Shown here: piece by piece, positions 1-64,000 of the stretch
How the letters are laid out: each line of letters starts with the position of its first letter
Position numbering within the stretch: the first letter of the stretch is position 1
Source: a bacterium
Lineage (GTDB): Bacteria; UBA8248
Assembly: GCA_965200245.1 (NCBI GenBank)
Contig: CBDATS010000005.1
Location: 96,001-160,000 of the forward strand
Length of the DNA: 64,000 nucleotides
Direction: 5' to 3'
Program-made: the position numbers and the translations under genes
Notes under the pieces: model-generated
Told to the model about the DNA's origin: nothing
Seen by the model: the letters and a program-made list of their open reading frames with translations, nothing else
The model's database searches: none

Positions 1-139
1 ACCCACGCAACTCCACCTTGTCGCCTTCTGCCAAGGCACCCATGATACTACCGAAAAAGATATTGACGATGCACTCGGTATCCTTTTTCGACATATTGAT
101 CTTCTCTGCAATCTGCTCGACTAGCTCGGCCTTGGTCAT
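1..139 (-). CDS. ihfB: Integration host factor beta / HU-family DNA-binding protein (5' part, runs off window)
   Basis: Manual translation MTKAELVEQIAEKINMSKKDTECIVNIFFGSIMGALAEGDKVELRG; conserved cmk-rpsA-ihfB order. Confidence 0.85.
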   Translation of the reverse strand, partial: MTKAELVEQIAEKINMSKKDTECIVNIFFGSIMGALAEGDKVELRG

Positions 140-353
140 GAGTATTAGCATCACCCTACTGAAATCGAAGTTCGCTGAATACTATCGCGTTTCGGAGAAC
201 ACGGGGTTCGGCGTTCTGGATTCGGCTTTTCGAGCAACATAGTCGCCGACTCCAAACGATAACGCCCGCCCACACCGAATCCCACGACCGGTGAATCGGT
301 CTGATGGTCAAAAAACGGAGAATCCCCTCAGGGTTTTCGTCCACTTTGCTTGA

Positions 354-2186
354 TTATTCCGTTTTTTCTTCCTCTTCCGCTTCGGGCGCAGCCTCCGTCG
401 CTGCCATTGCTTCGGGTTCGCCCTCCGCTTCACCTGCTCCTGTATCGTCTGCTTCCGGGGCAGGGGGAGCCTCGTTTACCTCAAGCGTCTCTTCGGGCTT
501 AGGTACGCGGCTGATGAGTGCCTCCTCACCGGTGGCCTCCACATAGGCGCGGATACTCAAACCCAATTTTCTTTGTTCGCGATCAATCTTGATGACACGC
601 ATCTTGAACACGTCGCCCACTTGCACCACATCTTGCGGCTCTTTCACCTTTTCCGAGTCGAGTTCGGAGATATGAACCAAACCCTCCAAATCTTCTTCTG
701 GAGCGGCGAATACGCCGAAGTTCGTTATTTTCGTGATTTTCGCCTCGATGTTGTCATCGACCGCATAGCGCTCGTTGATGTCGTCCCAGGGATCCGGAGT
801 AATTTGCTTCATCCCGAGAGAGAGGCGTTCCTTCTCGACGTCCACGCTCAAAACAACCGCCTCGATTTCCTGACCCTTGCGTAATATCTCGGAAGGGTGC
901 TTGAAGCGCTGGGTCCAGGAAATATCCGAAATGTGAATGAGTCCGTCGATGCCCTCGTCCAAGGCGACGAAAGCACCGAATTCCGTCAAGTTCCGTATGC
1001 TGCCCGTCACGCGCATTCCTACGGGATACTTCTCTTCCACCGTGGTCCACGGGTTCGCCTCCACCTGTTTCATGCCCAGGGAGATGCGACGGCCCTCCTT
1101 GTCGAGGTTCAAAACAACAGCTTCCACTACGTCGCCCACCGCGACAAATTTCGAGGGATGGCGCACCCGCCTCGTCCAGGACATCTCGGAAACGTGCACG
1201 AGGCCTTCGACACCCTGTTCGAGTTCTACGAAAGCACCGTAATCAGTGATGGAGACAACCCGTCCGCGAACCTTGCCGGTTACGGGGTATTTGATTTCCA
1301 CATTCTCCCAGGGATCCGGTGTGATCTGCTTATGACCCAGGGAGACTCGCTCGCGCTCCTTGTCGTATTTAAGCACGATGACCTTGACGCTGTCTCCGAT
1401 GGAAAGGAACTCGCTCGGGTGGCTCACACGTCCCCAGGACATGTCCGTGATGTGAAGCAGACCGTCGATTCCACCCAAGTCGATGAAAGCTCCGTAGTCA
1501 GTGATATTTTTAACGACGCCGACCTTCTCCATGCCTTCGGTGAGATTGGCGAGAGTTTCGCGCTTGAGTTCCGCTCTTTCATCCTCCAGCAACACGCGCC
1601 TGGAAAGAACTATGTTGCCGCGCTTTCTGTTGAGCTTGATGATCTTCATGTCGAAAGATTTGCCGATAAACTGATCGAGGTTTCTCACCGGCCTCAGATC
1701 GACTTGGGAACCCGGCAAAAAGGCCTTGAGACCAATGTCGACTGTAAGACCGCCCTTGATCCGGGCGACCACTTCGCCCTGGATGATCTCGTCGTTCTCA
1801 TGGGCATTGCTAATCTCGTCCCATATCTTGATTCTATTGGCCTTCTCTTTCGAGAGCACGATCAGACCGTCATCGTCCTCACGCTCCTCGACAAAAACCT
1901 CCACCCTGTCGCCGGGATTGAGATCCCGTCCGCGGCTCGGGAACTCGAAGCGGGGCACCAGGCCCTCCGATTTGTAACCTACATCCACCAACACATAGTC
2001 GCCTTCGATCCCCACAACCGTTCCTTCGATGATTTCGCCGTCCTGAACCTGCATCGTAGAGGCGTAGAGATATTCCATTTGCTCGGGAGAAAGTGTGTCG
2101 GGGTCCACCTTGTCCGGGAGTAGTTCCGCTACCTTCGCTGAGAGATCTGGCAAAACCCCGGACTCATTAGAGGAAGTTTCATTCAT
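354..2186 (-). CDS. rpsA: 30S ribosomal protein S1
   Basis: Six S1 repeats (DYGAFIDLGGIDGLLHITDMSW etc.), acidic C-terminal tail. Confidence 0.98.
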   Translation of the reverse strand: MNETSSNESGVLPDLSAKVAELLPDKVDPDTLSPEQMEYLYASTMQVQDGEIIEGTVVGIEGDYVLVDVGYKSEGLVPRFEFPSRGRDLNPGDRVEVFVEEREDDDGLIVLSKEKANRIKIWDEISNAHENDEIIQGEVVARIKGGLTVDIGLKAFLPGSQVDLRPVRNLDQFIGKSFDMKIIKLNRKRGNIVLSRRVLLEDERAELKRETLANLTEGMEKVGVVKNITDYGAFIDLGGIDGLLHITDMSWGRVSHPSEFLSIGDSVKVIVLKYDKERERVSLGHKQITPDPWENVEIKYPVTGKVRGRVVSITDYGAFVELEQGVEGLVHVSEMSWTRRVRHPSKFVAVGDVVEAVVLNLDKEGRRISLGMKQVEANPWTTVEEKYPVGMRVTGSIRNLTEFGAFVALDEGIDGLIHISDISWTQRFKHPSEILRKGQEIEAVVLSVDVEKERLSLGMKQITPDPWDDINERYAVDDNIEAKITKITNFGVFAAPEEDLEGLVHISELDSEKVKEPQDVVQVGDVFKMRVIKIDREQRKLGLSIRAYVEATGEEALISRVPKPEETLEVNEAPPAPEADDTGAGEAEGEPEAMAATEAAPEAEEEEKTE

Positions 2187-2285
2187 GTGTATGTGTTACC
2201 TCGTTCTGGGAAAAGAAAAATTTCCGCTTCCGCTCAAGCGCCCGTCGCTATCACGGTCATCGGCATCGAACTGGCAGCACAATTC

Positions 2286-2314
2286 ATACTACACCCGAGA
2301 AAGATGAGAATCAA
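2286..2314 (-). promoter_or_regulatory. Putative sigma70 promoter for rpsA
   Basis: Minus strand TTGATT-17 nt-TAGTAT about 100 nt upstream of the rpsA start. Confidence 0.45.
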
Positions 2315-2322
2315 CCAGTAAC

Positions 2323-3036
2323 TCAAGAATCCTCAATGACTTCCCCGTAGACCGAACGGATTTTCTCTATCATTACCTCAAGTACCCGGTCAACGCCCAT
2401 ATCGCTCGTATCGATCTCTTCGGCGTCTTCGGCCTTGCGCAACGGTGCACTGGCCCTGTGGCGGTCTCTCTCGTCCCTGCGTTTCAAGTCTTCACGCAGA
2501 CGTTCGGGGTGAAAGGAGACTCCCCTCGCCTGCAGTTCAGCGAAACGTCTCTCAATTCGCACCTCGATATCCGCGTCGAGAAAAAATTTGAGCCCGGCCT
2601 CCGGGAAGACGACCGTTCCGATGTCGCGCCCGTCGATAACGGCTCCGCGTTCTCGGCCGAAATTCCTCTGAAAATCGAGCAACGCCTCGCGCACTCCCGG
2701 AATCGCTGAAACGCGCGACGCCATATCGCTTATCGCTTCATCGCGAAGCGCCTCGGTAACGTCTTCTCCATCCAAGACGTTCTTCCACTCACTTCCCTCT
2801 CTGCAGCATTTGAAACGCAAATCACGCGCGGAATGGATCGCCAGGCTCTCGAAATCACCTTCCCGGTTTTTTCTCAAAACCTGATATCCCACTGCCCGGT
2901 AGAGTGCGCCGCTCTCAAGATAGTCAAAACCCAGTCTTTCCGCGATTCCTTTCGCTGCCGTGCTCTTGCCCGAACCAGCGGGGCCATCGACTGGAATGAC
3001 TATGCCGGACGATTTTCGGCGCGATTTTTCTCTCAA
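2323..3036 (-). CDS. cmk: Cytidylate kinase
   Basis: DGPAGSGKST P-loop, GALYRA, DGRDIGTVVFP; start uncertain (TTG 3036 overlapping tyrA stop, or ATG 3060). Confidence 0.95.
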   Translation of the reverse strand: MREKSRRKSSGIVIPVDGPAGSGKSTAAKGIAERLGFDYLESGALYRAVGYQVLRKNREGDFESLAIHSARDLRFKCCREGSEWKNVLDGEDVTEALRDEAISDMASRVSAIPGVREALLDFQRNFGRERGAVIDGRDIGTVVFPEAGLKFFLDADIEVRIERRFAELQARGVSFHPERLREDLKRRDERDRHRASAPLRKAEDAEEIDTSDMGVDRVLEVMIEKIRSVYGEVIEDS

Positions 3037-3899
3037 GCCCAACCCTTTTTTCGCGCCCATTCGTCCCGACCTTCCTTGGCCTTCGAAAAAGCGCACTCAA
3101 GCGATTCGGAATTCGCCTCTTCCAGCATACGGCGAAGGTCAGTTAACTCCCGCTCGAACCTGTCCAGCGCCCCTAACAGCGCCTCCTGGTTGTCCTCGCA
3201 GATTTCGCGCCATACCTCCGCGCTCGAGGACGCGATACGGGAAAAATCCCGAAATCCGCTCGCCGCATGCCGCAGCGCCCCACCATTGATGGCAGTGTTC
3301 ACCATGGCGTAGGCCACGAGGTGGGGGAGGTGACTGATATCGGCCATCACGTTATCGTGGGTCTCAGGGTCGAGAAACTCTACGTTTGCACCCACCCCCT
3401 CCCAAAGCGCGCGAAGGCGTTCGATTGATTCGGGGCGCGTTCTTTCCGTCGGTGTTAATATAGTCTGGTGCGCTTCGAAGAGAGAGGAGATACTCGCCTC
3501 AACACCTGACTTCTCACCGCCTGCCACAGGATGGCTCGCCAGGAAATTCACATCTCCCAAATCCATCGCTTCCACTGCCCGTATATAGGGTGCTTTTACG
3601 CTGCCTACGTCGGTGAGCAAGGCTCCGGGAGCCATTTCCGGCAGAATTGCCTCTGTCACCCCTACGGCAGAACGTACAGGTGTACACACCACCACGAGAT
3701 CCGAATCGCGCACCGCCACAAGGTGATCCGTCTCGAAGCTATCCACCACGCCCAGTTCCAACGCGCGCTCTAGGTTGCCCAGGCTTCTGCCCGCGCCGAC
3801 GAATCTCGAAACGAGACCCCGCTTCCGAGCGGCTCGGGCCAACGAGCCGCCGATGAGCCCCACACCAATGATGGTCATCTGCTCGAAAAGCACAACCAT
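3033..3899 (-). CDS. tyrA: Prephenate/arogenate dehydrogenase
   Basis: IIGVGLIGGS Rossmann motif, TDVGSVK, HPVAGGEKSG, SHLPH, GFRDFSRIA. Confidence 0.95.
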   Translation of the reverse strand: MVVLFEQMTIIGVGLIGGSLARAARKRGLVSRFVGAGRSLGNLERALELGVVDSFETDHLVAVRDSDLVVVCTPVRSAVGVTEAILPEMAPGALLTDVGSVKAPYIRAVEAMDLGDVNFLASHPVAGGEKSGVEASISSLFEAHQTILTPTERTRPESIERLRALWEGVGANVEFLDPETHDNVMADISHLPHLVAYAMVNTAINGGALRHAASGFRDFSRIASSSAEVWREICEDNQEALLGALDRFERELTDLRRMLEEANSESLECAFSKAKEGRDEWARKKGWA

Positions 3900-3951
3900 G
3901 TCCTTTGTATTTTACCTATAAAATACATCAGGTTATATTCGCATCTATCTG

Positions 3952-5046
3952 TTATATATGATCATCTAATTCTTTGTGTAACGCATTGATGACCGTCTCG
4001 TTCTCCTGCGGCGTGCCTATGGAAATCCGCAAGTGACGCGGAAAACCGTATCCCGCAACAGGTCGCACGATGACGCCTTCTCTCAATAACGCTTCATACA
4101 CTCGACTCGCTTCGCCCACCTCGACCATCATGAAATTTCCCTGTGTGGGCACGAAGGGGAGCCCCATGGCCGATAGCTCGTACACGAGATACTCCCGGCC
4201 CTCGGCGTTCATTGCCACCGATCGATCAACGTGCTCTGTGTCCCTTAAGGCGGCCTGCGCGGCAACAAGAGCCAGGGAATTCACGTTGAACGGCTCCCGG
4301 ACGCTTTCCATCGCCTGCGCGACTTCCTGATCCGCCACGCCATATCCGACGCGCAGACCAGCCAGACCATAGACCTTCGAGAAGGTACGCAAGACGACGA
4401 GGTTCGGGAATTCATCCAGCATCCGGGTGGCGTCGGGATAATCCTCAAGGTGCGCATAGTGGCAATAGGCCTCATCCATGACAAGGAGGGTGGATTGCGG
4501 AATTTTCAGCAGCAACTTCCGTAGTTTTTTCTCCCGCACCGCCGTACCCGTGGGGTTATTCGGGTTCGCGAGGAAGACGATTTTCGTCTTCTCGCATACC
4601 AGGTCGGCCAAGGCATCGATATCCTGATGATAATCGCGCATCGGCGCGCGCCTGATCTCACAGGAACAAAGCTGCGAGACGATGTGATAGACGATAAAGG
4701 CGCCTTCCGAGAAAACCACAGGGTCTCCGGGATCGAGGCAGGCGTGTGCAAGAATCTCCAGAACCTCGTTCGTTCCGTTGCCGAGGACGAAATTTTCAGG
4801 CGCCAGTCCGTGGTGTTCAGCCAGCGCGTTCTTGAGATAAAAGCCTCCGCCGTCGGGATAGCGGTGCAATTCCCCGACAGCACTCTTCACGGCTTCCAAT
4901 GCCTTCGGTGAGGGGCCTAAAGGATTTTCGTTCGAGGCCACCTTAATCGAGTCGGCGATGCCGAGTTCGCGTTCGAGTTCCTCCACTGGTTTTCCAGGCT
5001 GGTATACGATGATGTCTGAAACGGGCCGTGCCCTTTGAAATTTCAT
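3952..5046 (-). CDS. hisC: Histidinol-phosphate/aromatic aminotransferase
   Basis: YQPGKP, ASNENP, NPNNPTG, DEAY, RTFSKVYGLAGLRVGY. Confidence 0.95.
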   Translation of the reverse strand: MKFQRARPVSDIIVYQPGKPVEELERELGIADSIKVASNENPLGPSPKALEAVKSAVGELHRYPDGGGFYLKNALAEHHGLAPENFVLGNGTNEVLEILAHACLDPGDPVVFSEGAFIVYHIVSQLCSCEIRRAPMRDYHQDIDALADLVCEKTKIVFLANPNNPTGTAVREKKLRKLLLKIPQSTLLVMDEAYCHYAHLEDYPDATRMLDEFPNLVVLRTFSKVYGLAGLRVGYGVADQEVAQAMESVREPFNVNSLALVAAQAALRDTEHVDRSVAMNAEGREYLVYELSAMGLPFVPTQGNFMMVEVGEASRVYEALLREGVIVRPVAGYGFPRHLRISIGTPQENETVINALHKELDDHI

Positions 5047-5104
5047 CCCCGCTGCTCACCCTCCGGCGACGAATAGAGCCACACGCCCGAAAAAACCGCT
5101 GAAC

Positions 5105-5953
5105 TCAACCTACCGATTCCCCGTCTCTCGTTCTTTGCAGCACCGGGTATGAACCCAGCACACGAATAAATTCCACAAGACTCCTCAAATCCGAAATACC
5201 CTTCGCAACTGCCTCGTCTTCCACGAATCCGTCGATATCCATGTAGAAGACATACTCCCACGCTTCCCTGCGCGAAGGACGGGATTCGAGTTTCGTCAAA
5301 TTCAGACCACGCCCGGCTATGGGCGCAAGCGCCTTGTAGAGCACGCCCGATTCGTTCGTCAAACCGAAGAGCAGACTCGTCTTCGAGTGCGTCCCGCGCT
5401 CAGGTTTTTCAGTTCCGATGACGAAAAAACGCGTTACGTTGATGACCTCGGAATCGAGCTTTTCCGCAAAAATCTTCAGGCCGTAGAATTCAGCTGCCAG
5501 CCGGCTTCCCAAAGCCGCGAGTTTCGGTTCCCCGGCGGCCATCTTCGCCGCCAAGGAGGTGCTCCAGACTTCTTCTATCTTTACACCCGAGGCATTTTCA
5601 CGAAGCCAGCGACGGCATTGGGCCACCGCATGTGGATGGCTGAGGATGCACTCCACATCCCCGATGGATTCTTCGTTCGTAAGCAGGTGGATGTCGATGG
5701 GTAGACGGATTTCACACTCCACCAGCAAAGGGGATTCCAGCAGCCTGTCGAGAGTGATGTTGACTGTACCTTCTATCGCGTTCTCGATCGGAACCACGCC
5801 CCACTTCGAGCGGCGGCCCTCCACCTCATCGAACACGGCGTCGATATTCTGTACGGGCGTGAGAGTCGCCTCCTCGCCAAAGCGCAATATGGCAGCCTCG
5901 TGCGTAAAAGTGGCCTCAGGTCCCAGATAGCTGACTCTCGGCAAATCGTTCAT
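5105..5953 (-). CDS. pheA: Prephenate dehydratase (PDT + ACT, no chorismate mutase domain)
   Basis: YLGPEATFT, VVPIENAIEG, SHPHAVAQC, TRF, LTKLESRP. Confidence 0.93.
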   Translation of the reverse strand: MNDLPRVSYLGPEATFTHEAAILRFGEEATLTPVQNIDAVFDEVEGRRSKWGVVPIENAIEGTVNITLDRLLESPLLVECEIRLPIDIHLLTNEESIGDVECILSHPHAVAQCRRWLRENASGVKIEEVWSTSLAAKMAAGEPKLAALGSRLAAEFYGLKIFAEKLDSEVINVTRFFVIGTEKPERGTHSKTSLLFGLTNESGVLYKALAPIAGRGLNLTKLESRPSRREAWEYVFYMDIDGFVEDEAVAKGISDLRSLVEFIRVLGSYPVLQRTRDGESVG

Positions 5954-6104
5954 GACACAACACTCCGCTTCAAATAACAACGCCACTGAAACCGCGCTAT
6001 CCTACCCCAAGGCCCGGCAATTGTGAACGCCCCGAAGCTCTGGCAAACTTGCCCCGGTCCGCCAGCGCCGGCAGACATTTCTTCTCGCATTCATGAGGAA
6101 AGGT

Positions 6105-7238
6105 ATGAGGATTACAGACATTGAAACATATATGCTCACCGGCCCGCTCGAGGAGCGGGGCCACTGGGTCAGCCATTACCCCGTCCACCAAGCGAACGAG
6201 TTGCTGATAAAGATCAAAACCGACGAGGGACTCGAGGGTTTCGGTCTAGGCAGCAGCCGTTTGCTCATCAAGGGTGCGGCAGAGATGTTCAACGAAGGGC
6301 TCAAGGAACTTATCGTGGGCGAGGACGCGCTCGCGCCCGAGAGGCTGTATGAGAAGATTTTCTCCATTACCCACCAGAAGCTCGCCTACCTCAAGGAATG
6401 GTCGCGAAACGGACTGCTCATCGCAAGCGCGGCCCTTGACCTTGCCATGTGGGATATTCTGGGAAAAGCCTCAGGCCTGCCCCTTTTTCGCCTCTTCGGC
6501 GGGTACCGTGAGAATGTGCCCTGTTACGTCACCTGCGCCTATTACCGTGACGGGAAGGATTTAGCCGAGTTGCGCGAAGAGATGGAAATGCTCCGCGAGC
6601 AAGGACACAAGTCGTTCAAGGCGAAAATCGGCGGCGCCTCACTGGAGGAGGACATGGAACGCCTGAGAGTCATCCGCGACGTCATCGGCGATGAAGCCGA
6701 GCTGATGCTCGACGTGAACAGCGCCTGGGATTTGCCCACCGCAATCGAAGGCGTACGCCTGCTCCAGGAGATTCGCCCCCGCTGGCTCGAAGAACCCGTG
6801 CGCTGGTTCGACGACAGACGGGAACTCAATATCCTCACACGAAAGACCGATATCCCCCTATCCGCCGGGGAGAGCGAACTGACCGGGCACGGCGTGCGCG
6901 CGCTGCTTGAGGAACAAGCAATAGACATCGTGCAGTTCGACTGCACACGAATGGGCGGGTTTACCATGGGGAGAAAGCTCGCGGCTCTGGCGGAACTCAA
7001 CCACGTGGAAGTCGCCCCACACCACGATTGCTTCATCCACTCCCACATCGTGGCTGCCTCGCCCGCAGGCTGCATCGTGGAATCTTTTACGGATCCGGAG
7101 CGCGACCCACTGCAGGCCGAATTGTTTGAGAATCCTCCCCGTATCGAGAACGGGACGCTTTACCTGAACGACGCGCCGGGCCTGGGACTCACCCTTTCGG
7201 AACGAGCGATAGAAAGATTCGGAACCCGCATCGCGTAA
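6105..7238 (+). CDS. Mandelate racemase/muconate-lactonizing enzyme family protein (enolase superfamily)
   Basis: DLAMWDILGK, KxK (FKAKIG), metal ligands D/E/E (LDVN, WLEEP, AGESE), APHH; RBS GAGGAAAGG. Confidence 0.9.
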   Translation: MRITDIETYMLTGPLEERGHWVSHYPVHQANELLIKIKTDEGLEGFGLGSSRLLIKGAAEMFNEGLKELIVGEDALAPERLYEKIFSITHQKLAYLKEWSRNGLLIASAALDLAMWDILGKASGLPLFRLFGGYRENVPCYVTCAYYRDGKDLAELREEMEMLREQGHKSFKAKIGGASLEEDMERLRVIRDVIGDEAELMLDVNSAWDLPTAIEGVRLLQEIRPRWLEEPVRWFDDRRELNILTRKTDIPLSAGESELTGHGVRALLEEQAIDIVQFDCTRMGGFTMGRKLAALAELNHVEVAPHHDCFIHSHIVAASPAGCIVESFTDPERDPLQAELFENPPRIENGTLYLNDAPGLGLTLSERAIERFGTRIA

Positions 7239-7394
7239 GGGGTCCGATCAAAAAATTTCCCAAAACACGGATTTCTTAATCGATATAGCGCACAAACCGG
7301 CTCCCCCTTGCGGGTTGTGGTCAACAGACGAGGAAGAAGATCCACTGCACCACCTGAGGCAGAAATCACGCTCCCTCCCTTGGCCGAATGTTTT

Positions 7395-7630
7395 ATGCAC
7401 GCCTACACCACGCATCACCACAAGCCGGCCATGGGGAAGGTCTTCGTGATATGAGACTGGAACGGAGACTGTCGTGGAAAAGATGGATGCGACATCCCTT
7501 GAGTAAGGCGGTACTTGGTTCATCAGGCTCAAATCTGAAAATTCCGGCGACCCACCCTTTCCAAGCCTTGCCAGAGTAAAGTCCCCGTTCTCGAAAAGGT
7601 ACTATGAGTGGTGGGAAGAGTGAAAGGGCA
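7395..7630 (+). pseudogene. Possible decayed S24-peptidase/repressor C-terminal domain
   Basis: Pieces across frames: KPAMGKVFVI, ETVVEKM, FIRLKSEN..PPF, VPVLEKVL*VVGRV; several stops and shifts. Confidence 0.3.
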
Positions 7631-7680
7631 ACGCTCCAGACGTATCCTGCATTCAGTTTCTGCTACGCGCCTCCGGCGCA

Positions 7681-8414
7681 CTACTCGTCGATTTTTTCTC
7701 TATGTTTTTCGATGACCATCATAGCCTGTTCGCGATCTTCCGGGTCTTCCGCGCGGCGCGCGGTATCTATGGCAGCTTCGATTAGCCCGACTTCCGCCTG
7801 CTCTATAGCGATATCCCGGTAAGCCCAGGAGCGGTAACCCCGCCTGCGGCATAAAGAGCAGCGGGAAAATCTCTTGCTTTCGCCTGACTCGTGGCGATTT
7901 CCTGCAAGGCCCATGAACGCCAGGTAGGATCGCCGATTTCACATGCACACTTAGTGGCGACAACAAAATCTCCTGCCTTGGCCAACTCCATGACATCTCG
8001 CCACGCTTTTTCGGAAACGTTTTTTTCGTCCCGTATATCCTCGACCGCCTTCAGTGCAGCTTTCAACAAATAGGAGTCGAGCCGAGTGTCGGCATTGCTC
8101 GGAATGCTGGGGAAGTGCTTGAGTGCCTGGATTTGTTCGTCAGTGTCGTCGATGCGGCGTATCGTCTCAAGGGCTTCGTCGACTAGTCCCGCCTTTACCT
8201 GGGCGATGGCGATTGCCCGCAAGGCGGAAAGGTAAAAAAGAGAACTGCCTATGTCTCTCGCGGACTCCATGGCCTCCTTGAGGTTTCCCGCCTCCGCCAG
8301 TGAGACAACAAGATCAGTTCTCTCAATAGAGTGCTCGGTGACTTCGTTCAGGAATCGAGCAATTTCAACCTCAGGCGCCAGCTTTTCCCCGTCAACTGTC
8401 CCCCCGCTTTCCAT
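7681..8414 (-). pseudogene. Helical-repeat (TPR-like) protein, frameshifted near 7836
   Basis: Repeat unit AKAG...A...A..I.D...RSWAL..IA continues in a second frame (YRSWAYRDIAIEQAEVG). Confidence 0.7.
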
Positions 8415-8585
8415 TGAAGCCGGACCTGCCTCCTCAACTTTCCCCGACCCCCAAAAAATCGACTTAAGTTTTGGAATATTCTTTTCATTGTATTCTCTTA
8501 ACTTCCATAGGGCAGGAATTCTCCCAAAAGCAAAAGTGAGCGTTCACATACGATCAATGCGTAGAAATCACCTTAAAGGGCATTA

Positions 8586-8759
8586 TTACACATTCTTTTG
8601 TTCTAAAAAAGAATAATTCGTTATTGGCGCCCTTCTTCTTCGAAAATTGTTGATTGCTGGATTTTCGGAAGATTGCTTTTCAATACAAATATCATCTGCA
8701 GGGTTATTTTCTTCCAGTCTCTTGCGAACAATCGCTTCTGTCCTTCTTTCATTCACCAT
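8586..8759 (-). pseudogene. N-terminal remnant resembling BcgI-like/type IIG restriction-modification subunit
   Basis: 57-aa ORF MVNERRTEAIVRKRLEENNPADDICIEKQSSENPAINNF..., RBS AAGGA, AT-rich DNA; similarity recalled, not searched. Confidence 0.4.
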
Positions 8760-8953
8760 TTCCTTACACCCTTGCTATTTTGACTTCCAGGTGGATTTAT
8801 GGCGCAGAAAAACTGCTCTTTTTCTTGAAAGCAGGGTATTTGGAGGGAGGTTAGTTTACTTGCGGCTTGCGGCCCCAGCCTCAATATAACAAGGATTATA
8901 TTTTCCATGCGACCCAGTCATTATTAGCCTCTTTCTCACTTTTCCTCGCAGTG

Positions 8954-9094
8954 CTATCTGGATTCGGCCGCTATACGTGCAGACTCATTCACTGACACGC
9001 TCTTGATATCATGTTGTTCCCACTCACCAGTTGCAACATCCACAACAAACTTGACGGGTTGATTGCCATCAAGTGGCCTTTCGGATTTTTTCAT
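8954..9094 (-). pseudogene. Truncated small basic protein of the RPxDxNQLAKxxVDxATGE type (often beside IS elements)
   Basis: 46-aa ORF MKKSERPLDGNQPVKFVVDVATGEWEQHD... Confidence 0.4.
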
Positions 9095-9813
9095 AGGTTA
9101 CAGTATAATGCTATAAACATTGCATAATACGCAATATTCACAGCAGACGGTTGGCCCCTCCCGGCGAGAGTCTAGCTGCCTCTATGACAGCAACTACTAC
9201 TTGACCTTCCAACTTGCCAGTCTCCACATTCTCAATAATCTTTATGTGGTGGTGGCCACCCAGTGTATAGTATTTGAAAGGCGCGTCTTCTTCCCGCACG
9301 ACCTGGAACAGTTGATCCGGTTTCGGGTTCTCACCGCACAGGCGGCCTTGATCTGCTTTTTTCCTACGCCCTCGCGCGAACGCTCAGGATAGAGCGGTTT
9401 TGCGAACGCGACCTTCGCGTTTCCGCTGCCGTAACTCCCCAGGTGTTCCATATCGAATTCCCGGATTCGGTGGCCAACGATTTTCTCCATTTGTTTCGCC
9501 GTGAGCGATTCGAGGAGGACCCTGTGGGCGCAGACATCCCTTCCTTCATACGAGATGCGTCCATTGGCGTTTTCACCGCAAAAGGCCCCGCTGTTGCAGA
9601 ACGCCGGCCATACACCCTCTCTCCCTGTTCGACTCAATATGTTGAATCATGAAATCAGGGATTGTTCAACGATTTCATCAAGGGGAACATTCCGATCCGT
9701 CGTCCATAGCCATCGGGTACGAAGAGGCTGTATGAGACAGGAATTTCCTGAATTTGAAGACACAAGGGTATCCCGATTTGACAACCGACGCATTCAGGCA
9801 GCCAGTTCAAGAC

Positions 9814-10704
9814 TTATAAATATTTCCTGAACCAGTCGATGGCCTCGACCATACCGATCTCGTGATGATCGGGACTACAGAAATAATAGGACTCGTAATG
9901 CTGCGCACCCGGCAACTTGACGATTTTCTTCGGCTCCCCGCAGGCCTCGTAGCAACTGATTTGCTCCTGTACGGGCACGAGAAAATCGTTTTCCGAATAG
10001 ATAAACAGGACGGGGCGCGGGGCGATTCTGTCGGCCACCCATTCGGGCTTGTAGCGCCAGCAGGCTTCCGCGCTTTGCAAGTCGTAATCCTTCACGTAGT
10101 CGCCGTGCTTTTGGTGGTTCTCCTGGATGACCTTGAGCGTATGAGGGTCGCAAAGCATGATCTCGGGCAGCGGCATGGTGGTCGGCTCGCCTGTGGTGAC
10201 GCGCTTTCGGGCAGCCTCCATAACCGTCTTCTTGAAGGAATCCCACTCGTGCGGTCTTCTTACGGAGCGCATCCAGCGCTCACCCTCATGCACCCCCACC
10301 GAGGAGACCACCACCTTCACCCTCTCGTCGAAAGCCGCCACCCAGATGGCGTTCGCCCCGCCGAAACTCGTACCGTAAATGCCGATTCGATCGGGGGCCA
10401 CGCCTTCGACAGTCTCCATGTAGGAGATGGCGTCGTAGGTGTCCTGCGCCTGCTCAAGGGGCCGCTGGCGACCTCTCTCACCATCACTCTTGCCGAAACC
10501 ACGGTGATCGGGAGCCAGAATGAAATAGCCCTCCTCCCAGAGGCGCCTGGGAACGTCCATTCCGTAGACCTCCTTCATCCCGCTGTAGCCGTGCAGGCAG
10601 ATGATGGCAGGCCTGGGCGGATCCCCCTCGCTCCAGTCTTTCGGGGCATAGAGATGGGCCGCGATTCTGAGGCCGTCGCTGTAGTAAACAATCTCATCGT
10701 ACAT
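9814..10704 (-). CDS. Alpha/beta hydrolase
   Basis: CLHGYSG, DHRGFGKSDG, nucleophile elbow GTSFGG, D (ENDFLVP) and H (AQHY) of the triad. Confidence 0.9.
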   Translation of the reverse strand: MYDEIVYYSDGLRIAAHLYAPKDWSEGDPPRPAIICLHGYSGMKEVYGMDVPRRLWEEGYFILAPDHRGFGKSDGERGRQRPLEQAQDTYDAISYMETVEGVAPDRIGIYGTSFGGANAIWVAAFDERVKVVVSSVGVHEGERWMRSVRRPHEWDSFKKTVMEAARKRVTTGEPTTMPLPEIMLCDPHTLKVIQENHQKHGDYVKDYDLQSAEACWRYKPEWVADRIAPRPVLFIYSENDFLVPVQEQISCYEACGEPKKIVKLPGAQHYESYYFCSPDHHEIGMVEAIDWFRKYL

Positions 10705-10796
10705 GCAGGTTTCCCCTCCAGGCGACGCTGCCGGACGCCGAACGAAAAATGAAATCGGAAAATCTCACTGACGAACCCACCGAAGGATACGTTCCG

Positions 10797-11636
10797 CTAT
10801 TCGGTTTCGATACCCCTCAACTCGCGCAACAGCACTCCGGCGTCTGGCGCGCGCATGAGAGCTTCACCGACCAGGATGGCGTCCACCCCCTCATCCACCA
10901 AGGGAGCCACTTCGCGCCACCCGAAAATCCCGCTCTCCGACACTAGGACGAGCGATTCCCGCTGCTCTGGCGTGAGGCGCCTGAATACCGAGACTGTATG
11001 CCGTGTGTCGACCTCGAAGGTCTTGAGATTGCGGTTGTTGACGCCGAGTATGCGGGTTCCGGTCTCCAGGGCACGACCGAGTTCTTCTTCGACGTACACC
11101 TCCACGAGTGCGTCCATTTCCAGTTCTTCGGCGAGAGAACGTAAGTCCTCCATCTGCGCCGTTTCGAGGATAGCCGCGATCAGCAGGACAGCGTCCGCTC
11201 CGCCCGCGCGCGCTTCCCAAATCTGGTACTCGGTGAAGATGAACTCCTTTCGGAGAACGGGCAGTCCTACCGCGCCACGTACCTGTTCGAGGTGCGCCAT
11301 ATCGCCCAGGAAGCGTCTGCGCTCGGTGAGCACCGAAATGGCTGCCGCGCCGCCCTCCTCATAGGCTCTGGCGATTTCGCCGGGCACGAATCGCTCCGCG
11401 ATCTGTCCCTGGGAGGGAGAGGCCTGCTTCACCTCGGCGATGACGCGCATCCGGCCGCTGGCCGCGTCCTCTTCTGAGTCCGGCCGCTTGAGAGCGCCTG
11501 CGAACTCCACCGCCGGCGGCATGTCGCGGGCCCGTGACTTTACGTCGGCTTCCGAGTGTTTTCTCTTGTCCGAGGCGATGTCCTCGCGGACGCCTTCCAC
11601 GAGTCTGTCCATAACGGTGTGCGTCGCAATCGTCAA
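10797..11636 (-). CDS. trpC: Indole-3-glycerol phosphate synthase
   Basis: IAEVKQASPSQG, ISVLTE, GVNNRNL, VSESGI, LVGEALMR; TTG start with GGGAG RBS assumed. Confidence 0.96.
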   Translation of the reverse strand: MTIATHTVMDRLVEGVREDIASDKRKHSEADVKSRARDMPPAVEFAGALKRPDSEEDAASGRMRVIAEVKQASPSQGQIAERFVPGEIARAYEEGGAAAISVLTERRRFLGDMAHLEQVRGAVGLPVLRKEFIFTEYQIWEARAGGADAVLLIAAILETAQMEDLRSLAEELEMDALVEVYVEEELGRALETGTRILGVNNRNLKTFEVDTRHTVSVFRRLTPEQRESLVLVSESGIFGWREVAPLVDEGVDAILVGEALMRAPDAGVLLRELRGIETE

Positions 11637-11695
11637 AATTCTTACTCCCGGCAGGTATCGACAACCTATAGGCGAGCAAAGCCACGCCATCTCGC

Positions 11696-12706
11696 TCAGG
11701 AATTGGATATCTCCACGAGACACTTGAGGACGCTTTCCGCCTCGCCCGAATCTATCACCGAGGCCGCCCGCGCAACTCCCTCGCTCAAATCCCCCGCCTT
11801 GCCCGCGGCGATGAGCGCGGCACCGGCGTTCAAGAGTACGATGTCACGCTTGGGGCCTTTCTCTCCCGCAAGGATGGCGCGCGTAATCTCCGCATTCTCC
11901 TCAGGCTCGCCCCCCTTGAGAGTGTCTGCGCCTGCGCGAACCAGACCCGCGTCCTCGGGCGTGACATCGTATGTCCTGATCTCCTTCCCGTCCCATTCCG
12001 ATACTCGCGAGGATCCGGTGAGCGTCAACTCGTCCATGCCGTCCGATCCGTGTACCACCAGTGCCTTCTGACAGCCCACCTGGCGCAGCACATCCGCCAC
12101 CAATTCTGTGAGTTCGGGCGCATATACGCCCACCAACTGGCTCTGGGCGCGCGCGGGGTTCGTGAGAGGCCCCATGACGTTGAAGATGCTGCGCATGGCG
12201 ATCTCGCGCCTGGGACCAATGGCGTGCTTCATCGCGCCGTGGAGCATCGGTGCGAACAGAAAGCCCACGCCCGCCTCGTCAATGCACTCACCCACCTTTT
12301 CGGGCGAAGCCTCGATGTTCACCCCCAGCGCCTTCAGCACGTCGGCGGCTCCCGATTTGCTCGATACCGCCCGGTTACCGTGCTTCGCCACGGGCTGACC
12401 CGCCGCTGCCACGACGAGGGCGGCGCTCGTGCTGATGTTGAAGGTCCGGGCGCCGTCGCCGCCTGTGCCCACCACGTCGATGACAAAAGGATGCTTTGTC
12501 TTCACCCACGTCGCCTTGGCGCGCATGGAGCGGACACTGCCCGCGATCTCCTCGGGAGTCTCTCCCGCCATGCGAAGCGCCACCAGATAGGCGCCAATCT
12601 GGGCAGGCGTGGCCTCGCCCGTCATAATGAGGTCCATCACCTTCTCCGCTTCATCCGCGCTCAAGTGACGGCCTTCCACGAGCTTTCCGATGGCTCCCTG
12701 AATCAT
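11696..12706 (-). CDS. trpD: Anthranilate phosphoribosyltransferase
   Basis: GTGGDG, FNIST, KHGNRAVSSKSG, GPLTNP, DGMDE. Confidence 0.97.
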   Translation of the reverse strand: MIQGAIGKLVEGRHLSADEAEKVMDLIMTGEATPAQIGAYLVALRMAGETPEEIAGSVRSMRAKATWVKTKHPFVIDVVGTGGDGARTFNISTSAALVVAAAGQPVAKHGNRAVSSKSGAADVLKALGVNIEASPEKVGECIDEAGVGFLFAPMLHGAMKHAIGPRREIAMRSIFNVMGPLTNPARAQSQLVGVYAPELTELVADVLRQVGCQKALVVHGSDGMDELTLTGSSRVSEWDGKEIRTYDVTPEDAGLVRAGADTLKGGEPEENAEITRAILAGEKGPKRDIVLLNAGAALIAAGKAGDLSEGVARAASVIDSGEAESVLKCLVEISNS

Positions 12707-12845
12707 GAACGCAAATCCTCATAATGTGGTGGAATCTTCACTTGCTCCCACAACCATGCGGCCCAGGGCAACTGCCGCCTGTCCCAGGTCATGTGCTCGA
12801 TTTTCGCAAATCCAAGGCTACAATACCGCTTCTGCCCGCATTTCC

Positions 12846-13430
12846 TCAAGGCCGTTCGATGGCGCCGTCAAGCGCATTCTGCAGCAGTGCCTTCCCCTCT
12901 GCCGAGAGGATCGACTCGGGATGAAACTGAACACCGGCGACCGCCTTGTCCCGGATGCGCAGTCCCATAATTTCGCCCTCATCCGTTTCCGCGCACACCT
13001 CGATACCGGAAGGCACATTCTCGCGCGCGAGCAGAAGGCTGTGGTAACGCGTGGCCACCATCGGATTCGGGAGGCCCCGAAACACGCCCTTTTCATCATG
13101 GTGTATCTCGGATGTTTTTCCGTGCATGATTCTCCCTGCACGAACGATACTCCCGCCGAAGACCGTAGCGATGGCCTGATGCCCCAGACACACGCCCAGA
13201 ATGGGATACTTTCCCGCAAATCTCTCGACGAGCGGTATCGAGAGACCGGCGGATTCCGGCCGACCCGGCCCGGGGGATATGACGATCATACCAGGCGCGA
13301 ATTCGGCCACGTCGTCGAGTTCGAACTGATCGTTTCGCCACACCGTCACCTCCGCTCCGAGTTCGGCCAGATACTGAACGAGGTTGTAGGTGAACGAATC
13401 GTAATTATCGATCATCAATATGCGTTTCAT
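12846..13430 (-). CDS. trpG: Anthranilate synthase glutamine amidotransferase subunit
   Basis: MIDNYDSFTYNL, SPGPG, GVCLGHQ, RYHSL, QFHPES; ATGA overlap with trpE stop. Confidence 0.96.
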   Translation of the reverse strand: MKRILMIDNYDSFTYNLVQYLAELGAEVTVWRNDQFELDDVAEFAPGMIVISPGPGRPESAGLSIPLVERFAGKYPILGVCLGHQAIATVFGGSIVRAGRIMHGKTSEIHHDEKGVFRGLPNPMVATRYHSLLLARENVPSGIEVCAETDEGEIMGLRIRDKAVAGVQFHPESILSAEGKALLQNALDGAIERP

Positions 13431-14965
13431 ATTACGTTCCCCGGTCTGCGGGAGTCGCCCCGCGCCACGTCGAGGGCACGGAGGGAGCCACGGGCCTTGT
13501 TGATGGTTTCCTCGTATTCGAAATCGGGTTTCGAGTCCGCTACGACACCCGCTCCCACCTGGAGGTAGAGCTTTCCTCCCCGCGTGAAGAGCGTGCGGAT
13601 GGCGATGCAGGTGTCCATGCTTCCGCCGAACCCGAAATACCCCACCGCACCCGCATAGGGGCCCCGGCGCACCGGTTCCATCTCGTCGATAATCTCCATC
13701 GCGCGCACCTTGGGCGCGCCCGAGACAGTGCCCGCCGGAAAAGAGGCCCGCAACACGTCGAACGCATCCTTTCCCTCGGCCAGCTTTCCCACCACATTGC
13801 TCACGATGTGCATGACGTGAGAATAGCGCTCGATCATCATCTGTTCGGTGACCCGCACCGTGCCGCGCTCGCAAACGCGGCCGAGGTCGTTGCGGCCGAG
13901 GTCGACTAGCATGATATGCTCTGCCCGCTCCTTCTCGTCCGCCAGCAATTCTTTCCCCAGGGCCCGATCTTCCGTCTCGTCCTCACCGCGCCTGCGTGTG
14001 CCCGCGATGGGCCGCACTTCGACTTTCTCCCCATCGAGCCGCACGAGCACCTCCGGAGATGCCCCCACAAGAGTCACCTCGCCGAGTTCGAGATAGAACA
14101 TGTAGGGAGAGGGATTGACCGTCCGAAGTACCCGGTAGATGGAAAATGGATGCACATCCAGTGCACTTTCAAGACGCTGGGAGAGAACGACCTGAATCGC
14201 CTCGCCCGCATGGATGAGTTCCACCGTATCGGCGACGGCCTTCTCGAATCCCTCGCGCGAAAAAGACGAGTAAAGGCCTGGCATGTTCTCGACGGGGTGC
14301 CCGTTTCCACCCTCGGAAGGCGTTTCCGGGGGTTCATCCGGCGGAGCGACGGAGGGGCCTTTCAGTTTTTCGATGAGTGCATCGACGCGCACGCACGCAC
14401 TTTCGTAGGCGGCCTCGGGGCCGTCGTCACGAACGTGAGCATGGGCGAGGACGTACATTTTCTGGGCCATGTTGTCGAAGATGACCAGCGACTTCGTGAT
14501 CATGAAAAGCAGTTCGGGCAATTCGAGATCGTCATGCGCATTCTCGGGCAGACGTTCGATGAAGCGAACCGCGTCATAACCCATGTAGCCGATGGCCCCT
14601 CCCCAGAACCTCGGGAGACCGGGAAGGTCAACGGGTATGTAGGGTTGTATCAGACGCCTGAGTGCGTCAATGGGATCATCGACGGCGAATTCTTCGCTCT
14701 CCCCGTCCTGCGTGACACGCACCCTCCTCCCCTTGCTCTCGAAAATGAGGTGAGGCTCGCTGCCCAAAAAGGTATATCTCGCCCATTTCTCTCCGCCCTC
14801 GACGCTTTCGAGCAAGAACGAATGGGAACCGTCCGCAACTTTCAGATAGGCCGATACCGGCGTATCGAGATCGGCGAGAATTTCGCGGTAGACCGGAATG
14901 ATGTTGCCCCGCTCGCAAAGAGCGAGGAAAGTTTCTTTGTCCGGTGCATGATTTTCTGAGTTCAT
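13427..14965 (-). CDS. trpE: Anthranilate synthase component I
   Basis: LLESVEG, NPSPYM, PIAGT, EHIMLVDLGRND, PAGTVSGAPK. Confidence 0.97.
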   Translation of the reverse strand: MNSENHAPDKETFLALCERGNIIPVYREILADLDTPVSAYLKVADGSHSFLLESVEGGEKWARYTFLGSEPHLIFESKGRRVRVTQDGESEEFAVDDPIDALRRLIQPYIPVDLPGLPRFWGGAIGYMGYDAVRFIERLPENAHDDLELPELLFMITKSLVIFDNMAQKMYVLAHAHVRDDGPEAAYESACVRVDALIEKLKGPSVAPPDEPPETPSEGGNGHPVENMPGLYSSFSREGFEKAVADTVELIHAGEAIQVVLSQRLESALDVHPFSIYRVLRTVNPSPYMFYLELGEVTLVGASPEVLVRLDGEKVEVRPIAGTRRRGEDETEDRALGKELLADEKERAEHIMLVDLGRNDLGRVCERGTVRVTEQMMIERYSHVMHIVSNVVGKLAEGKDAFDVLRASFPAGTVSGAPKVRAMEIIDEMEPVRRGPYAGAVGYFGFGGSMDTCIAIRTLFTRGGKLYLQVGAGVVADSKPDFEYEETINKARGSLRALDVARGDSRRPGNVI

Positions 14966-15010
14966 TTCTCCTCGAGAGTTCGCCTTGCAGGCGACGCCTC
15001 GCCTCCAAAG

Positions 15011-15045
15011 AAAAAAGCCACGGGACCGGGTGGGCCACCATGGCT
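15011..15045 (-). terminator. trp attenuator terminator
   Basis: AGCCAUGG...CCGUGGCU stem followed by a U tract, 46 nt before trpE. Confidence 0.8.
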
Positions 15046-15081
15046 ATAGAGTTTCATTCCAAAAGATTCCGACTACAACCC

Positions 15082-15153
15082 TTATGGCACACCTCCAGAA
15101 TTGGCGGGGCATCGCCAGGGCCAAGCCTCCCTGCATGTTTCATGCTTACTCAT
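15082..15153 (-). CDS. trpL: trp operon leader peptide
   Basis: MSKHETCREAWPWRCPANSGGVP* with W-P-W, upstream GGGGA, followed by antiterminator/terminator segments. Confidence 0.75.
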   Translation of the reverse strand: MSKHETCREAWPWRCPANSGGVP

Positions 15154-15220
15154 TCGCTGCTATCCCCATATACGCAGAGTCCGCTACTCAGTTGAAGATA
15201 CTCAAATTCCGGAGAAATGG

Positions 15221-16024
15221 TCAAGCGTCGATTTCTTCGGGTCCCGGAGTGGCTTCCGGCGGGAGTTGCTCTCCATAGTCCACACAAACCAGCGCAAGCC
15301 CCTGGGGAGGCGCGTTGACGCCCGCGAGCGTTCTGCTTTTCCCCGCGAGCACCTCTCGCACGGACTCGGCTTTGCGACCCCCGTGTCCCACCTCCACCAG
15401 GACGCCGGTCAGGTTCCTCACCATGTGGCGCAGAAAACCTTCTGCCGTCGCCTCGATGATCACCTCATCGCCGACGCGATCCACATTCAGGCGTTCGAGG
15501 CGGCGCACCGTGTTTTCGGGTCTTCCCTTCTCCCGACAGAAGCTCGCGAAATCATGCTCGCCTTCAAGTATTTCCGCCGCGAGGCACATCGCTCCTACAT
15601 CGAGGCGTTTCCGGACATGCCAAGTATACGAGCGGCGAATGGCACTTGGCGAGCGGCGATTCAGGATTCGGTAGCGGTAGGTCTTTCGAACAGCGTCAAA
15701 CTGGGCATGAAAACCGCTGGCGGTCTCCCGGCAATCGAAGATCGAGATGTCGCGGTCCATCATGGTGTTAAGACCTATCCGGACCTTGTAGGGTTCGATT
15801 GCAGAGCGCGTGCAGAAATGCGCCACCTGCCCCCATGCGTGGACACCCGCATCGGTGCGGCCCGAACCGATGACGCGTATCGGTTCTCCGCACATCTTCG
15901 CGAGAGCGCCTTCTATTTCGCTCTGGACGGTTCTCTGACCGGGCTGAGTCTGCCACCCGTGAAAGTTCGTGCCCTCGTATTCTATCCAGAGGACAAGGCA
16001 GCGTGTCTTTACGGCGTTCATCAC
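15221..16024 (-). CDS. truA: tRNA pseudouridine(38-40) synthase
   Basis: YEGTNFHGWQ, GRTDAGVHA, HDFASF, FLRHMVR. Confidence 0.97.
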   Translation of the reverse strand: MMNAVKTRCLVLWIEYEGTNFHGWQTQPGQRTVQSEIEGALAKMCGEPIRVIGSGRTDAGVHAWGQVAHFCTRSAIEPYKVRIGLNTMMDRDISIFDCRETASGFHAQFDAVRKTYRYRILNRRSPSAIRRSYTWHVRKRLDVGAMCLAAEILEGEHDFASFCREKGRPENTVRRLERLNVDRVGDEVIIEATAEGFLRHMVRNLTGVLVEVGHGGRKAESVREVLAGKSRTLAGVNAPPQGLALVCVDYGEQLPPEATPGPEEIDA

Positions 16025-16031
16025 GAAGAGG

Positions 16032-18896
<2,865 letters not shown>

Positions 18897-18946
18897 GTGC
18901 CTCTCCCGCCGCACGGGGCCCCGCCAGCAGCGAAGCGATGAGCAGG

Positions 18947-19720
18947 CTAGTACCAGATGAGCCCGCCCGTCACGTTGATGTCCTGGGCGGTCATGTGAGC
19001 AGCCTCTTCAGAGGCCAGAAACACGCATAGGGCGGCGTGATCCTCTGCGTCGACGAGCGTCTTGAGCGCCGCCGGCGCAGTGAAGGTCTGCTTCGCCTCC
19101 TCGAAGGTGGTCCCGAAGCTCTGTGCCATGTTCTCGATGACGCTGTCGATCCTGGGGCCGGAAGTCGCTCCTGGACACACTGCGTTCACAGTGACACCGT
19201 ACTCTCCGAGTTCGAATGCGAGGGTACGCGTCAGACCGATGACTGCCATCTTGGATGCCGTGTAGGGCGTACGGTTCGGCAGGGGCCGCTTGCCGCTCAT
19301 CGAACTGATAATGAGGATGCGCCCATACCTGTTTTTTTTCATCGTGGGGATGACATGCTTCGTCATGAGGAACGTGCCTGTAACATTCACGTCGAAACAC
19401 TCCTCCCATTCATCGCGAGTTATCTCCTCGCATGCCTTGGTGGGGCCTGCGATGCCGGAGTTGTTGACGAGGATGTCGATGGTACCGAATTCTGCAAGCG
19501 CCTTTTCGGCGAGGGCCTTTACCGCGGCCTCATCGGTGAGATCGGTAGGCACGACGAGGGATGATCCTTCAGGCATTTCGGTGGCGGTGGCTTCCAGATT
19601 CGCGACAGAGCGCGCCGCGAGCACGACCTTGGCTCCCTCCTGCGCGAACGTAAGCGCGATGACCTTTCCGATTCCCTGTCCCGCCCCTGTAACGATGGCA
19701 ACTTTGTCCTTCAAACGCAT
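18947..19720 (-). CDS. Short-chain dehydrogenase/reductase
   Basis: TGAGQGIG, LVNNSG, YTASK catalytic motif. Confidence 0.93.
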   Translation of the reverse strand: MRLKDKVAIVTGAGQGIGKVIALTFAQEGAKVVLAARSVANLEATATEMPEGSSLVVPTDLTDEAAVKALAEKALAEFGTIDILVNNSGIAGPTKACEEITRDEWEECFDVNVTGTFLMTKHVIPTMKKNRYGRILIISSMSGKRPLPNRTPYTASKMAVIGLTRTLAFELGEYGVTVNAVCPGATSGPRIDSVIENMAQSFGTTFEEAKQTFTAPAALKTLVDAEDHAALCVFLASEEAAHMTAQDINVTGGLIWY

Positions 19721-19721
19721 T

Positions 19722-20180
19722 CTATGAATTCTCCCGATGATTCGATTCGGTGATTTCCAACTCATCGGCGGGCAGTTCCACTCCCGAGAACCAGAAACCC
19801 AGTTCGAAGGCCGCGGTATCGGGCGCGTCCGATCCGTGTGTGGAGTTGCGCTCGATGCTCTCGCCGAATTCCGCGCGAATCGTTCCCGGAGCGGCTTCGG
19901 CGGGGTTCGTCGCGCCCATCACGTCGCGCCAGTGCTTGATGGCATTCTCGCGCTCGAGCGCCAGAACCACAGTGCGCCCGGAAGACATGAATGTCGTGAG
20001 GTCGTCATAAAAGGGGCGCTCCCTGTGGACGGCGTAAAATGCCTCTGCCTGGGCTTTCGACATGTGGACCAGCTTCATGCCCACGACCTGAAAACCTTCT
20101 GTTTCAATCCACGCCAGAATCCTGCCGGCGAGACCCCGATAGGTGGCGTCGGGTTTAATCATCGCGAACGTACGTTCCAT
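19722..20180 (-). CDS. ndk: Nucleoside diphosphate kinase
   Basis: [23 protein letters not shown]. Confidence 0.97.
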
Positions 20181-20207
20181 GAGTCAATTTCCTTTCATTG
20201 TGTGTCG

Positions 20208-21104
20208 TTACGCCCTGCCCAAGGCCTTCGCCATGGTGAGACCCATATCAGCCGGGCTTTCGGTGACGTGAATGCCGCATTCGGACATGACCCGCATTTT
20301 CTCAGCAGCAGTACCTTCCCCTCCTGAGATGATCGCTCCCGCGTGGCCCATGCGCCTGCCTGGAGGAGCCGTCTGGCCCGCGATGAAGCCTACCAGCGGT
20401 TTGGTTACATTCTGCTTCGCCCAGCGCGCCGCATCTTGCTCAGCCGTACCACCGATTTCGCCGATCATGATGATAGCCTCGGTCGCCGGGTCGTCCTCGA
20501 ACCTTCGCAGAAGGTCGATATACATTGTGCCGATGATGGGGTCACCGCCGATACCCACGCAGGTACTTTGCCCCAGGCTCTGCTCGGTAAGCTGTGCGAC
20601 GACCTCGTAGGTGAGCGTGCCACTTTTCGATATAACGCCGATGGTCCCTTCCTTGTGGATGTGACCCGGCATGATGCCCATCTTGCAGCCACCGGGCGTG
20701 ATGACACCCGGGCAGTTGGGGCCGATAAGCACGGCACCGCTGTCTTCCATGTGACGCTTCACGTATACCATGTCGCGCACCGGTATACCCTCTGTAATGC
20801 ACACCACGAGCGGGAGACCGGCGTCCACGGCCTCCACGATGGCGTCCGCCGCAAAAGGGGGCGGTACGAAAATGAGCGAGGCGTTGGCACCCGTCTCACG
20901 CACCGCGTCGGCCACCGTGTTGAACACGGGCACGCCGTCCGCCTCCTGACCGCCCTTTCCGGGCGTCACGCCCGCCACTACAGCACCGCCGCCGCCCGCG
21001 AACTCGCTGCTGTATTTTTGACACTGTCCGGCGTGAAAGCCTCCCTCGCGCCCGGTGATTCCCTGCACGAGGATGCGCGTCTCCTTGTCGATCAGAATAC
21101 TCAA
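20208..21104 (-). CDS. sucD: Succinyl-CoA ligase alpha subunit
   Basis: QGITG, GPNCPG, SGTLTYE, MGHAGA phospho-His. Confidence 0.97.
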
Positions 21105-21115
21105 AACCAGACCCC

Positions 21116-22276
21116 CTATCGGTTCAGAGCCGCCACCACCTTCTCGGCGGAATCGGCCATGCCATTGCCCACGGTAAAATCGAGACCCGAATCTTCAAGT
21201 ATCTCGCGGCCCTTCTCCACATTCGTCCCCTCCATGCGGATGATGATGGGCACGTTCACGTTCACGGTCTTTACTGCCTCCACGACGCCCTCCGCCAGGA
21301 TATCGCAGCGCAGGATGCCACCGAAGATATTGATGAAGACGGCCTGGACGTCCGGATCGTCCATGAGGATGCGGAAGGCGTTCTCCACCATCTCCTTGCT
21401 CGCACCGCCGCCCACGTCCAGGAAGTTCGCAGGCGACGCGCCCGCAAGCTTGATGATGTCCATCGTCGCCATAGCAAGACCGGCTCCGTTCACCATGCAG
21501 GCAACCGAACCGTCGAGCTTGATGTAGTTGAGGTTATACTTCGAGGCTTCGACTTCGAGCGGGTCTTCCTCGTCCTCATCGCGCATCGCAGCCACTTCCC
21601 CGTGACGGTAGAGCGCGTTGTCATCGAAGTTCACCTTGGCGTCGAGCGCGAGGATGCGGCCATCCTTCGTCTGCACCAAAGGGTTGATCTCGACCAGCGA
21701 GGCGTCCATCTCGTCGTAGAACCGATAGAGGTTCGTGACGAATTTTACGCCCTCACGAACAAGATCGGCAGGCAGTTCCAATCCGAATGCGACGCGACGG
21801 GCCGTGGAAGGCCACACAGAGAGCGCCGGGTCTACCGGAATCTTCAGAAGTTTTTCCGGCGTTTTCGCGGCTACTTCCTCGATGTCCATGCCGCCCTCTG
21901 TGCTCGCCATAATAGTGGGACGGCCCGTAGCCCGGTCAAGCACGACGCCGAGATAGAGTTCGCGCTCGATGTCGCTTGCCTCCTCCACCCATACCTTCTT
22001 GACGAGTCGACCCTCCGGCCCCGTCTGGTGCGTTACCAGCGTCATACCGATAATCCGGGATGCCGCTTCTTTCGCTTCTGCAGGCGTCTCGGCCAGCTTG
22101 ACTCCGCCTCCCTTGCCGCGTCCCCCCGCGTGGATTTGCGCCTTGACAACCACTGTCCCGCCTAAATCCGCTGCGATGCGCCCGGCCTCATCCGCCGTCT
22201 CTGCGACGCCGCCCTTCGGGACGGCCACGCCGTATTTTGCAAGCAACTCCTTGCCCTGATACTCGTGGATGTTCAT
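21116..22276 (-). CDS. sucC: Succinyl-CoA ligase beta subunit
   Basis: [35 protein letters not shown]. Confidence 0.97.
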
Positions 22277-22372
22277 CCAACCCCTCCAGAATCAAAACGA
22301 TAAAAAACGTTTAAGCGACGAACCTGCGAATGATAATCACACTTGGAAAACAAGGCGCGAAGCCGCAAAATC

Positions 22373-22918
22373 TCACTTCGAAAACGCCTTAAAACCTTCG
22401 GTGAAGATATCGCGTCCCCGGCTGTCCACGGCAACCACAACCGGGAATTTCTCGACCACCAGCCTGCGGATCGCCTCGGTTCCCAAATCTTCATAGGCGA
22501 TGAGTTCGGCCTCCTTGATCCGCTTCGCCAACAGGGCGGCCGTCCCGCCGACAGCGGCGAAATATACGGCACGGTGCCTGGCGATGGCCTCGACCACAGC
22601 CGGGCTTCTGCCCCCCTTCCCTATCATCCCGGTAAGGCCGAGTTCCAACATCCGGGGCGTATAGGCGTCCATGCGGCCACTCGTCGTGGGTCCTGCCGAG
22701 CCGATGACAGCATCCGGCTTGGGCGGCGTCGGTCCCACGTAATAGAGCACCTGGCCCGCTACATCGATGGGCAACGACTTTCCGCGCGCCGCATCCTCAA
22801 GCATGCGCTTGTGGGCAGCGTCGCGCGCCGTATAGAGAACACCGCTCAACTCGCACATCTCTCCCATCGAGAGGGATTCCACCAGCTCGGGGTCGAGCGG
22901 GAGATCCAGCGACCGCAT
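22373..22918 (-). CDS. Fe-S hydro-lyase beta subunit (class I fumarase/tartrate dehydratase)
   Basis: TARDAAHKR, GPTTSGRM, IGKG, DLGTEAI; TCA cluster context. Confidence 0.93.
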   Translation of the reverse strand: MRSLDLPLDPELVESLSMGEMCELSGVLYTARDAAHKRMLEDAARGKSLPIDVAGQVLYYVGPTPPKPDAVIGSAGPTTSGRMDAYTPRMLELGLTGMIGKGGRSPAVVEAIARHRAVYFAAVGGTAALLAKRIKEAELIAYEDLGTEAIRRLVVEKFPVVVAVDSRGRDIFTEGFKAFSK

Positions 22919-22919
22919 G

Positions 22920-23762
22920 CTAAAGAACCACCTCGGCGTGGCGATGCGCGTGACATTCCACGTTGATACAGATCGGCAACGCACCGATGTGGCAGGCGTA
23001 GGTTTCGACGTGCACGGCGATGCAGGTGGTATCCCCACCCATACCCATTGGCCCCACGCCGGTCCTGTTCACTGCCTCCAGAATTTCACGTTCGAGCTCG
23101 GCCACGAGCGGGTCGGGGTTGGGCTCGCCCAGTTCGCGGAAAAGCGCCCATTTCGCCTGTAGAGCCGCCTTCTCTATCGAGCCGCCCAGACCGACGCCCA
23201 ACAGAACCGGCGGACACGGATTACCGCCCGAATGGAAAACATGTTCGACGATGGTGCGTATGACACCCTCTCTGCCGTCCGAGGGCTTGAGCATGCGCGC
23301 CATGCTCATGTTCTCCGCCCCTGTTCCCTTGGCTGCGAAATAGAGTTTGAGCCTATCGCCCTCGACGACGAGGTAGTGGATCACAGCAGGCGTATTATCT
23401 TTCGTGTTTACGCGCCGGAGTGGGTCGTTGACCACCGAGCCTCGCAGATAGCCGTCCCGATAGCCCTGGCGTATACCCTCGTTGATGGCGTCCTCCAGAA
23501 GCCCGCCCTCTATACGGATATCCTGGCCCACCTCGGCAAAGACGATGGAAACGCCCGTGTCCTGACAGTAAGGTACGCGCTCGGCCGACGCGAGGGCAGC
23601 GTTTTCAGTGATTTGATCCAGCACCATCAGGCCCAGGGACGACGTTTCACCAGCCTTCGCCTCTTCCACTTTGCGCACATAGGCGGGATCTACGTGATAG
23701 TTCGACTCGATGGCCATTTCGCGAATCCTAGCCGTAACCTCACTTGCGTCTATTTTTCGCAT
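22920..23762 (-). CDS. Fe-S hydro-lyase alpha subunit (class I fumarase/tartrate dehydratase)
   Basis: CQDTG, KGTGAEN, NPCPP, GPMGMGG, CHIG, CHAHRH. Confidence 0.93.
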   Translation of the reverse strand: MRKIDASEVTARIREMAIESNYHVDPAYVRKVEEAKAGETSSLGLMVLDQITENAALASAERVPYCQDTGVSIVFAEVGQDIRIEGGLLEDAINEGIRQGYRDGYLRGSVVNDPLRRVNTKDNTPAVIHYLVVEGDRLKLYFAAKGTGAENMSMARMLKPSDGREGVIRTIVEHVFHSGGNPCPPVLLGVGLGGSIEKAALQAKWALFRELGEPNPDPLVAELEREILEAVNRTGVGPMGMGGDTTCIAVHVETYACHIGALPICINVECHAHRHAEVVL

Positions 23763-23802
23763 GGCCCATCCGTCCGTCGCGCACCGTCTACAAATGGCTC
23801 GT

Positions 23803-24744
<942 letters not shown>

Positions 24745-24754
24745 TCAGCCGTGA

Positions 24755-26005
24755 CTACATGTTATTGACGATGGCTTTCCCGAAACCAGAACAGGAGAGC
24801 TTTTTGGCGCCCTTCATCTGGCGGTGCAGGTCGTAGGTGACCGTCTTTTTCTGAATCGCGCCTTCGATGCCCTTGACGATCATCTTCGCCGCCTTCTGCC
24901 AGCCCATGTCCTCAAGCATCATGACTGCCGAAAGGATGAGGCTGCTTGGGTTCACCATGTCCTTGCCCGCGTACTTGGGTGCTGTGCCGTGGGTGGGCTC
25001 GTAGAAGTGAATCCTGTCGCCGATGTTCGCGCCCGGCGCCATGCCGAGGCCGCCCACCTGGCCGGCAATGGCGTCCGAGAGATAATCGCCATTCAGGTTG
25101 GTGCAGGCGAGCACCTGGTATTCACGCTGGCGGGTGAGCACCTGCTGGAAGATGTTGTCGGCGATGCGGTCGTTCACCAAAATCTTGTCCTTAGGCATCT
25201 TGCCGTTATACTTCTTGCTCCAGAGTTCTTCTTCCGTAACGATGTATTTTCTGTATTTCTTCTTGAGAAAGGCGTAACCCCAGTCCTTGAAGGAGCCCTC
25301 GGTGTATTTCTGCACGTTTCCCTTGTGAACGAGCGTGAGCACCTTCTTCTTCTGGGCAATGGCGTAGTCGATAGCCTTCTTGACGATGCGTTCGCTGCCG
25401 AAAACGGAGATCGGCTTGACGCCGATGCCGCTGTCCTCCCTGACGTTGCAGCCCATCTCGGTGTTCAGAAAGTCGATCATCTTCTTCGCTCCGTCAGAAT
25501 TCAACTCCCACTCGATGCCAGCGTAGACATCCTCTGTGTTCTCGCGGAAGATGCACATGTCCACCCACTCGGGATGTACCATCGGCGAGGGAACACCCTT
25601 GAAGTAACGCACCGGGCGGACGCAGGCGAACAGGTCGTTCATCTGACGAAAGGCGACGTTCAAGCTCCTGAACCCACCGCCTATAGGCGTATAGAGAGGA
25701 CCCTTGATGGCGAAATAGCAGTGGCGAATCGCCTTCATGGTCTCTTCGGGTATTAGTTCACCATAAGTCTCCATGGCGTCCTCGCCCGCCATAACGCGGA
25801 ACCATTCGATGCGCCTTTTACCCCGGAACGCCTTCTCCACAGCGGTGTCGACCACTTCCATCATCACAGGTGTGATGTCCACGCCGATGCCATCGCCCCG
25901 GACGTAGCAGACGATGGGATCGTCAGGTATCCGGGGCTTGCTGCCCCTAAAGGAAATGCGCGTTCCCTGCTTCGGTGCCTCGAGTTTGTCGAATTTAATT
26001 CTCAT
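24755..26005 (-). CDS. icd: Isocitrate dehydrogenase (probably NADP)
   Basis: GDGIG, TPIGGGFRSLNV, NLNGDYLSD, HGTAPKYAG. Confidence 0.96.
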   Translation of the reverse strand: MRIKFDKLEAPKQGTRISFRGSKPRIPDDPIVCYVRGDGIGVDITPVMMEVVDTAVEKAFRGKRRIEWFRVMAGEDAMETYGELIPEETMKAIRHCYFAIKGPLYTPIGGGFRSLNVAFRQMNDLFACVRPVRYFKGVPSPMVHPEWVDMCIFRENTEDVYAGIEWELNSDGAKKMIDFLNTEMGCNVREDSGIGVKPISVFGSERIVKKAIDYAIAQKKKVLTLVHKGNVQKYTEGSFKDWGYAFLKKKYRKYIVTEEELWSKKYNGKMPKDKILVNDRIADNIFQQVLTRQREYQVLACTNLNGDYLSDAIAGQVGGLGMAPGANIGDRIHFYEPTHGTAPKYAGKDMVNPSSLILSAVMMLEDMGWQKAAKMIVKGIEGAIQKKTVTYDLHRQMKGAKKLSCSGFGKAIVNNM

Positions 26006-26440
26006 TCACTGCTCCCCTTCAGTTTCGCCATTTCGGATGCGATTGAAACAGAATATCGGTTGTGCACCAGGATGGAATCCACAAGACAGTCCCGGAAGAA
26101 TTTTCCGAGGCACGAATCGTCCACGGTGCTTTCAAACGAACCTTATCGCCCCCTCCATATCACGTCCCCCGCTCCGACGCCAGCCCGAAGGAAAAAGAAT
26201 TTCTCAACTCTCCGGGACCGGGATTCGGCTGGTGCTTCGGGAGCGATTCTGTTACGGTAAGAGCAATTTTCAAGTGACGCGAAGCACACCGGAAAGGTGC
26301 GAACTTCGATACAATCAGATAAATTCACGATGCGATTCGATAAATTTCTGAAGGAATGACAAGGCTCGCAATACCGGGAACGCTCTTATACAACTCATTC
26401 CAAGTCGAGCAGCTATTCTCCCCCCGCCGCGCGGTTTCCC

Positions 26441-27256
26441 ATGACACATCGCAAAAGACCAAAACTCGGCCAGCACTTCTTGCACGAAAAGAGGTATTTA
26501 TCGGAAATTATTGATTTATCGGAAATTACTTCCGGAGAGACTGTACTCGAAATCGGCGTTGGCGAGGGCGCCCTCACACGGTACCTCCTCGACGCCGGCG
26601 CAAAAGTTATCGGCGTCGAAATCGACGACACCCTCATTCCGAACCTCAAGAAACTGGAAGATGCGCATGAACAATTTCACCTGATTCACTGCGACGCTCT
26701 CGCAATCGATTACGACACCCTACCTGAAAAGATGAAACTGGTAGCGAACCTTCCCTACCAGTCCGCTTCGGCGATAATCTCGCAACTCACTGAAATGGTT
26801 GAACGGTTTCCCCTCATGGTATTTATGGTCCAGCGTGAAGTGGGCGAAAGGCTTTGCGCCATACCTGGCAGCAAGGATTATGGATCATTCACTCTTTGGG
26901 TGGGACATCGCTATCTGGCGAGGCTGTGCCAAGTGGTACCCCCCGGCGCATTTCGGCCACCACCAAAGGTTGATTCCGCGATTATCCGTCTGCGAGCGAG
27001 GGAAAAGCCCCACGTAGAAGTTGGTGACGAGAAACTCTACTTCCGTATTATCCAAACTGCTTTTGCCCACCGCAGGAAGACATTGTTCAACAATCTCAAA
27101 TCATTGAATCTAGGTGAATTCGAAGGTAAAAAGAGCTTCTCCTCAAATCCCGAAGCCTTGCATGCCCTTTTCGAAAAAGCAGGTATCGAACCCAATCGGC
27201 GAGCCGAGACTCTGGATGCTCGCGAATTTGCGAGAATCGCCCGTTCCATGGAATAG
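26441..27256 (+). CDS. rsmA: 16S rRNA A1518/A1519 dimethyltransferase
   Basis: LGQHFL, EIGVGEG, ANLPY, FRPPPKVDS, RRKTL. Confidence 0.96.
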   Translation: MTHRKRPKLGQHFLHEKRYLSEIIDLSEITSGETVLEIGVGEGALTRYLLDAGAKVIGVEIDDTLIPNLKKLEDAHEQFHLIHCDALAIDYDTLPEKMKLVANLPYQSASAIISQLTEMVERFPLMVFMVQREVGERLCAIPGSKDYGSFTLWVGHRYLARLCQVVPPGAFRPPPKVDSAIIRLRAREKPHVEVGDEKLYFRIIQTAFAHRRKTLFNNLKSLNLGEFEGKKSFSSNPEALHALFEKAGIEPNRRAETLDAREFARIARSME

Positions 27257-27283
27257 TTCACGAGAAACCAGCGGGCTTTGCCA

Positions 27284-28163
27284 ATGAAAATCCTGATTTA
27301 CCGAATGGGGGCATTCGGGGACACACTGCTTTTGGCTTTACTGTGCAAACAGTTACGCAACCACTACGAAAGTGCTCAAATCACCTTGGCTGCAAACCCC
27401 AATTACGCAGCCCCGCTACTCGACTCGGGCTTGATCCACGAAATTCTCAACGGTGGGTCCCCTCCTTTCCATCTCATGTACAACGAGCCATCACTTGAAA
27501 ACGACGCACTTTCTCAAATCATTGGACACTATAGCATGTGCATGTTCTACACTTCGGACATTTCCGGTGAATTCACCAGGCGACTGCATTCAAGCAAGTT
27601 GGATAACTGCCTTATCCACCCGCCTCTTCCCCCCGCTTCGGAAGCAATTCACACATCCGAATGGATGATGCGTCCATGGAAATCCCTGGATGCAGGTGAT
27701 TTCAAAAAAATCACACTGAAACCTTCACAAAACAATCTGCTTTCAGCGAATAAGGTATTGAATGAGCACGGCATTACGGATGTTTTTTTCTCTATTCATT
27801 CTGGTGGCGGGGGAAAGAAAAAAATGGGTTCCCCATCAAATTCTCGCCAGGCACGTACAAAGGCATGTCGATAGAACAGGCCAGAAACCCGTGCTGCTGG
27901 AAGGGCCTGCGGATTCACTGGCCAGTGAGAGATTTCAAAGGTTTTGGACTGGGTCCATCACTATTGTACGGGATACTACCCCAAAAACCTTAAGCGCTAT
28001 TCTTTCAAAGTCATCCGCATATTTTGGAGGGGATTCCGGTGTTTCCCACCTTGCATCTCTTTATGCGCCGCGCACAACGATATTGTATGGCCCCGATTCC
28101 GACATGCGGGTCTGGCATCCCATAGGCTCTCACACGTGTTGTATTCGATGGGAAACCATATGA
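27284..28163 (+). pseudogene. Glycosyltransferase family 9 (heptosyltransferase-like), frameshifted at an A7 run
   Basis: RMGAFGD N-terminus, HSGGGGKKK then W in another frame, GGDSGVSHLA C-terminus; A7 at 27818-27824. Confidence 0.8.
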
Positions 28164-28234
28164 CCAATCAGGTATCTGTCTGTACACTTTGAAGCAGATT
28201 TTGCCGAACAGGCTCAAAGCCGACGAAACAAACA

Positions 28235-28963
28235 TCAGCTAATCAGGTTGGCCAATCTCTCCCATCGCGGCGAACCCGAATTTCCATCCCAGGACCAATA
28301 AATCATGAAAGCGGCTCCACGGATTTTATCGTCCCAACACGGCGCAGACCATATGGAACAGGGAAAGGGAAGTCCGAAAACATATCCCGCAAAACGAATC
28401 GGGATATGGTCTACGTGTTCGCCCATTTTCAAAAAACCCCAGTACCGGCTGTCCTGACTATTGTTTCGATTATCGCCCAGCATAAACAGATGCCCCGGCG
28501 GAACCCTTTCGGGCCCCCATTTAATCTCGAAACTGACAGCAGCCTCACTCGGTTCAAAGCGTGCATATTTTTCATCCAGCGGCACACACTTTTCCGGCGT
28601 ATTCGGCGTGGCACAATTGACATAGACTCTTTTTCCTCGAATCATCACCTCCTCACCCGGCAAAGCAACAACCCGTTTGATGAAATCCCGTCGCTCGTCC
28701 TTGGGGAACCTGAACACGATAATGTCCCCGCGCTTGGGCTCACGGAACCAATATATGAATTTATTGACGAGTATGTGGTCTCCGACAAGGAGAGTGTTTT
28801 CCATCGATCCCGAAGGAATCTTGAATGCTTGCACCACAAAAGTACGTACAAACATGGCCAACAACAAAGCGATGATGATCGCTTCAGTATATTCACGAAA
28901 AGTTGATTTGGACTTGCGCCTGCGTTTCGCGCTATCGTCCGTTATCAAGCTGATTTCTGACAC
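28235..28963 (-). CDS. lepB: Signal peptidase I
   Basis: IPSGSM, FIKRV, GDNRNNSQDSR; follows lepA. Confidence 0.96.
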   Translation of the reverse strand: MSEISLITDDSAKRRRKSKSTFREYTEAIIIALLLAMFVRTFVVQAFKIPSGSMENTLLVGDHILVNKFIYWFREPKRGDIIVFRFPKDERRDFIKRVVALPGEEVMIRGKRVYVNCATPNTPEKCVPLDEKYARFEPSEAAVSFEIKWGPERVPPGHLFMLGDNRNNSQDSRYWGFLKMGEHVDHIPIRFAGYVFGLPFPCSIWSAPCWDDKIRGAAFMIYWSWDGNSGSPRWERLANLIS

Positions 28964-28965
28964 GT

Positions 28966-30768
28966 TTACTCCTTGCCTACATCCAACACAGCCATAAAGG
29001 CTTCTTGCGGTACTTCGACGGTACCGATGTTTTTCATCCGTTTTTTTCCTTCACGTTGCTTTTCCAGCAACTTCCGTTTCCGCGTGATATCACCACCATA
29101 ACATTTCGCGGTCACATCTTTTCTCAACGCCCGTATTGTCTCGCGCGCAATTATCCGGCTTCCAATCGCAGCCTGTATGATGACTTCAAACATTTGCCTT
29201 GGAATGATTTCTTTCATTTTCTGGACCAACGCCCGACCATGATAATACGCTTTCTCTTTGTGAATGATCGTCGAAAATGGGTCAATCTGCTGCCCGTTGA
29301 GAAGAATATCCAGCTTTACGACTTCCGCTGAACGATAATCCAGATGTTCATAATCGAAACTCGCGTATCCACGAGATACTGACTTTAATTTATCGTAGAA
29401 ATCAAAAAGAATTTCACTGAATGGCAGTTCGTAGACGATTTGAACCGTCGTTGTATCGATATATTCCATGGAGCGCTGAATGCCACGTTTCTCCTGTGCC
29501 AGTTTCAGAACAGCACCCACATATTCCGAGGGCACAAGAATCGTCCCCAAAATAAAAGGCTCTTCGATCGCCTCAATTCTCGATAGTTCAGGCAGTTTCG
29601 CAGGACTATCGATTTCTACTACCGTCGCATCACTCAGCAGGACTCGAAAAATCACTGTCGGGGCCGTGATTATGAGTGTCAGGTCATATTCACGCTCCAG
29701 TCTCTCGCGAATGATTTCCATATGGAGGAGACCCAGGAATCCACACCTGAAACCAAACCCAAGAGCAACAGAGGTTTCCGGCTCATATGTAAAGGCCGAA
29801 TCGTTCAGTCTGAGTTTCTCAAGTGCTGTCCGTAAATCTTCATACTCGGCACTGTCTGCCGCGTACAAGCCGCTGAATACCATCGCTTTCGGTTCCTGAA
29901 AGCCTTGTATAGCATTAAGTGCAGGATTTCTTGCGAGTGTAATCGTGTCACCAACACGGGTATCGCTCACCTCCCGAATCGAAGCAGACAAGATTCCTAC
30001 TTCGCCTGGTCCCAGTTCTTCCAGTTTGATTTCATGAGGCGTAAACGCGCTTAAACTCAAAATCTGATATTCCTTGCCAGTCGACATGAACCGAACGATA
30101 TCGCCTTTGCGTATGGTTCCCTCGAAAATCCGGAACAATGGAATCGCACCCTTGTAAGAATCATACCAGGAATCAATCACCAGCCCCTGGACGGAGCCTT
30201 GTGGCTCTCCGCTGGGAGGCGGAATGCGCTCAACGATTGCTTCAAGCAGCGAATCTACCCCTTCACCTTGTTTGGCACTGACCAAAAGGCACTCATCCCC
30301 ATCAATTCCGATGATATCTTCCATTTGCTTCATTACGCGCTCGGGGTCTGCTGCTGGCAAATCGATTTTGTTGATCACAGGGATAAAGGCCAAATCCTGT
30401 TCCAGGGCAAGGTATGCATTCGCCATTGTTTGTGCCTGGATCCCCTGAGTCGCATCGACCAGCAGCAATGCACCCTCGCATGCCTGGAGGCTTCTCGAAA
30501 CTTCATAATTGAAATCCACATGCCCCGGCGTATCTATGAGGTTAAACACATATTCCTCGCCTTGGGCCGATTTATATGAGAGTCGAACAGTAGCCGCCTT
30601 GATGGTGATCCCCCGCTCCTGTTCCAGTGCCATGGAATCCAAAACCTGAGAAGACATTTCACGCTTTGAAAGCGCCCCTGTCATTTCCAGTATCCGATCC
30701 GCCAACGTGGATTTTCCATGGTCGATGTGTGCGATTATTGAAAAATTTCTGATCCGATCGATTTTCAC
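28966..30768 (-). CDS. lepA: Elongation factor 4
   Basis: [42 protein letters not shown]. Confidence 0.98.
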
Positions 30769-31048
30769 AGTTAGAAGAGATCTCTATGGGAAGGCGAATA
30801 GCGTGAATGCGGGAACCGATTTCGTCTAGCTGAACATCTCCTGGCTGTTCTTCGATTCCCGAACGTATTACATAAGCGAAACCACAAGTTTACCAAATTC
30901 CCCCGCTCTCAGGCGATTACGCTATAGCAAACTTGTCCGACCTTGGTCAAATTGATTGCTCCAGTAAATACACGATGCTAGCATATGCAAAGTAAGGTGT
31001 TTCAGCCGTTTATGCGTATTTAGACCCAATGACTAGGGTACTTTTGCT

Positions 31049-32449
31049 ATGCGCTACCGCTGTTTGCATGTTCCCGTCTGCTTTGTTTTCCTGTTTTTTG
31101 GCCTCACATGCGTCTCCCCGATGTCGACGGCAACACCGAATCCATTTGGTAGTCGCCTGATCATCGATGCCGCCAAGAAACTACAACCTTCGGTTGTACA
31201 GATCCGCGTACAAACAAAAGGCATCGGAAGCAATCCATTGCTCGATCTATTCGGCAGAGGCCGCCAAAAGGACAATCCCCCGAAATTTGATCAGGGTGAT
31301 GCGCCCTTTGACGGCCACTACAACGTAGGTTCCGGAATCATTGTCTCACAGGAAGGTCATATCCTAACGAACCATCATGTTATCAAGAATGCGAACAAGA
31401 TTATGGTCAAACTCCATGGAGGGGAGGACCATTCGGCCCATTTGCTGGGAGTAGATGACAAAACGGATCTTGCCTTGCTGAAAATAAAACCGACTCGCAC
31501 GCTCCAGGAAGCATCCCTCGGAGATTCCGATAAAGTTGAAGTCGGTCAGTGGGTTATAGCGATTGGCAGCCCATTCGGCCTGGCGAATTCGGTGTCGGTA
31601 GGAATTATCAGTGCCAAGGGCCGCGACTTGAAAGAAGGGCCTCTCGATGAATTTCTCCAGACAGACGCATCGATCAACCCTGGCAACTCCGGTGGCCCGC
31701 TCGCCAATATGCAAGGTGTTGTAATCGGTGTGAACACAGCGATCTTTGCCAGCGAATCGCGCAAATGGAGTTTAGGCATCGGTTTCGCCATTCCGATTAA
31801 TCAGGCCAAAGCCGTTATCGATTCCCTGCGCCATAAGGGCTATCCGGTTCGAGGCCGCTTGGGTGCGTCCATATCCGCAGTCCCAAGACAAGAAGGGAAA
31901 AGCCTGGGCCTCTCGCGCTTTGAGGGTGCCAAACTGACACAGGTCACCCGTGGCGGCCCCGCGCATCGTGCAGGCTTGCGAAGAGGAGATGTAGTAGTCG
32001 AATTCGATGGGAAGTCTGTAAGCACTTGGCAAAGCCTTCCCCGTATTGTGGCCCGTACCAAGCCGGGTTCTTTCGTGCAGGTAAAATATTACCGGGAAAA
32101 ACGTCTTGAGAGTGCCTATATCCGCATCGGAAGCCGGCCCGAAGTTCCCCATCCACAAAAGCAGGCAAGCCATACGTCCATGGGAATGAAAGTAGTGGTG
32201 CTTACCCCACACTTGGCTCAACGTTTCGGGATAACTTATGAGGCGAATAAGGTGGTGGTCTCCTCGATTTTACGAGGCAGTATTGCTGAACTTAGTGGTA
32301 TCAGGCTTGGTGACAAAATTGAGGAAATAAACCACAAACCTGTGAAAACAATAGAAGAATTTCAGTCGGCCATCGAAATATCCCGCTCCGAAGGCTCTAT
32401 ACTCCTTCTGCTGAAAAGAAAAGGGACCAATCTATTCGCAGCTCTCTAG
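31049..32449 (+). CDS. degP: DegP/DegQ (HtrA) serine protease with two PDZ domains
   Basis: Signal peptide, TNHHV, DLAL, GNSGGPL, PDZ domains. Confidence 0.93.
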   Translation: MRYRCLHVPVCFVFLFFGLTCVSPMSTATPNPFGSRLIIDAAKKLQPSVVQIRVQTKGIGSNPLLDLFGRGRQKDNPPKFDQGDAPFDGHYNVGSGIIVSQEGHILTNHHVIKNANKIMVKLHGGEDHSAHLLGVDDKTDLALLKIKPTRTLQEASLGDSDKVEVGQWVIAIGSPFGLANSVSVGIISAKGRDLKEGPLDEFLQTDASINPGNSGGPLANMQGVVIGVNTAIFASESRKWSLGIGFAIPINQAKAVIDSLRHKGYPVRGRLGASISAVPRQEGKSLGLSRFEGAKLTQVTRGGPAHRAGLRRGDVVVEFDGKSVSTWQSLPRIVARTKPGSFVQVKYYREKRLESAYIRIGSRPEVPHPQKQASHTSMGMKVVVLTPHLAQRFGITYEANKVVVSSILRGSIAELSGIRLGDKIEEINHKPVKTIEEFQSAIEISRSEGSILLLLKRKGTNLFAAL

Positions 32450-32552
32450 ACCAAATAACGACCTGCAACATCCTGAGGTGATGACCCAGGGATCACCAGC
32501 TTTCCAAGCTTGTTTTTTCCAATCTTTCCAGAGGAAAAGAAAACGAGAAGTA

Positions 32553-33695
32553 TCATGTTTCCAGCCACCGTTCATATTGTTGCAAGGCGTAGCGATCCGT
32601 CATTCCGGCCACATAATCACAAACCATACGATGTCGCCCATCTGTCTTCTCAAGTTTGCGAACATGTTCCGGGATTTTATCTGGTTCGGCGACATACAAG
32701 TGGAACAATCCGCTCAGTATTTTTCGAGCACTTTTCTCCAGTTTCATCACGCGTTCATTCTTGTACATCCGCGCCATCAAAAATCGTTTAAGTTCGATGT
32801 TTTTCTCGTTCATTTCCTCGCCGAAAAGAATGACATCATGTCCCTTTTCTCTCACGTCCGAAATATCCCGGAGTTCCCGGGCCTTGATGCGCTCGCATGA
32901 GAATGTGATGATATCCTGAACCTGTGAATTGATAATTCGGCGAATGGTGTCGTGCTTGCTCTCCCGCCAGGAAGAGTCAGGAAAAGATTTTTTTGAACTT
33001 TCGTAGTGCTCACGCCATAGCTGCGTATCCTGCAAATCTTCCAGATCAAACAGCCGGGATGACAAGCCGTCATCCAGGTCATGATTGTTATACGCAATCT
33101 CGTCCGCCACATCGACTACCTGAGCTTCGAGGCTGGGAGAAATTGTATTCGTTTGGCCTGGAGGCATCGGACCTTCGTAACGATCCAGATATTTGATAAT
33201 GCCCTCTCGTGTTTCCCATGTCAGATTCAACCCCGGGAATGACGGATAGCGTTTCTCCAGAACTTCAACGATTCGGAGGGCTTGCAAATTGTGCTCGAAT
33301 CCGCCGTGTTTTCCCATTAGGTCGTCTAAAACTTTCTCTCCCGCGTGACCAAATGGTGGGTGGCCCAGATCATGCGCGAGAGCAACGGCCTCGGCAAGTT
33401 CTTCATTCAAAGCGAGTGCCCGTGCCATGGAGCGAGCGATTTGGCTCACTTCAATGGTGTGAGTCAGGCGTGTTCGGTAATGATCCCCCTCGTGATTCAC
33501 AAAAACCTGGGTTTTGTATTCAAGCCTCCTGAATGCCTGCGTATGGATAATCCGGTCACGGTCACGCTGAAAAGCTGTCCTCATGTCGTGCTCAGGCTCC
33601 GGGTATTTCCGTCCGAGACTGTCGGCGCTATGCGCGGCACAAGGTGCTAATGATTGTCTTTCCCGTTCTTCGATAGAAACTCGAGTGTTGTTCAT
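32553..33695 (-). CDS. dgt: dGTP triphosphohydrolase-like protein
   Basis: FQRDRDRI, RTRLTH, HDLGHPPFGHAGE, DYVAGMTD. Confidence 0.95.
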   Translation of the reverse strand: MNNTRVSIEERERQSLAPCAAHSADSLGRKYPEPEHDMRTAFQRDRDRIIHTQAFRRLEYKTQVFVNHEGDHYRTRLTHTIEVSQIARSMARALALNEELAEAVALAHDLGHPPFGHAGEKVLDDLMGKHGGFEHNLQALRIVEVLEKRYPSFPGLNLTWETREGIIKYLDRYEGPMPPGQTNTISPSLEAQVVDVADEIAYNNHDLDDGLSSRLFDLEDLQDTQLWREHYESSKKSFPDSSWRESKHDTIRRIINSQVQDIITFSCERIKARELRDISDVREKGHDVILFGEEMNEKNIELKRFLMARMYKNERVMKLEKSARKILSGLFHLYVAEPDKIPEHVRKLEKTDGRHRMVCDYVAGMTDRYALQQYERWLET

Positions 33696-33711
33696 ATGAC
33701 GTACCGAGTTC

Positions 33712-34653
33712 TCAAGCATCAGTGTGGTCCACCGACGGGGCGAGCCCCGCACGCCATGCGGAGAACAAATATGTTGTCGCCAGAGAAGCCCATGGATACC
33801 ACCCTTCGGCTTTAGTCCGTGCCGTTTCCTCATCAACCCGTTCTTTTCCAAAGCAATAGCGCGCCACGACCTTTTGTACTCCCAAATCACCCCCGGGAAA
33901 TACCTCGACGCGACCGAGTGCCCTGAACAACATTTGCTCGGCTGTCCAACGCCCCACACCCCGTATCCTGGTCAGGCGAGCCACCGCATCGTCTATGGAC
34001 ACTGCGCGTAGCTCTTTCTCATCCAATTGACCCTCCAGGGCTGCGCGCGCTACACCAATCACGTATTCGGCTTTTCGTTCGGAAAATTGCATCGTGCGAA
34101 AGGTCGATACCCGGGCCCTCACCAAACGTTCCGGGCGCGGAAATGCATAATAGGTCTTCCCGTCAATGCGTAATTTTCTCCCCCATCGCTTCACCATCCG
34201 CCCCCGAATGGTTCCCGCGAACGTTAAATTCACCTGTTGCGCTGTTATCGCTGTAACAAGAGCCTCAAAAATGCTCAAGTATCGAATCGGTTTTAATCCC
34301 CTGAATTTTTTCGCAATAGGAGCCAAGTTCACATCGTCTTTCGTCATCCGGTAAAACGGCCTCAAATCAAGATCAAAAGCCAAAATATGCTTGAGCGCGT
34401 TCAATCCAGCATTTTGAGCCGATTTCGTCATGCGTCCCTCTTTGGTCATTTTTAGTCGAATCGTCTTCTGATTCCCGTTTTCAATATCAGCTTCCAGCAA
34501 AACCAAATCGCCATCCGGGTCTTCCACAACTCTTCGGTACACCCCATCAGTGTAGGAGTTGACAAACTCTACTTTGGATACGTGAAACCGCAACAAGCTC
34601 TCATGAAACAAAAAAGGCTCAGAGAAATGCAAGATTTTGGTGACAGAACCCAC
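33712..34653 (-). CDS. alkA: DNA-3-methyladenine glycosylase II (HhH-GPD)
   Basis: AQQVNL, HhH RGVGRWTAE, FPGGDLG catalytic Asp. Confidence 0.9.
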   Translation of the reverse strand: MGSVTKILHFSEPFLFHESLLRFHVSKVEFVNSYTDGVYRRVVEDPDGDLVLLEADIENGNQKTIRLKMTKEGRMTKSAQNAGLNALKHILAFDLDLRPFYRMTKDDVNLAPIAKKFRGLKPIRYLSIFEALVTAITAQQVNLTFAGTIRGRMVKRWGRKLRIDGKTYYAFPRPERLVRARVSTFRTMQFSERKAEYVIGVARAALEGQLDEKELRAVSIDDAVARLTRIRGVGRWTAEQMLFRALGRVEVFPGGDLGVQKVVARYCFGKERVDEETARTKAEGWYPWASLATTYLFSAWRAGLAPSVDHTDA

Positions 34654-35430
34654 CTATTCCACAATCCTTCTGCTCACCAAGAAGCAGGCAACCACCAAGA
34701 AGAAAAACGTAAAACCAAGCAAAAACGAAAAGTGCCAGAGAAAATTTTCAACGCGTCCATAAATAAACAAACCGCGCGAAATTCTCACTGCATGTGTAAG
34801 CGGAAGAGCCTCGGACAATCGTTCTACCCACAGCGGAAGACCTTTGATGGGAAACAAGGTGCCGGCGAAGAAAAACATCGGCATGACGATAGCAGAGAAA
34901 TAAAAGTTGAAAAACGAAAAGCTATGAGCCAATGACGTCGCAATCAATCCCAATGCCGCGAACATCACCGCTTCGATAAACAGAACCGGAAGAATCGCGA
35001 CTGCCCACCATGAACCTACCAGGCCGAACAGACTCAAAACAATCAACATCAGTGTCGAGCCAATCAATGCCCGGCTGGCACACCAGAGCAGGTCTCCCAG
35101 CACGATATCGCCCACCGTTAGTGGAGCCATCAACATGGACTCATAGATATTCTGAATTCTCATCCTCGAATAAGCCCCATATGTGGACTCATACGTGGCA
35201 TTCCACATTGCGACGGAAACCATCAACCCAGGACCGATGAATTGCGCATATGAGATGCCGTCCAGATTCGGTACCAGTCTGCCGAGCCCATAACCAAACG
35301 CGACAAGCCACAATATGTGCTCGCCCAGATTTCCTGCCCATTCAGCCAGGTAGAATGAGCGGTAGTACACCAGGTGACGAACCCAAACGCGAAAGGCGCG
35401 ATGGCTCGGAGCCTGAGGGAAACGCATCAA
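34654..35430 (-). CDS. ABC-2 exporter permease (NodJ-like)
   Basis: Six TM segments, FGYGLG, YESTY, PMFFFAGTLFP, LPLTH. Confidence 0.88.
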   Translation of the reverse strand: MMRFPQAPSHRAFRVWVRHLVYYRSFYLAEWAGNLGEHILWLVAFGYGLGRLVPNLDGISYAQFIGPGLMVSVAMWNATYESTYGAYSRMRIQNIYESMLMAPLTVGDIVLGDLLWCASRALIGSTLMLIVLSLFGLVGSWWAVAILPVLFIEAVMFAALGLIATSLAHSFSFFNFYFSAIVMPMFFFAGTLFPIKGLPLWVERLSEALPLTHAVRISRGLFIYGRVENFLWHFSFLLGFTFFFLVVACFLVSRRIVE

Positions 35431-36356
35431 TCGCGAAGCTCCCTGCCCGTCAGTTTCAGAAATAAATCCTCCAGGGTAGCGGGCCTTCTCAAAAAATCCT
35501 TCCGCCCGAATGAAACCAAATGCTCCATTACCCCTATCCCGTTGTGGCTATACAGATACAATATATCCGCAACGACTTCCGTCTTTACGGGAAGATCCCT
35601 TAACGATTCCAATAATTCTACCGAGATACCACCTTTCAATTCGTATACTTCATCCCCCACTTTTTCCTGAACCAGGGTTTGCGGTGGTCCTTCAAGAAGA
35701 AATTTTCCCTCATCCATAATGCCGATACGGTCACACATTTGCGCTGCTTCCTCCATGTAATGCGTAGTGAGGAGGATTGCCAGGCCCTGCGCCTTGAGTT
35801 CCCGGAGCCTTTGCCAGACCAGGTGTCTCGCCTGCGGATCGAGGCCTGTGGTGGGTTCATCCAGAATCACGAGTTTCGGCTCATGAATCAGTGCACGCGC
35901 GATATGGAGGCGCCTCTTCATGCCACCGGACAGAGTCTTGATTTGCGAATCCCATTTTTCTCGAAGTTGCATGAAATCCAGCAGATATTCGATGCGGGAC
36001 AATGACGCCTTTTTGGAAATGCTGAAAAATCCGGCATAGATCCAAAGGTTTTCATATACGGTCAGGTCTCGATCCAGGGTATCTTCCTGCGACACGATGC
36101 CCATTTGTGCTCGGATGAGCCGACTCTGGGTTACTACGTCTCTATCCAGCACCTTCAGCACGCCAGTATCAGGGTGGATGGCTCCATGCAGCATTTTGAT
36201 TGTCGTTGTTTTGCCTGCTCCGTTCGGGCCCAAGATCCCGAAACATTCCCCGGACGCCACCTGAAGCGAAACGCCATCGACGGCTTTAAGAGAGCCGAAA
36301 GACTTTTCGATGCCTTGAGCGTCAATCACGAGTCCAGGCAACGAAAACTCCTCCAA
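35427..36356 (-). CDS. ABC exporter ATP-binding subunit (NodI-like)
   Basis: GPNGAGKTT, LSGGMKRRL, LDEPTTGLDPQARH, TLEDLFLKLTGRELRD. Confidence 0.92.
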   Translation of the reverse strand: MEEFSLPGLVIDAQGIEKSFGSLKAVDGVSLQVASGECFGILGPNGAGKTTTIKMLHGAIHPDTGVLKVLDRDVVTQSRLIRAQMGIVSQEDTLDRDLTVYENLWIYAGFFSISKKASLSRIEYLLDFMQLREKWDSQIKTLSGGMKRRLHIARALIHEPKLVILDEPTTGLDPQARHLVWQRLRELKAQGLAILLTTHYMEEAAQMCDRIGIMDEGKFLLEGPPQTLVQEKVGDEVYELKGGISVELLESLRDLPVKTEVVADILYLYSHNGIGVMEHLVSFGRKDFLRRPATLEDLFLKLTGRELRD

Positions 36357-36367
36357 TACGAGAGGCG

Positions 36368-37618
36368 CTATAGACCACGGAGACGCTCAGCCTCTGCTAT
36401 TCTTTCAATTGCGACTATAAAAGCCGCCGTACGCAATGGCACCTGTTTTTCTTTCGCCAATTCATAAACCTCCGAGGTGGCGCGAGTCATGATTTTACCC
36501 AACTCGCGGTTCACCCGTTCTTCCTCCCATCCGAATTGCTGGATGTTCTGAACCCACTCAAAATACGAGACTGTCACGCCTCCGGAACTCGCCAATACGT
36601 CCGGGATCAACATGACGTTACCGGTTTCATTCAAAATTTCTGCTCCCCTTTCGGTAACCGGAGCATTGGCCGCTTCCAGAATTACTCGAGCTTTTACATC
36701 CCCTGCATTTCCGGCATGAATCGCGCCGCCGAGAGCCGCAGGAATCAAGATGTCCACATCCAGCGTCAACAATTTTCCGTTGGCAATCTCCTCGACCCCG
36801 TCAAGACCCTCGAGCGTTCCCGTCGCTTTTCGATGCGCCGTAGCCGCTTCGACGTCGATACCGTCACCGTTGAAGTAGGAACTCCTGCTGTTCGAGATCG
36901 CCACTACTTTCACTCCCAGTTCCTTCATAAATCTCGCAGCGTATGACCCGACATTTCCAAAACCTTGTATCGCAACCGTCATGGTTTCGGGGTTCCAGCC
37001 CTCTCTTCTGGCGAGTTCTTCATAGACCATAACTGCCCCCCGCCCGGTGGCAGCCTCACGCCCCGGAGAGCCACCCATGGCCAAAGGTTTTCCGGTAACA
37101 CAAGCTGGCGCATACCCATGCCGGCTGCTGTATTCATCGAAAATCCACGCCATCACCTGCGCATTCGTATTCACGTCGGGGGCGGGAACATCACGGTACG
37201 GTCCCAGAATGTGGTCGATGCGCGCAATGAATTTTCTGGTCAGGCGCTCCAGTTCATATATGCTGAGTTTTCTCACGTCGACGGTGATGCCGCCTTTTCC
37301 GCCGCCGAAGGGTATGTTGACCAAAGCCGTCTTCCAAGCCATCAGCGCCGAAAGGCCGCGTACTTCGTCCATGTCTACTTCGTGGTGGTAGCGGATCCCG
37401 CCCTTGAAGGGACCGCGCGCACCACTGAATTGAACACGGTAGCCCTGCCAAACGCCCAATGAGCCGTCGTCCTTGCGTATGGGGATCTCGACTTTCATTT
37501 CACGGAAAGGCGTCTTGAGCAGAAACCGCATTTCATCATCCAGTTCGATGATGTCCGCCGCTTTGTCGAATTGCGCGAGTGCGGTTTCGAATACGTTGAC
37601 CCGCTCTGGGGTAGACAT
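36368..37618 (-). CDS. gdhA: Glu/Leu/Phe/Val dehydrogenase, probably glutamate dehydrogenase
   Basis: KGGIRYH, GGGKGG, PAPDVNT, QGFGNVG, GGVTVSYFEWVQN. Confidence 0.92.
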   Translation of the reverse strand: MSTPERVNVFETALAQFDKAADIIELDDEMRFLLKTPFREMKVEIPIRKDDGSLGVWQGYRVQFSGARGPFKGGIRYHHEVDMDEVRGLSALMAWKTALVNIPFGGGKGGITVDVRKLSIYELERLTRKFIARIDHILGPYRDVPAPDVNTNAQVMAWIFDEYSSRHGYAPACVTGKPLAMGGSPGREAATGRGAVMVYEELARREGWNPETMTVAIQGFGNVGSYAARFMKELGVKVVAISNSRSSYFNGDGIDVEAATAHRKATGTLEGLDGVEEIANGKLLTLDVDILIPAALGGAIHAGNAGDVKARVILEAANAPVTERGAEILNETGNVMLIPDVLASSGGVTVSYFEWVQNIQQFGWEEERVNRELGKIMTRATSEVYELAKEKQVPLRTAAFIVAIERIAEAERLRGL

Positions 37619-37702
37619 GATGATATTCCCCCTCAAGATTCCCCTAAAGGACAGCGCTCAGGCGGCTTGACGAGAGAATTAAAAACTCGAAACGTCAGGG
37701 GT

Positions 37703-37933
37703 TCAGTGGCACGAACACATGCCTCCGCAACCGCCCCCGCCGGCCGAGTATCCACTAAAGGTCGAAGCCGACGCCGCCGCGCCGGAAGTGGATTTGGCAA
37801 ACAAGGAAAGTTTTTTGTGAACCTTCTTGGACCCACACTCAGGGCATTCCACCTGCATGGTAGCTTGCGCAGATGAAACAATGGTCTCGAAATCCTTTTC
37901 ACAGCTTCCACAAAGAAATTCATACATCGGCAT
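37703..37933 (-). CDS. FmdB-family zinc ribbon protein
   Basis: MPMYEFLCxxC...CPECGS, Cys/Gly-rich tail. Confidence 0.88.
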   Translation of the reverse strand: MPMYEFLCGSCEKDFETIVSSAQATMQVECPECGSKKVHKKLSLFAKSTSGAAASASTFSGYSAGGGGCGGMCSCH

Positions 37934-37956
37934 GACAGTTCTGGCCTCCCGGATAG

Positions 37957-38607
37957 TCAGCGCATTTCATTGGCGCGGCGCCAATCCGCCAAAAATCTCT
38001 CTAATCCGATATCCGTCAACGGGTGTTTGAGCAACTGCGCGATCACTCCGAATGGGACCGTCGCGACATCCGCCCCCATTTTCGCGGCTTCGAGCAGGTG
38101 AATCGGTGTACGTACACTGGCAACAAGCACCTCGGTGGCAAAGTCGTAATTCTCGAAAATCTGCACGATGTCACTCACCATCTGCATGCCGGGGTTCGAG
38201 ATGTCGTCCAACCGGCCCACGAAAGGGCTCACAAAAGAAGCCCCCGCCTTGGCAGCCAGCATGGCCTGTGCAGGACTGAAAATGAGGGTGACATTTGTGT
38301 TGATGTTCTCCTCGCGCATGGCCTTAACGGCACGAAGCCCATCGACACCCACCGGAACCTTCACTACGACGTTCTGGTGAATCGCAGCCAACTCACGGCC
38401 TTCTTCGACCATTTCTTTCCACTCCGTGGCGATGACCTCAGCACTCACGGGCCCGTCGACCACCTCGCATACCTCCTTGATTCTCGTGTGGTGGTCTGCA
38501 CCTTCTTTTGCGATGAGCGAGGGATTCGTCGTCACGCCGTCCAGAATGCCCGTGGACGCCGCTTCGGTGATTTCTTCGATGTTCGCCGTATCGATGAATA
38601 TTTTCAT
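37957..38607 (-). CDS. tal: Transaldolase (small FSA/TalC-type)
   Basis: [12 protein letters not shown] (Glu), VVKVP Schiff-base Lys, NVTLIF (Phe, transaldolase-type). Confidence 0.92.
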
Positions 38608-38784
38608 ACTCTCTCCCGCCGGACGTATCAATTCCATCCCACAGGGCTGCGCCCCGCTACCTCGAAGATTACGCCACTGTGCCCAAATGTCAACATGGCG
38701 GGTGGTGAGTTCATGCAGGGAAAGCAGAACATCCAGCGTGTTGGTTCTTGAAGTGGTTTATCACCTGGATTGAGCGAATGTGCG

Positions 38785-39057
38785 TTAATTTTCCGCTCCG
38801 GGCGGGCCGCCTCTTTCTGCAAACTGTTTTGCGCAGTCAGCACTGCAGAATGAATGCCTGCCGCCGCCTGCGCGCTTCGTAATCGCAATGTGCGAGGGAA
38901 AAAACGTCGCACACTCTGGGCAGTTCAGCATTTCATCATCCAGGCCGCCCTCGGCTTCTCGGTTTTTCTGCGCCGAGTTCCCTGAACCGGTAAACAGACT
39001 GCGCACAAGATAAATTATCAGCCACGATAAAACCAGATAAAAAATGAATCGTAACAT
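38785..39057 (-). CDS. Small membrane-anchored Cys-rich protein (PP0621/TRASH-like)
   Basis: N-terminal TM helix, CxxC ... FCSxxC. Confidence 0.75.
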   Translation of the reverse strand: MLRFIFYLVLSWLIIYLVRSLFTGSGNSAQKNREAEGGLDDEMLNCPECATFFPSHIAITKRAGGGRHSFCSADCAKQFAERGGPPGAEN

Positions 39058-39133
39058 TGGAGCAGGCCTCACGAGATGCGGCGAGGATCTCGGAAAACGC
39101 CACTTTACACCCTGGATAGCCGGATGGGAATCG

Positions 39134-42100
39134 CTAGGCGAGCGCGTTCGCGTGGTAATCCTGTAAGGCGCGCACCGAATACTCGTTTTCGCGCAGAATA
39201 CGTATCGCGCGTATGGCCGCCTGTCCTGCGGCGAGTGTGGTGCAGTAGAAGATATTGCGCAAAAGCGCCGTTCTGCGGATGGAATAGCTGTCCCGTATCG
39301 ACTGCTTGCCCGAGGTAGTATTGAGTACGAACTGCACCTTCCCTGCTTCCATCTGCTCCACGATATGGCCCGGCTCGCCGTCTATCACCTTGTGCACGAA
39401 ATCCGCTTCAACCCCGTTCGCCATGAGCGCTGTTCTCGTGCCCGCCGTGGCCACGAGGGAAAAGCCCAGTTCGACGAGCTGCTGCGCCAAGGGGATGATG
39501 GCCGCCTTATCCTCGGCGCGCACGGAGATGAACGCACGCCCCGAAAGCGGAAGAATGGAGCCCGCCCCCTCCTGCGCCTTGAGATAGGCCGTCGGGAAAT
39601 CCGCTCCCATCCCCATCACCTCGCCGGTGGATTTCATCTCGGGTCCCAGGATCACGTCGACTCCGGGAAATTTCTTGAAAGGAAACACCGCTTCTTTCAC
39701 GCCGAAATGGCGCGGCTCTGCGTCGTGATCGCAACCCAGTGATCGCAGCGTCTCGCCCGCCATTACACGGGCGGCAATCTTGGCGAAGGGCGCGCCGACC
39801 ACCTTGCTCACGTAGGGCACGGTACGGCTCGCGCGCGGGTTTACCTCCAGGATAAATACCTGGCGCTTGTGGACCGCGAACTGGACATTGTTGAGGCCCA
39901 GGACGTTCAGGGATTTCGCCAGAATCCTCGTCTGGCGCTTGATCTCCTCCACGATATCGGGACCAAGCGTGTAGGGAGGAATGGAACACGCCGAATCGCC
40001 GCTGTGGATCCCCGCTTCCTCAATGTGTTCCATCACGCCCGCGACGACGACATTCTCCCCGTCCGAGACCGCATCCACGTCCACTTCCACGGCGTCTTCC
40101 AGGAACCTGTCAATGAGCACGGGCCGTTCGGCAGAGGCGCGGACGGCATCACTCATATAGGCGGAGAGTTCCTCCGCGTCATGCACAAGCGCCATGGCGC
40201 GGCCTCCGAGCACATAGCTGGGCCGCATGAGCACAGGATAGCCAATGGCGTTCGCAATCGCGAGCGCGTCTTCGGTGCTCGTGGCCGTGCCCGAGGGCGG
40301 CTGGGTGAGATGGAGCTTTTTGAGTAGATCGCTGAAGCGCTCCCTGTCTTCGGTCAAGTCAATGCTCTCGGGCGAAGTGCCCAGAATCGGCACGCCCGCT
40401 TCCTTGAGGGCCAGAGCGAGCTTGAGCGGTGTTTGGCCGCCGAACTGCACGATCACGCCGCGTGGCTTTTCGCGGTGGACGATCTCGAGCACATCCTCGA
40501 GGGTCAAGGGCTCGAAATAGAGCCTGTCGCTCGTATCGTAATCCGTGCTCACCGTCTCGGGGTTGCAGTTCACCATGATGGCCTCAAAGCCCGCCTCCGC
40601 AAGCGCCATTACGGCGTGTACACAGCAGTAGTCGAACTCGATGCCCTGCCCGATACGGTTAGGACCGCCACCCAGGATGATTATCTTCTCACGCTCGGTC
40701 GGCGGCGCCTCGTCTTCCTCCTCATAGGTGGAATAGAGATAGGGCGTATGGGCCTCGAACTCCGCAGCGCAGGTATCCACCTGCTTGTAGACGGGACGAA
40801 TGCCCATGCGATGCCTCACCGTGCGAACCACCGCCTCTTTCACGCCCTGCCGTCGGGCGATCTCCAAATCACTGAAGCCGTTTTGCTTCAAGAATCTGAG
40901 TGAGACCTCATCCTCCAGAAGACCAGGCGCAGCGATATATTCTTCCATATCGACGAGTTGCGTCAGATGTGCAAGGAACCAGGGGTCGACGCCGGAGGCG
41001 CGGTAAATCTCATCTTCGCTCATTCCCTCTCTGAACGCGCGAGCGATGGTCCAGAGACGATCAGGGCCGGGGATTCTCAACCCTTCCAAAATCAGCTCCT
41101 TGCGCTCATTTCTGGATAATTCCTCCAACTCTCCAGGCTTGGGATCCGCCAAGCCGTAGCGGTCGATCTCAAGCGAGCGCACAGCCTTCATGAGCGATTC
41201 GCGGAACGTCCTGCCGATTGACATCACCTCCCCTATCGAACGCATCTGCGTATCGAGGACTGGGGGCGTCTCGGGGAATTTCTCGAATGTAAAGCGCGGC
41301 ATCTTCGTGACGCAATAGTCGATGGATGGCTCGAACGAGGCGGGCGTCTGACGCGTGATGTCGTTCGGTATCTCATCAAGCGTGAGGCCGACAGCAAGTT
41401 TCGCGGCAATCTTGGCGATGGGAAAACCCGTAGCTTTGCTCGCGAGTGCAGAACTTCTCGACACGCGCGGGTTCATCTCGATAACGACCATGCGCCCGTC
41501 TGTGGGACTCAAGCCGAACTGGATGTTTGAGCCGCCGCACTCGACCCCAACTTTCCGTATGCAGGCGATGGCCGCGTCCCGCATTTTCTGGTACTCGCGG
41601 TCCGAGAGCGTCTGCGCAGGAGCAACGGTAATGGAGTCGCCCGTGTGGACGCCCATGGGGTCGAAATTCTCGATGGAACAGATGATGGAGACGTTGTCCT
41701 TCAGGTCGCGCATCACCTCGAGTTCGAATTCCTTCCAGCCCAGGATGCTTTCCTCGAGCAGCACCTGAGCCACCGGGCTTTCAGAGATCGCCCAGGCAAG
41801 TTTTTCCTCAAACTCATCCTCAGTGAATGCCACCGCCCCACCCGAACCGCCTAGCGTGAAGGCAGGGCGCAGGATGATCGGGAAGCCAATCCCGCGTGCC
41901 GCCTTCCAGCCCTCGCTCATCGTGTTGACGACCTCGCTGTGGGGGAGATCAAGACCTATTTCGCGCATCGCCTTCTTGAATAGATCCCTGTCTTCCGCGC
42001 AGCGGATGGCAGGCAGCTTCGCCCCAATCAGTTCAACGCCCAGTGTGTCGAGGGTGCCATTCTCCGCCAGGGCCACCGCCGTGTTCAGTCCCGTCTGGCC

Positions 42101-42373
42101 GCCCATGGTGGGCAGCAACGCGTCGGGACGTTCTTTCTTGATGATCTCCTCCACCACTCTCGGCGTAATGGGCTCGACGTAGGTGGCGTCGGCCATCTCG
42201 GGGTCGGTCATGATGGTGGCGGGGTTCGAGTTTACCAACACCACCTCGTAGCCCTCCTCTCGAAGGGCCTTGCACGCCTGAGCGCCCGAATAGTCGAACT
42301 CGCAGGCCTGGCCGATGATGATGGGCCCAGAACCAATGATCAGTATTTTCGCTATGTCCGTTCTTTTCGGCAT
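39134..42373 (-). CDS. carB: Carbamoyl-phosphate synthase large subunit
   Basis: [17 protein letters not shown], duplicated ATP-grasp domains, MGS domain. Confidence 0.98.
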
Positions 42374-42473
42374 GAATCAGGCCACTCACTCAATAAGGAT
42401 AAATATGGGACGTTTTATATTCTTGTTGATCCGGTAATGTATTGCCCCTCTCAGCAATCCGTCGCGCGCACGT

Positions 42474-43565
42474 TCACTCTCCCACGCAGAAACTGAAGAA
42501 TTCATCGAACAGCACGCCCGCATCATGCGGACCGGGACAGGCCTCGGGGTGGTACTGCACGCTGAACACTTTGGGGGATTCGGACTTGAGTCCCTCACAA
42601 GTCCGGTCGTTCAGAGAAGAATGCGTCACCGCCACACCGGCGGGCAAGCTCTCCGGGTCCACAGCGAAGGAATGATTCTGCGAGGTGATGTCCACCTTTT
42701 TCGTGCTCAAATCCTGAACGGGATGGTTCGCCCCGTGGTGGCCAAACTTGAGCTTGTACGTCCTGCCGCCTAGCGCCTGCGCGAGAATCTGATGGCCGAG
42801 ACAAATCCCCACGATGGGAACCCGGCCCATCATGCTTCTGACGTTCTCGACAACATAACCCAGAGCAGCAGGATCTCCCGGGCCGTTCGAGAGGAAAACG
42901 GCGGCAGGCCTCCTTGCCAGCACGCTCTCGGCGGTCTCGGCCGCTGGCACGATTTCCAGATCGAAGCGCTCCCCGAGTTCCCGGAAAATGTTGTCCTTCG
43001 CTCCCAGGTCATAGGCCACGCAAAGCGGGCGGCCCTTACGCTCGCCGTAAGCGTGCGCGGCCTCACAAGTCACGTCGCGCACCATGTCGCGCCCATCCAG
43101 CCCCGGACTCGCCTTGGCGCGTTCAATGAGATTTGCCTCGTTGAGGTCGGTGGATGAGAGCACCGCCTTGAGCGCGCCCGCCTCGCGGACATGACGCGTG
43201 AGCGCACGCGTGTCCACGCCCTCGATGCCGGGAACACCCTGTTTCCGGAGATAGGAATCCATGTCCTCGTTCGCCCGAAAGTTGCTGTGCCGCCTGCAGA
43301 CCTCCTTGACGATGAACGCCTCGACCCAGACGTGGCGAGATTCTTCATCACCCGGTATGACGCCGTAGTTCCCGATGTGGGGATAGGTCATTACCACCAT
43401 CTGGCCCCGGTAGGAGGGATCCGTGAGCACCTCCTGGTAGCCCGTCATTGCCGTGTTGAAGACGATTTCGCCTTCTGCATCCGCGTCGGCTCCGAAACTC
43501 ACGCCCCGGAAGACTATGCCGTCTTCCAAGGCCAGTATTGCCGGTTTGACTTTTCGTCCCCTCAT
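42474..43565 (-). CDS. carA: Carbamoyl-phosphate synthase small subunit
   Basis: FNTAMTGYQE, SNGPGDP, GICLGHQ, QYHPEA. Confidence 0.98.
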   Translation of the reverse strand: MRGRKVKPAILALEDGIVFRGVSFGADADAEGEIVFNTAMTGYQEVLTDPSYRGQMVVMTYPHIGNYGVIPGDEESRHVWVEAFIVKEVCRRHSNFRANEDMDSYLRKQGVPGIEGVDTRALTRHVREAGALKAVLSSTDLNEANLIERAKASPGLDGRDMVRDVTCEAAHAYGERKGRPLCVAYDLGAKDNIFRELGERFDLEIVPAAETAESVLARRPAAVFLSNGPGDPAALGYVVENVRSMMGRVPIVGICLGHQILAQALGGRTYKLKFGHHGANHPVQDLSTKKVDITSQNHSFAVDPESLPAGVAVTHSSLNDRTCEGLKSESPKVFSVQYHPEACPGPHDAGVLFDEFFSFCVGE

Positions 43566-44884
43566 GTGGTGAGCGCCTCCTGCACGGAGATTTTCATTTC
43601 ACCCTCAATCCTGCTCATCCGCACGCTCCCACCCACGATGGTGGCGACAGCGCAGCCCTTGAGCTTCCAGCCCGCGAAGGGCGTATTCCTGCCGTAGCTC
43701 TCGAAAGTTTCGGGGTCGACGAGGACTTCGCGCTCGGGGTCCAGGATCGTCACATCGCCCGGAGCGCCTTCTCTCAACGTACCGTAGGGCAGGCCCAGCA
43801 CCTCGCACGGCCCCGTGGTGAACTTGGCGATCATCTCGGACAGGGTGAAAACACCCCCGCCCACGAGTTTGTCCAGTGCGAGCGATACGGTCGTCTCCAG
43901 CCCCACGATCCCGAACGGCACAGCATCGAACTCCCTTTGGATCTCGGCCTCGTAGTGCGGTGCGTGGTCCGAGGCGATAACGGAAATCGTACCGTCTTTC
44001 AAGCCTTCCAGCAGAGCCTGCCGGCTCGCCTCACCACGCAGGGGAGGCGCCATCTTGGCCGAGGAGTTGAAGTCCAGTATCACCTCGTCGGTGAGAGAGA
44101 AATGATGCGGTGTCACCTCGGCCGTCACACGGATCCCGCGCGCCTGCGCCCACCGTACCAAGTCCACTGCGCCCGCGGAGGTAATATGCAGAATGTGGAG
44201 CCTGCCCCCCGTCAGTTCGGCGAGACGGATGTCGCGATGTACACAGATGTCCTCGCTCGCCGCCGGGTTTCCCGCAAGGCCAAGCAAGGTGGAAACCGCT
44301 CCCTCGTTCATTACCCTGGCTCCGGAGAGCGAGAGATCCTCCGCGTGGTCGAGTACGCTGACCCCGAGCATTCCGGCGTATTCGAGAGCTGATCGCATCA
44401 GTGCAGCTGTCTTGACAGGTACGCCGTCGTCACTGAAAGCCACTGCACCCGCCTCCATCTGCTCGGCCATCTCGGTCAACTCCTCGCCTTCGAGACCCAC
44501 CGAAACCGAGCCGATGGGGAACACGCGGCAGGCACCCACTTCGCGCGCACGTTTCAGGATGCGCTCGGTGATGGAACTCGTATCGTTCACCGGGTCCGTG
44601 TTCGCCATACACGCCACGCCCGTGAAACCGCCTGCAGCAGCGGCGCGGGTACCACTCTCGATATCTTCCTTGTACTCCTGCCCCGGTTCCCGAAAATGGA
44701 CGTGCATATCGATGAAACCGGGGGCCACGACAAGTCCTTCTGCGTCGATAATCTCATCCCCGCTGCGCGGCAATATGCTCTTTCTCCTGTGGGCGACTTT
44801 TCCCTCCTCGATCAGTATGTCGCATATCTGATCGACACCATCCGCGGGGTCGATGAGGCGCCCTCCCCTAATGAGCAACGGCAT
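43562..44884 (-). CDS. pyrC: Dihydroorotase (type I)
   Basis: [28 protein letters not shown]. Confidence 0.96.
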
Positions 44885-45884
44885 TTCTCACCTCCTTGCG
44901 CAATTTGCCGGATACTGCGGCGTCCGCCTCTTTCGGGGCAGCGTCCTCCTCCTCATCCCGTTTCAACGACAGGAGATAGAGGATTGCCATCCGGCAGGCG
45001 ACGCCGTATTCGACCTGCTCCAGGATGACGGAGAACGGCCCGTCGGCCACGTCAGGTGACATTTCCACGCCCCGGTTGATGGGCCCAGGGTGCATAATGA
45101 GCAGATCGCGCTTCGCCCCCTGTAGCTTCTTCTTGGTGATCCCGTAGGTACTGGCGTACTCGCGCGCGCTGGGGAAGGCACTCCCTGCGCCTCTTTCCAA
45201 CTGGATTCTGAGGGCGATGAGCACGTCCGCCCCGTCGATTGCCTCATCGATCCTCGTCGTCACGCGTGCGCCCAGGCAGTCCACTTCGGCGGGCAGCATC
45301 GTGGAAGGACCGCAAAAGGTGACGTTTGCACCCAGTTTCAGGAGGCCAGCCACGTTCGAGCGCGCCACGCGGCTGTGCGCAATGTCGCCCACGATAGAAA
45401 CGTTCAGCCCCTCGAATCTCTTCTTGTGTTCCCTGATGGTGTAGAAATCGAGCAGCGCCTGCGTGGGGTGTTCGTGACAGCCGTCCCCCGCATTCACCAC
45501 GGCGCAATCGAGTTCCCGGCCCAGATAGGCGGGCGCGCCCGACGCCCAGTGCCGGACGACGAGCACATCGGTCGCCATGGCTTCGATGTTCCTCGCCGTG
45601 TCGCGCAGGGTTTCGCCCTTGGTCGCCGAACTCGTGGAAACAGAAAGGTTGATGACGTCCGCCGAAAGGCGCTTGCCCGCGATCTCGAACGAAGCACGCG
45701 TGCGCGTGCTGTTCTCGAAAAACAGGTTGACGATGGTCTTTCCCCTCAAGGTCGGCACTTTCTTGATGTCGCGCTCGTTGATCTCACGAAACGAGTCGGT
45801 CTGATCGAGAAGAAAGGTTATTTCTTCGGGTGCAAGCTCTCGAATCGAGAGCAGATCCTTTCTACGGTAGGCTTCCAAGCTCAT
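44868..45884 (-). CDS. pyrB: Aspartate carbamoyltransferase
   Basis: [28 protein letters not shown]. Confidence 0.97.
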
Positions 45885-45925
45885 GTGATTTCCCCTCCCT
45901 GTAACGCCCCTGGATCCGGGGACGC

Positions 45926-46450
45926 TTATCGTCTGAAAACGGCGTCCTGCCCGTCGGTTTCCTTGAGATGCACCCGCACCTCCTCAGGATGGACCGCTTC
46001 GATGTTCTTCCCCACAAAATCGGCGCGAATCGGCAGTTCGCGTCCTCCCCTGTCTACCAGAATGGCGAGCCGCACCCTGCGGGGCCTGCCGAAGCCCATG
46101 AGCGCAGCCAGGGCGGCGCGTACCGTGCGACCCGTATAGAGCACATCGTCGACCAAAACGACATTCTTGCCCTCGCACGAGAAGGGAAGGTCCGTCTTCT
46201 TGAGGCCGGTTCTCATCCCTCCTCCATAGTTCAGATCGTCACGGTAGAGCGTCACATCAAGCGCTCCCACGAGCGGGCGCACACCTACCAGAGACTGGAT
46301 CTCCTCTGCCAGCCTTTCCGCGAGAGGTGCACCCCTTGTGCGAATGCCGATGAACACCAAATCAGAGAGATCGGCCGTTCTCTCCAGAATTTCATGCGAA
46401 AGGCGCCTCAGTGTACGCCTCAGTTGTTCGGCGTCGAGTTGCTGCTTCAT
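45926..46450 (-). CDS. pyrR: Pyrimidine operon attenuation protein / UPRTase
   Basis: [33 protein letters not shown]. Confidence 0.96.
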
Positions 46451-46495
46451 CCAGACCGAATCCGGCGTCCGGGCGACGGTACATCGAAAGGGCAC

Positions 46496-46526
46496 AAAAA
46501 AAACTCCATGCCCACAGGGCATGGAA
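46496..46526 (-). terminator. pyr attenuator terminator
   Basis: UUCCAUGCCC-UGU-GGGCAUGGAG followed by a U tract, before pyrR. Confidence 0.85.
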
Positions 46527-46571
46527 TCCGACAATCAAGCGTATATATGGATACGGCAATCATGTGTGTTT

Positions 46572-46607
46572 CCTCCTTCGCCGCCTCACTGGACAGCATT
46601 AAAGGGG
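46572..46607 (-). promoter_or_regulatory. PyrR-binding RNA element
   Basis: CCUUUAA-UGCU-GUCCAGUGAGGC-GGCG-AAGG matches the PyrR binding loop consensus. Confidence 0.85.
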
Positions 46608-46701
46608 AATCTCTGAATCAGCAGTTCATTTCAGCCCGGTGATATACGACGGGCCATTTCCGGCAAACTAGCAGTCTTCCCGGCAAAGAGCAAGAGACGA
46701 A

Positions 46702-47016
46702 TCAGGCGCGTTTCAAAAAATCAAGCGTCCTGCCCGATCGTGCCTCCTTTTCTTCTGGTGCGTGAGCCGTTTCCTCCAGAATTTCGAACAAACCGGATGC
46801 TTCTTTTTTCGACAAATTGCGCCTCGCCTCCGCAATCACCCGGATGCGCAGAGTCTTGTTCTCGAGTCTGAGACTCAGGACGTCCCCGATTTCCACCTGA
46901 GAGGAAGCTTTGGCCGTTTTCCCTTCGATTCCCACAGCACCCGCATCCACGAGGCTCCTGGCGAGAGGACGCCGCTTGGCCAGGCGACTATAGCGCAAAA
47001 ACTGGTCGAGGCGCAT
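46702..47016 (-). CDS. S4-domain RNA-binding protein (Hsp15/RqcP-like)
   Basis: MRLDQFL..SRL.KRR..A, KAS..V..GD. Confidence 0.88.
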   Translation of the reverse strand: MRLDQFLRYSRLAKRRPLARSLVDAGAVGIEGKTAKASSQVEIGDVLSLRLENKTLRIRVIAEARRNLSKKEASGLFEILEETAHAPEEKEARSGRTLDFLKRA

Positions 47017-47025
47017 CTTGTTTCG

Positions 47026-48546
47026 TCATTGAGTAATTTCTTTGGGATCCGCCACGATGCTGCGCGTCTTCTGTATCTCAACCTCGAAATCGAGCCGCGC
47101 TGCCCTGTTCTTCGTCTCGAAGGACACTTTTTTCGACTTTGCGTTTTGTCCTTCACCCTTCGACTGTTCGGAGAACGCCTTGAGCATGTCTGCGAAATTG
47201 ACTTCTCCGATGAAGGAGTCGGGCAACAGATACACGTAGCGGAATAAATAGATGTTCGCGGATGGGTCGGGACTTACGAACAGCCTGTGTCCCGCCTCCA
47301 GGGCGTCGATGGCTTCCTTCCTCACCTCGGCTCCCTGGCCCACCTTCACCTTGTCCGATTTCCATCGGGGCTTGTTCCTGTTCGCACCATAGGCCCACAA
47401 CACCCTGTCCTGGCCGAATAACCCACCTTTCGTCTTGAGCTTGATTCCGACCAGCCGGAAGCTAATCTGCTCACGGACATCCTTGAACACTGCAGAGAGG
47501 CCGCTTTGCGATGGGCCCGGGTCGTAACTGGTTTCCAGAAAAACGGATCTTTTGAGATCCGCCACCCATTCGCGACGTCTCTTTGTGAATTTCTCCTGGA
47601 AAACCTTGTCACGGATTTTGCCCGACACCTTGTCGAGGGTAATCACCTTGCCCGGTGTAACGTCATCGACGTGAATGACGTGAAAACCGACTCTCGTTCT
47701 CGTGGGCTCGCTTGTCGCGCCCCTGGCCGTCGAGAAAATGAGTTGTTCGAGTTCGGAAAATACCTCGCCCTTCTTTACGGAGCCCAGTTCGCCACCTCGG
47801 CTCCGGGCGGGCCCTTCTGAATACTTCTCTGCCAACCTGGCGAAATCAGCGCCGGGCTTCGCGGCCTCCCTGTAAGCGAGTTCCGCCTTCTTGCGCTGTC
47901 TTTCGATCTCCTCGGGAGAGGCACCCTTGTTCACAGGAAAGAAAATCTGCCGCACAGCCCGGGACTCAGCCTCGCGGTAGTCATCCAAATGCGCGTTGTA
48001 ATAATCCGCTATTTCCTGTTCCCGCACAGAAACACGCAAGCCGACTTCCATGTTCTCCACTTTTCGCCCGAGCAGTTTCTTGCGGATTTCGTCGCGATAT
48101 TTCTCCATCGTCATTCCCTGCGACCTCAAAAAATCGCGCAACCCGGCCGTCGTTGTCTTGTTCTGGCGAAGTATGCCCGTGACGGTGTTTTCGATTTCCT
48201 TTTCGCTGACGTTCAACCCGAAGGTGGAAGCGCGTTTTTCAATGAGTTTGCTCTCGATCATGGCGTCGAGCGCCGAAATCTCGAGTTCGCGAATCCGCCG
48301 GTTCAACTGTTCACCCTTGTAACTATCCCTCAGCTTGTCGACTCTGGGCTTTACGAGATCCTGAAGTTCGGACAGCATGATGATCTCATCATCAATCTTC
48401 GCGATGATTCTCTCTATCGTCACGGGCGCGGACATGGCCACTGCAGACGCGCCCATGAGGACGAAAAATACAATCGCCGAGACCCACAACCCTCTAGCCC
48501 GATACGATATTTTCAAGGTTTTTCCGGTAGTATTTGATTTTTGCAT
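47026..48546 (-). CDS. SurA-like chaperone/parvulin PPIase with extra C-terminal domain
   Basis: Signal peptide, SurA_N (ERIIAKIDDEII), parvulin (FARLAEKYSEG..GGELG..GFHVI), about 150-aa tail; start uncertain. Confidence 0.85.
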   Translation of the reverse strand: MQKSNTTGKTLKISYRARGLWVSAIVFFVLMGASAVAMSAPVTIERIIAKIDDEIIMLSELQDLVKPRVDKLRDSYKGEQLNRRIRELEISALDAMIESKLIEKRASTFGLNVSEKEIENTVTGILRQNKTTTAGLRDFLRSQGMTMEKYRDEIRKKLLGRKVENMEVGLRVSVREQEIADYYNAHLDDYREAESRAVRQIFFPVNKGASPEEIERQRKKAELAYREAAKPGADFARLAEKYSEGPARSRGGELGSVKKGEVFSELEQLIFSTARGATSEPTRTRVGFHVIHVDDVTPGKVITLDKVSGKIRDKVFQEKFTKRRREWVADLKRSVFLETSYDPGPSQSGLSAVFKDVREQISFRLVGIKLKTKGGLFGQDRVLWAYGANRNKPRWKSDKVKVGQGAEVRKEAIDALEAGHRLFVSPDPSANIYLFRYVYLLPDSFIGEVNFADMLKAFSEQSKGEGQNAKSKKVSFETKNRAARLDFEVEIQKTRSIVADPKEITQ

Positions 48547-49477
48547 TTCGCTTGAGTTCTCCCAGCCAGCCTGCAAGGCGCGCCCTGCCTTTCTCGGCCA
48601 GCAACCGCTTCTTGATGTCATCCTTAACGGACGCCAGTGTTTTCTGGAACGGCAACCGTCTCTCCGACACCTCCAGCAGGTGAAAGCCCGCCGGACTCCT
48701 GACAAGACGGCTCACCTCACCCAACTTGAGTGATTCCACCACGCTCTCGATGTTTTCGGGCAGTTCTCCTCGTTGGAAATATCCCAGATCGCCACCCACG
48801 TCTCGTTCGGGGCCGGTGGAATGCTCCTGTGCAAGCGCCGCAAACGATTTGCCATCAAGAATGAGTTTCCTGAGCCGCGTAGCCATTTTAGCCGAATCGA
48901 CGACGATTTGGCGAACCCGCCACCGCTTCCCAACCCGGAATTTCTCTCTGTTGCGGTTAAAATAGTCCTCTATCTCGGCATCGGAAACTTCAAGCTTCGA
49001 GTAAATTTCCTTCTCCAGCAGGTGTTCGATTTCGAGCGTCTCGCGCATCGTCTTGAGCCACGATTCCTCATCCAGCCCCTGCTCTTTCATAATGGATTTC
49101 ATATCCAATCCGTCATACTGGCGGCGAACGAACTCAACAAAGCGCCTCACTCGCCCTTCGCTCACGTATTCGCCGCTATCGCGGAAACGCTGCAGCAGAA
49201 GACGCCTTTCCACGAGTTGATCCAGCAATACCCTGGGGAAAGGTTTCTCGACCTTTTCCATAGCTGCCGGATTCCTGTCCGCCATGAAATGCGCACGTAC
49301 GTCCTGATCGGTAATCGCCTCACCGTTTACCTGAACAAGCAGGACTTCCCTGTTTTCGCTCTTCGTCTGAAGCGAAGAATCGCAACCCGCCGCGACGAGC
49401 AGCACCATCCAGCAAATGAACACCTTCCGGATCCGGCCGCCCGATATCAAACGAGTTTCAATTCTGTCCGTCCTCAT
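48494..49477 (-). CDS. Parvulin-type PPIase lipoprotein (PrsA/SurA-like)
   Basis: Lipobox-like VAAGC, VNGEAIT, FAALAQEHS, GGDLG, GFHLL. Confidence 0.88.
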   Translation of the reverse strand: MRTDRIETRLISGGRIRKVFICWMVLLVAAGCDSSLQTKSENREVLLVQVNGEAITDQDVRAHFMADRNPAAMEKVEKPFPRVLLDQLVERRLLLQRFRDSGEYVSEGRVRRFVEFVRRQYDGLDMKSIMKEQGLDEESWLKTMRETLEIEHLLEKEIYSKLEVSDAEIEDYFNRNREKFRVGKRWRVRQIVVDSAKMATRLRKLILDGKSFAALAQEHSTGPERDVGGDLGYFQRGELPENIESVVESLKLGEVSRLVRSPAGFHLLEVSERRLPFQKTLASVKDDIKKRLLAEKGRARLAGWLGELKRNAKIKYYRKNLENIVSG

Positions 49478-49487
49478 GACGAGAGCC

Positions 49488-52400
49488 TCACACTTGTTCC
49501 GCCACTACCTCACCTTCTGTGACCTTGCACACTTCCAAAGCATCCAGCACGTGAACGAGAAAGTCAAAATCCTCCCGCCAACGCCCACTGAGGCCCGCCC
49601 GAAAGGCGTGTGCGCTGGTGAACGCCATGCCCGGCATATCGAGAAAAGCGGCCGTGAGTTCATAGTCGCCCGGGAAAACCTCCATGTGCGCTTCCTTGCC
49701 ACGAACGAGTAAAGACTTGATCCCGCACAGGCGCGCGCGCAGGCGGATTTCCCCCAGTTGCAGGAGGTGGAGGGCACGCTCGGGTATCGCTCCGTATTTG
49801 TCCTGCAGTTCCACGCCCAACTCCCGCAACTCTGCCGGCGTCTGCGCCGAGGTGATTCGGCGATAGACGTCCAGGCGCTCGATCTGGGCCGGAATCCACG
49901 AGGGCGGCAGTGTGCCCGCCACGGGCACAACGATATCGGGTTCCGTTCGTTCAACAACTTCGCCTTTGGCCTCCTGCACCACTTCCTCAAGAAGGCGGCA
50001 ATACATATCAAAGCCCACAGCGGAGATTTGTCCCGATTGCCGGTGCCCGAGCAAATGTCCTGCGCCGCGAATCTCCAGATCACGCATGGCGAGTTTCAAG
50101 CCACCTCCGAGTTCACTCAACTCCTCAAGTGCCCGGAGTCGTTCTCTCGCCTGCCTGGTCAGGGAGTTCGCGCCAGATACCAGGAGATAGGCGTGCGCCT
50201 GGAACCTGTCGCGCCCGATCCGCCCACGCAACTGGTATAGCTGCGCCATTCCGAACATATCCGCCCGGTTGATCATAATCGTGTTCACCGAGGGGATGTC
50301 GAGGCCGCTTTCGATGATCGTCGTGCACAGGAGCACGTCGGCCCGGCGGGTCACGAACTCCTCCATCACCTCTTCGAGTTCGCGCTCCTTCATCTGACCA
50401 TGCCCCATCAGGATGCGTGCGTCGGGCACGAGTTTCTCCAGGAGCCTCCGCATGGCGGGCAGGCTCCTCACCCGGTTGTGCACGAAAAACACCTGCCCGC
50501 CCCGATCGAGTTCCTTGGTGATGGCGTCTTTGATGAGTTTCTCACTGAAGCGCGAAATGTACGTGCGCGGCGCGACCCGGTGGCGCGGCGGCGTTTCGAT
50601 GACGCTCAAATCGCGCGTGCCCGAGAGTGCCATCTGCAAGGTGCGCGGAATAGGCGTGGCGGTGAGCGTCAGCACGTCTACGTCGACACGGAGCTTCTTG
50701 AGCTTCTCCTTGTGAGAGACGCCGAAGCGGTGCTCCTCATCAATGACCAAAAGCCCCAAATCGCAAAACGAAACGTCTTTCTGGAGCAGGCGATGCGTGC
50801 CGATGACGATGTCCACCCGCCCGGCGGTAAGGCCTTGCACCACCTCGCCTTGCTCTTTTCTGCTTTTGAAGCGCGAGAGCATCTCCACCTGAACCGGCAG
50901 CGATTCGAAGCGATTGCGGAACGTCTCCCAATGCTGATGAGCGAGCAGCGTCGTCGGTACGATGACGGCCACCTGCTTGCCCGCTGAAATGGCCCTGGCG
51001 GCGGCCCTGAGCGCCACTTCCGTCTTCCCGTAGCCGACATCCCCACAGATGAGGCGGTCCATTGGGCGCGCGCGCTCCATATCCGCCAGCACGTCGCGAA
51101 TAGCCTGTTCCTGATCGGGCGTCTCCTCGAATCCGAAGCCAGCAGATATTTCAGGATCAAACGCCCCCTCCGCCGAGAAGGCGTACCCCTCGGCGTTGCT
51201 CCTTTCCGAATAGAGACGCACCAAGTCACGCGCGATCCCCCGCAGCGATTTCTTGACGTTGTTCTTCGTCTTGGCCCAGCGATTCCCGCCCAGCCTGTCC
51301 AGTGGCGGTGCGATGCCCGCCCCGCGGTATTTGTGGATACGTTCCACGTCGTCCATCGGAACGTAGAGCTTGTCACCCCCCGCGTATTGCAGGGTCAAAA
51401 ACTCGTTCTCCCCGTCTGTGTGCTCGATGACGCGCGTGCCCATATAGCGGCCCACGCCGTGCTCGATGTGCACGACAAGGTCGTCTTCATTCAAGTCCTT
51501 GAAGCCCTCGCCGGGCTTTGACTGGGGCAGGCGGCGCGAATCACGGGCCAAGGCACCAACCAGCAGGTCTTGCGCCCGGAAGAACACCCGTCGCTCTTCG
51601 GGAAGCCGGAAGCCGGCGGCGAGTTTGCCTTCCGCGAGAACGATATCGTGGCGCCCGTCCATGAGGCAGGTTCCCTCGGGTAAAATTGCCACGCCCACCT
51701 CATGCTCGCGCAACAGTGCCTGTATCCTCAGCGCGAGAGTCCTTTCCTCCGCTACGATGACGACGCTTTCATCGCCTTTGCGCCATGCGCGCAATTGCCC
51801 CACGAACGCCTCCACCCGTCCCCGGAAGGGGTTGATGTTTTCCCCGATCAAGGCCTCGCCCGCTTCGAGATTCTCATCGGGACTTGCGGCGTCGAGGCCC
51901 AGCGAATTGAATCCGAGACGTGGCCAGATGGAAAATTCCTCGTGTATTTCCTCGGGCGTGAGCCAGAGGCGCTCCGGTGCGAAGGAAACGAGACCTCGCT
52001 CGGGCGCAAGACGCGCCTCCTCGACCACTTCCTCCCATCGCTTCTCCATCGCCTCGTCGAATTTTCCCGCTTCGTTCAAGACCCAGAGCGCATCTCCAGG
52101 CACCACGTCGAACAAGGTCGTCATCTTTTCCAAGAACATGGGTGCGAGACTCTCCATTCCCGAAAAATGCCCATCCGCGTCGAGGTGATCGAGGAGGCGT
52201 TCTATCCGCGCGTCCGTCTCCGGCGATGCGGCTTCCACAAGTGCGCGCCGGCCCCGCATTTTCTCCTCTGACGAGAAAACGATCTCTTTCGACGGAAAAA
52301 TGTCCACGTTTTGCAAGGTCCCCAGATTGCGCTGCGTCTGGGGATGAAAATTTCGCAGGGAATCGATCTCATCCCCGCGAAGCTCCAGACGCGTGGGATA

Positions 52401-52949
52401 TGCATTGTGGGGGGAGTAAAAATCCAGAATTCCGCCCCTGACGGCGTATTCTCCCGGGGATTCAACCACGGACCTTCTCTCGTACATCAGGGATTCGAGC
52501 GAACCGATGAACGAGTCACGCTCGATCGTCATGCCTTCGCTCAGTTGAATCAGGGCGTCACCCACTCTCTCGGGCGGAGGCAACCGCGTCGCCATGGCCG
52601 ATGCACTCGCCAGCACGACGCCACTTTCCCCGCTCCGCAAAAAGTGCAGAGCGGACATCCGCTCGCCGATGTTTTCGCTCGATGGAGAAAGACGCGAAAA
52701 AGGGTATACATCCCACGCCGGAAAGCCCACCACAGGCAAATCCCGCACCCCTGAAGCACCGATGAACAGCTTGATGTTCGACTTAATTACTTCGAGTCGA
52801 TGCTGGTCCATTTCGACGACAATGACGGGCCCGTCGCGTTCGCACGCTATTCTGGCCAGCCACCAGGCGGTTGAGGCATCGTTACCGCCGCGCAAGTGAA
52901 CCTGCTTGGGTCCATCGAGATCGCGAAGCGAAGAAAGGAATTCATTCAT
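49488..52949 (-). CDS. mfd: Transcription-repair coupling factor
   Basis: UvrB-like N-terminus, RID (VVHIEHGVG), GDVGYGKTE, DEEH, TRCF domain. Confidence 0.97.
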   Translation of the reverse strand: MNEFLSSLRDLDGPKQVHLRGGNDASTAWWLARIACERDGPVIVVEMDQHRLEVIKSNIKLFIGASGVRDLPVVGFPAWDVYPFSRLSPSSENIGERMSALHFLRSGESGVVLASASAMATRLPPPERVGDALIQLSEGMTIERDSFIGSLESLMYERRSVVESPGEYAVRGGILDFYSPHNAYPTRLELRGDEIDSLRNFHPQTQRNLGTLQNVDIFPSKEIVFSSEEKMRGRRALVEAASPETDARIERLLDHLDADGHFSGMESLAPMFLEKMTTLFDVVPGDALWVLNEAGKFDEAMEKRWEEVVEEARLAPERGLVSFAPERLWLTPEEIHEEFSIWPRLGFNSLGLDAASPDENLEAGEALIGENINPFRGRVEAFVGQLRAWRKGDESVVIVAEERTLALRIQALLREHEVGVAILPEGTCLMDGRHDIVLAEGKLAAGFRLPEERRVFFRAQDLLVGALARDSRRLPQSKPGEGFKDLNEDDLVVHIEHGVGRYMGTRVIEHTDGENEFLTLQYAGGDKLYVPMDDVERIHKYRGAGIAPPLDRLGGNRWAKTKNNVKKSLRGIARDLVRLYSERSNAEGYAFSAEGAFDPEISAGFGFEETPDQEQAIRDVLADMERARPMDRLICGDVGYGKTEVALRAAARAISAGKQVAVIVPTTLLAHQHWETFRNRFESLPVQVEMLSRFKSRKEQGEVVQGLTAGRVDIVIGTHRLLQKDVSFCDLGLLVIDEEHRFGVSHKEKLKKLRVDVDVLTLTATPIPRTLQMALSGTRDLSVIETPPRHRVAPRTYISRFSEKLIKDAITKELDRGGQVFFVHNRVRSLPAMRRLLEKLVPDARILMGHGQMKERELEEVMEEFVTRRADVLLCTTIIESGLDIPSVNTIMINRADMFGMAQLYQLRGRIGRDRFQAHAYLLVSGANSLTRQARERLRALEELSELGGGLKLAMRDLEIRGAGHLLGHRQSGQISAVGFDMYCRLLEEVVQEAKGEVVERTEPDIVVPVAGTLPPSWIPAQIERLDVYRRITSAQTPAELRELGVELQDKYGAIPERALHLLQLGEIRLRARLCGIKSLLVRGKEAHMEVFPGDYELTAAFLDMPGMAFTSAHAFRAGLSGRWREDFDFLVHVLDALEVCKVTEGEVVAEQV

Positions 52950-53026
52950 GACGTGAAATTTCAGGTTTCGGTTCGAAACGCATCAGTCGGAACAATCCAT
53001 ACGGCATGAATATTTTCAGAAAACTC

Positions 53027-54145
53027 TCAGTTCAAAGACTTCTTGGTAATAATGAAATCCCGCAGAACGTTGGAGGAATTCCTGGGCAACGCGACCTCCG
53101 AGCCGTTCAGGGATATCTGCGTGCCCGCTACGTTTCCCACTGTGAGGGCAAATTTCTCCGATCCCTTCCAGTTCCTCTCGTTGCCTGCCAACAAGAGAAG
53201 TTCTTCCGTATTCTTCGAATCGACCACGATCCGAAGCCACGTGTCTTCAGTCGCAAAAATCTTCAATATCAGTGGCAATTCTTGTGAAGCGGTGGTTGAT
53301 CGCGGTTTTTTCGGTGCGGCCTGGTTGTCCGGTGCCGCGTTGGGGGCGGCCTGGCCGCTTGCCGGAGCGGAGGGGTTTTGCGGTGCAGGCGTAGCCTCGA
53401 CGGAAGCAGTGTTTTCCGGTGCGGGAGGCGCCTCCTCCGTCTGCGGACTTTCCTGCGCCGGAGTGTTCGCCACGGCCGCCTGGACCTGGGGCTTCTCTTC
53501 CTTCTTTGTAGCCGGAGGCTCCTTCATATTCCCGTTCGAGGCCGTGGGAGTTGCTTCAGGAGCCTTCTGCCCGGTGGCGTTTTTTTTCCTGACGGCTCCA
53601 GCCTCGTTGTTCCTGCTCGCGTTTGTCTGGTTCTGGCGGGGGATATCATCACCCTTAAGCATTATTGCCTTTTTCACCCTGTTGATAATTGACTCGATCG
53701 GAACCAACTGCTCTGTTTTCCCCTTCATGTACCAGAGAAGACCGCCGCCTGCGAGCAGAAAAACCAGGACAAAGGCGAAGGTGGCGACAGATGAGAAACG
53801 ATTCATCCGGCGTGGGTGGGTGGCGAAAGTGCGAACCGCAGGTTCAAGCTCATAGCCTTCGAGTTGAACCCCACCGGAAATTTCGCGCTTGTAGCTCGCG
53901 ACGACGGCCTGATTGTCCACACCGACCGCATCCGCATATGCGCGAACGAAGCCAAGACCGACAGGGCCGGTCGGCAAATTATGGAACTCGCTGTTATCGA
54001 TGCTTTCCAGATAGTATGTTCGGATACGCGTATGTTCGGAGACCGAGCGTAGCGTTATGTCCTTTGCCTCACGCACTCGACGCAAGAAAGAACCTACACC
54101 ATCCTTTTCTAACTGAGCCGCCAATCTCGGGTCGAGATTCGCCAT
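53027..54145 (-). CDS. rodZ: RodZ-like protein (HTH - TM - linker - DUF4115)
   Basis: HTH with GFVRAYA, single TM, Pro/Ala-rich linker, TWLRIVVD...VGNVAG. Confidence 0.85.
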   Translation of the reverse strand: MANLDPRLAAQLEKDGVGSFLRRVREAKDITLRSVSEHTRIRTYYLESIDNSEFHNLPTGPVGLGFVRAYADAVGVDNQAVVASYKREISGGVQLEGYELEPAVRTFATHPRRMNRFSSVATFAFVLVFLLAGGGLLWYMKGKTEQLVPIESIINRVKKAIMLKGDDIPRQNQTNASRNNEAGAVRKKNATGQKAPEATPTASNGNMKEPPATKKEEKPQVQAAVANTPAQESPQTEEAPPAPENTASVEATPAPQNPSAPASGQAAPNAAPDNQAAPKKPRSTTASQELPLILKIFATEDTWLRIVVDSKNTEELLLLAGNERNWKGSEKFALTVGNVAGTQISLNGSEVALPRNSSNVLRDFIITKKSLN

Positions 54146-54309
54146 GAAGGGGCCTCATTTCTTCTCTACATTCCAATAAAAACGACCCGATTGTGAAATC
54201 AAGTCTATTTCATAATCAGCCCGAAAGTCAACGCAGGAACAACGGGTATTATTTCTTTTCACTGACTCGAACAAAGCGCAAAAACCATGATTTGCGTACC
54301 TTGCGATTT

Positions 54310-55179
54310 TCAGGAGATCATGGAGAGAATCAGAGGCGTTACGTGACAGATATTCGGATTCGCAGCGTCTGCGGACAAGGCGTCCGTACCTTTCCCGTAA
54401 AGCAGTATGGGAACGGGGTTTGTAGTATGCGCGGAAGTTTCCATATCCTCCACATTTCCGTGGTCGCTGCTCAGAACGAACGTATCCTCGGCCGGGTCGA
54501 TGCGCCTGAGAGCGGCCTGCAGGAATCGGTTCAACCCCGTCAAAACCGCAATGGCTTCCTCGGTGGTTCCGCGGTGGCCGACGTGATCGGTCTGGAAAAA
54601 CTCATAAACCAGCAAGTCCTTCCCTCGTGCCAGCTTTCCGAGGCACGTGCCCGCCTCCTCTGCATCAAGCCTGGGCACGTCATGACCCTGTTCGGCAATG
54701 ACAGCGTTTGTGTAGTCGCGGTAAACGGCCCGGCCCACGATGAGATCCTCGAGGCGGTTCAGGCGAAGGCCGGCGCTCTCGGCGGTTACCGTGGTCACCG
54801 AGCGGATGCGATTCCTGCCACGCATGAAAAACCGGGGCGTATACGTGTTGGCGAAACCGACGGCGGCGCCCTTCTCTCTCGCACGCCTCAAGAGGCCGTT
54901 TCGAGCGATGATACGTCGCAACTGCGTATTCGGAAGGGCCTGTACGTGCCTGCCCACCGCCTTGGGCGCGTTGACGCCGGTGAACAGGGCGGTCCCGCCC
55001 GTCGCGCTCTGTGGAACGCCCTCCATCCCGAGGCAGGCGTCCGCCTCGATGAGGCGGAATCCGGGCGCTTCGTTTCCGCACAAAAGCCCCAGCGGCGGTT
55101 CTTTCACGAAGGAGAGTGGATTACCCGGCCCCGGCGCAGCGACGCCCAGACCATCCACGAACACGAAAAGAACGGACAT
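54310..55179 (-). CDS. Alkaline phosphatase/iPGM superfamily metalloenzyme
   Basis: [33 protein letters not shown]. Confidence 0.85.
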
Positions 55180-55180
55180 G

Positions 55181-56200
55181 CTACAGTGTTCTGCCTGCGG
55201 CCTCTGCGAAAACCTTTAGTTCCTCAAGCAAGGCAGCGAACTTGCTCGGCTTGAGCGACTGCGGTCCATCACTCATCGCCTTCTCTGGCTCTGGATGCAT
55301 TTCGAGCATCAGGCCGTCTGCCCCAACGGCCACGGCCGCTTTCGCCAGGGGCGCGACGAACCGCCAGGCGCCTGCCGCATGGCTCGGATCCACTACGACC
55401 GGCAAATGCGTCTGCTCCTTGAGTACGGGCACGGCACTGATATCCAGTGTGTTGCGCGTGGCCGTCTCGAAAGTGCGGATTCCCCGCTCGCACAGCACGA
55501 CGTTCGGGTTCCCCTGGCTCATGATGTATTCGGCCGACATCAGGAACTCCTCGATGGTGGTGGACATTCCACGCTTCAGGAAAATCGCCTTGTTGGTCTT
55601 GCCGACTTTTTTGAGCAGCGAGAAGTTCTGCACGTTGCGCGCGCCAATCTGCAGCACGTCCGCGTACTCGCAGCACACATCGATGTCTTCTGAGTCCATT
55701 ACTTCGGTCTGGATGGGAAGCCCCGTCCTCTCGCGCGCCTCGGCGAGGAGTTTGAGGCCTTCTTCCGCCATCCCCTGGAAACTGTACGGCGAGGTGCGCG
55801 GCTTGTACGCGCCGCCTCTCAAGACGTGTCCGCCGCATGCTTTGACCACATCTGCGGACTCCATGATCTGTTCCCTGCTCTCTACGGAGCAAGGTCCGCC
55901 GACGACAATGATCTTCTCACCGCCGATTTCCACCCCTTCACCCATCGGCAACTTGCTGCGCTCGGGCCTTCCCTCTGAACTCGCTAGTTTGAATGGCTTG
56001 AGAATCGGCATCGCTTTTTCCACTCCATTCAACGAGACAAGTGATTCCAGCATGTATTTCCCTCGCTCATCCCCGATAGCCCCGATCACGGTGCGTTCCA
56101 CCCCTTTGATGACATGTTCCTTGTAGCCGAGTTCGTTGATCCTCTTGATGGCGTTCTGTATCTCATCGTCCGTTGCGTCCTGCTTCATTACGATTATCAA
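55181..56200 (-). CDS. aroF: DAHP synthase type I-beta with N-terminal regulatory domain
   Basis: [36 protein letters not shown]. Confidence 0.96.
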
Positions 56201-56240
56201 ATCTTATCTCCTTTTTTTCGGAATTATCAGCGCGAATCTC

Positions 56241-56272
56241 AAAAAAATCGCCGTGAGGCTCTCCCACGGCGA
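56241..56272 (-). terminator. aroF attenuator terminator
   Basis: UCGCCGUG-ggagagccu-CACGGCGA followed by U7, 41 nt before aroF. Confidence 0.85.
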
Positions 56273-56326
56273 GTGCTTCCCTGTTCTCCGTGGCGACCGG
56301 GCTGTCCGCCCGCCCGCCGCTCGTTT

Positions 56327-56404
56327 TCACATGACGGCGTGCGGACGGACGGTGATAAAGCCGAAAAAGCCATATTCCTCACCAAAATGACCGAACGTCC
56401 GCAT
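56327..56404 (-). CDS. Phe/Tyr-rich leader peptide of aroF
   Basis: MRTFGHFGEEYGFFGFITVRPHAVM* (5 Phe and 1 Tyr in 13 codons) upstream of the terminator. Confidence 0.8.
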   Translation of the reverse strand: MRTFGHFGEEYGFFGFITVRPHAVM

Positions 56405-56458
56405 CTTGTTCGCCTTTGAAACGTGAAAAGTTTTTCTGCCTCTCTAAAAAAGCGCTTT

Positions 56459-56488
56459 AGGATAATCCCGCAAACCCATAAAAGTCAA
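56459..56488 (-). promoter_or_regulatory. Putative sigma70 promoter of the aroF leader
   Basis: TTGACT-18 nt-TATCCT. Confidence 0.4.
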
Positions 56489-56518
56489 CCCATTGGACGC
56501 GGAAATTTTCGGTATTTT

Positions 56519-57683
56519 TCAGGTTTTTCGCACCACTTCCGTGAGCCTGCGCCGATCCGGTCCGGACGGCCTGAGCAACCTGCCTCCCAGCACCACGTGC
56601 GTTGCCTCCAGCATCCTCTGTCCCGTGCGCCGTTCTCACATGGCATCCTCGAAAGCAAACCGACCCTCACGCATCCGGAATACGGCGACATCGCCCCGCG
56701 CGCCTTTTCGGAGCGTCCCCACTTCGCCTTTCAAGCCAATCCATTCCGCCGCCGTCTGCGTGCTGAGCCGCACCACCTCTGCAAGGGGGAAGCCCAGGGC
56801 CAGGAACTTGCTCATAAGACTCGGGAAATCACACACAGGGCCATTGATGCAATGCGTATGGAGGTCTGTGCTGAGATTTCCCGGCATGAGGCCCTGTTCC
56901 ATGGCGCGTTCCATGATCTCGAAACTGAAGCTCGAACGCCCGTGGGCAACGTCGAGTAACACCCCTGAGTCTCTCGCCTCCTACACCGCGCGGCGCACCC
57001 GACCCCGTGCGTCGAGTATGTTTTCCCTGCGACCGTGAAACGCATGCGTCAGAACGTCGCCCGGGCGGAGGCGTTTGAGGATGCTGGGCAAAGAAGTGGG
57101 CGTATCACCCACATGGACCATGAGAGGGACTTTCAGGAATTCCGCCGCCTCGAGTGCCGCATCCAGCGGCTTCGATCCGCTGCGTTCCACCACGTTGTTG
57201 CTCAGGCGCACCTTCATGCCAATCAGGTATTTTCGATGCTTTTGGTAGCACTCCACTGCCCTGTCCACGCGCAGTGCGCGCATATCGATGTTCTCGCCAA
57301 GGCCGTCTATCAGGAGTCCGCCTTCCGAGATGTTGAGATACGCGCGCACCGTCGGACGCGCCTTCTCCAGGAACCACTCCTGAAAACCGGGATATGTCTG
57401 TGCGCCTGCGCTGCCCGTATCGACCGCAGTCGTGACGCCGCGCGACAGCATGGCGGCCTCGAGGTTCACCCCGTAGTGCGTAATGCCCTCGTAAAAATGG
57501 CAATGGAGGTCAACCAGGCCGGGTGTTACAACTTTTCCCCGTGCGTTGAGCGTCTGCCTGCCCCCCCGGTTCGATGTGGGGATCCACCCGCCGCACACGA
57601 CCCTGTGCTATCTCGACATCCATCGTCCCTTCCAGACCTTGGGAGGGATCGAGCACGTATCCACCGCGAATCACGAGGTCCAT
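56519..57683 (-). pseudogene. Amidohydrolase/deacetylase (dihydroorotase-like) pseudogene
   Basis: MDLVIRGG..LDP, DLHCH, MVHVG, THAFHG, DVAHG, STDLH; frameshift at G7 (57561-57567), in-frame TAG at 56981 and TGA at 56636. Confidence 0.88.
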
Positions 57684-57815
57684 ACACTGGCCTCCTACAA
57701 TGAAACCGGGTGCGAACCTACAGGTTCAGCAAGAACCGGAGCAAAAAAAGTAGCTTCGGGGAATTATTCCCCCCAGAAGCGATGAGACGCAATCGGCCGT
57801 GGAACTGGCTTCGAA

Positions 57816-58360
57816 ATGATTCAAATGCAAACATCATCCATTAGGAACGCACCAGCGCAGGCATCTGGAGCATCTCCCGGGAAAATCCATGCAAATCGAA
57901 ACGGGGAACTTGTCTGGCCGATACCCGTGGACAAGACAAACAAGATGGGCTGGAACGTCTCGAAAAAACGGAAAACATCGCAAATTCGAAGGGCGCCGCA
58001 GACAACGGGATGGCCCGTGGATTCGAGAGACACCGAAGCCGGACATCAAAAACCCGTATCGTGAGAAGGGTTGGCCGAGACCCTTGATCGCATCGCCACA
58101 CAGCGAAATCCGTACGAAATTCTGCACACGGAGAAGACAATACACGCTCCCACAAAACTGCCGACTCAAAAACCGAAGCGGCAGACAGGAACAGGATTGA
58201 CAGGTTGGCGAACCGCGATGCACAGGGAGAAACAAGGGTCTGCAATGTTACGAATAACGTGTTCAGAATACGCTGGGGCGATTACCGGGTTCTGTACGCT
58301 CTCTGCAACGGTTTCAGAATACCCATTCCCGACATCGAGAATAGAGGGGTGTCTATAGCC
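57816..58360 (+). pseudogene. Decayed antitoxin + RelE/ParE toxin pair
   Basis: VFRIRWGDYRVLY (58260-58298) and DIENRG are RelE-like; upstream RNGELVWPIPVD and KPVS*EGLAETL resemble an antitoxin. Confidence 0.6.
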
Positions 58361-58655
58361 TATAGAAGAACAGACCCCTGAGAAGAATGTTCACCTCATC
58401 TTTCATCCACTTCTTGAAAATCTGCGTCCTATCCTCCAATATGCCATGAAAATCTTGCATCAATCTTTCTCCGAAGTGAAAGAGAAGGAAATGACCCGCG
58501 GAAATGGGTATTGCGGGTGGAATGCTTCCGTTCCGGGAAAACCGGTAACCCCGAAGAGGGCGGCTGATCAACATGTCCAAAACCGATTTTTCACATGGCT
58601 TTCCCAAGCCTGCCTGTCCAGTTCCCCTGCAAAATCAAACCACCGGAGTCAAGAA

Positions 58656-59828
58656 ATGAGCCTGCAAACAGAAACTCAACTGCAATTCGATCTCGACGAA
58701 ACGCAAAAGATGCTTCGCCAGACGGTGCGCGAACTCTCGGAGCGCTACATCGCCCCGCGCGCCGCCGACATCGACGAGTACGAGGAATACCCCGAGGACA
58801 TCTACCAACTCCAGAAAGAACACGGCCTGCTCGGCATCTTCTTCCCCGAGGAATACGGGGGTGGCGGCATGGGCTTTCTGGGTGGCTGCGTCGCCATTGA
58901 GGAAATCGCGCGCGTTTGCTCGAATTCGCCGCTGTTCATCGTGCTCAACATGCTCTCAAGCCGCGTCATCGATCTGAGCGGAACGCAGGAGCAGAAAGAC
59001 CACTACATGGCGGGCCTCGCGAAAGGAGAACTCAGAGGTTCCTACGCGCTCACCGAACCCCACGCGGGATCGGATGCGGGCAACATCCGCACGCGCGCCG
59101 TCAAGGAGGGCGACGAATGGGTCATCAACGGCACCAAGTGCTTCTGCACGGGACCCGACAAGGCGGATTTCATCACCGTCGCCGCCAAGACCGACGCCCA
59201 TGCGGGCACGCGCGGTATCACCTATTACATCGTGCCCACAGATTCGCCGGGCTTCAGCATCGCCAAGCACGAACGCAAGATGGGGATGCGGGGTATCGCG
59301 ACCTGCATGCTCAACCTCGACAACGTGGCCGTCCCGCTTGAGAACCAGGTGGGCGAATTGAACGGGGGCTTCAAGACCGCGATGATCGGCTTCAACCAGA
59401 TGCGGCCGGCCATCGGATCGCGCGCGGTAGGTCTGGCACAGGGTTGCCTCGACTACGCGTCCAACTACGCCAAGGAACGTGAGGCTTTCGGCAAGCCCAT
59501 CGCCCAGCATCAGGCCGTGCAGTTCATGCTTGCGGACATGTTCATGGACATCGAGGCAGCGAGGCTGCTCGTCTACCGCGCGGCTGCTCTTGTGGACGCG
59601 GGCCAAATCGGCAAGGAGAATGCCCGGTATTTCTCGACGGCCAAGACCTACGCGGCCGACATGGCGATGAAGTGCGCGATAGACAGCATCCAGGTTCTTG
59701 GCGGGGCAGGCTACATGAAGGATCACCCACTCGAGCGTTTCATGCGCGACGCCAAGCAGATCCAAATCGTCGAGGGAACGAGCCAGATTCAGCGGATGAT
59801 CATCGCCCGGAACCTGCTCGGCCTCTAG
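58656..59828 (+). CDS. Acyl-CoA dehydrogenase (paralog 1)
   Basis: ALTEPHAGSD, NGTKCF, KMGMRG, REAFGKPI, GGAGY, IVEGTSQIQR. Confidence 0.95.
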   Translation: MSLQTETQLQFDLDETQKMLRQTVRELSERYIAPRAADIDEYEEYPEDIYQLQKEHGLLGIFFPEEYGGGGMGFLGGCVAIEEIARVCSNSPLFIVLNMLSSRVIDLSGTQEQKDHYMAGLAKGELRGSYALTEPHAGSDAGNIRTRAVKEGDEWVINGTKCFCTGPDKADFITVAAKTDAHAGTRGITYYIVPTDSPGFSIAKHERKMGMRGIATCMLNLDNVAVPLENQVGELNGGFKTAMIGFNQMRPAIGSRAVGLAQGCLDYASNYAKEREAFGKPIAQHQAVQFMLADMFMDIEAARLLVYRAAALVDAGQIGKENARYFSTAKTYAADMAMKCAIDSIQVLGGAGYMKDHPLERFMRDAKQIQIVEGTSQIQRMIIARNLLGL

Positions 59829-59840
59829 GAGCGGGCTGAG

Positions 59841-61007
59841 GTGAAGGGAAGCCAGAATCCTGCAGGCACGTTCGAACTCTCCCCGGCCCAGCGGATGCTG
59901 GCCGATACGATCTATGAATTGAGCCGCCGACACATCGCACCGCGTGCCGGTGAGACGGACGAGAACAACGAATACCCGGAAGACGTCTTCGCACTTCTCA
60001 AATCCCACGATCTGCTCGGCCTCTACATCCCGGAAACCTACGGCGGGGCGGGCCTGGGAATTCTGGAAACCTGCGTCGCCATCGAGCAGATGGCGCGTTT
60101 TTGCTCGAACTCCCCTCTTTTCTTCTCCGTCCACTTGCTCGCCACGCGGCCCGTCGCCATCGGCGGAAGCGAGGTGCAAATGCACACCTATCTCGGCGGT
60201 GTAGCCCGTGGCGAATTACGGCCCGCCTTTTCGCTCACCGAGCCGAACGCAGGTTCCGACGCTGCGAACATATCCACACGCGCCGAACGTGACGGGGATT
60301 CGTGGGTCATCAACGGCCAGAAATGCTATTGCACGGGGGCGAGCGTGGCGGACTTCATCACCGTAGCGGCGAAGACCGAACCCGACAAAGGGGCAAGGGG
60401 CATCTCCTTCTTCAACGTTCCCAAGGGCGGGTTTCGCGTGGGACGTCATGAGCGGAAGATGGGAATGCGGGGTATTCCGACGTGTGAGGTCTTTCTCCAA
60501 AACTCGCGCGTACCTCTTGAGAACATGATCGGTGAACGAGGCCAGGGTTTCAAGACCGCCATGCTCGGCTTCAACCAGGCGCGACCCGCCATAGGTGCGC
60601 GCGGAGTGGGTCTGGCACAGGGGTGTCTCGATTACGCCTCGAACTACGCGAAGGAGCGCGAGGCATTCGGCAAGTCCATCGCACAGCACCAGGCCGTGCA
60701 GTTCATGCTCGCCGACATGTTCATGGAAACCGAGGCGGCCCGTATGCTCGTTTACCGTGCCGCCGCCATGGTGGATAATGGGCGTTACCGGAAAGAAGAT
60801 GTGCATTTCATCTGCGCCGCGAAATGCTACGCCACCGATGTCGCCATGAAGGTCGCCGTGGATGGCGTTCAGGTGCTCGGCGGCGCGGGCTACATGAAGG
60901 ACCACCCGATCGAGCGGTTCATGAGAGACGCCAAGCAGTTGCAGATTATCGAGGGGACCAACCAGATTCAGCGCATGGTCATCGCTCAAAATTTACTGGA
61001 ATTATAG
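59841..61007 (+). CDS. Acyl-CoA dehydrogenase (paralog 2)
   Basis: SLTEPNAGSD, NGQKCY, KMGMRG, GGAGY, IIEGTNQIQR; GTG start. Confidence 0.95.
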   Translation: MKGSQNPAGTFELSPAQRMLADTIYELSRRHIAPRAGETDENNEYPEDVFALLKSHDLLGLYIPETYGGAGLGILETCVAIEQMARFCSNSPLFFSVHLLATRPVAIGGSEVQMHTYLGGVARGELRPAFSLTEPNAGSDAANISTRAERDGDSWVINGQKCYCTGASVADFITVAAKTEPDKGARGISFFNVPKGGFRVGRHERKMGMRGIPTCEVFLQNSRVPLENMIGERGQGFKTAMLGFNQARPAIGARGVGLAQGCLDYASNYAKEREAFGKSIAQHQAVQFMLADMFMETEAARMLVYRAAAMVDNGRYRKEDVHFICAAKCYATDVAMKVAVDGVQVLGGAGYMKDHPIERFMRDAKQLQIIEGTNQIQRMVIAQNLLEL

Positions 61008-61034
61008 TTCAAGTCCCTCGTCACGGAGACCGAA

Positions 61035-61643
61035 ATGAGCCAGATGATTGAAATCCTGCAACCCACCTCCTTCATTCGCGCGGGCGATCACCCCCTGGCG
61101 GAGCGGCCCGAAGATCTGGGCGGACTTACAATCGGCTTCTTCCACAACAACAAGCCCAACGCCGACGTTCTACTCGAACGGATCGAGGAGCTTTTCGCAA
61201 AAGAAGACGAGACGCTGCGCTTCGTGCGCTGGGGAAAGCCAAACCCCACCCTGCCCGAAGATCGGATTGAGGAATTCATCGAACAGGTGGATGTGGCCGT
61301 CTGCGCGGTGGGTGACTGAGGGAGTTGTACGTCATGGAGTATCCATGACTCGGTGGAGATGGAAAAAGCAGGCATTCCGACGGCCACGTTTTGTTCCAGT
61401 GAATTCTCGGCCCTGGGGGCAAACGAGAGAACGGCCCTGGGGATGCCTGGCCTCCCGATAGTCGTCGTGATGCATCCGGTGGGAGGCATAGCACCGGGAG
61501 AGGCGCGCGCTTTGGGCGATGGTGCGGTGGAGGAGATTCGGCACATCCTCACGAGCGACGCCGAGACTCTCAGGAAAGAATACAGAGCGCGCGAATACGT
61601 CCCGCCCCGAAAGGCGGTGCGCCACAAGACCCTCTTCGGATAG
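61035..61643 (+). CDS. UGSC-family selenoprotein (Sec at UGA 61317-61319), 202 aa
   Basis: Two in-frame ORFs joined by TGA read AVGD-U-GSCTSWSIHD (UxxC); NNKPNAD and HPVGG motifs; SECIS hairpin follows. Confidence 0.9.
61320..61349 (+). promoter_or_regulatory. Bacterial SECIS element
   Basis: Perfect 8-bp stem GUCAUGGA/UCCAUGAC with GUA loop, starting 11 nt after the UGA. Confidence 0.82.
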
Positions 61644-61656
61644 GCGGGCTTCCGAT

Positions 61657-62736
61657 ATGAGCGACCATTCTCAGGAAAATCTTGCGTTCGGGAGCGAGCG
61701 GGTGAAGGTGCGCGACACGCCCGAGGCGATGGCGCGACTACTTGAGGCGAGAGGCTGGGGCGACGGCCTTCCCGCTGTTCCCCCCACGCCCGATCGCGTC
61801 GCCCGGATGGTGGAGGGCGCAGGCCTCGCGCCTGATGAAGAAATCGGGCTCATGCCCCCTCGCCAGGGCGTCATCACGGTGAAAGCCCTCGCCGTGAACG
61901 CCGTGATGGCAGGCTGTCTACCGGCATACATGCCCGTTCTGTTGGCGGCAGCCCGCGCGGTGCTCGAACCCGGGTTCTCGCTCCACGCCATTCAGGCGAC
62001 GACCCACCCCGTAGCACCCCTCATCATCGTGAACGGCCCCGTGGTCGAAGAAATCGGCCTGAACGCCGAATATGGATGCTTCGCCCCCGGCAACCGGGCG
62101 AACGCGACGATTGGCCGTGCGATGCGCCTGACGCTTCTGAACATCGGCGGTGCGAGCCCCGGCATCCTGGACCGCGCCACACAGGGGTCGCCCGCCAAAT
62201 ACGCATTCTGCATCGCCGAGAACGAGGCCGCCTCCCCTTGGGAACCCCTCCACGTCGAGCGCGGTTTTCCGCCAGAGGAGAGCACCGTGACGCTCGTGGG
62301 CTGCGAGGGACCTCACAACATCAACGATCACGTGAGCCACACGGCAGAGGGAATTCTCGCCACCGCTGCCGACACCATGTCCGTCATGGGGTGCAACAAT
62401 TTCTATCTTCGTGGCGAACCCGTTCTCGCCCTCGGACCCGAGCACGCAGCAACCATCGCAGGAGACGGCCTTGCGAAGGCGGACGTAAAGCGGAGAATCT
62501 TCCAGCTCGCCCGTAAGCCTGTGCGGCAACTGAAGCGTGGCGCCATGTGGGGAATGCAGACCTGGGATGAGAAAATAGCGAACAACGAGGGCGACGATGA
62601 TTTCGAGATTCCCCTTCTCGACAGGCCCGAGGACCTGCTCCTCATCATCGCGGGCGGCGCCGGCAAACACTCCTGCTGCATGCCCACTTTCGGACCAACG
62701 CGCTCGGTGACGCGAAAGATCGAAGTCGCAGGATGA
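61657..62736 (+). CDS. Conserved UGSC-associated protein of unknown function
   Basis: GWGDGLPAVPPT..RV..M, NAVMAGC.P.YMPV, QATTHP, NRANATIGRA, CIAENE..SPW.PLHVERG; 13 nt after the selenoprotein. Confidence 0.8.
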   Translation: MSDHSQENLAFGSERVKVRDTPEAMARLLEARGWGDGLPAVPPTPDRVARMVEGAGLAPDEEIGLMPPRQGVITVKALAVNAVMAGCLPAYMPVLLAAARAVLEPGFSLHAIQATTHPVAPLIIVNGPVVEEIGLNAEYGCFAPGNRANATIGRAMRLTLLNIGGASPGILDRATQGSPAKYAFCIAENEAASPWEPLHVERGFPPEESTVTLVGCEGPHNINDHVSHTAEGILATAADTMSVMGCNNFYLRGEPVLALGPEHAATIAGDGLAKADVKRRIFQLARKPVRQLKRGAMWGMQTWDEKIANNEGDDDFEIPLLDRPEDLLLIIAGGAGKHSCCMPTFGPTRSVTRKIEVAG

Positions 62737-63228
62737 TGGTCATGTTTTCATCAACTGTATTCTTGAACCCGACCAGTCCGAGCGGTAGCCCGTTGACGAA
62801 CAAGACAATATCCGGAAGGCGTTTCTGTTTGTTATCGACGACGGTGAACTGATTGACCGCCAGCCAGTCGTTGTTTGCGGGGCCGTCGAAATCCACAGCG
62901 CAGGCCGACACGTCGCGGACCGCGTCGTTATCGTCACGGTGTTCAACCGTGATCCCATGATGAGCATCCGGTGGAACGAGCGGTTACGAACCTCCAGCGT
63001 CGTCCCTTCCGGGCGCGTCAATTGGCCGAACACATCCTGATGGGCGGAGGCGGCAGAACAGGATTGAGGTGGGCCATTTCATCGCAAGGCGTCCTTCAAG
63101 AATCACGTCGCTATAATCAGCACGCTCCGCGCGCAGCACATCGGGGCAACACCGACATCGTGGGTGATATTCCAGCCGAGGTTCTCAAGCCATTCGAGCA
63201 GGATGATTTCAACGTCGGATCCGGTTAA
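62737..63228 (-). pseudogene. hsdR: Type I restriction HsdR N-terminal remnant
   Basis: Frame-broken pieces LTGSDVE...WLENLGW, AERADYSDVILEGRL, RNRSFHRML, NNDWLAVNQFTV...PDIVLFVNGLPL. Confidence 0.85.
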
Positions 63229-63229
63229 G

Positions 63230-63286
63230 CGGCGCGCCCTTGGTCAACTCCGAGACAACGTTGGCGTCGCGGAAATATCCACTCAT
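63230..63286 (-). pseudogene. VapC/PIN toxin, first about 19 codons only
   Basis: MSGYFRDANVVSELTKGAP, ATGA-coupled to the antitoxin stop. Confidence 0.7.
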
Positions 63287-63567
63287 TCGGACTCGTCGTC
63301 CGTGAACGGGATTTCCCTACCGGAACTTCTCGTACCCGGGCTCTCCAGATTCACCCCACGCGGCATGTTCTCGACCAGCCATCGTCCCATCGATTTACGG
63401 GGCGGTCTTTTCCAATACCACTCCCCGGCGGACACGACCACAAAAGGTCGCCTCATCCCGATATGTTGGGGCCCCTCCTCCTCTGCGAGGCGCAACACTG
63501 CGGACAGACGCGCCTTGGCCTCCGCAACGGTCCATACTCGATGGGGCCTAGAATGCCGTTCCGCCAT
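63283..63567 (-). CDS. Phd/YefM-family antitoxin
   Basis: WTVAEAKARLSAVL..A..EGPQ.I....VVVS..EW; RBS GAGGGG. Confidence 0.85.
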   Translation of the reverse strand: MAERHSRPHRVWTVAEAKARLSAVLRLAEEEGPQHIGMRRPFVVVSAGEWYWKRPPRKSMGRWLVENMPRGVNLESPGTRSSGREIPFTDDESE

Positions 63568-63624
63568 AATCCCCTCAAGCAAAGTAATATAGTCCCGTAC
63601 AGGCTATACTTAGATCGACGTCAA

Positions 63625-63704
63625 GACGTGAACGTACCGAACGTGACGCGTCGGTCGGAAATTGTGCCTCAAGTGATGTTTGCGTCGAGAAGATAACCGG
63701 TCAT
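63625..63704 (-). pseudogene. DUF4411/PIN-like gene remnant
   Basis: MTGYLLDANI then a shift to LEAQ; ATGA-coupled to the upstream IrrE-like gene. Confidence 0.55.
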
Positions 63705-64000
63705 TTCACCACCTCGACTTCACGCCCAAGATTGTTAAAGGTTTCGGTCCTGGAAACTCCAAGCATCCGAAAGGCGTCTCGATAGAGCGTTTGTCCTTCG
63801 AGCGTACTCACTACAAGCGCGCGGGCGAACCGCCGCCCGACCCGTGCGACCGTCGTGCGATAGAAGTCGCCACCGCTGTCCGCTCGGACGAGTTTCCGCA
63901 GACGTTCGTTCTCTTGCGTCCAGGCGGTATCGAAGCGCTCGCGAGTTAGCCAGCCTGCGTCAAGCAGTCGTCGCAGAATGACCAGCGTGCTGACCTTGAA
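63701..64000 (-). CDS. ImmA/IrrE-family metallopeptidase, C-terminal part (starts outside window)
   Basis: FKVSTLVILRRL...GGDFYRT...RRFARALVVSTLEGQTLYRDAFRMLG, open frame to TGA at 63701. Confidence 0.75.
   Translation of the reverse strand, partial: FKVSTLVILRRLLDAGWLTRERFDTAWTQENERLRKLVRADSGGDFYRTTVARVGRRFARALVVSTLEGQTLYRDAFRMLGVSRTETFNNLGREVEVVK

What the first reader, a model, noticed from the sequence alone, without database searches (positions are those of the whole stretch)
58656..62736. Four-gene operon: paired acyl-CoA dehydrogenases + UxxC selenoprotein + uncharacterised partner protein
Seen: four co-oriented genes with gaps of 12, 27 and 13 nt, intact although flanked on both sides by decayed DNA. 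Known: UGSC selenoproteins are a family with no assigned biochemical function that I know of, and I recall them occurring beside the GDGLPxxPPT partner family; ACADs normally pass electrons to ETF, which is not encoded here. Inference: a selenium-dependent redox module in which the Sec/Cys pair and the Cys-rich partner act on, or take electrons from, an unusual (possibly sulfur-containing) acyl-CoA handled by the ACAD pair. This would give the UGSC family a pathway context.
Basis: partly seen in the sequence, partly recalled or inferred. Interest (0 to 1): 0.85.

Follow-up and report, generated by a model that had tools for sequence, protein, structure and literature searches.

The report
UGSC selenoprotein pair beside acyl-CoA dehydrogenases
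A selenium-containing protein of unknown function and its usual partner protein sit here in one gene cluster with two ordinary acyl-CoA dehydrogenases, but that neighbourhood is a habit of one bacterial family, not a general clue to what the selenium protein does.

Summary
There are four co-oriented genes with gaps of 12, 27 and 13 nt: two canonical acyl-CoA dehydrogenases (ACADs, 64% identical), a UGSC-family selenoprotein (in-frame TGA, conserved SECIS-like hairpin, selA/selB/tRNA-Sec in the genome), and a 359-aa protein of no Pfam or NCBIfam family. Both flanks are decayed.

The conserved unit is UGSC plus partner, not the ACADs. All 7 UGSC genes of this genome lie within 3 kb of a partner gene, and most of 80 foreign loci carry both. 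At least 15 foreign cases are fused. That fusion was printed in 2008 as "UGSC/Unknown_1".

ACAD-UGSC-partner is conserved only within this bacterial family, inside a wholly syntenic region. Congeners lose the parts independently: one keeps both ACADs but lacks UGSC and partner, and two have lost ACAD2. Among the 80 foreign loci, an ACAD is the immediate same-strand neighbour in 1.

A looser link to CoA-ester enzymes is real: 4 of 10 blocks in this genome against 0.56 expected. Family III CoA-transferases are enriched next to foreign loci.

Partner homologues are often fused to thioredoxin-reductase-like flavoproteins, so electrons probably come from NAD(P)H, not from an ACAD.

This scan has found the UGSC-partner pair many times on other DNA, including this same operon.

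The parts
58656..59828 (+). ACAD1, a 390-aa acyl-CoA dehydrogenase of the short/medium-chain type
   Evidence: Pfam Acyl-CoA_dh_N, _M and _1 all match. The best solved relatives are generic ACADs at E 6e-103. The C-terminal ...IVEGTSQIQ motif is read directly. No NCBIfam equivalog cut-off is reached.
59841..61007 (+). ACAD2, a 388-aa tandem paralogue of ACAD1 (64% identity), GTG start
   Evidence: It is reduced to remnants in congeners G006 and G008 and broken in G002.
61035..61643 (+). UGSC-family selenoprotein, 202 aa with Sec95 and Cys98
   Evidence: The model has pLDDT 91.8 and a flavodoxin-like alpha/beta fold, with U at the N-terminus of helix 96-111.
61317..61319 (+). In-frame TGA read as selenocysteine
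   Evidence: TGA is at the same position in 14 of 14 orthologues and in 55 of 55 complete foreign UGSC genes. An RNA-library contig identical to the window spans it (X1 record 5).
61331..61349 (+). SECIS-like hairpin: 8-bp stem, 3-nt loop
   Evidence: It is kept in 15 of 15 orthologues with one compensatory pair.
61657..62736 (+). Partner protein, 359 aa, the 'Unknown_1' family. Invariant residues are D36-G-L-P..P43-T, A85-G-C87, G127-P, G153-R, E188, W195, G203 and G333.
   Evidence: No Pfam or NCBIfam match. The model has pLDDT 91 and no convincing solved-fold match. The family has 5570 representatives at 50% identity with E up to 0.001.
56525..57683 (-). Upstream flank: amidohydrolase pseudogene, not part of the operon
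   Evidence: It is intact in congeners.
62645..62911 (-). Downstream flank: HsdR N-terminal fragment inside a scrambled copy of a region of contig C4
   Evidence: Congeners have TetR, RidA, an unknown gene, MoxR and CobT-like genes here. In this genome four of these lie on contig C2, and no TetR match above 60% identity was found.

Best explanation
The four genes form a real cluster, probably co-transcribed. Its functional core is a two-part selenoenzyme. One part is the UGSC protein, which carries a Sec95-x-x-Cys98 redox centre on a flavodoxin-like fold. That centre is remotely similar to the Sec region of selenoprotein B of the glycine, sarcosine, betaine and proline reductases. The other part is the 359-aa partner, which has no solved-fold relative and one invariant Cys (C87) at a helix start. 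Inferred mechanism: reducing equivalents arrive from NAD(P)H through a thioredoxin-reductase or thioredoxin-type disulfide relay. They pass to the partner Cys and the UGSC selenenylsulfide, which reduce or reductively cleave a small organic acid bound by the partner. The many paralogues (13 partner genes in this genome) would each serve a different substrate. The two ACADs are ordinary ETF-linked dehydrogenases. In this bacterial family one ACAD came to lie directly upstream, and it was duplicated in this genus. If the link is functional, it is a shared catabolic route: the acid made or needed by UGSC-partner is handled as a CoA ester. It is not an electron exchange, and it is dispensable. Shown: gene structure, Sec decoding signals, the UGSC-partner pairing and fusion, lineage-restricted ACAD linkage, independent loss, and TrxR fusions in homologues. 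Inferred: reductase chemistry, substrate class and direction of the pathway.
For: Pairing. All 7 UGSC genes of this genome lie within 3 kb of a partner gene (6 directly adjacent), and one is a fusion. In 80 foreign loci found with the partner, 55 of 55 complete UGSC genes carry TGA. 12 are fused in frame, and 3 further 463-471-aa forms are also fusions. 38 of the best 150 family representatives carry a UGSC domain. The 2008 GOS paper prints the fusion as UGSC/Unknown_1, with the MAGC and DGLPxxPPT motifs in its supplement (passages and supplement text seen). Redox supply. 30 of 44 homologues of 630 aa or more carry thioredoxin-reductase-type domains. Single cases are fused to a Redoxin/thioredoxin-like domain and to the ferredoxin-thioredoxin reductase catalytic chain. 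Selenoprotein B likeness. 21 of 34 UGSC members hit TIGR01917 below threshold (best 1.5e-5). 10 hit GrdF, 10 hit GrdH and 4 hit PrdB, always at the Sec region. ACAD link is local. The operon is found in 18 of 18 congeners by DNA search. A single ACAD plus UGSC plus partner is found in 6 of 6 orthologous loci of three other genera of the family. The partner tree puts these in one clade of 6 rows with support 100. CoA context. See for this genome. In foreign loci, CoA-transferase III density is 4.0 per 100 kb within 1 kb against 0.5-1.4 further out. ETF is elsewhere in the genome. Expression hint. RNA-library contigs from one study, identical to the window, cover parts of all four genes. They bridge ACAD1/ACAD2 (X3 record 14) and UGSC/partner (X1 record 6, X4 record 19).
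Against: No biochemical datum exists for any member. Papers found with the term UGSC list it as uncharacterised. The selenoprotein B likeness is sub-threshold: 16.7 bits against a cut-off of 602 for this protein. A profile comparison with this genome's own GRDB-family protein was not significant. The partner shows no likeness to GrdE or PrdA: 0 of 40 members gave any recurrent NCBIfam hit. No TrxR or Trx gene lies in this operon. In my 80 loci a TrxR-like gene was the immediate neighbour only once (L034). The family-level conservation of ACAD-UGSC-partner cannot be told from plain synteny, because DAHP synthase and the downstream genes are conserved too. The RNA contigs are short and shallow, come from one study, and DNA carry-over is not excluded.
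Confidence: 0.55

Rival explanations
1. One reading: the ACAD pair and the Sec/Cys module form one redox machine. UGSC-partner accepts electrons from, or acts on, an unusual and possibly sulfur-containing acyl-CoA processed by the ACADs, in place of ETF.
For: The spacing is tight, at 12, 27 and 13 nt. The order ACAD-UGSC-partner is kept in four genera. ACAD adjacency arose at least three times on the partner tree: the window clade, L086, and the L055/L071 clade. A second locus of this genome has UGSC-ECH-ECH-unknown-ACAD.
Against: An ACAD is the immediate same-strand neighbour in 1 of 80 foreign loci. One congener keeps both ACADs intact with UGSC and partner cleanly absent, and two have lost ACAD2. 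Both ACADs keep the ...EGT... motif at the place of the catalytic glutamate (sequence; the motif is recalled). ETF is encoded in the genome. Desulfinase, SfnB and DszC models are far below cut-off. Homologues of the partner are fused to NAD(P)H-dependent TrxR-like flavoproteins, not to ACAD or ETF.
Confidence: 0.07
2. The ACADs and UGSC-partner are functionally unrelated neighbours. They were inherited together as part of a syntenic block and perhaps share a transcript by accident.
For: The whole region from DAHP synthase to the CobT-like gene is syntenic across the family. The parts are lost independently. The ACAD1 orthologue of another family in the same order (68% identity) has no UGSC or partner on its 6.8-kb contig. 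The frequency of same-strand ACADs within 3 kb of foreign partner genes (3 of about 100) is what the ACAD density of this genome would give by chance (about 2.5%, my estimate).
Against: In this genome CoA-ester enzymes are enriched beside UGSC/partner blocks (P about 0.001). Family III CoA-transferases sit directly beside the pair in L024, L031, L034, L039, L055 and in two loci of this genome. The intergenic gaps are very short. One homologue is fused to an AMP-binding (acyl-CoA synthetase type) domain.
Confidence: 0.25
3. UGSC-partner is not a net reductase. It is an isomerase, racemase or lyase that uses Sec95 and partner Cys87 as an acid/base or nucleophile pair on a carboxylate or CoA ester.
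For: There is one invariant Cys in the partner and one Sec in UGSC. The weak fold echoes of the partner are to MmgE/PrpD-type proteins, iminodisuccinate epimerase, class I fumarase, serine dehydratase and CyuA, all at Z 3.5-4.5. Most loci have no reductase gene beside them.
Against: The U-x-x-C spacing is nearly invariant (Cys98 is invariant in 34 of 34 aligned UGSC members), as expected of a selenenylsulfide redox centre. TrxR-like, thioredoxin-like and FTR fusions recur. All fold matches are below the level at which unrelated folds score.
Confidence: 0.12

Closest known systems
UGSC-containing selenoprotein family (Pfam PF24696, NCBIfam NF041046) and its 'UGSC/Unknown_1' fusion (Zhang and Gladyshev 2008, PMC2398784)
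   Same: The window's protein passes both curated cut-offs and has the U-G-S-C motif. Its neighbour carries the MAGC and DGLPxxPPT motifs of Unknown_1, as printed in that paper's supplement.
   Different: Here the two are separate genes, and an ACAD pair precedes them. The papers I read in passages give no function and no operon context. They suggest a thioredoxin-like fold, whereas the model here is flavodoxin-like.
Selenoprotein B of glycine/sarcosine/betaine reductase (GrdB, GrdF, GrdH) and D-proline reductase PrdB
   Same: Both have a U-x-x-C selenocysteine centre. There is recurrent sub-threshold similarity at the Sec region, in 21 of 34 UGSC members. Both are two-subunit enzymes. Electron supply through a thioredoxin-type system is suggested by the fusions; that the Grd system works this way is recalled.
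   Different: No curated cut-off is met. The partner shows no similarity to the pyruvoyl proproteins GrdE or PrdA. No GrdA, GrdC or GrdD genes were seen beside any locus annotated here. The hosts are mostly aerobic or environmental lineages rather than amino-acid-fermenting clostridia (titles; the clostridial habit is recalled).
Acyl-CoA catabolic gene sets that combine an ACAD, a family III CoA-transferase and an enoyl-CoA hydratase (for example CaiA/CaiB/CaiD of carnitine metabolism; recalled)
   Same: The three families that recur beside UGSC/partner blocks are exactly ACAD, CoA_transf_3 and ECH.
   Different: ACAD1 and ACAD2 score 179 and 163 bits on the crotonobetainyl-CoA dehydrogenase model, against a cut-off of 540. 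The window has no CoA-transferase or hydratase. These families are also simply abundant in these genomes: 26, 19 and 17 copies here.
Short/medium-chain acyl-CoA dehydrogenases that reduce ETF (SCAD, MCAD, bacterial butyryl-CoA dehydrogenase)
   Same: All three domains are present. The best solved relatives score E 1e-84 to 6e-103. The C-terminal EGT motif is present. ETF is in the genome.
   Different: The substrate is unknown. The best NCBIfam models are acryloyl-CoA reductase (390 and 356 bits, cut-off 640) and cyclohexane-1-carbonyl-CoA dehydrogenase (367 and 339 bits, cut-off 650), both not met.

Membership tests
UGSC family (seleno)protein (PF24696 / NF041046) | Profile score above the curated cut-off | tested here: met
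   159.4 bits against 25 (Pfam); 136.5 bits against 125 (NCBIfam).
UGSC family (seleno)protein (PF24696 / NF041046) | U-G-S-C motif with Sec encoded by an in-frame TGA | tested here: met
   GD-U-G-S-C-TS at residues 93-100. TGA is at the same place in 14 of 14 orthologues and 55 of 55 foreign genes.
UGSC family (seleno)protein (PF24696 / NF041046) | Means to decode Sec: a SECIS-like hairpin after the TGA, plus selA, selB and tRNA-Sec | tested here: met
   Hairpin at 61331-61349 with one compensatory pair in 15 sequences. selA scores 572.7 bits, selB 391.9 bits, and tRNA-SeC was found.
UGSC/Unknown_1 pair | A partner gene adjacent to or fused with UGSC, carrying the DGLPxxPPT and MAGC motifs | tested here: met
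   The gap is 13 nt. The motifs are invariant in 40 sequences. The same motifs appear in the 2008 supplement.
Acyl-CoA dehydrogenase (PF02771, PF02770, PF00441) | All three domains present, with a glutamate at the catalytic-base position near the C-terminus | tested here: met
   Domains. IVEGTSQ in ACAD1 and IIEGTNQ in ACAD2 are read. The assignment of that Glu as the base is recalled from MCAD/SCAD and was not tested.
3-sulfinopropanoyl-CoA desulfinase (NF042439), as a test of the 'sulfur-containing acyl-CoA' idea | Equivalog score above the cut-off | tested here: not met
   280.3 and 282.9 bits against 600. SfnB scores 92 and 89 bits against 431. DszC scores 63 and 36 bits against 850.
Selenoprotein B (GrdB/GrdF/GrdH/PrdB; TIGR01917, TIGR01918, PF07355) | Profile score above the cut-off | tested here: not met
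   16.7 bits against 602. PF07355 gave no hit for any of 34 members. Sub-threshold hits are recurrent, in 21 of 34 members.
Selenoprotein B (GrdB/GrdF/GrdH/PrdB; TIGR01917, TIGR01918, PF07355) | A companion pyruvoyl proprotein (GrdE or PrdA type) | tested here: inconclusive
   0 of 40 partner members gave a recurrent NCBIfam match, and no fold match was found. Sequence and fold searches cannot exclude a very distant relation.
Selenoprotein B (GrdB/GrdF/GrdH/PrdB; TIGR01917, TIGR01918, PF07355) | Reduction by a thioredoxin system | not testable with these tools
   The only hint is indirect: 30 of 44 long partner homologues are fused to TrxR-like domains. No such gene is in this operon.

The most novel reading that the evidence does not exclude
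UGSC plus partner is a large, substrate-diverse family of split, selenoprotein-B-like reductases driven by NAD(P)H through thioredoxin-reductase-type relays. They cleave or reduce a bond next to the carboxyl group of small organic acids, such as betaines, amino-acid derivatives or other substituted acids. The products are then activated by family III CoA-transferases and degraded by ACAD/hydratase steps. The window's clade would be a member specialised to feed a short/medium-chain ACAD. That would make this family's four-gene operon a defined entry point for finding the first substrate of an abundant orphan selenoprotein.
Probability: 0.2. Interest if true: 0.8.

Novelty: new variant of a known kind. 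Interest (0 to 1): 0.4.

Why it matters
[quoted passage not shown] A 2026 review still lists it without a function (passages seen). Its partner is a very large family: 5570 representatives at 50% identity with E up to 0.001. It has no Pfam model and no solved-fold relative.

This locus does not give the family a general pathway context. The ACAD linkage is confined to one bacterial family and is dispensable. It does add two usable leads:
- A measurable, if modest, association with CoA-ester enzymes, above all family III CoA-transferases.
- Natural variants within one genus (with and without UGSC-partner, with one or two ACADs) that could be compared for growth substrates.

Together with the TrxR fusions, this narrows the experiment to an NADPH/TrxR-driven reductase assay on small acids whose products are CoA-activated.

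Tried and rejected
- **Complex prediction.** The alignments held proteins that are not letter-for-letter table-11 products, including the Sec read-through.
- **Solved structures by sequence.** Nothing useful came back for the partner (best E 0.85) or for UGSC (best E 0.051).
- **Fold search of the partner.** The best Foldseek match was E 1.2e-3, TM 0.23 (class I fumarate hydratase). The best VIA-align score was Z 5.8 over 91 residues. That is below the level that unrelated folds reach, so no fold assignment was made.
- **Fold search of UGSC.** It returned many flavodoxin-like proteins at TM 0.4-0.5. This gives a fold class only, with no functional relative.
- **Profile comparison with this genome's GRDB-family protein.** Both UGSC and the partner were compared with C5:577348-578382, and neither comparison was significant.
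- **Promoter and terminator scan of 57600-63300.** It found no more sites than shuffles and none at gene junctions. This is uninformative.
- **SECIS fold energy.** The 65-nt stretch has z -0.63, which is not significant on its own. The case rests on conservation and the compensatory pair.
- **RNA contigs.** No contig lay on 57600-58540, on most of ACAD2, or on 62375-62950. With short, shallow contigs this shows nothing.
- **First ORF caller.** My first greedy caller picked wrong-strand ORFs. I replaced it with a codon-usage scorer, which still missed a CoA-transferase in L012. That was corrected.
- **Immediate-neighbour census.** Its start-codon rule missed the CoA-transferase after UGSC in L055, which is seen. 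About half of its 131 ORFs had no Pfam match, and many may be spurious.
- **Thioredoxin fusions in my own loci.** I looked among five long partner ORFs. Three were UGSC fusions and two had no Pfam match.

Full report
**1. What is in the window**

Four + strand genes sit at the stated coordinates with gaps of 12, 27 and 13 nt.
- ACAD1 (58656-59828) and ACAD2 (59841-61007) each have the three acyl-CoA dehydrogenase domains. They are 64% identical.
- The third frame (61035-61643) is open only if the TGA at 61317-61319 is read through. It then gives a 202-aa protein with the motif GD-U-G-S-C. That protein passes the curated cut-offs of Pfam UGSC (159.4 against 25 bits) and NCBIfam NF041046 (136.5 against 125 bits).
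- The fourth gene (61657-62736) encodes 359 aa and matches no Pfam or NCBIfam family.

**2. Evidence that the TGA is selenocysteine**

An 8-bp hairpin begins 11 nt after the TGA. In 15 orthologous sequences it is fully kept. One pair switches between A-U (8 sequences) and G-C (7 sequences) through two synonymous third-position changes.

The genome encodes selA (572.7 bits), selB (391.9 bits) and a tRNA-SeC. It holds seven UGSC genes, each with exactly one in-frame TGA.

**3. The flanks**

Upstream lies an amidohydrolase that is intact at 388-390 aa in several congeners. Here it has an in-frame TAG, an in-frame TGA and a frameshift. About 960 nt with no credible ORF follow it, and that stretch has no second copy in the genome.

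Downstream lie an 88-aa HsdR N-terminal fragment and a scrambled 72-86% copy of C4:42.3-46.3 kb. Congeners have TetR, RidA, an unknown gene, a MoxR-type ATPase and a CobT-like gene at this place. In this genome four of those lie on contig C2, and no TetR match above 60% identity was found.

**4. The conserved unit is UGSC plus partner**

This genome has 13 partner paralogues and 26 ACADs.
- All 7 UGSC genes lie within 3 kb of a partner gene, and 6 are directly adjacent.
- One is a UGSC-partner fusion (574-aa open frame).
- In one locus, four tandem partner genes lie 2.6 kb from the UGSC gene.

A scan of one genome per species with the partner alignment returned 565 confirmed stretches. I examined the best 80 loci, which span many phyla.
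- Most have UGSC directly beside the partner, in either order.
- Of 55 UGSC genes that lie complete on the + strand, 55 have TGA at the U position and 12 run on in frame into the partner.
- Three further 463-471-aa forms are also fusions.

Reading every protein of a 1.84-billion-protein library gave 5570 partner relatives at E up to 0.001. Among the best 150, 58 have an N-terminal extension. 38 of those 58 carry a UGSC domain, 16 whole and 22 only the part after the Sec codon.

The fusion is in print. The 2008 GOS paper names a "UGSC/Unknown_1" fusion (passages). Its Figure S1 and sequence supplement show the MAGC and DGLPxxPPT motifs (supplement text). Reviews of 2022 and 2026 still list the family as uncharacterised (passages). 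Two full-text searches for UGSC terms found 9 and 8 papers, none with a function in its title or abstract. I read passages of three of them.

This scan has noted the pair on other DNA many times: 407 findings. One follow-up covered this same two-ACAD operon in another genome and reached the same verdict (e1-707780).

**5. Is the ACAD linkage recurrent?**

Within the lineage, yes.
- A DNA search found the cluster in 18 of 18 congeneric species. It was full length in 10, and cut by contig ends or split into pieces in the rest.
- In three other genera of the same family, 6 of 6 orthologous loci have a single ACAD (75-80% identical to ACAD1), then UGSC, then the partner. The tandem ACAD pair is therefore a duplication of this genus.
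- On a tree of 114 partner sequences, the 6 orthologous rows included (the window, one congener and four loci of the other genera) form one clade with support 100. Its sisters, from Binatota, Pseudomonadota and Actinomycetota, have no ACAD.

Three things weaken this as evidence of function.
- The whole region is syntenic in these genera, including a divergent DAHP synthase and the downstream genes.
- The parts are lost independently in congeners. G009 (99% complete) keeps ACAD1 and ACAD2 intact but goes straight on to RidA, with UGSC, partner and TetR absent. G006 and G008 keep ACAD1-UGSC-partner but have only remnants of ACAD2. G015 has a decayed partner beside two intact ACADs.
- The ACAD1 orthologue of another family in the same order (68% identity) has no UGSC or partner on its 6.8-kb contig.

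Outside the family, the answer is no.
- An ACAD lies within 10 kb in 8 of the 80 foreign loci. It is on the same strand within 2.5 kb in 3.
- In a census of the nearest same-strand ORFs (131 scanned), an ACAD appeared once (L086). CoA-transferase III appeared 4 times, enoyl-CoA hydratase once, and TctC receptors 10 times in 6 betaproteobacterial loci. The remainder was a wide mix: solute-binding proteins, NHL-repeat proteins, amidases, asparaginases, DUF6282, TatD-like hydrolases, a TrxR-like protein, LarA, P450 and others.
- Unbiased clustering of all ORFs within 4 kb in 89 loci gave no dominant neighbour: TctC 13 loci, SDR 12, luciferase-like monooxygenase 10, hydratase 10, CoA-transferase III 9, an unknown family 9, ACAD 8.

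**6. A looser link to CoA-ester metabolism**

In this genome the contexts are:
- ACAD-ACAD-UGSC-partner (the window);
- UGSC-hydratase-hydratase-unknown-ACAD;
- CoA-transferase-hydratase-UGSC-partner;
- partner-UGSC-CoA-transferase;
- an orphan partner directly after a CitE/HpcH-type lyase;
- four further loci with no adjacent CoA-ester enzyme.

Four of 10 blocks have a same-strand ACAD, hydratase or CoA-transferase III within 2.5 kb. Random placement gives 0.56 (P about 0.001, 5000 trials). For ACAD alone the figures are 2 of 10 against 0.27 (P about 0.03).

In foreign loci the density of CoA-transferase III genes is 4.0 per 100 kb within 1 kb of the pair and 0.5-1.4 further out. For ACAD it is 0.6 and 2.3 in the two nearest bins and 0-0.4 beyond. 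One partner clade (8 rows, support 100) holds partner-UGSC-CoA-transferase operons from Alpha- and Betaproteobacteria and from this genome. These families are abundant in such genomes, so the enrichment is modest.

**7. What the proteins look like**

The partner model is confident (pLDDT 91, pTM 0.90), but no solved fold matches it convincingly. Seventeen columns are invariant across 40 sequences. They include DGLP..PT and AGC87, where C87 lies between two helices.

The UGSC model (pLDDT 91.8) is a flavodoxin-like alpha/beta sandwich. Sec95 sits at the start of helix 96-111, after strand 87-93.

UGSC members repeatedly hit selenoprotein B models below threshold, at the Sec region: TIGR01917 in 21 of 34, GrdF 10, GrdH 10, TIGR01918 9, PrdB 4. 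The partner gives nothing (0 of 40). Profile comparisons with this genome's own GRDB-family protein were not significant.

**8. Where the electrons probably come from**

Of 44 partner homologues of 630 aa or more (E up to 1e-20), 30 carry thioredoxin-reductase-type domains. Several are named thioredoxin reductase by their source. Single representatives are fused to a Redoxin/thioredoxin-like domain and to the catalytic chain of ferredoxin-thioredoxin reductase. One is fused to an AMP-binding domain.

This points to a dithiol/selenol relay fed by NAD(P)H, not by an ACAD. ETF, the usual ACAD acceptor, is encoded elsewhere in the genome.

The ACADs match generic short/medium-chain enzymes. They reach no equivalog cut-off. 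In particular, 3-sulfinopropanoyl-CoA desulfinase scores 280 and 283 bits against a cut-off of 600.

**9. Expression**

Four metatranscriptome runs from one study hold contigs identical to the window. The contigs lie on parts of all four genes. They bridge ACAD1/ACAD2 (X3 record 14) and UGSC/partner (X1 record 6, X4 record 19), and they span the TGA (X1 record 5). They are short and shallow. DNA carry-over is not excluded, and contigs cannot show a single transcript.

**10. Verdict**

- UGSC and the partner are a genuine, already printed pair, probably a TrxR-driven two-part selenoenzyme acting on small acids.
- CoA-ester enzymes are modestly enriched around such pairs.
- The ACAD pair is a lineage-specific and dispensable neighbour. 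There is no sign of electron exchange or of sulfur chemistry.

Noticed in passing
L008 (G000:C4:1218001-1238000), about 5740-16700: Four tandem partner paralogues lie upstream of a divergent molybdopterin xanthine-dehydrogenase-like gene. UGSC-hydratase-hydratase-unknown-ACAD follows on the minus strand. A foreign locus (L047) has a similar layout: three partner genes, then UGSC-hydratase about 4 kb on.
   Followed up: partly
L009 (G000:C4:1238001-1256000), 1744-10233, minus strand: A UGSC-partner fusion is followed by a second partner gene, a PF12831 FAD-dependent oxidoreductase and a sugar-type ABC transporter. This context has no CoA enzymes.
   Followed up: no
G000:C5:577348-578382; C8:244993-245391; C4:784599-785138; C4:1532214-1532600: The genome also holds a full-length GRDB-family (PF07355) protein without an in-frame stop, and three short proteins that match only the C-terminal third of that model.
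   Followed up: partly
L159 (G009:C10:244001-262000), 8224-10691: A congener keeps both ACADs but lacks UGSC, partner and TetR. ACAD2 abuts the RidA gene directly, so this is a clean natural deletion.
   Followed up: yes
L113 (G008) 9111-9409; L160 (G006) 7979-8266: ACAD2 is reduced to short N- and C-terminal remnants in two congeners, while ACAD1, UGSC and partner remain.
   Followed up: yes
L025 (contig titled Candidatus Nitrosocosmicus sp., an archaeal MAG), 9363-10987: This locus holds a TGA-containing UGSC gene and a partner whose nearest relative on the tree is from a Dormiibacterota MAG (branch lengths 0.12-0.13). The contig may be misbinned, or the pair may have been transferred.
   Followed up: no
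L037, 1948-3870: A selB gene (selenocysteine-specific elongation factor) lies directly downstream of a UGSC-partner pair.
   Followed up: no
G000:C2:1892-2125 and G000:C15:3714-3947: Two ETF-alpha matches have identical scores and lie near contig ends. This may be one region assembled twice.
   Followed up: no
window 57690-58650: About 960 nt between the amidohydrolase pseudogene and ACAD1 have no credible ORF and no second copy in the genome. Congeners have only about 180 nt here.
   Followed up: partly
P0255, P0309, P0154 (partner homologues): Single partner homologues are fused to the ferredoxin-thioredoxin reductase catalytic chain, to a Redoxin/AhpC-like domain, and to an AMP-binding (acyl-adenylate forming) domain.
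   Followed up: no
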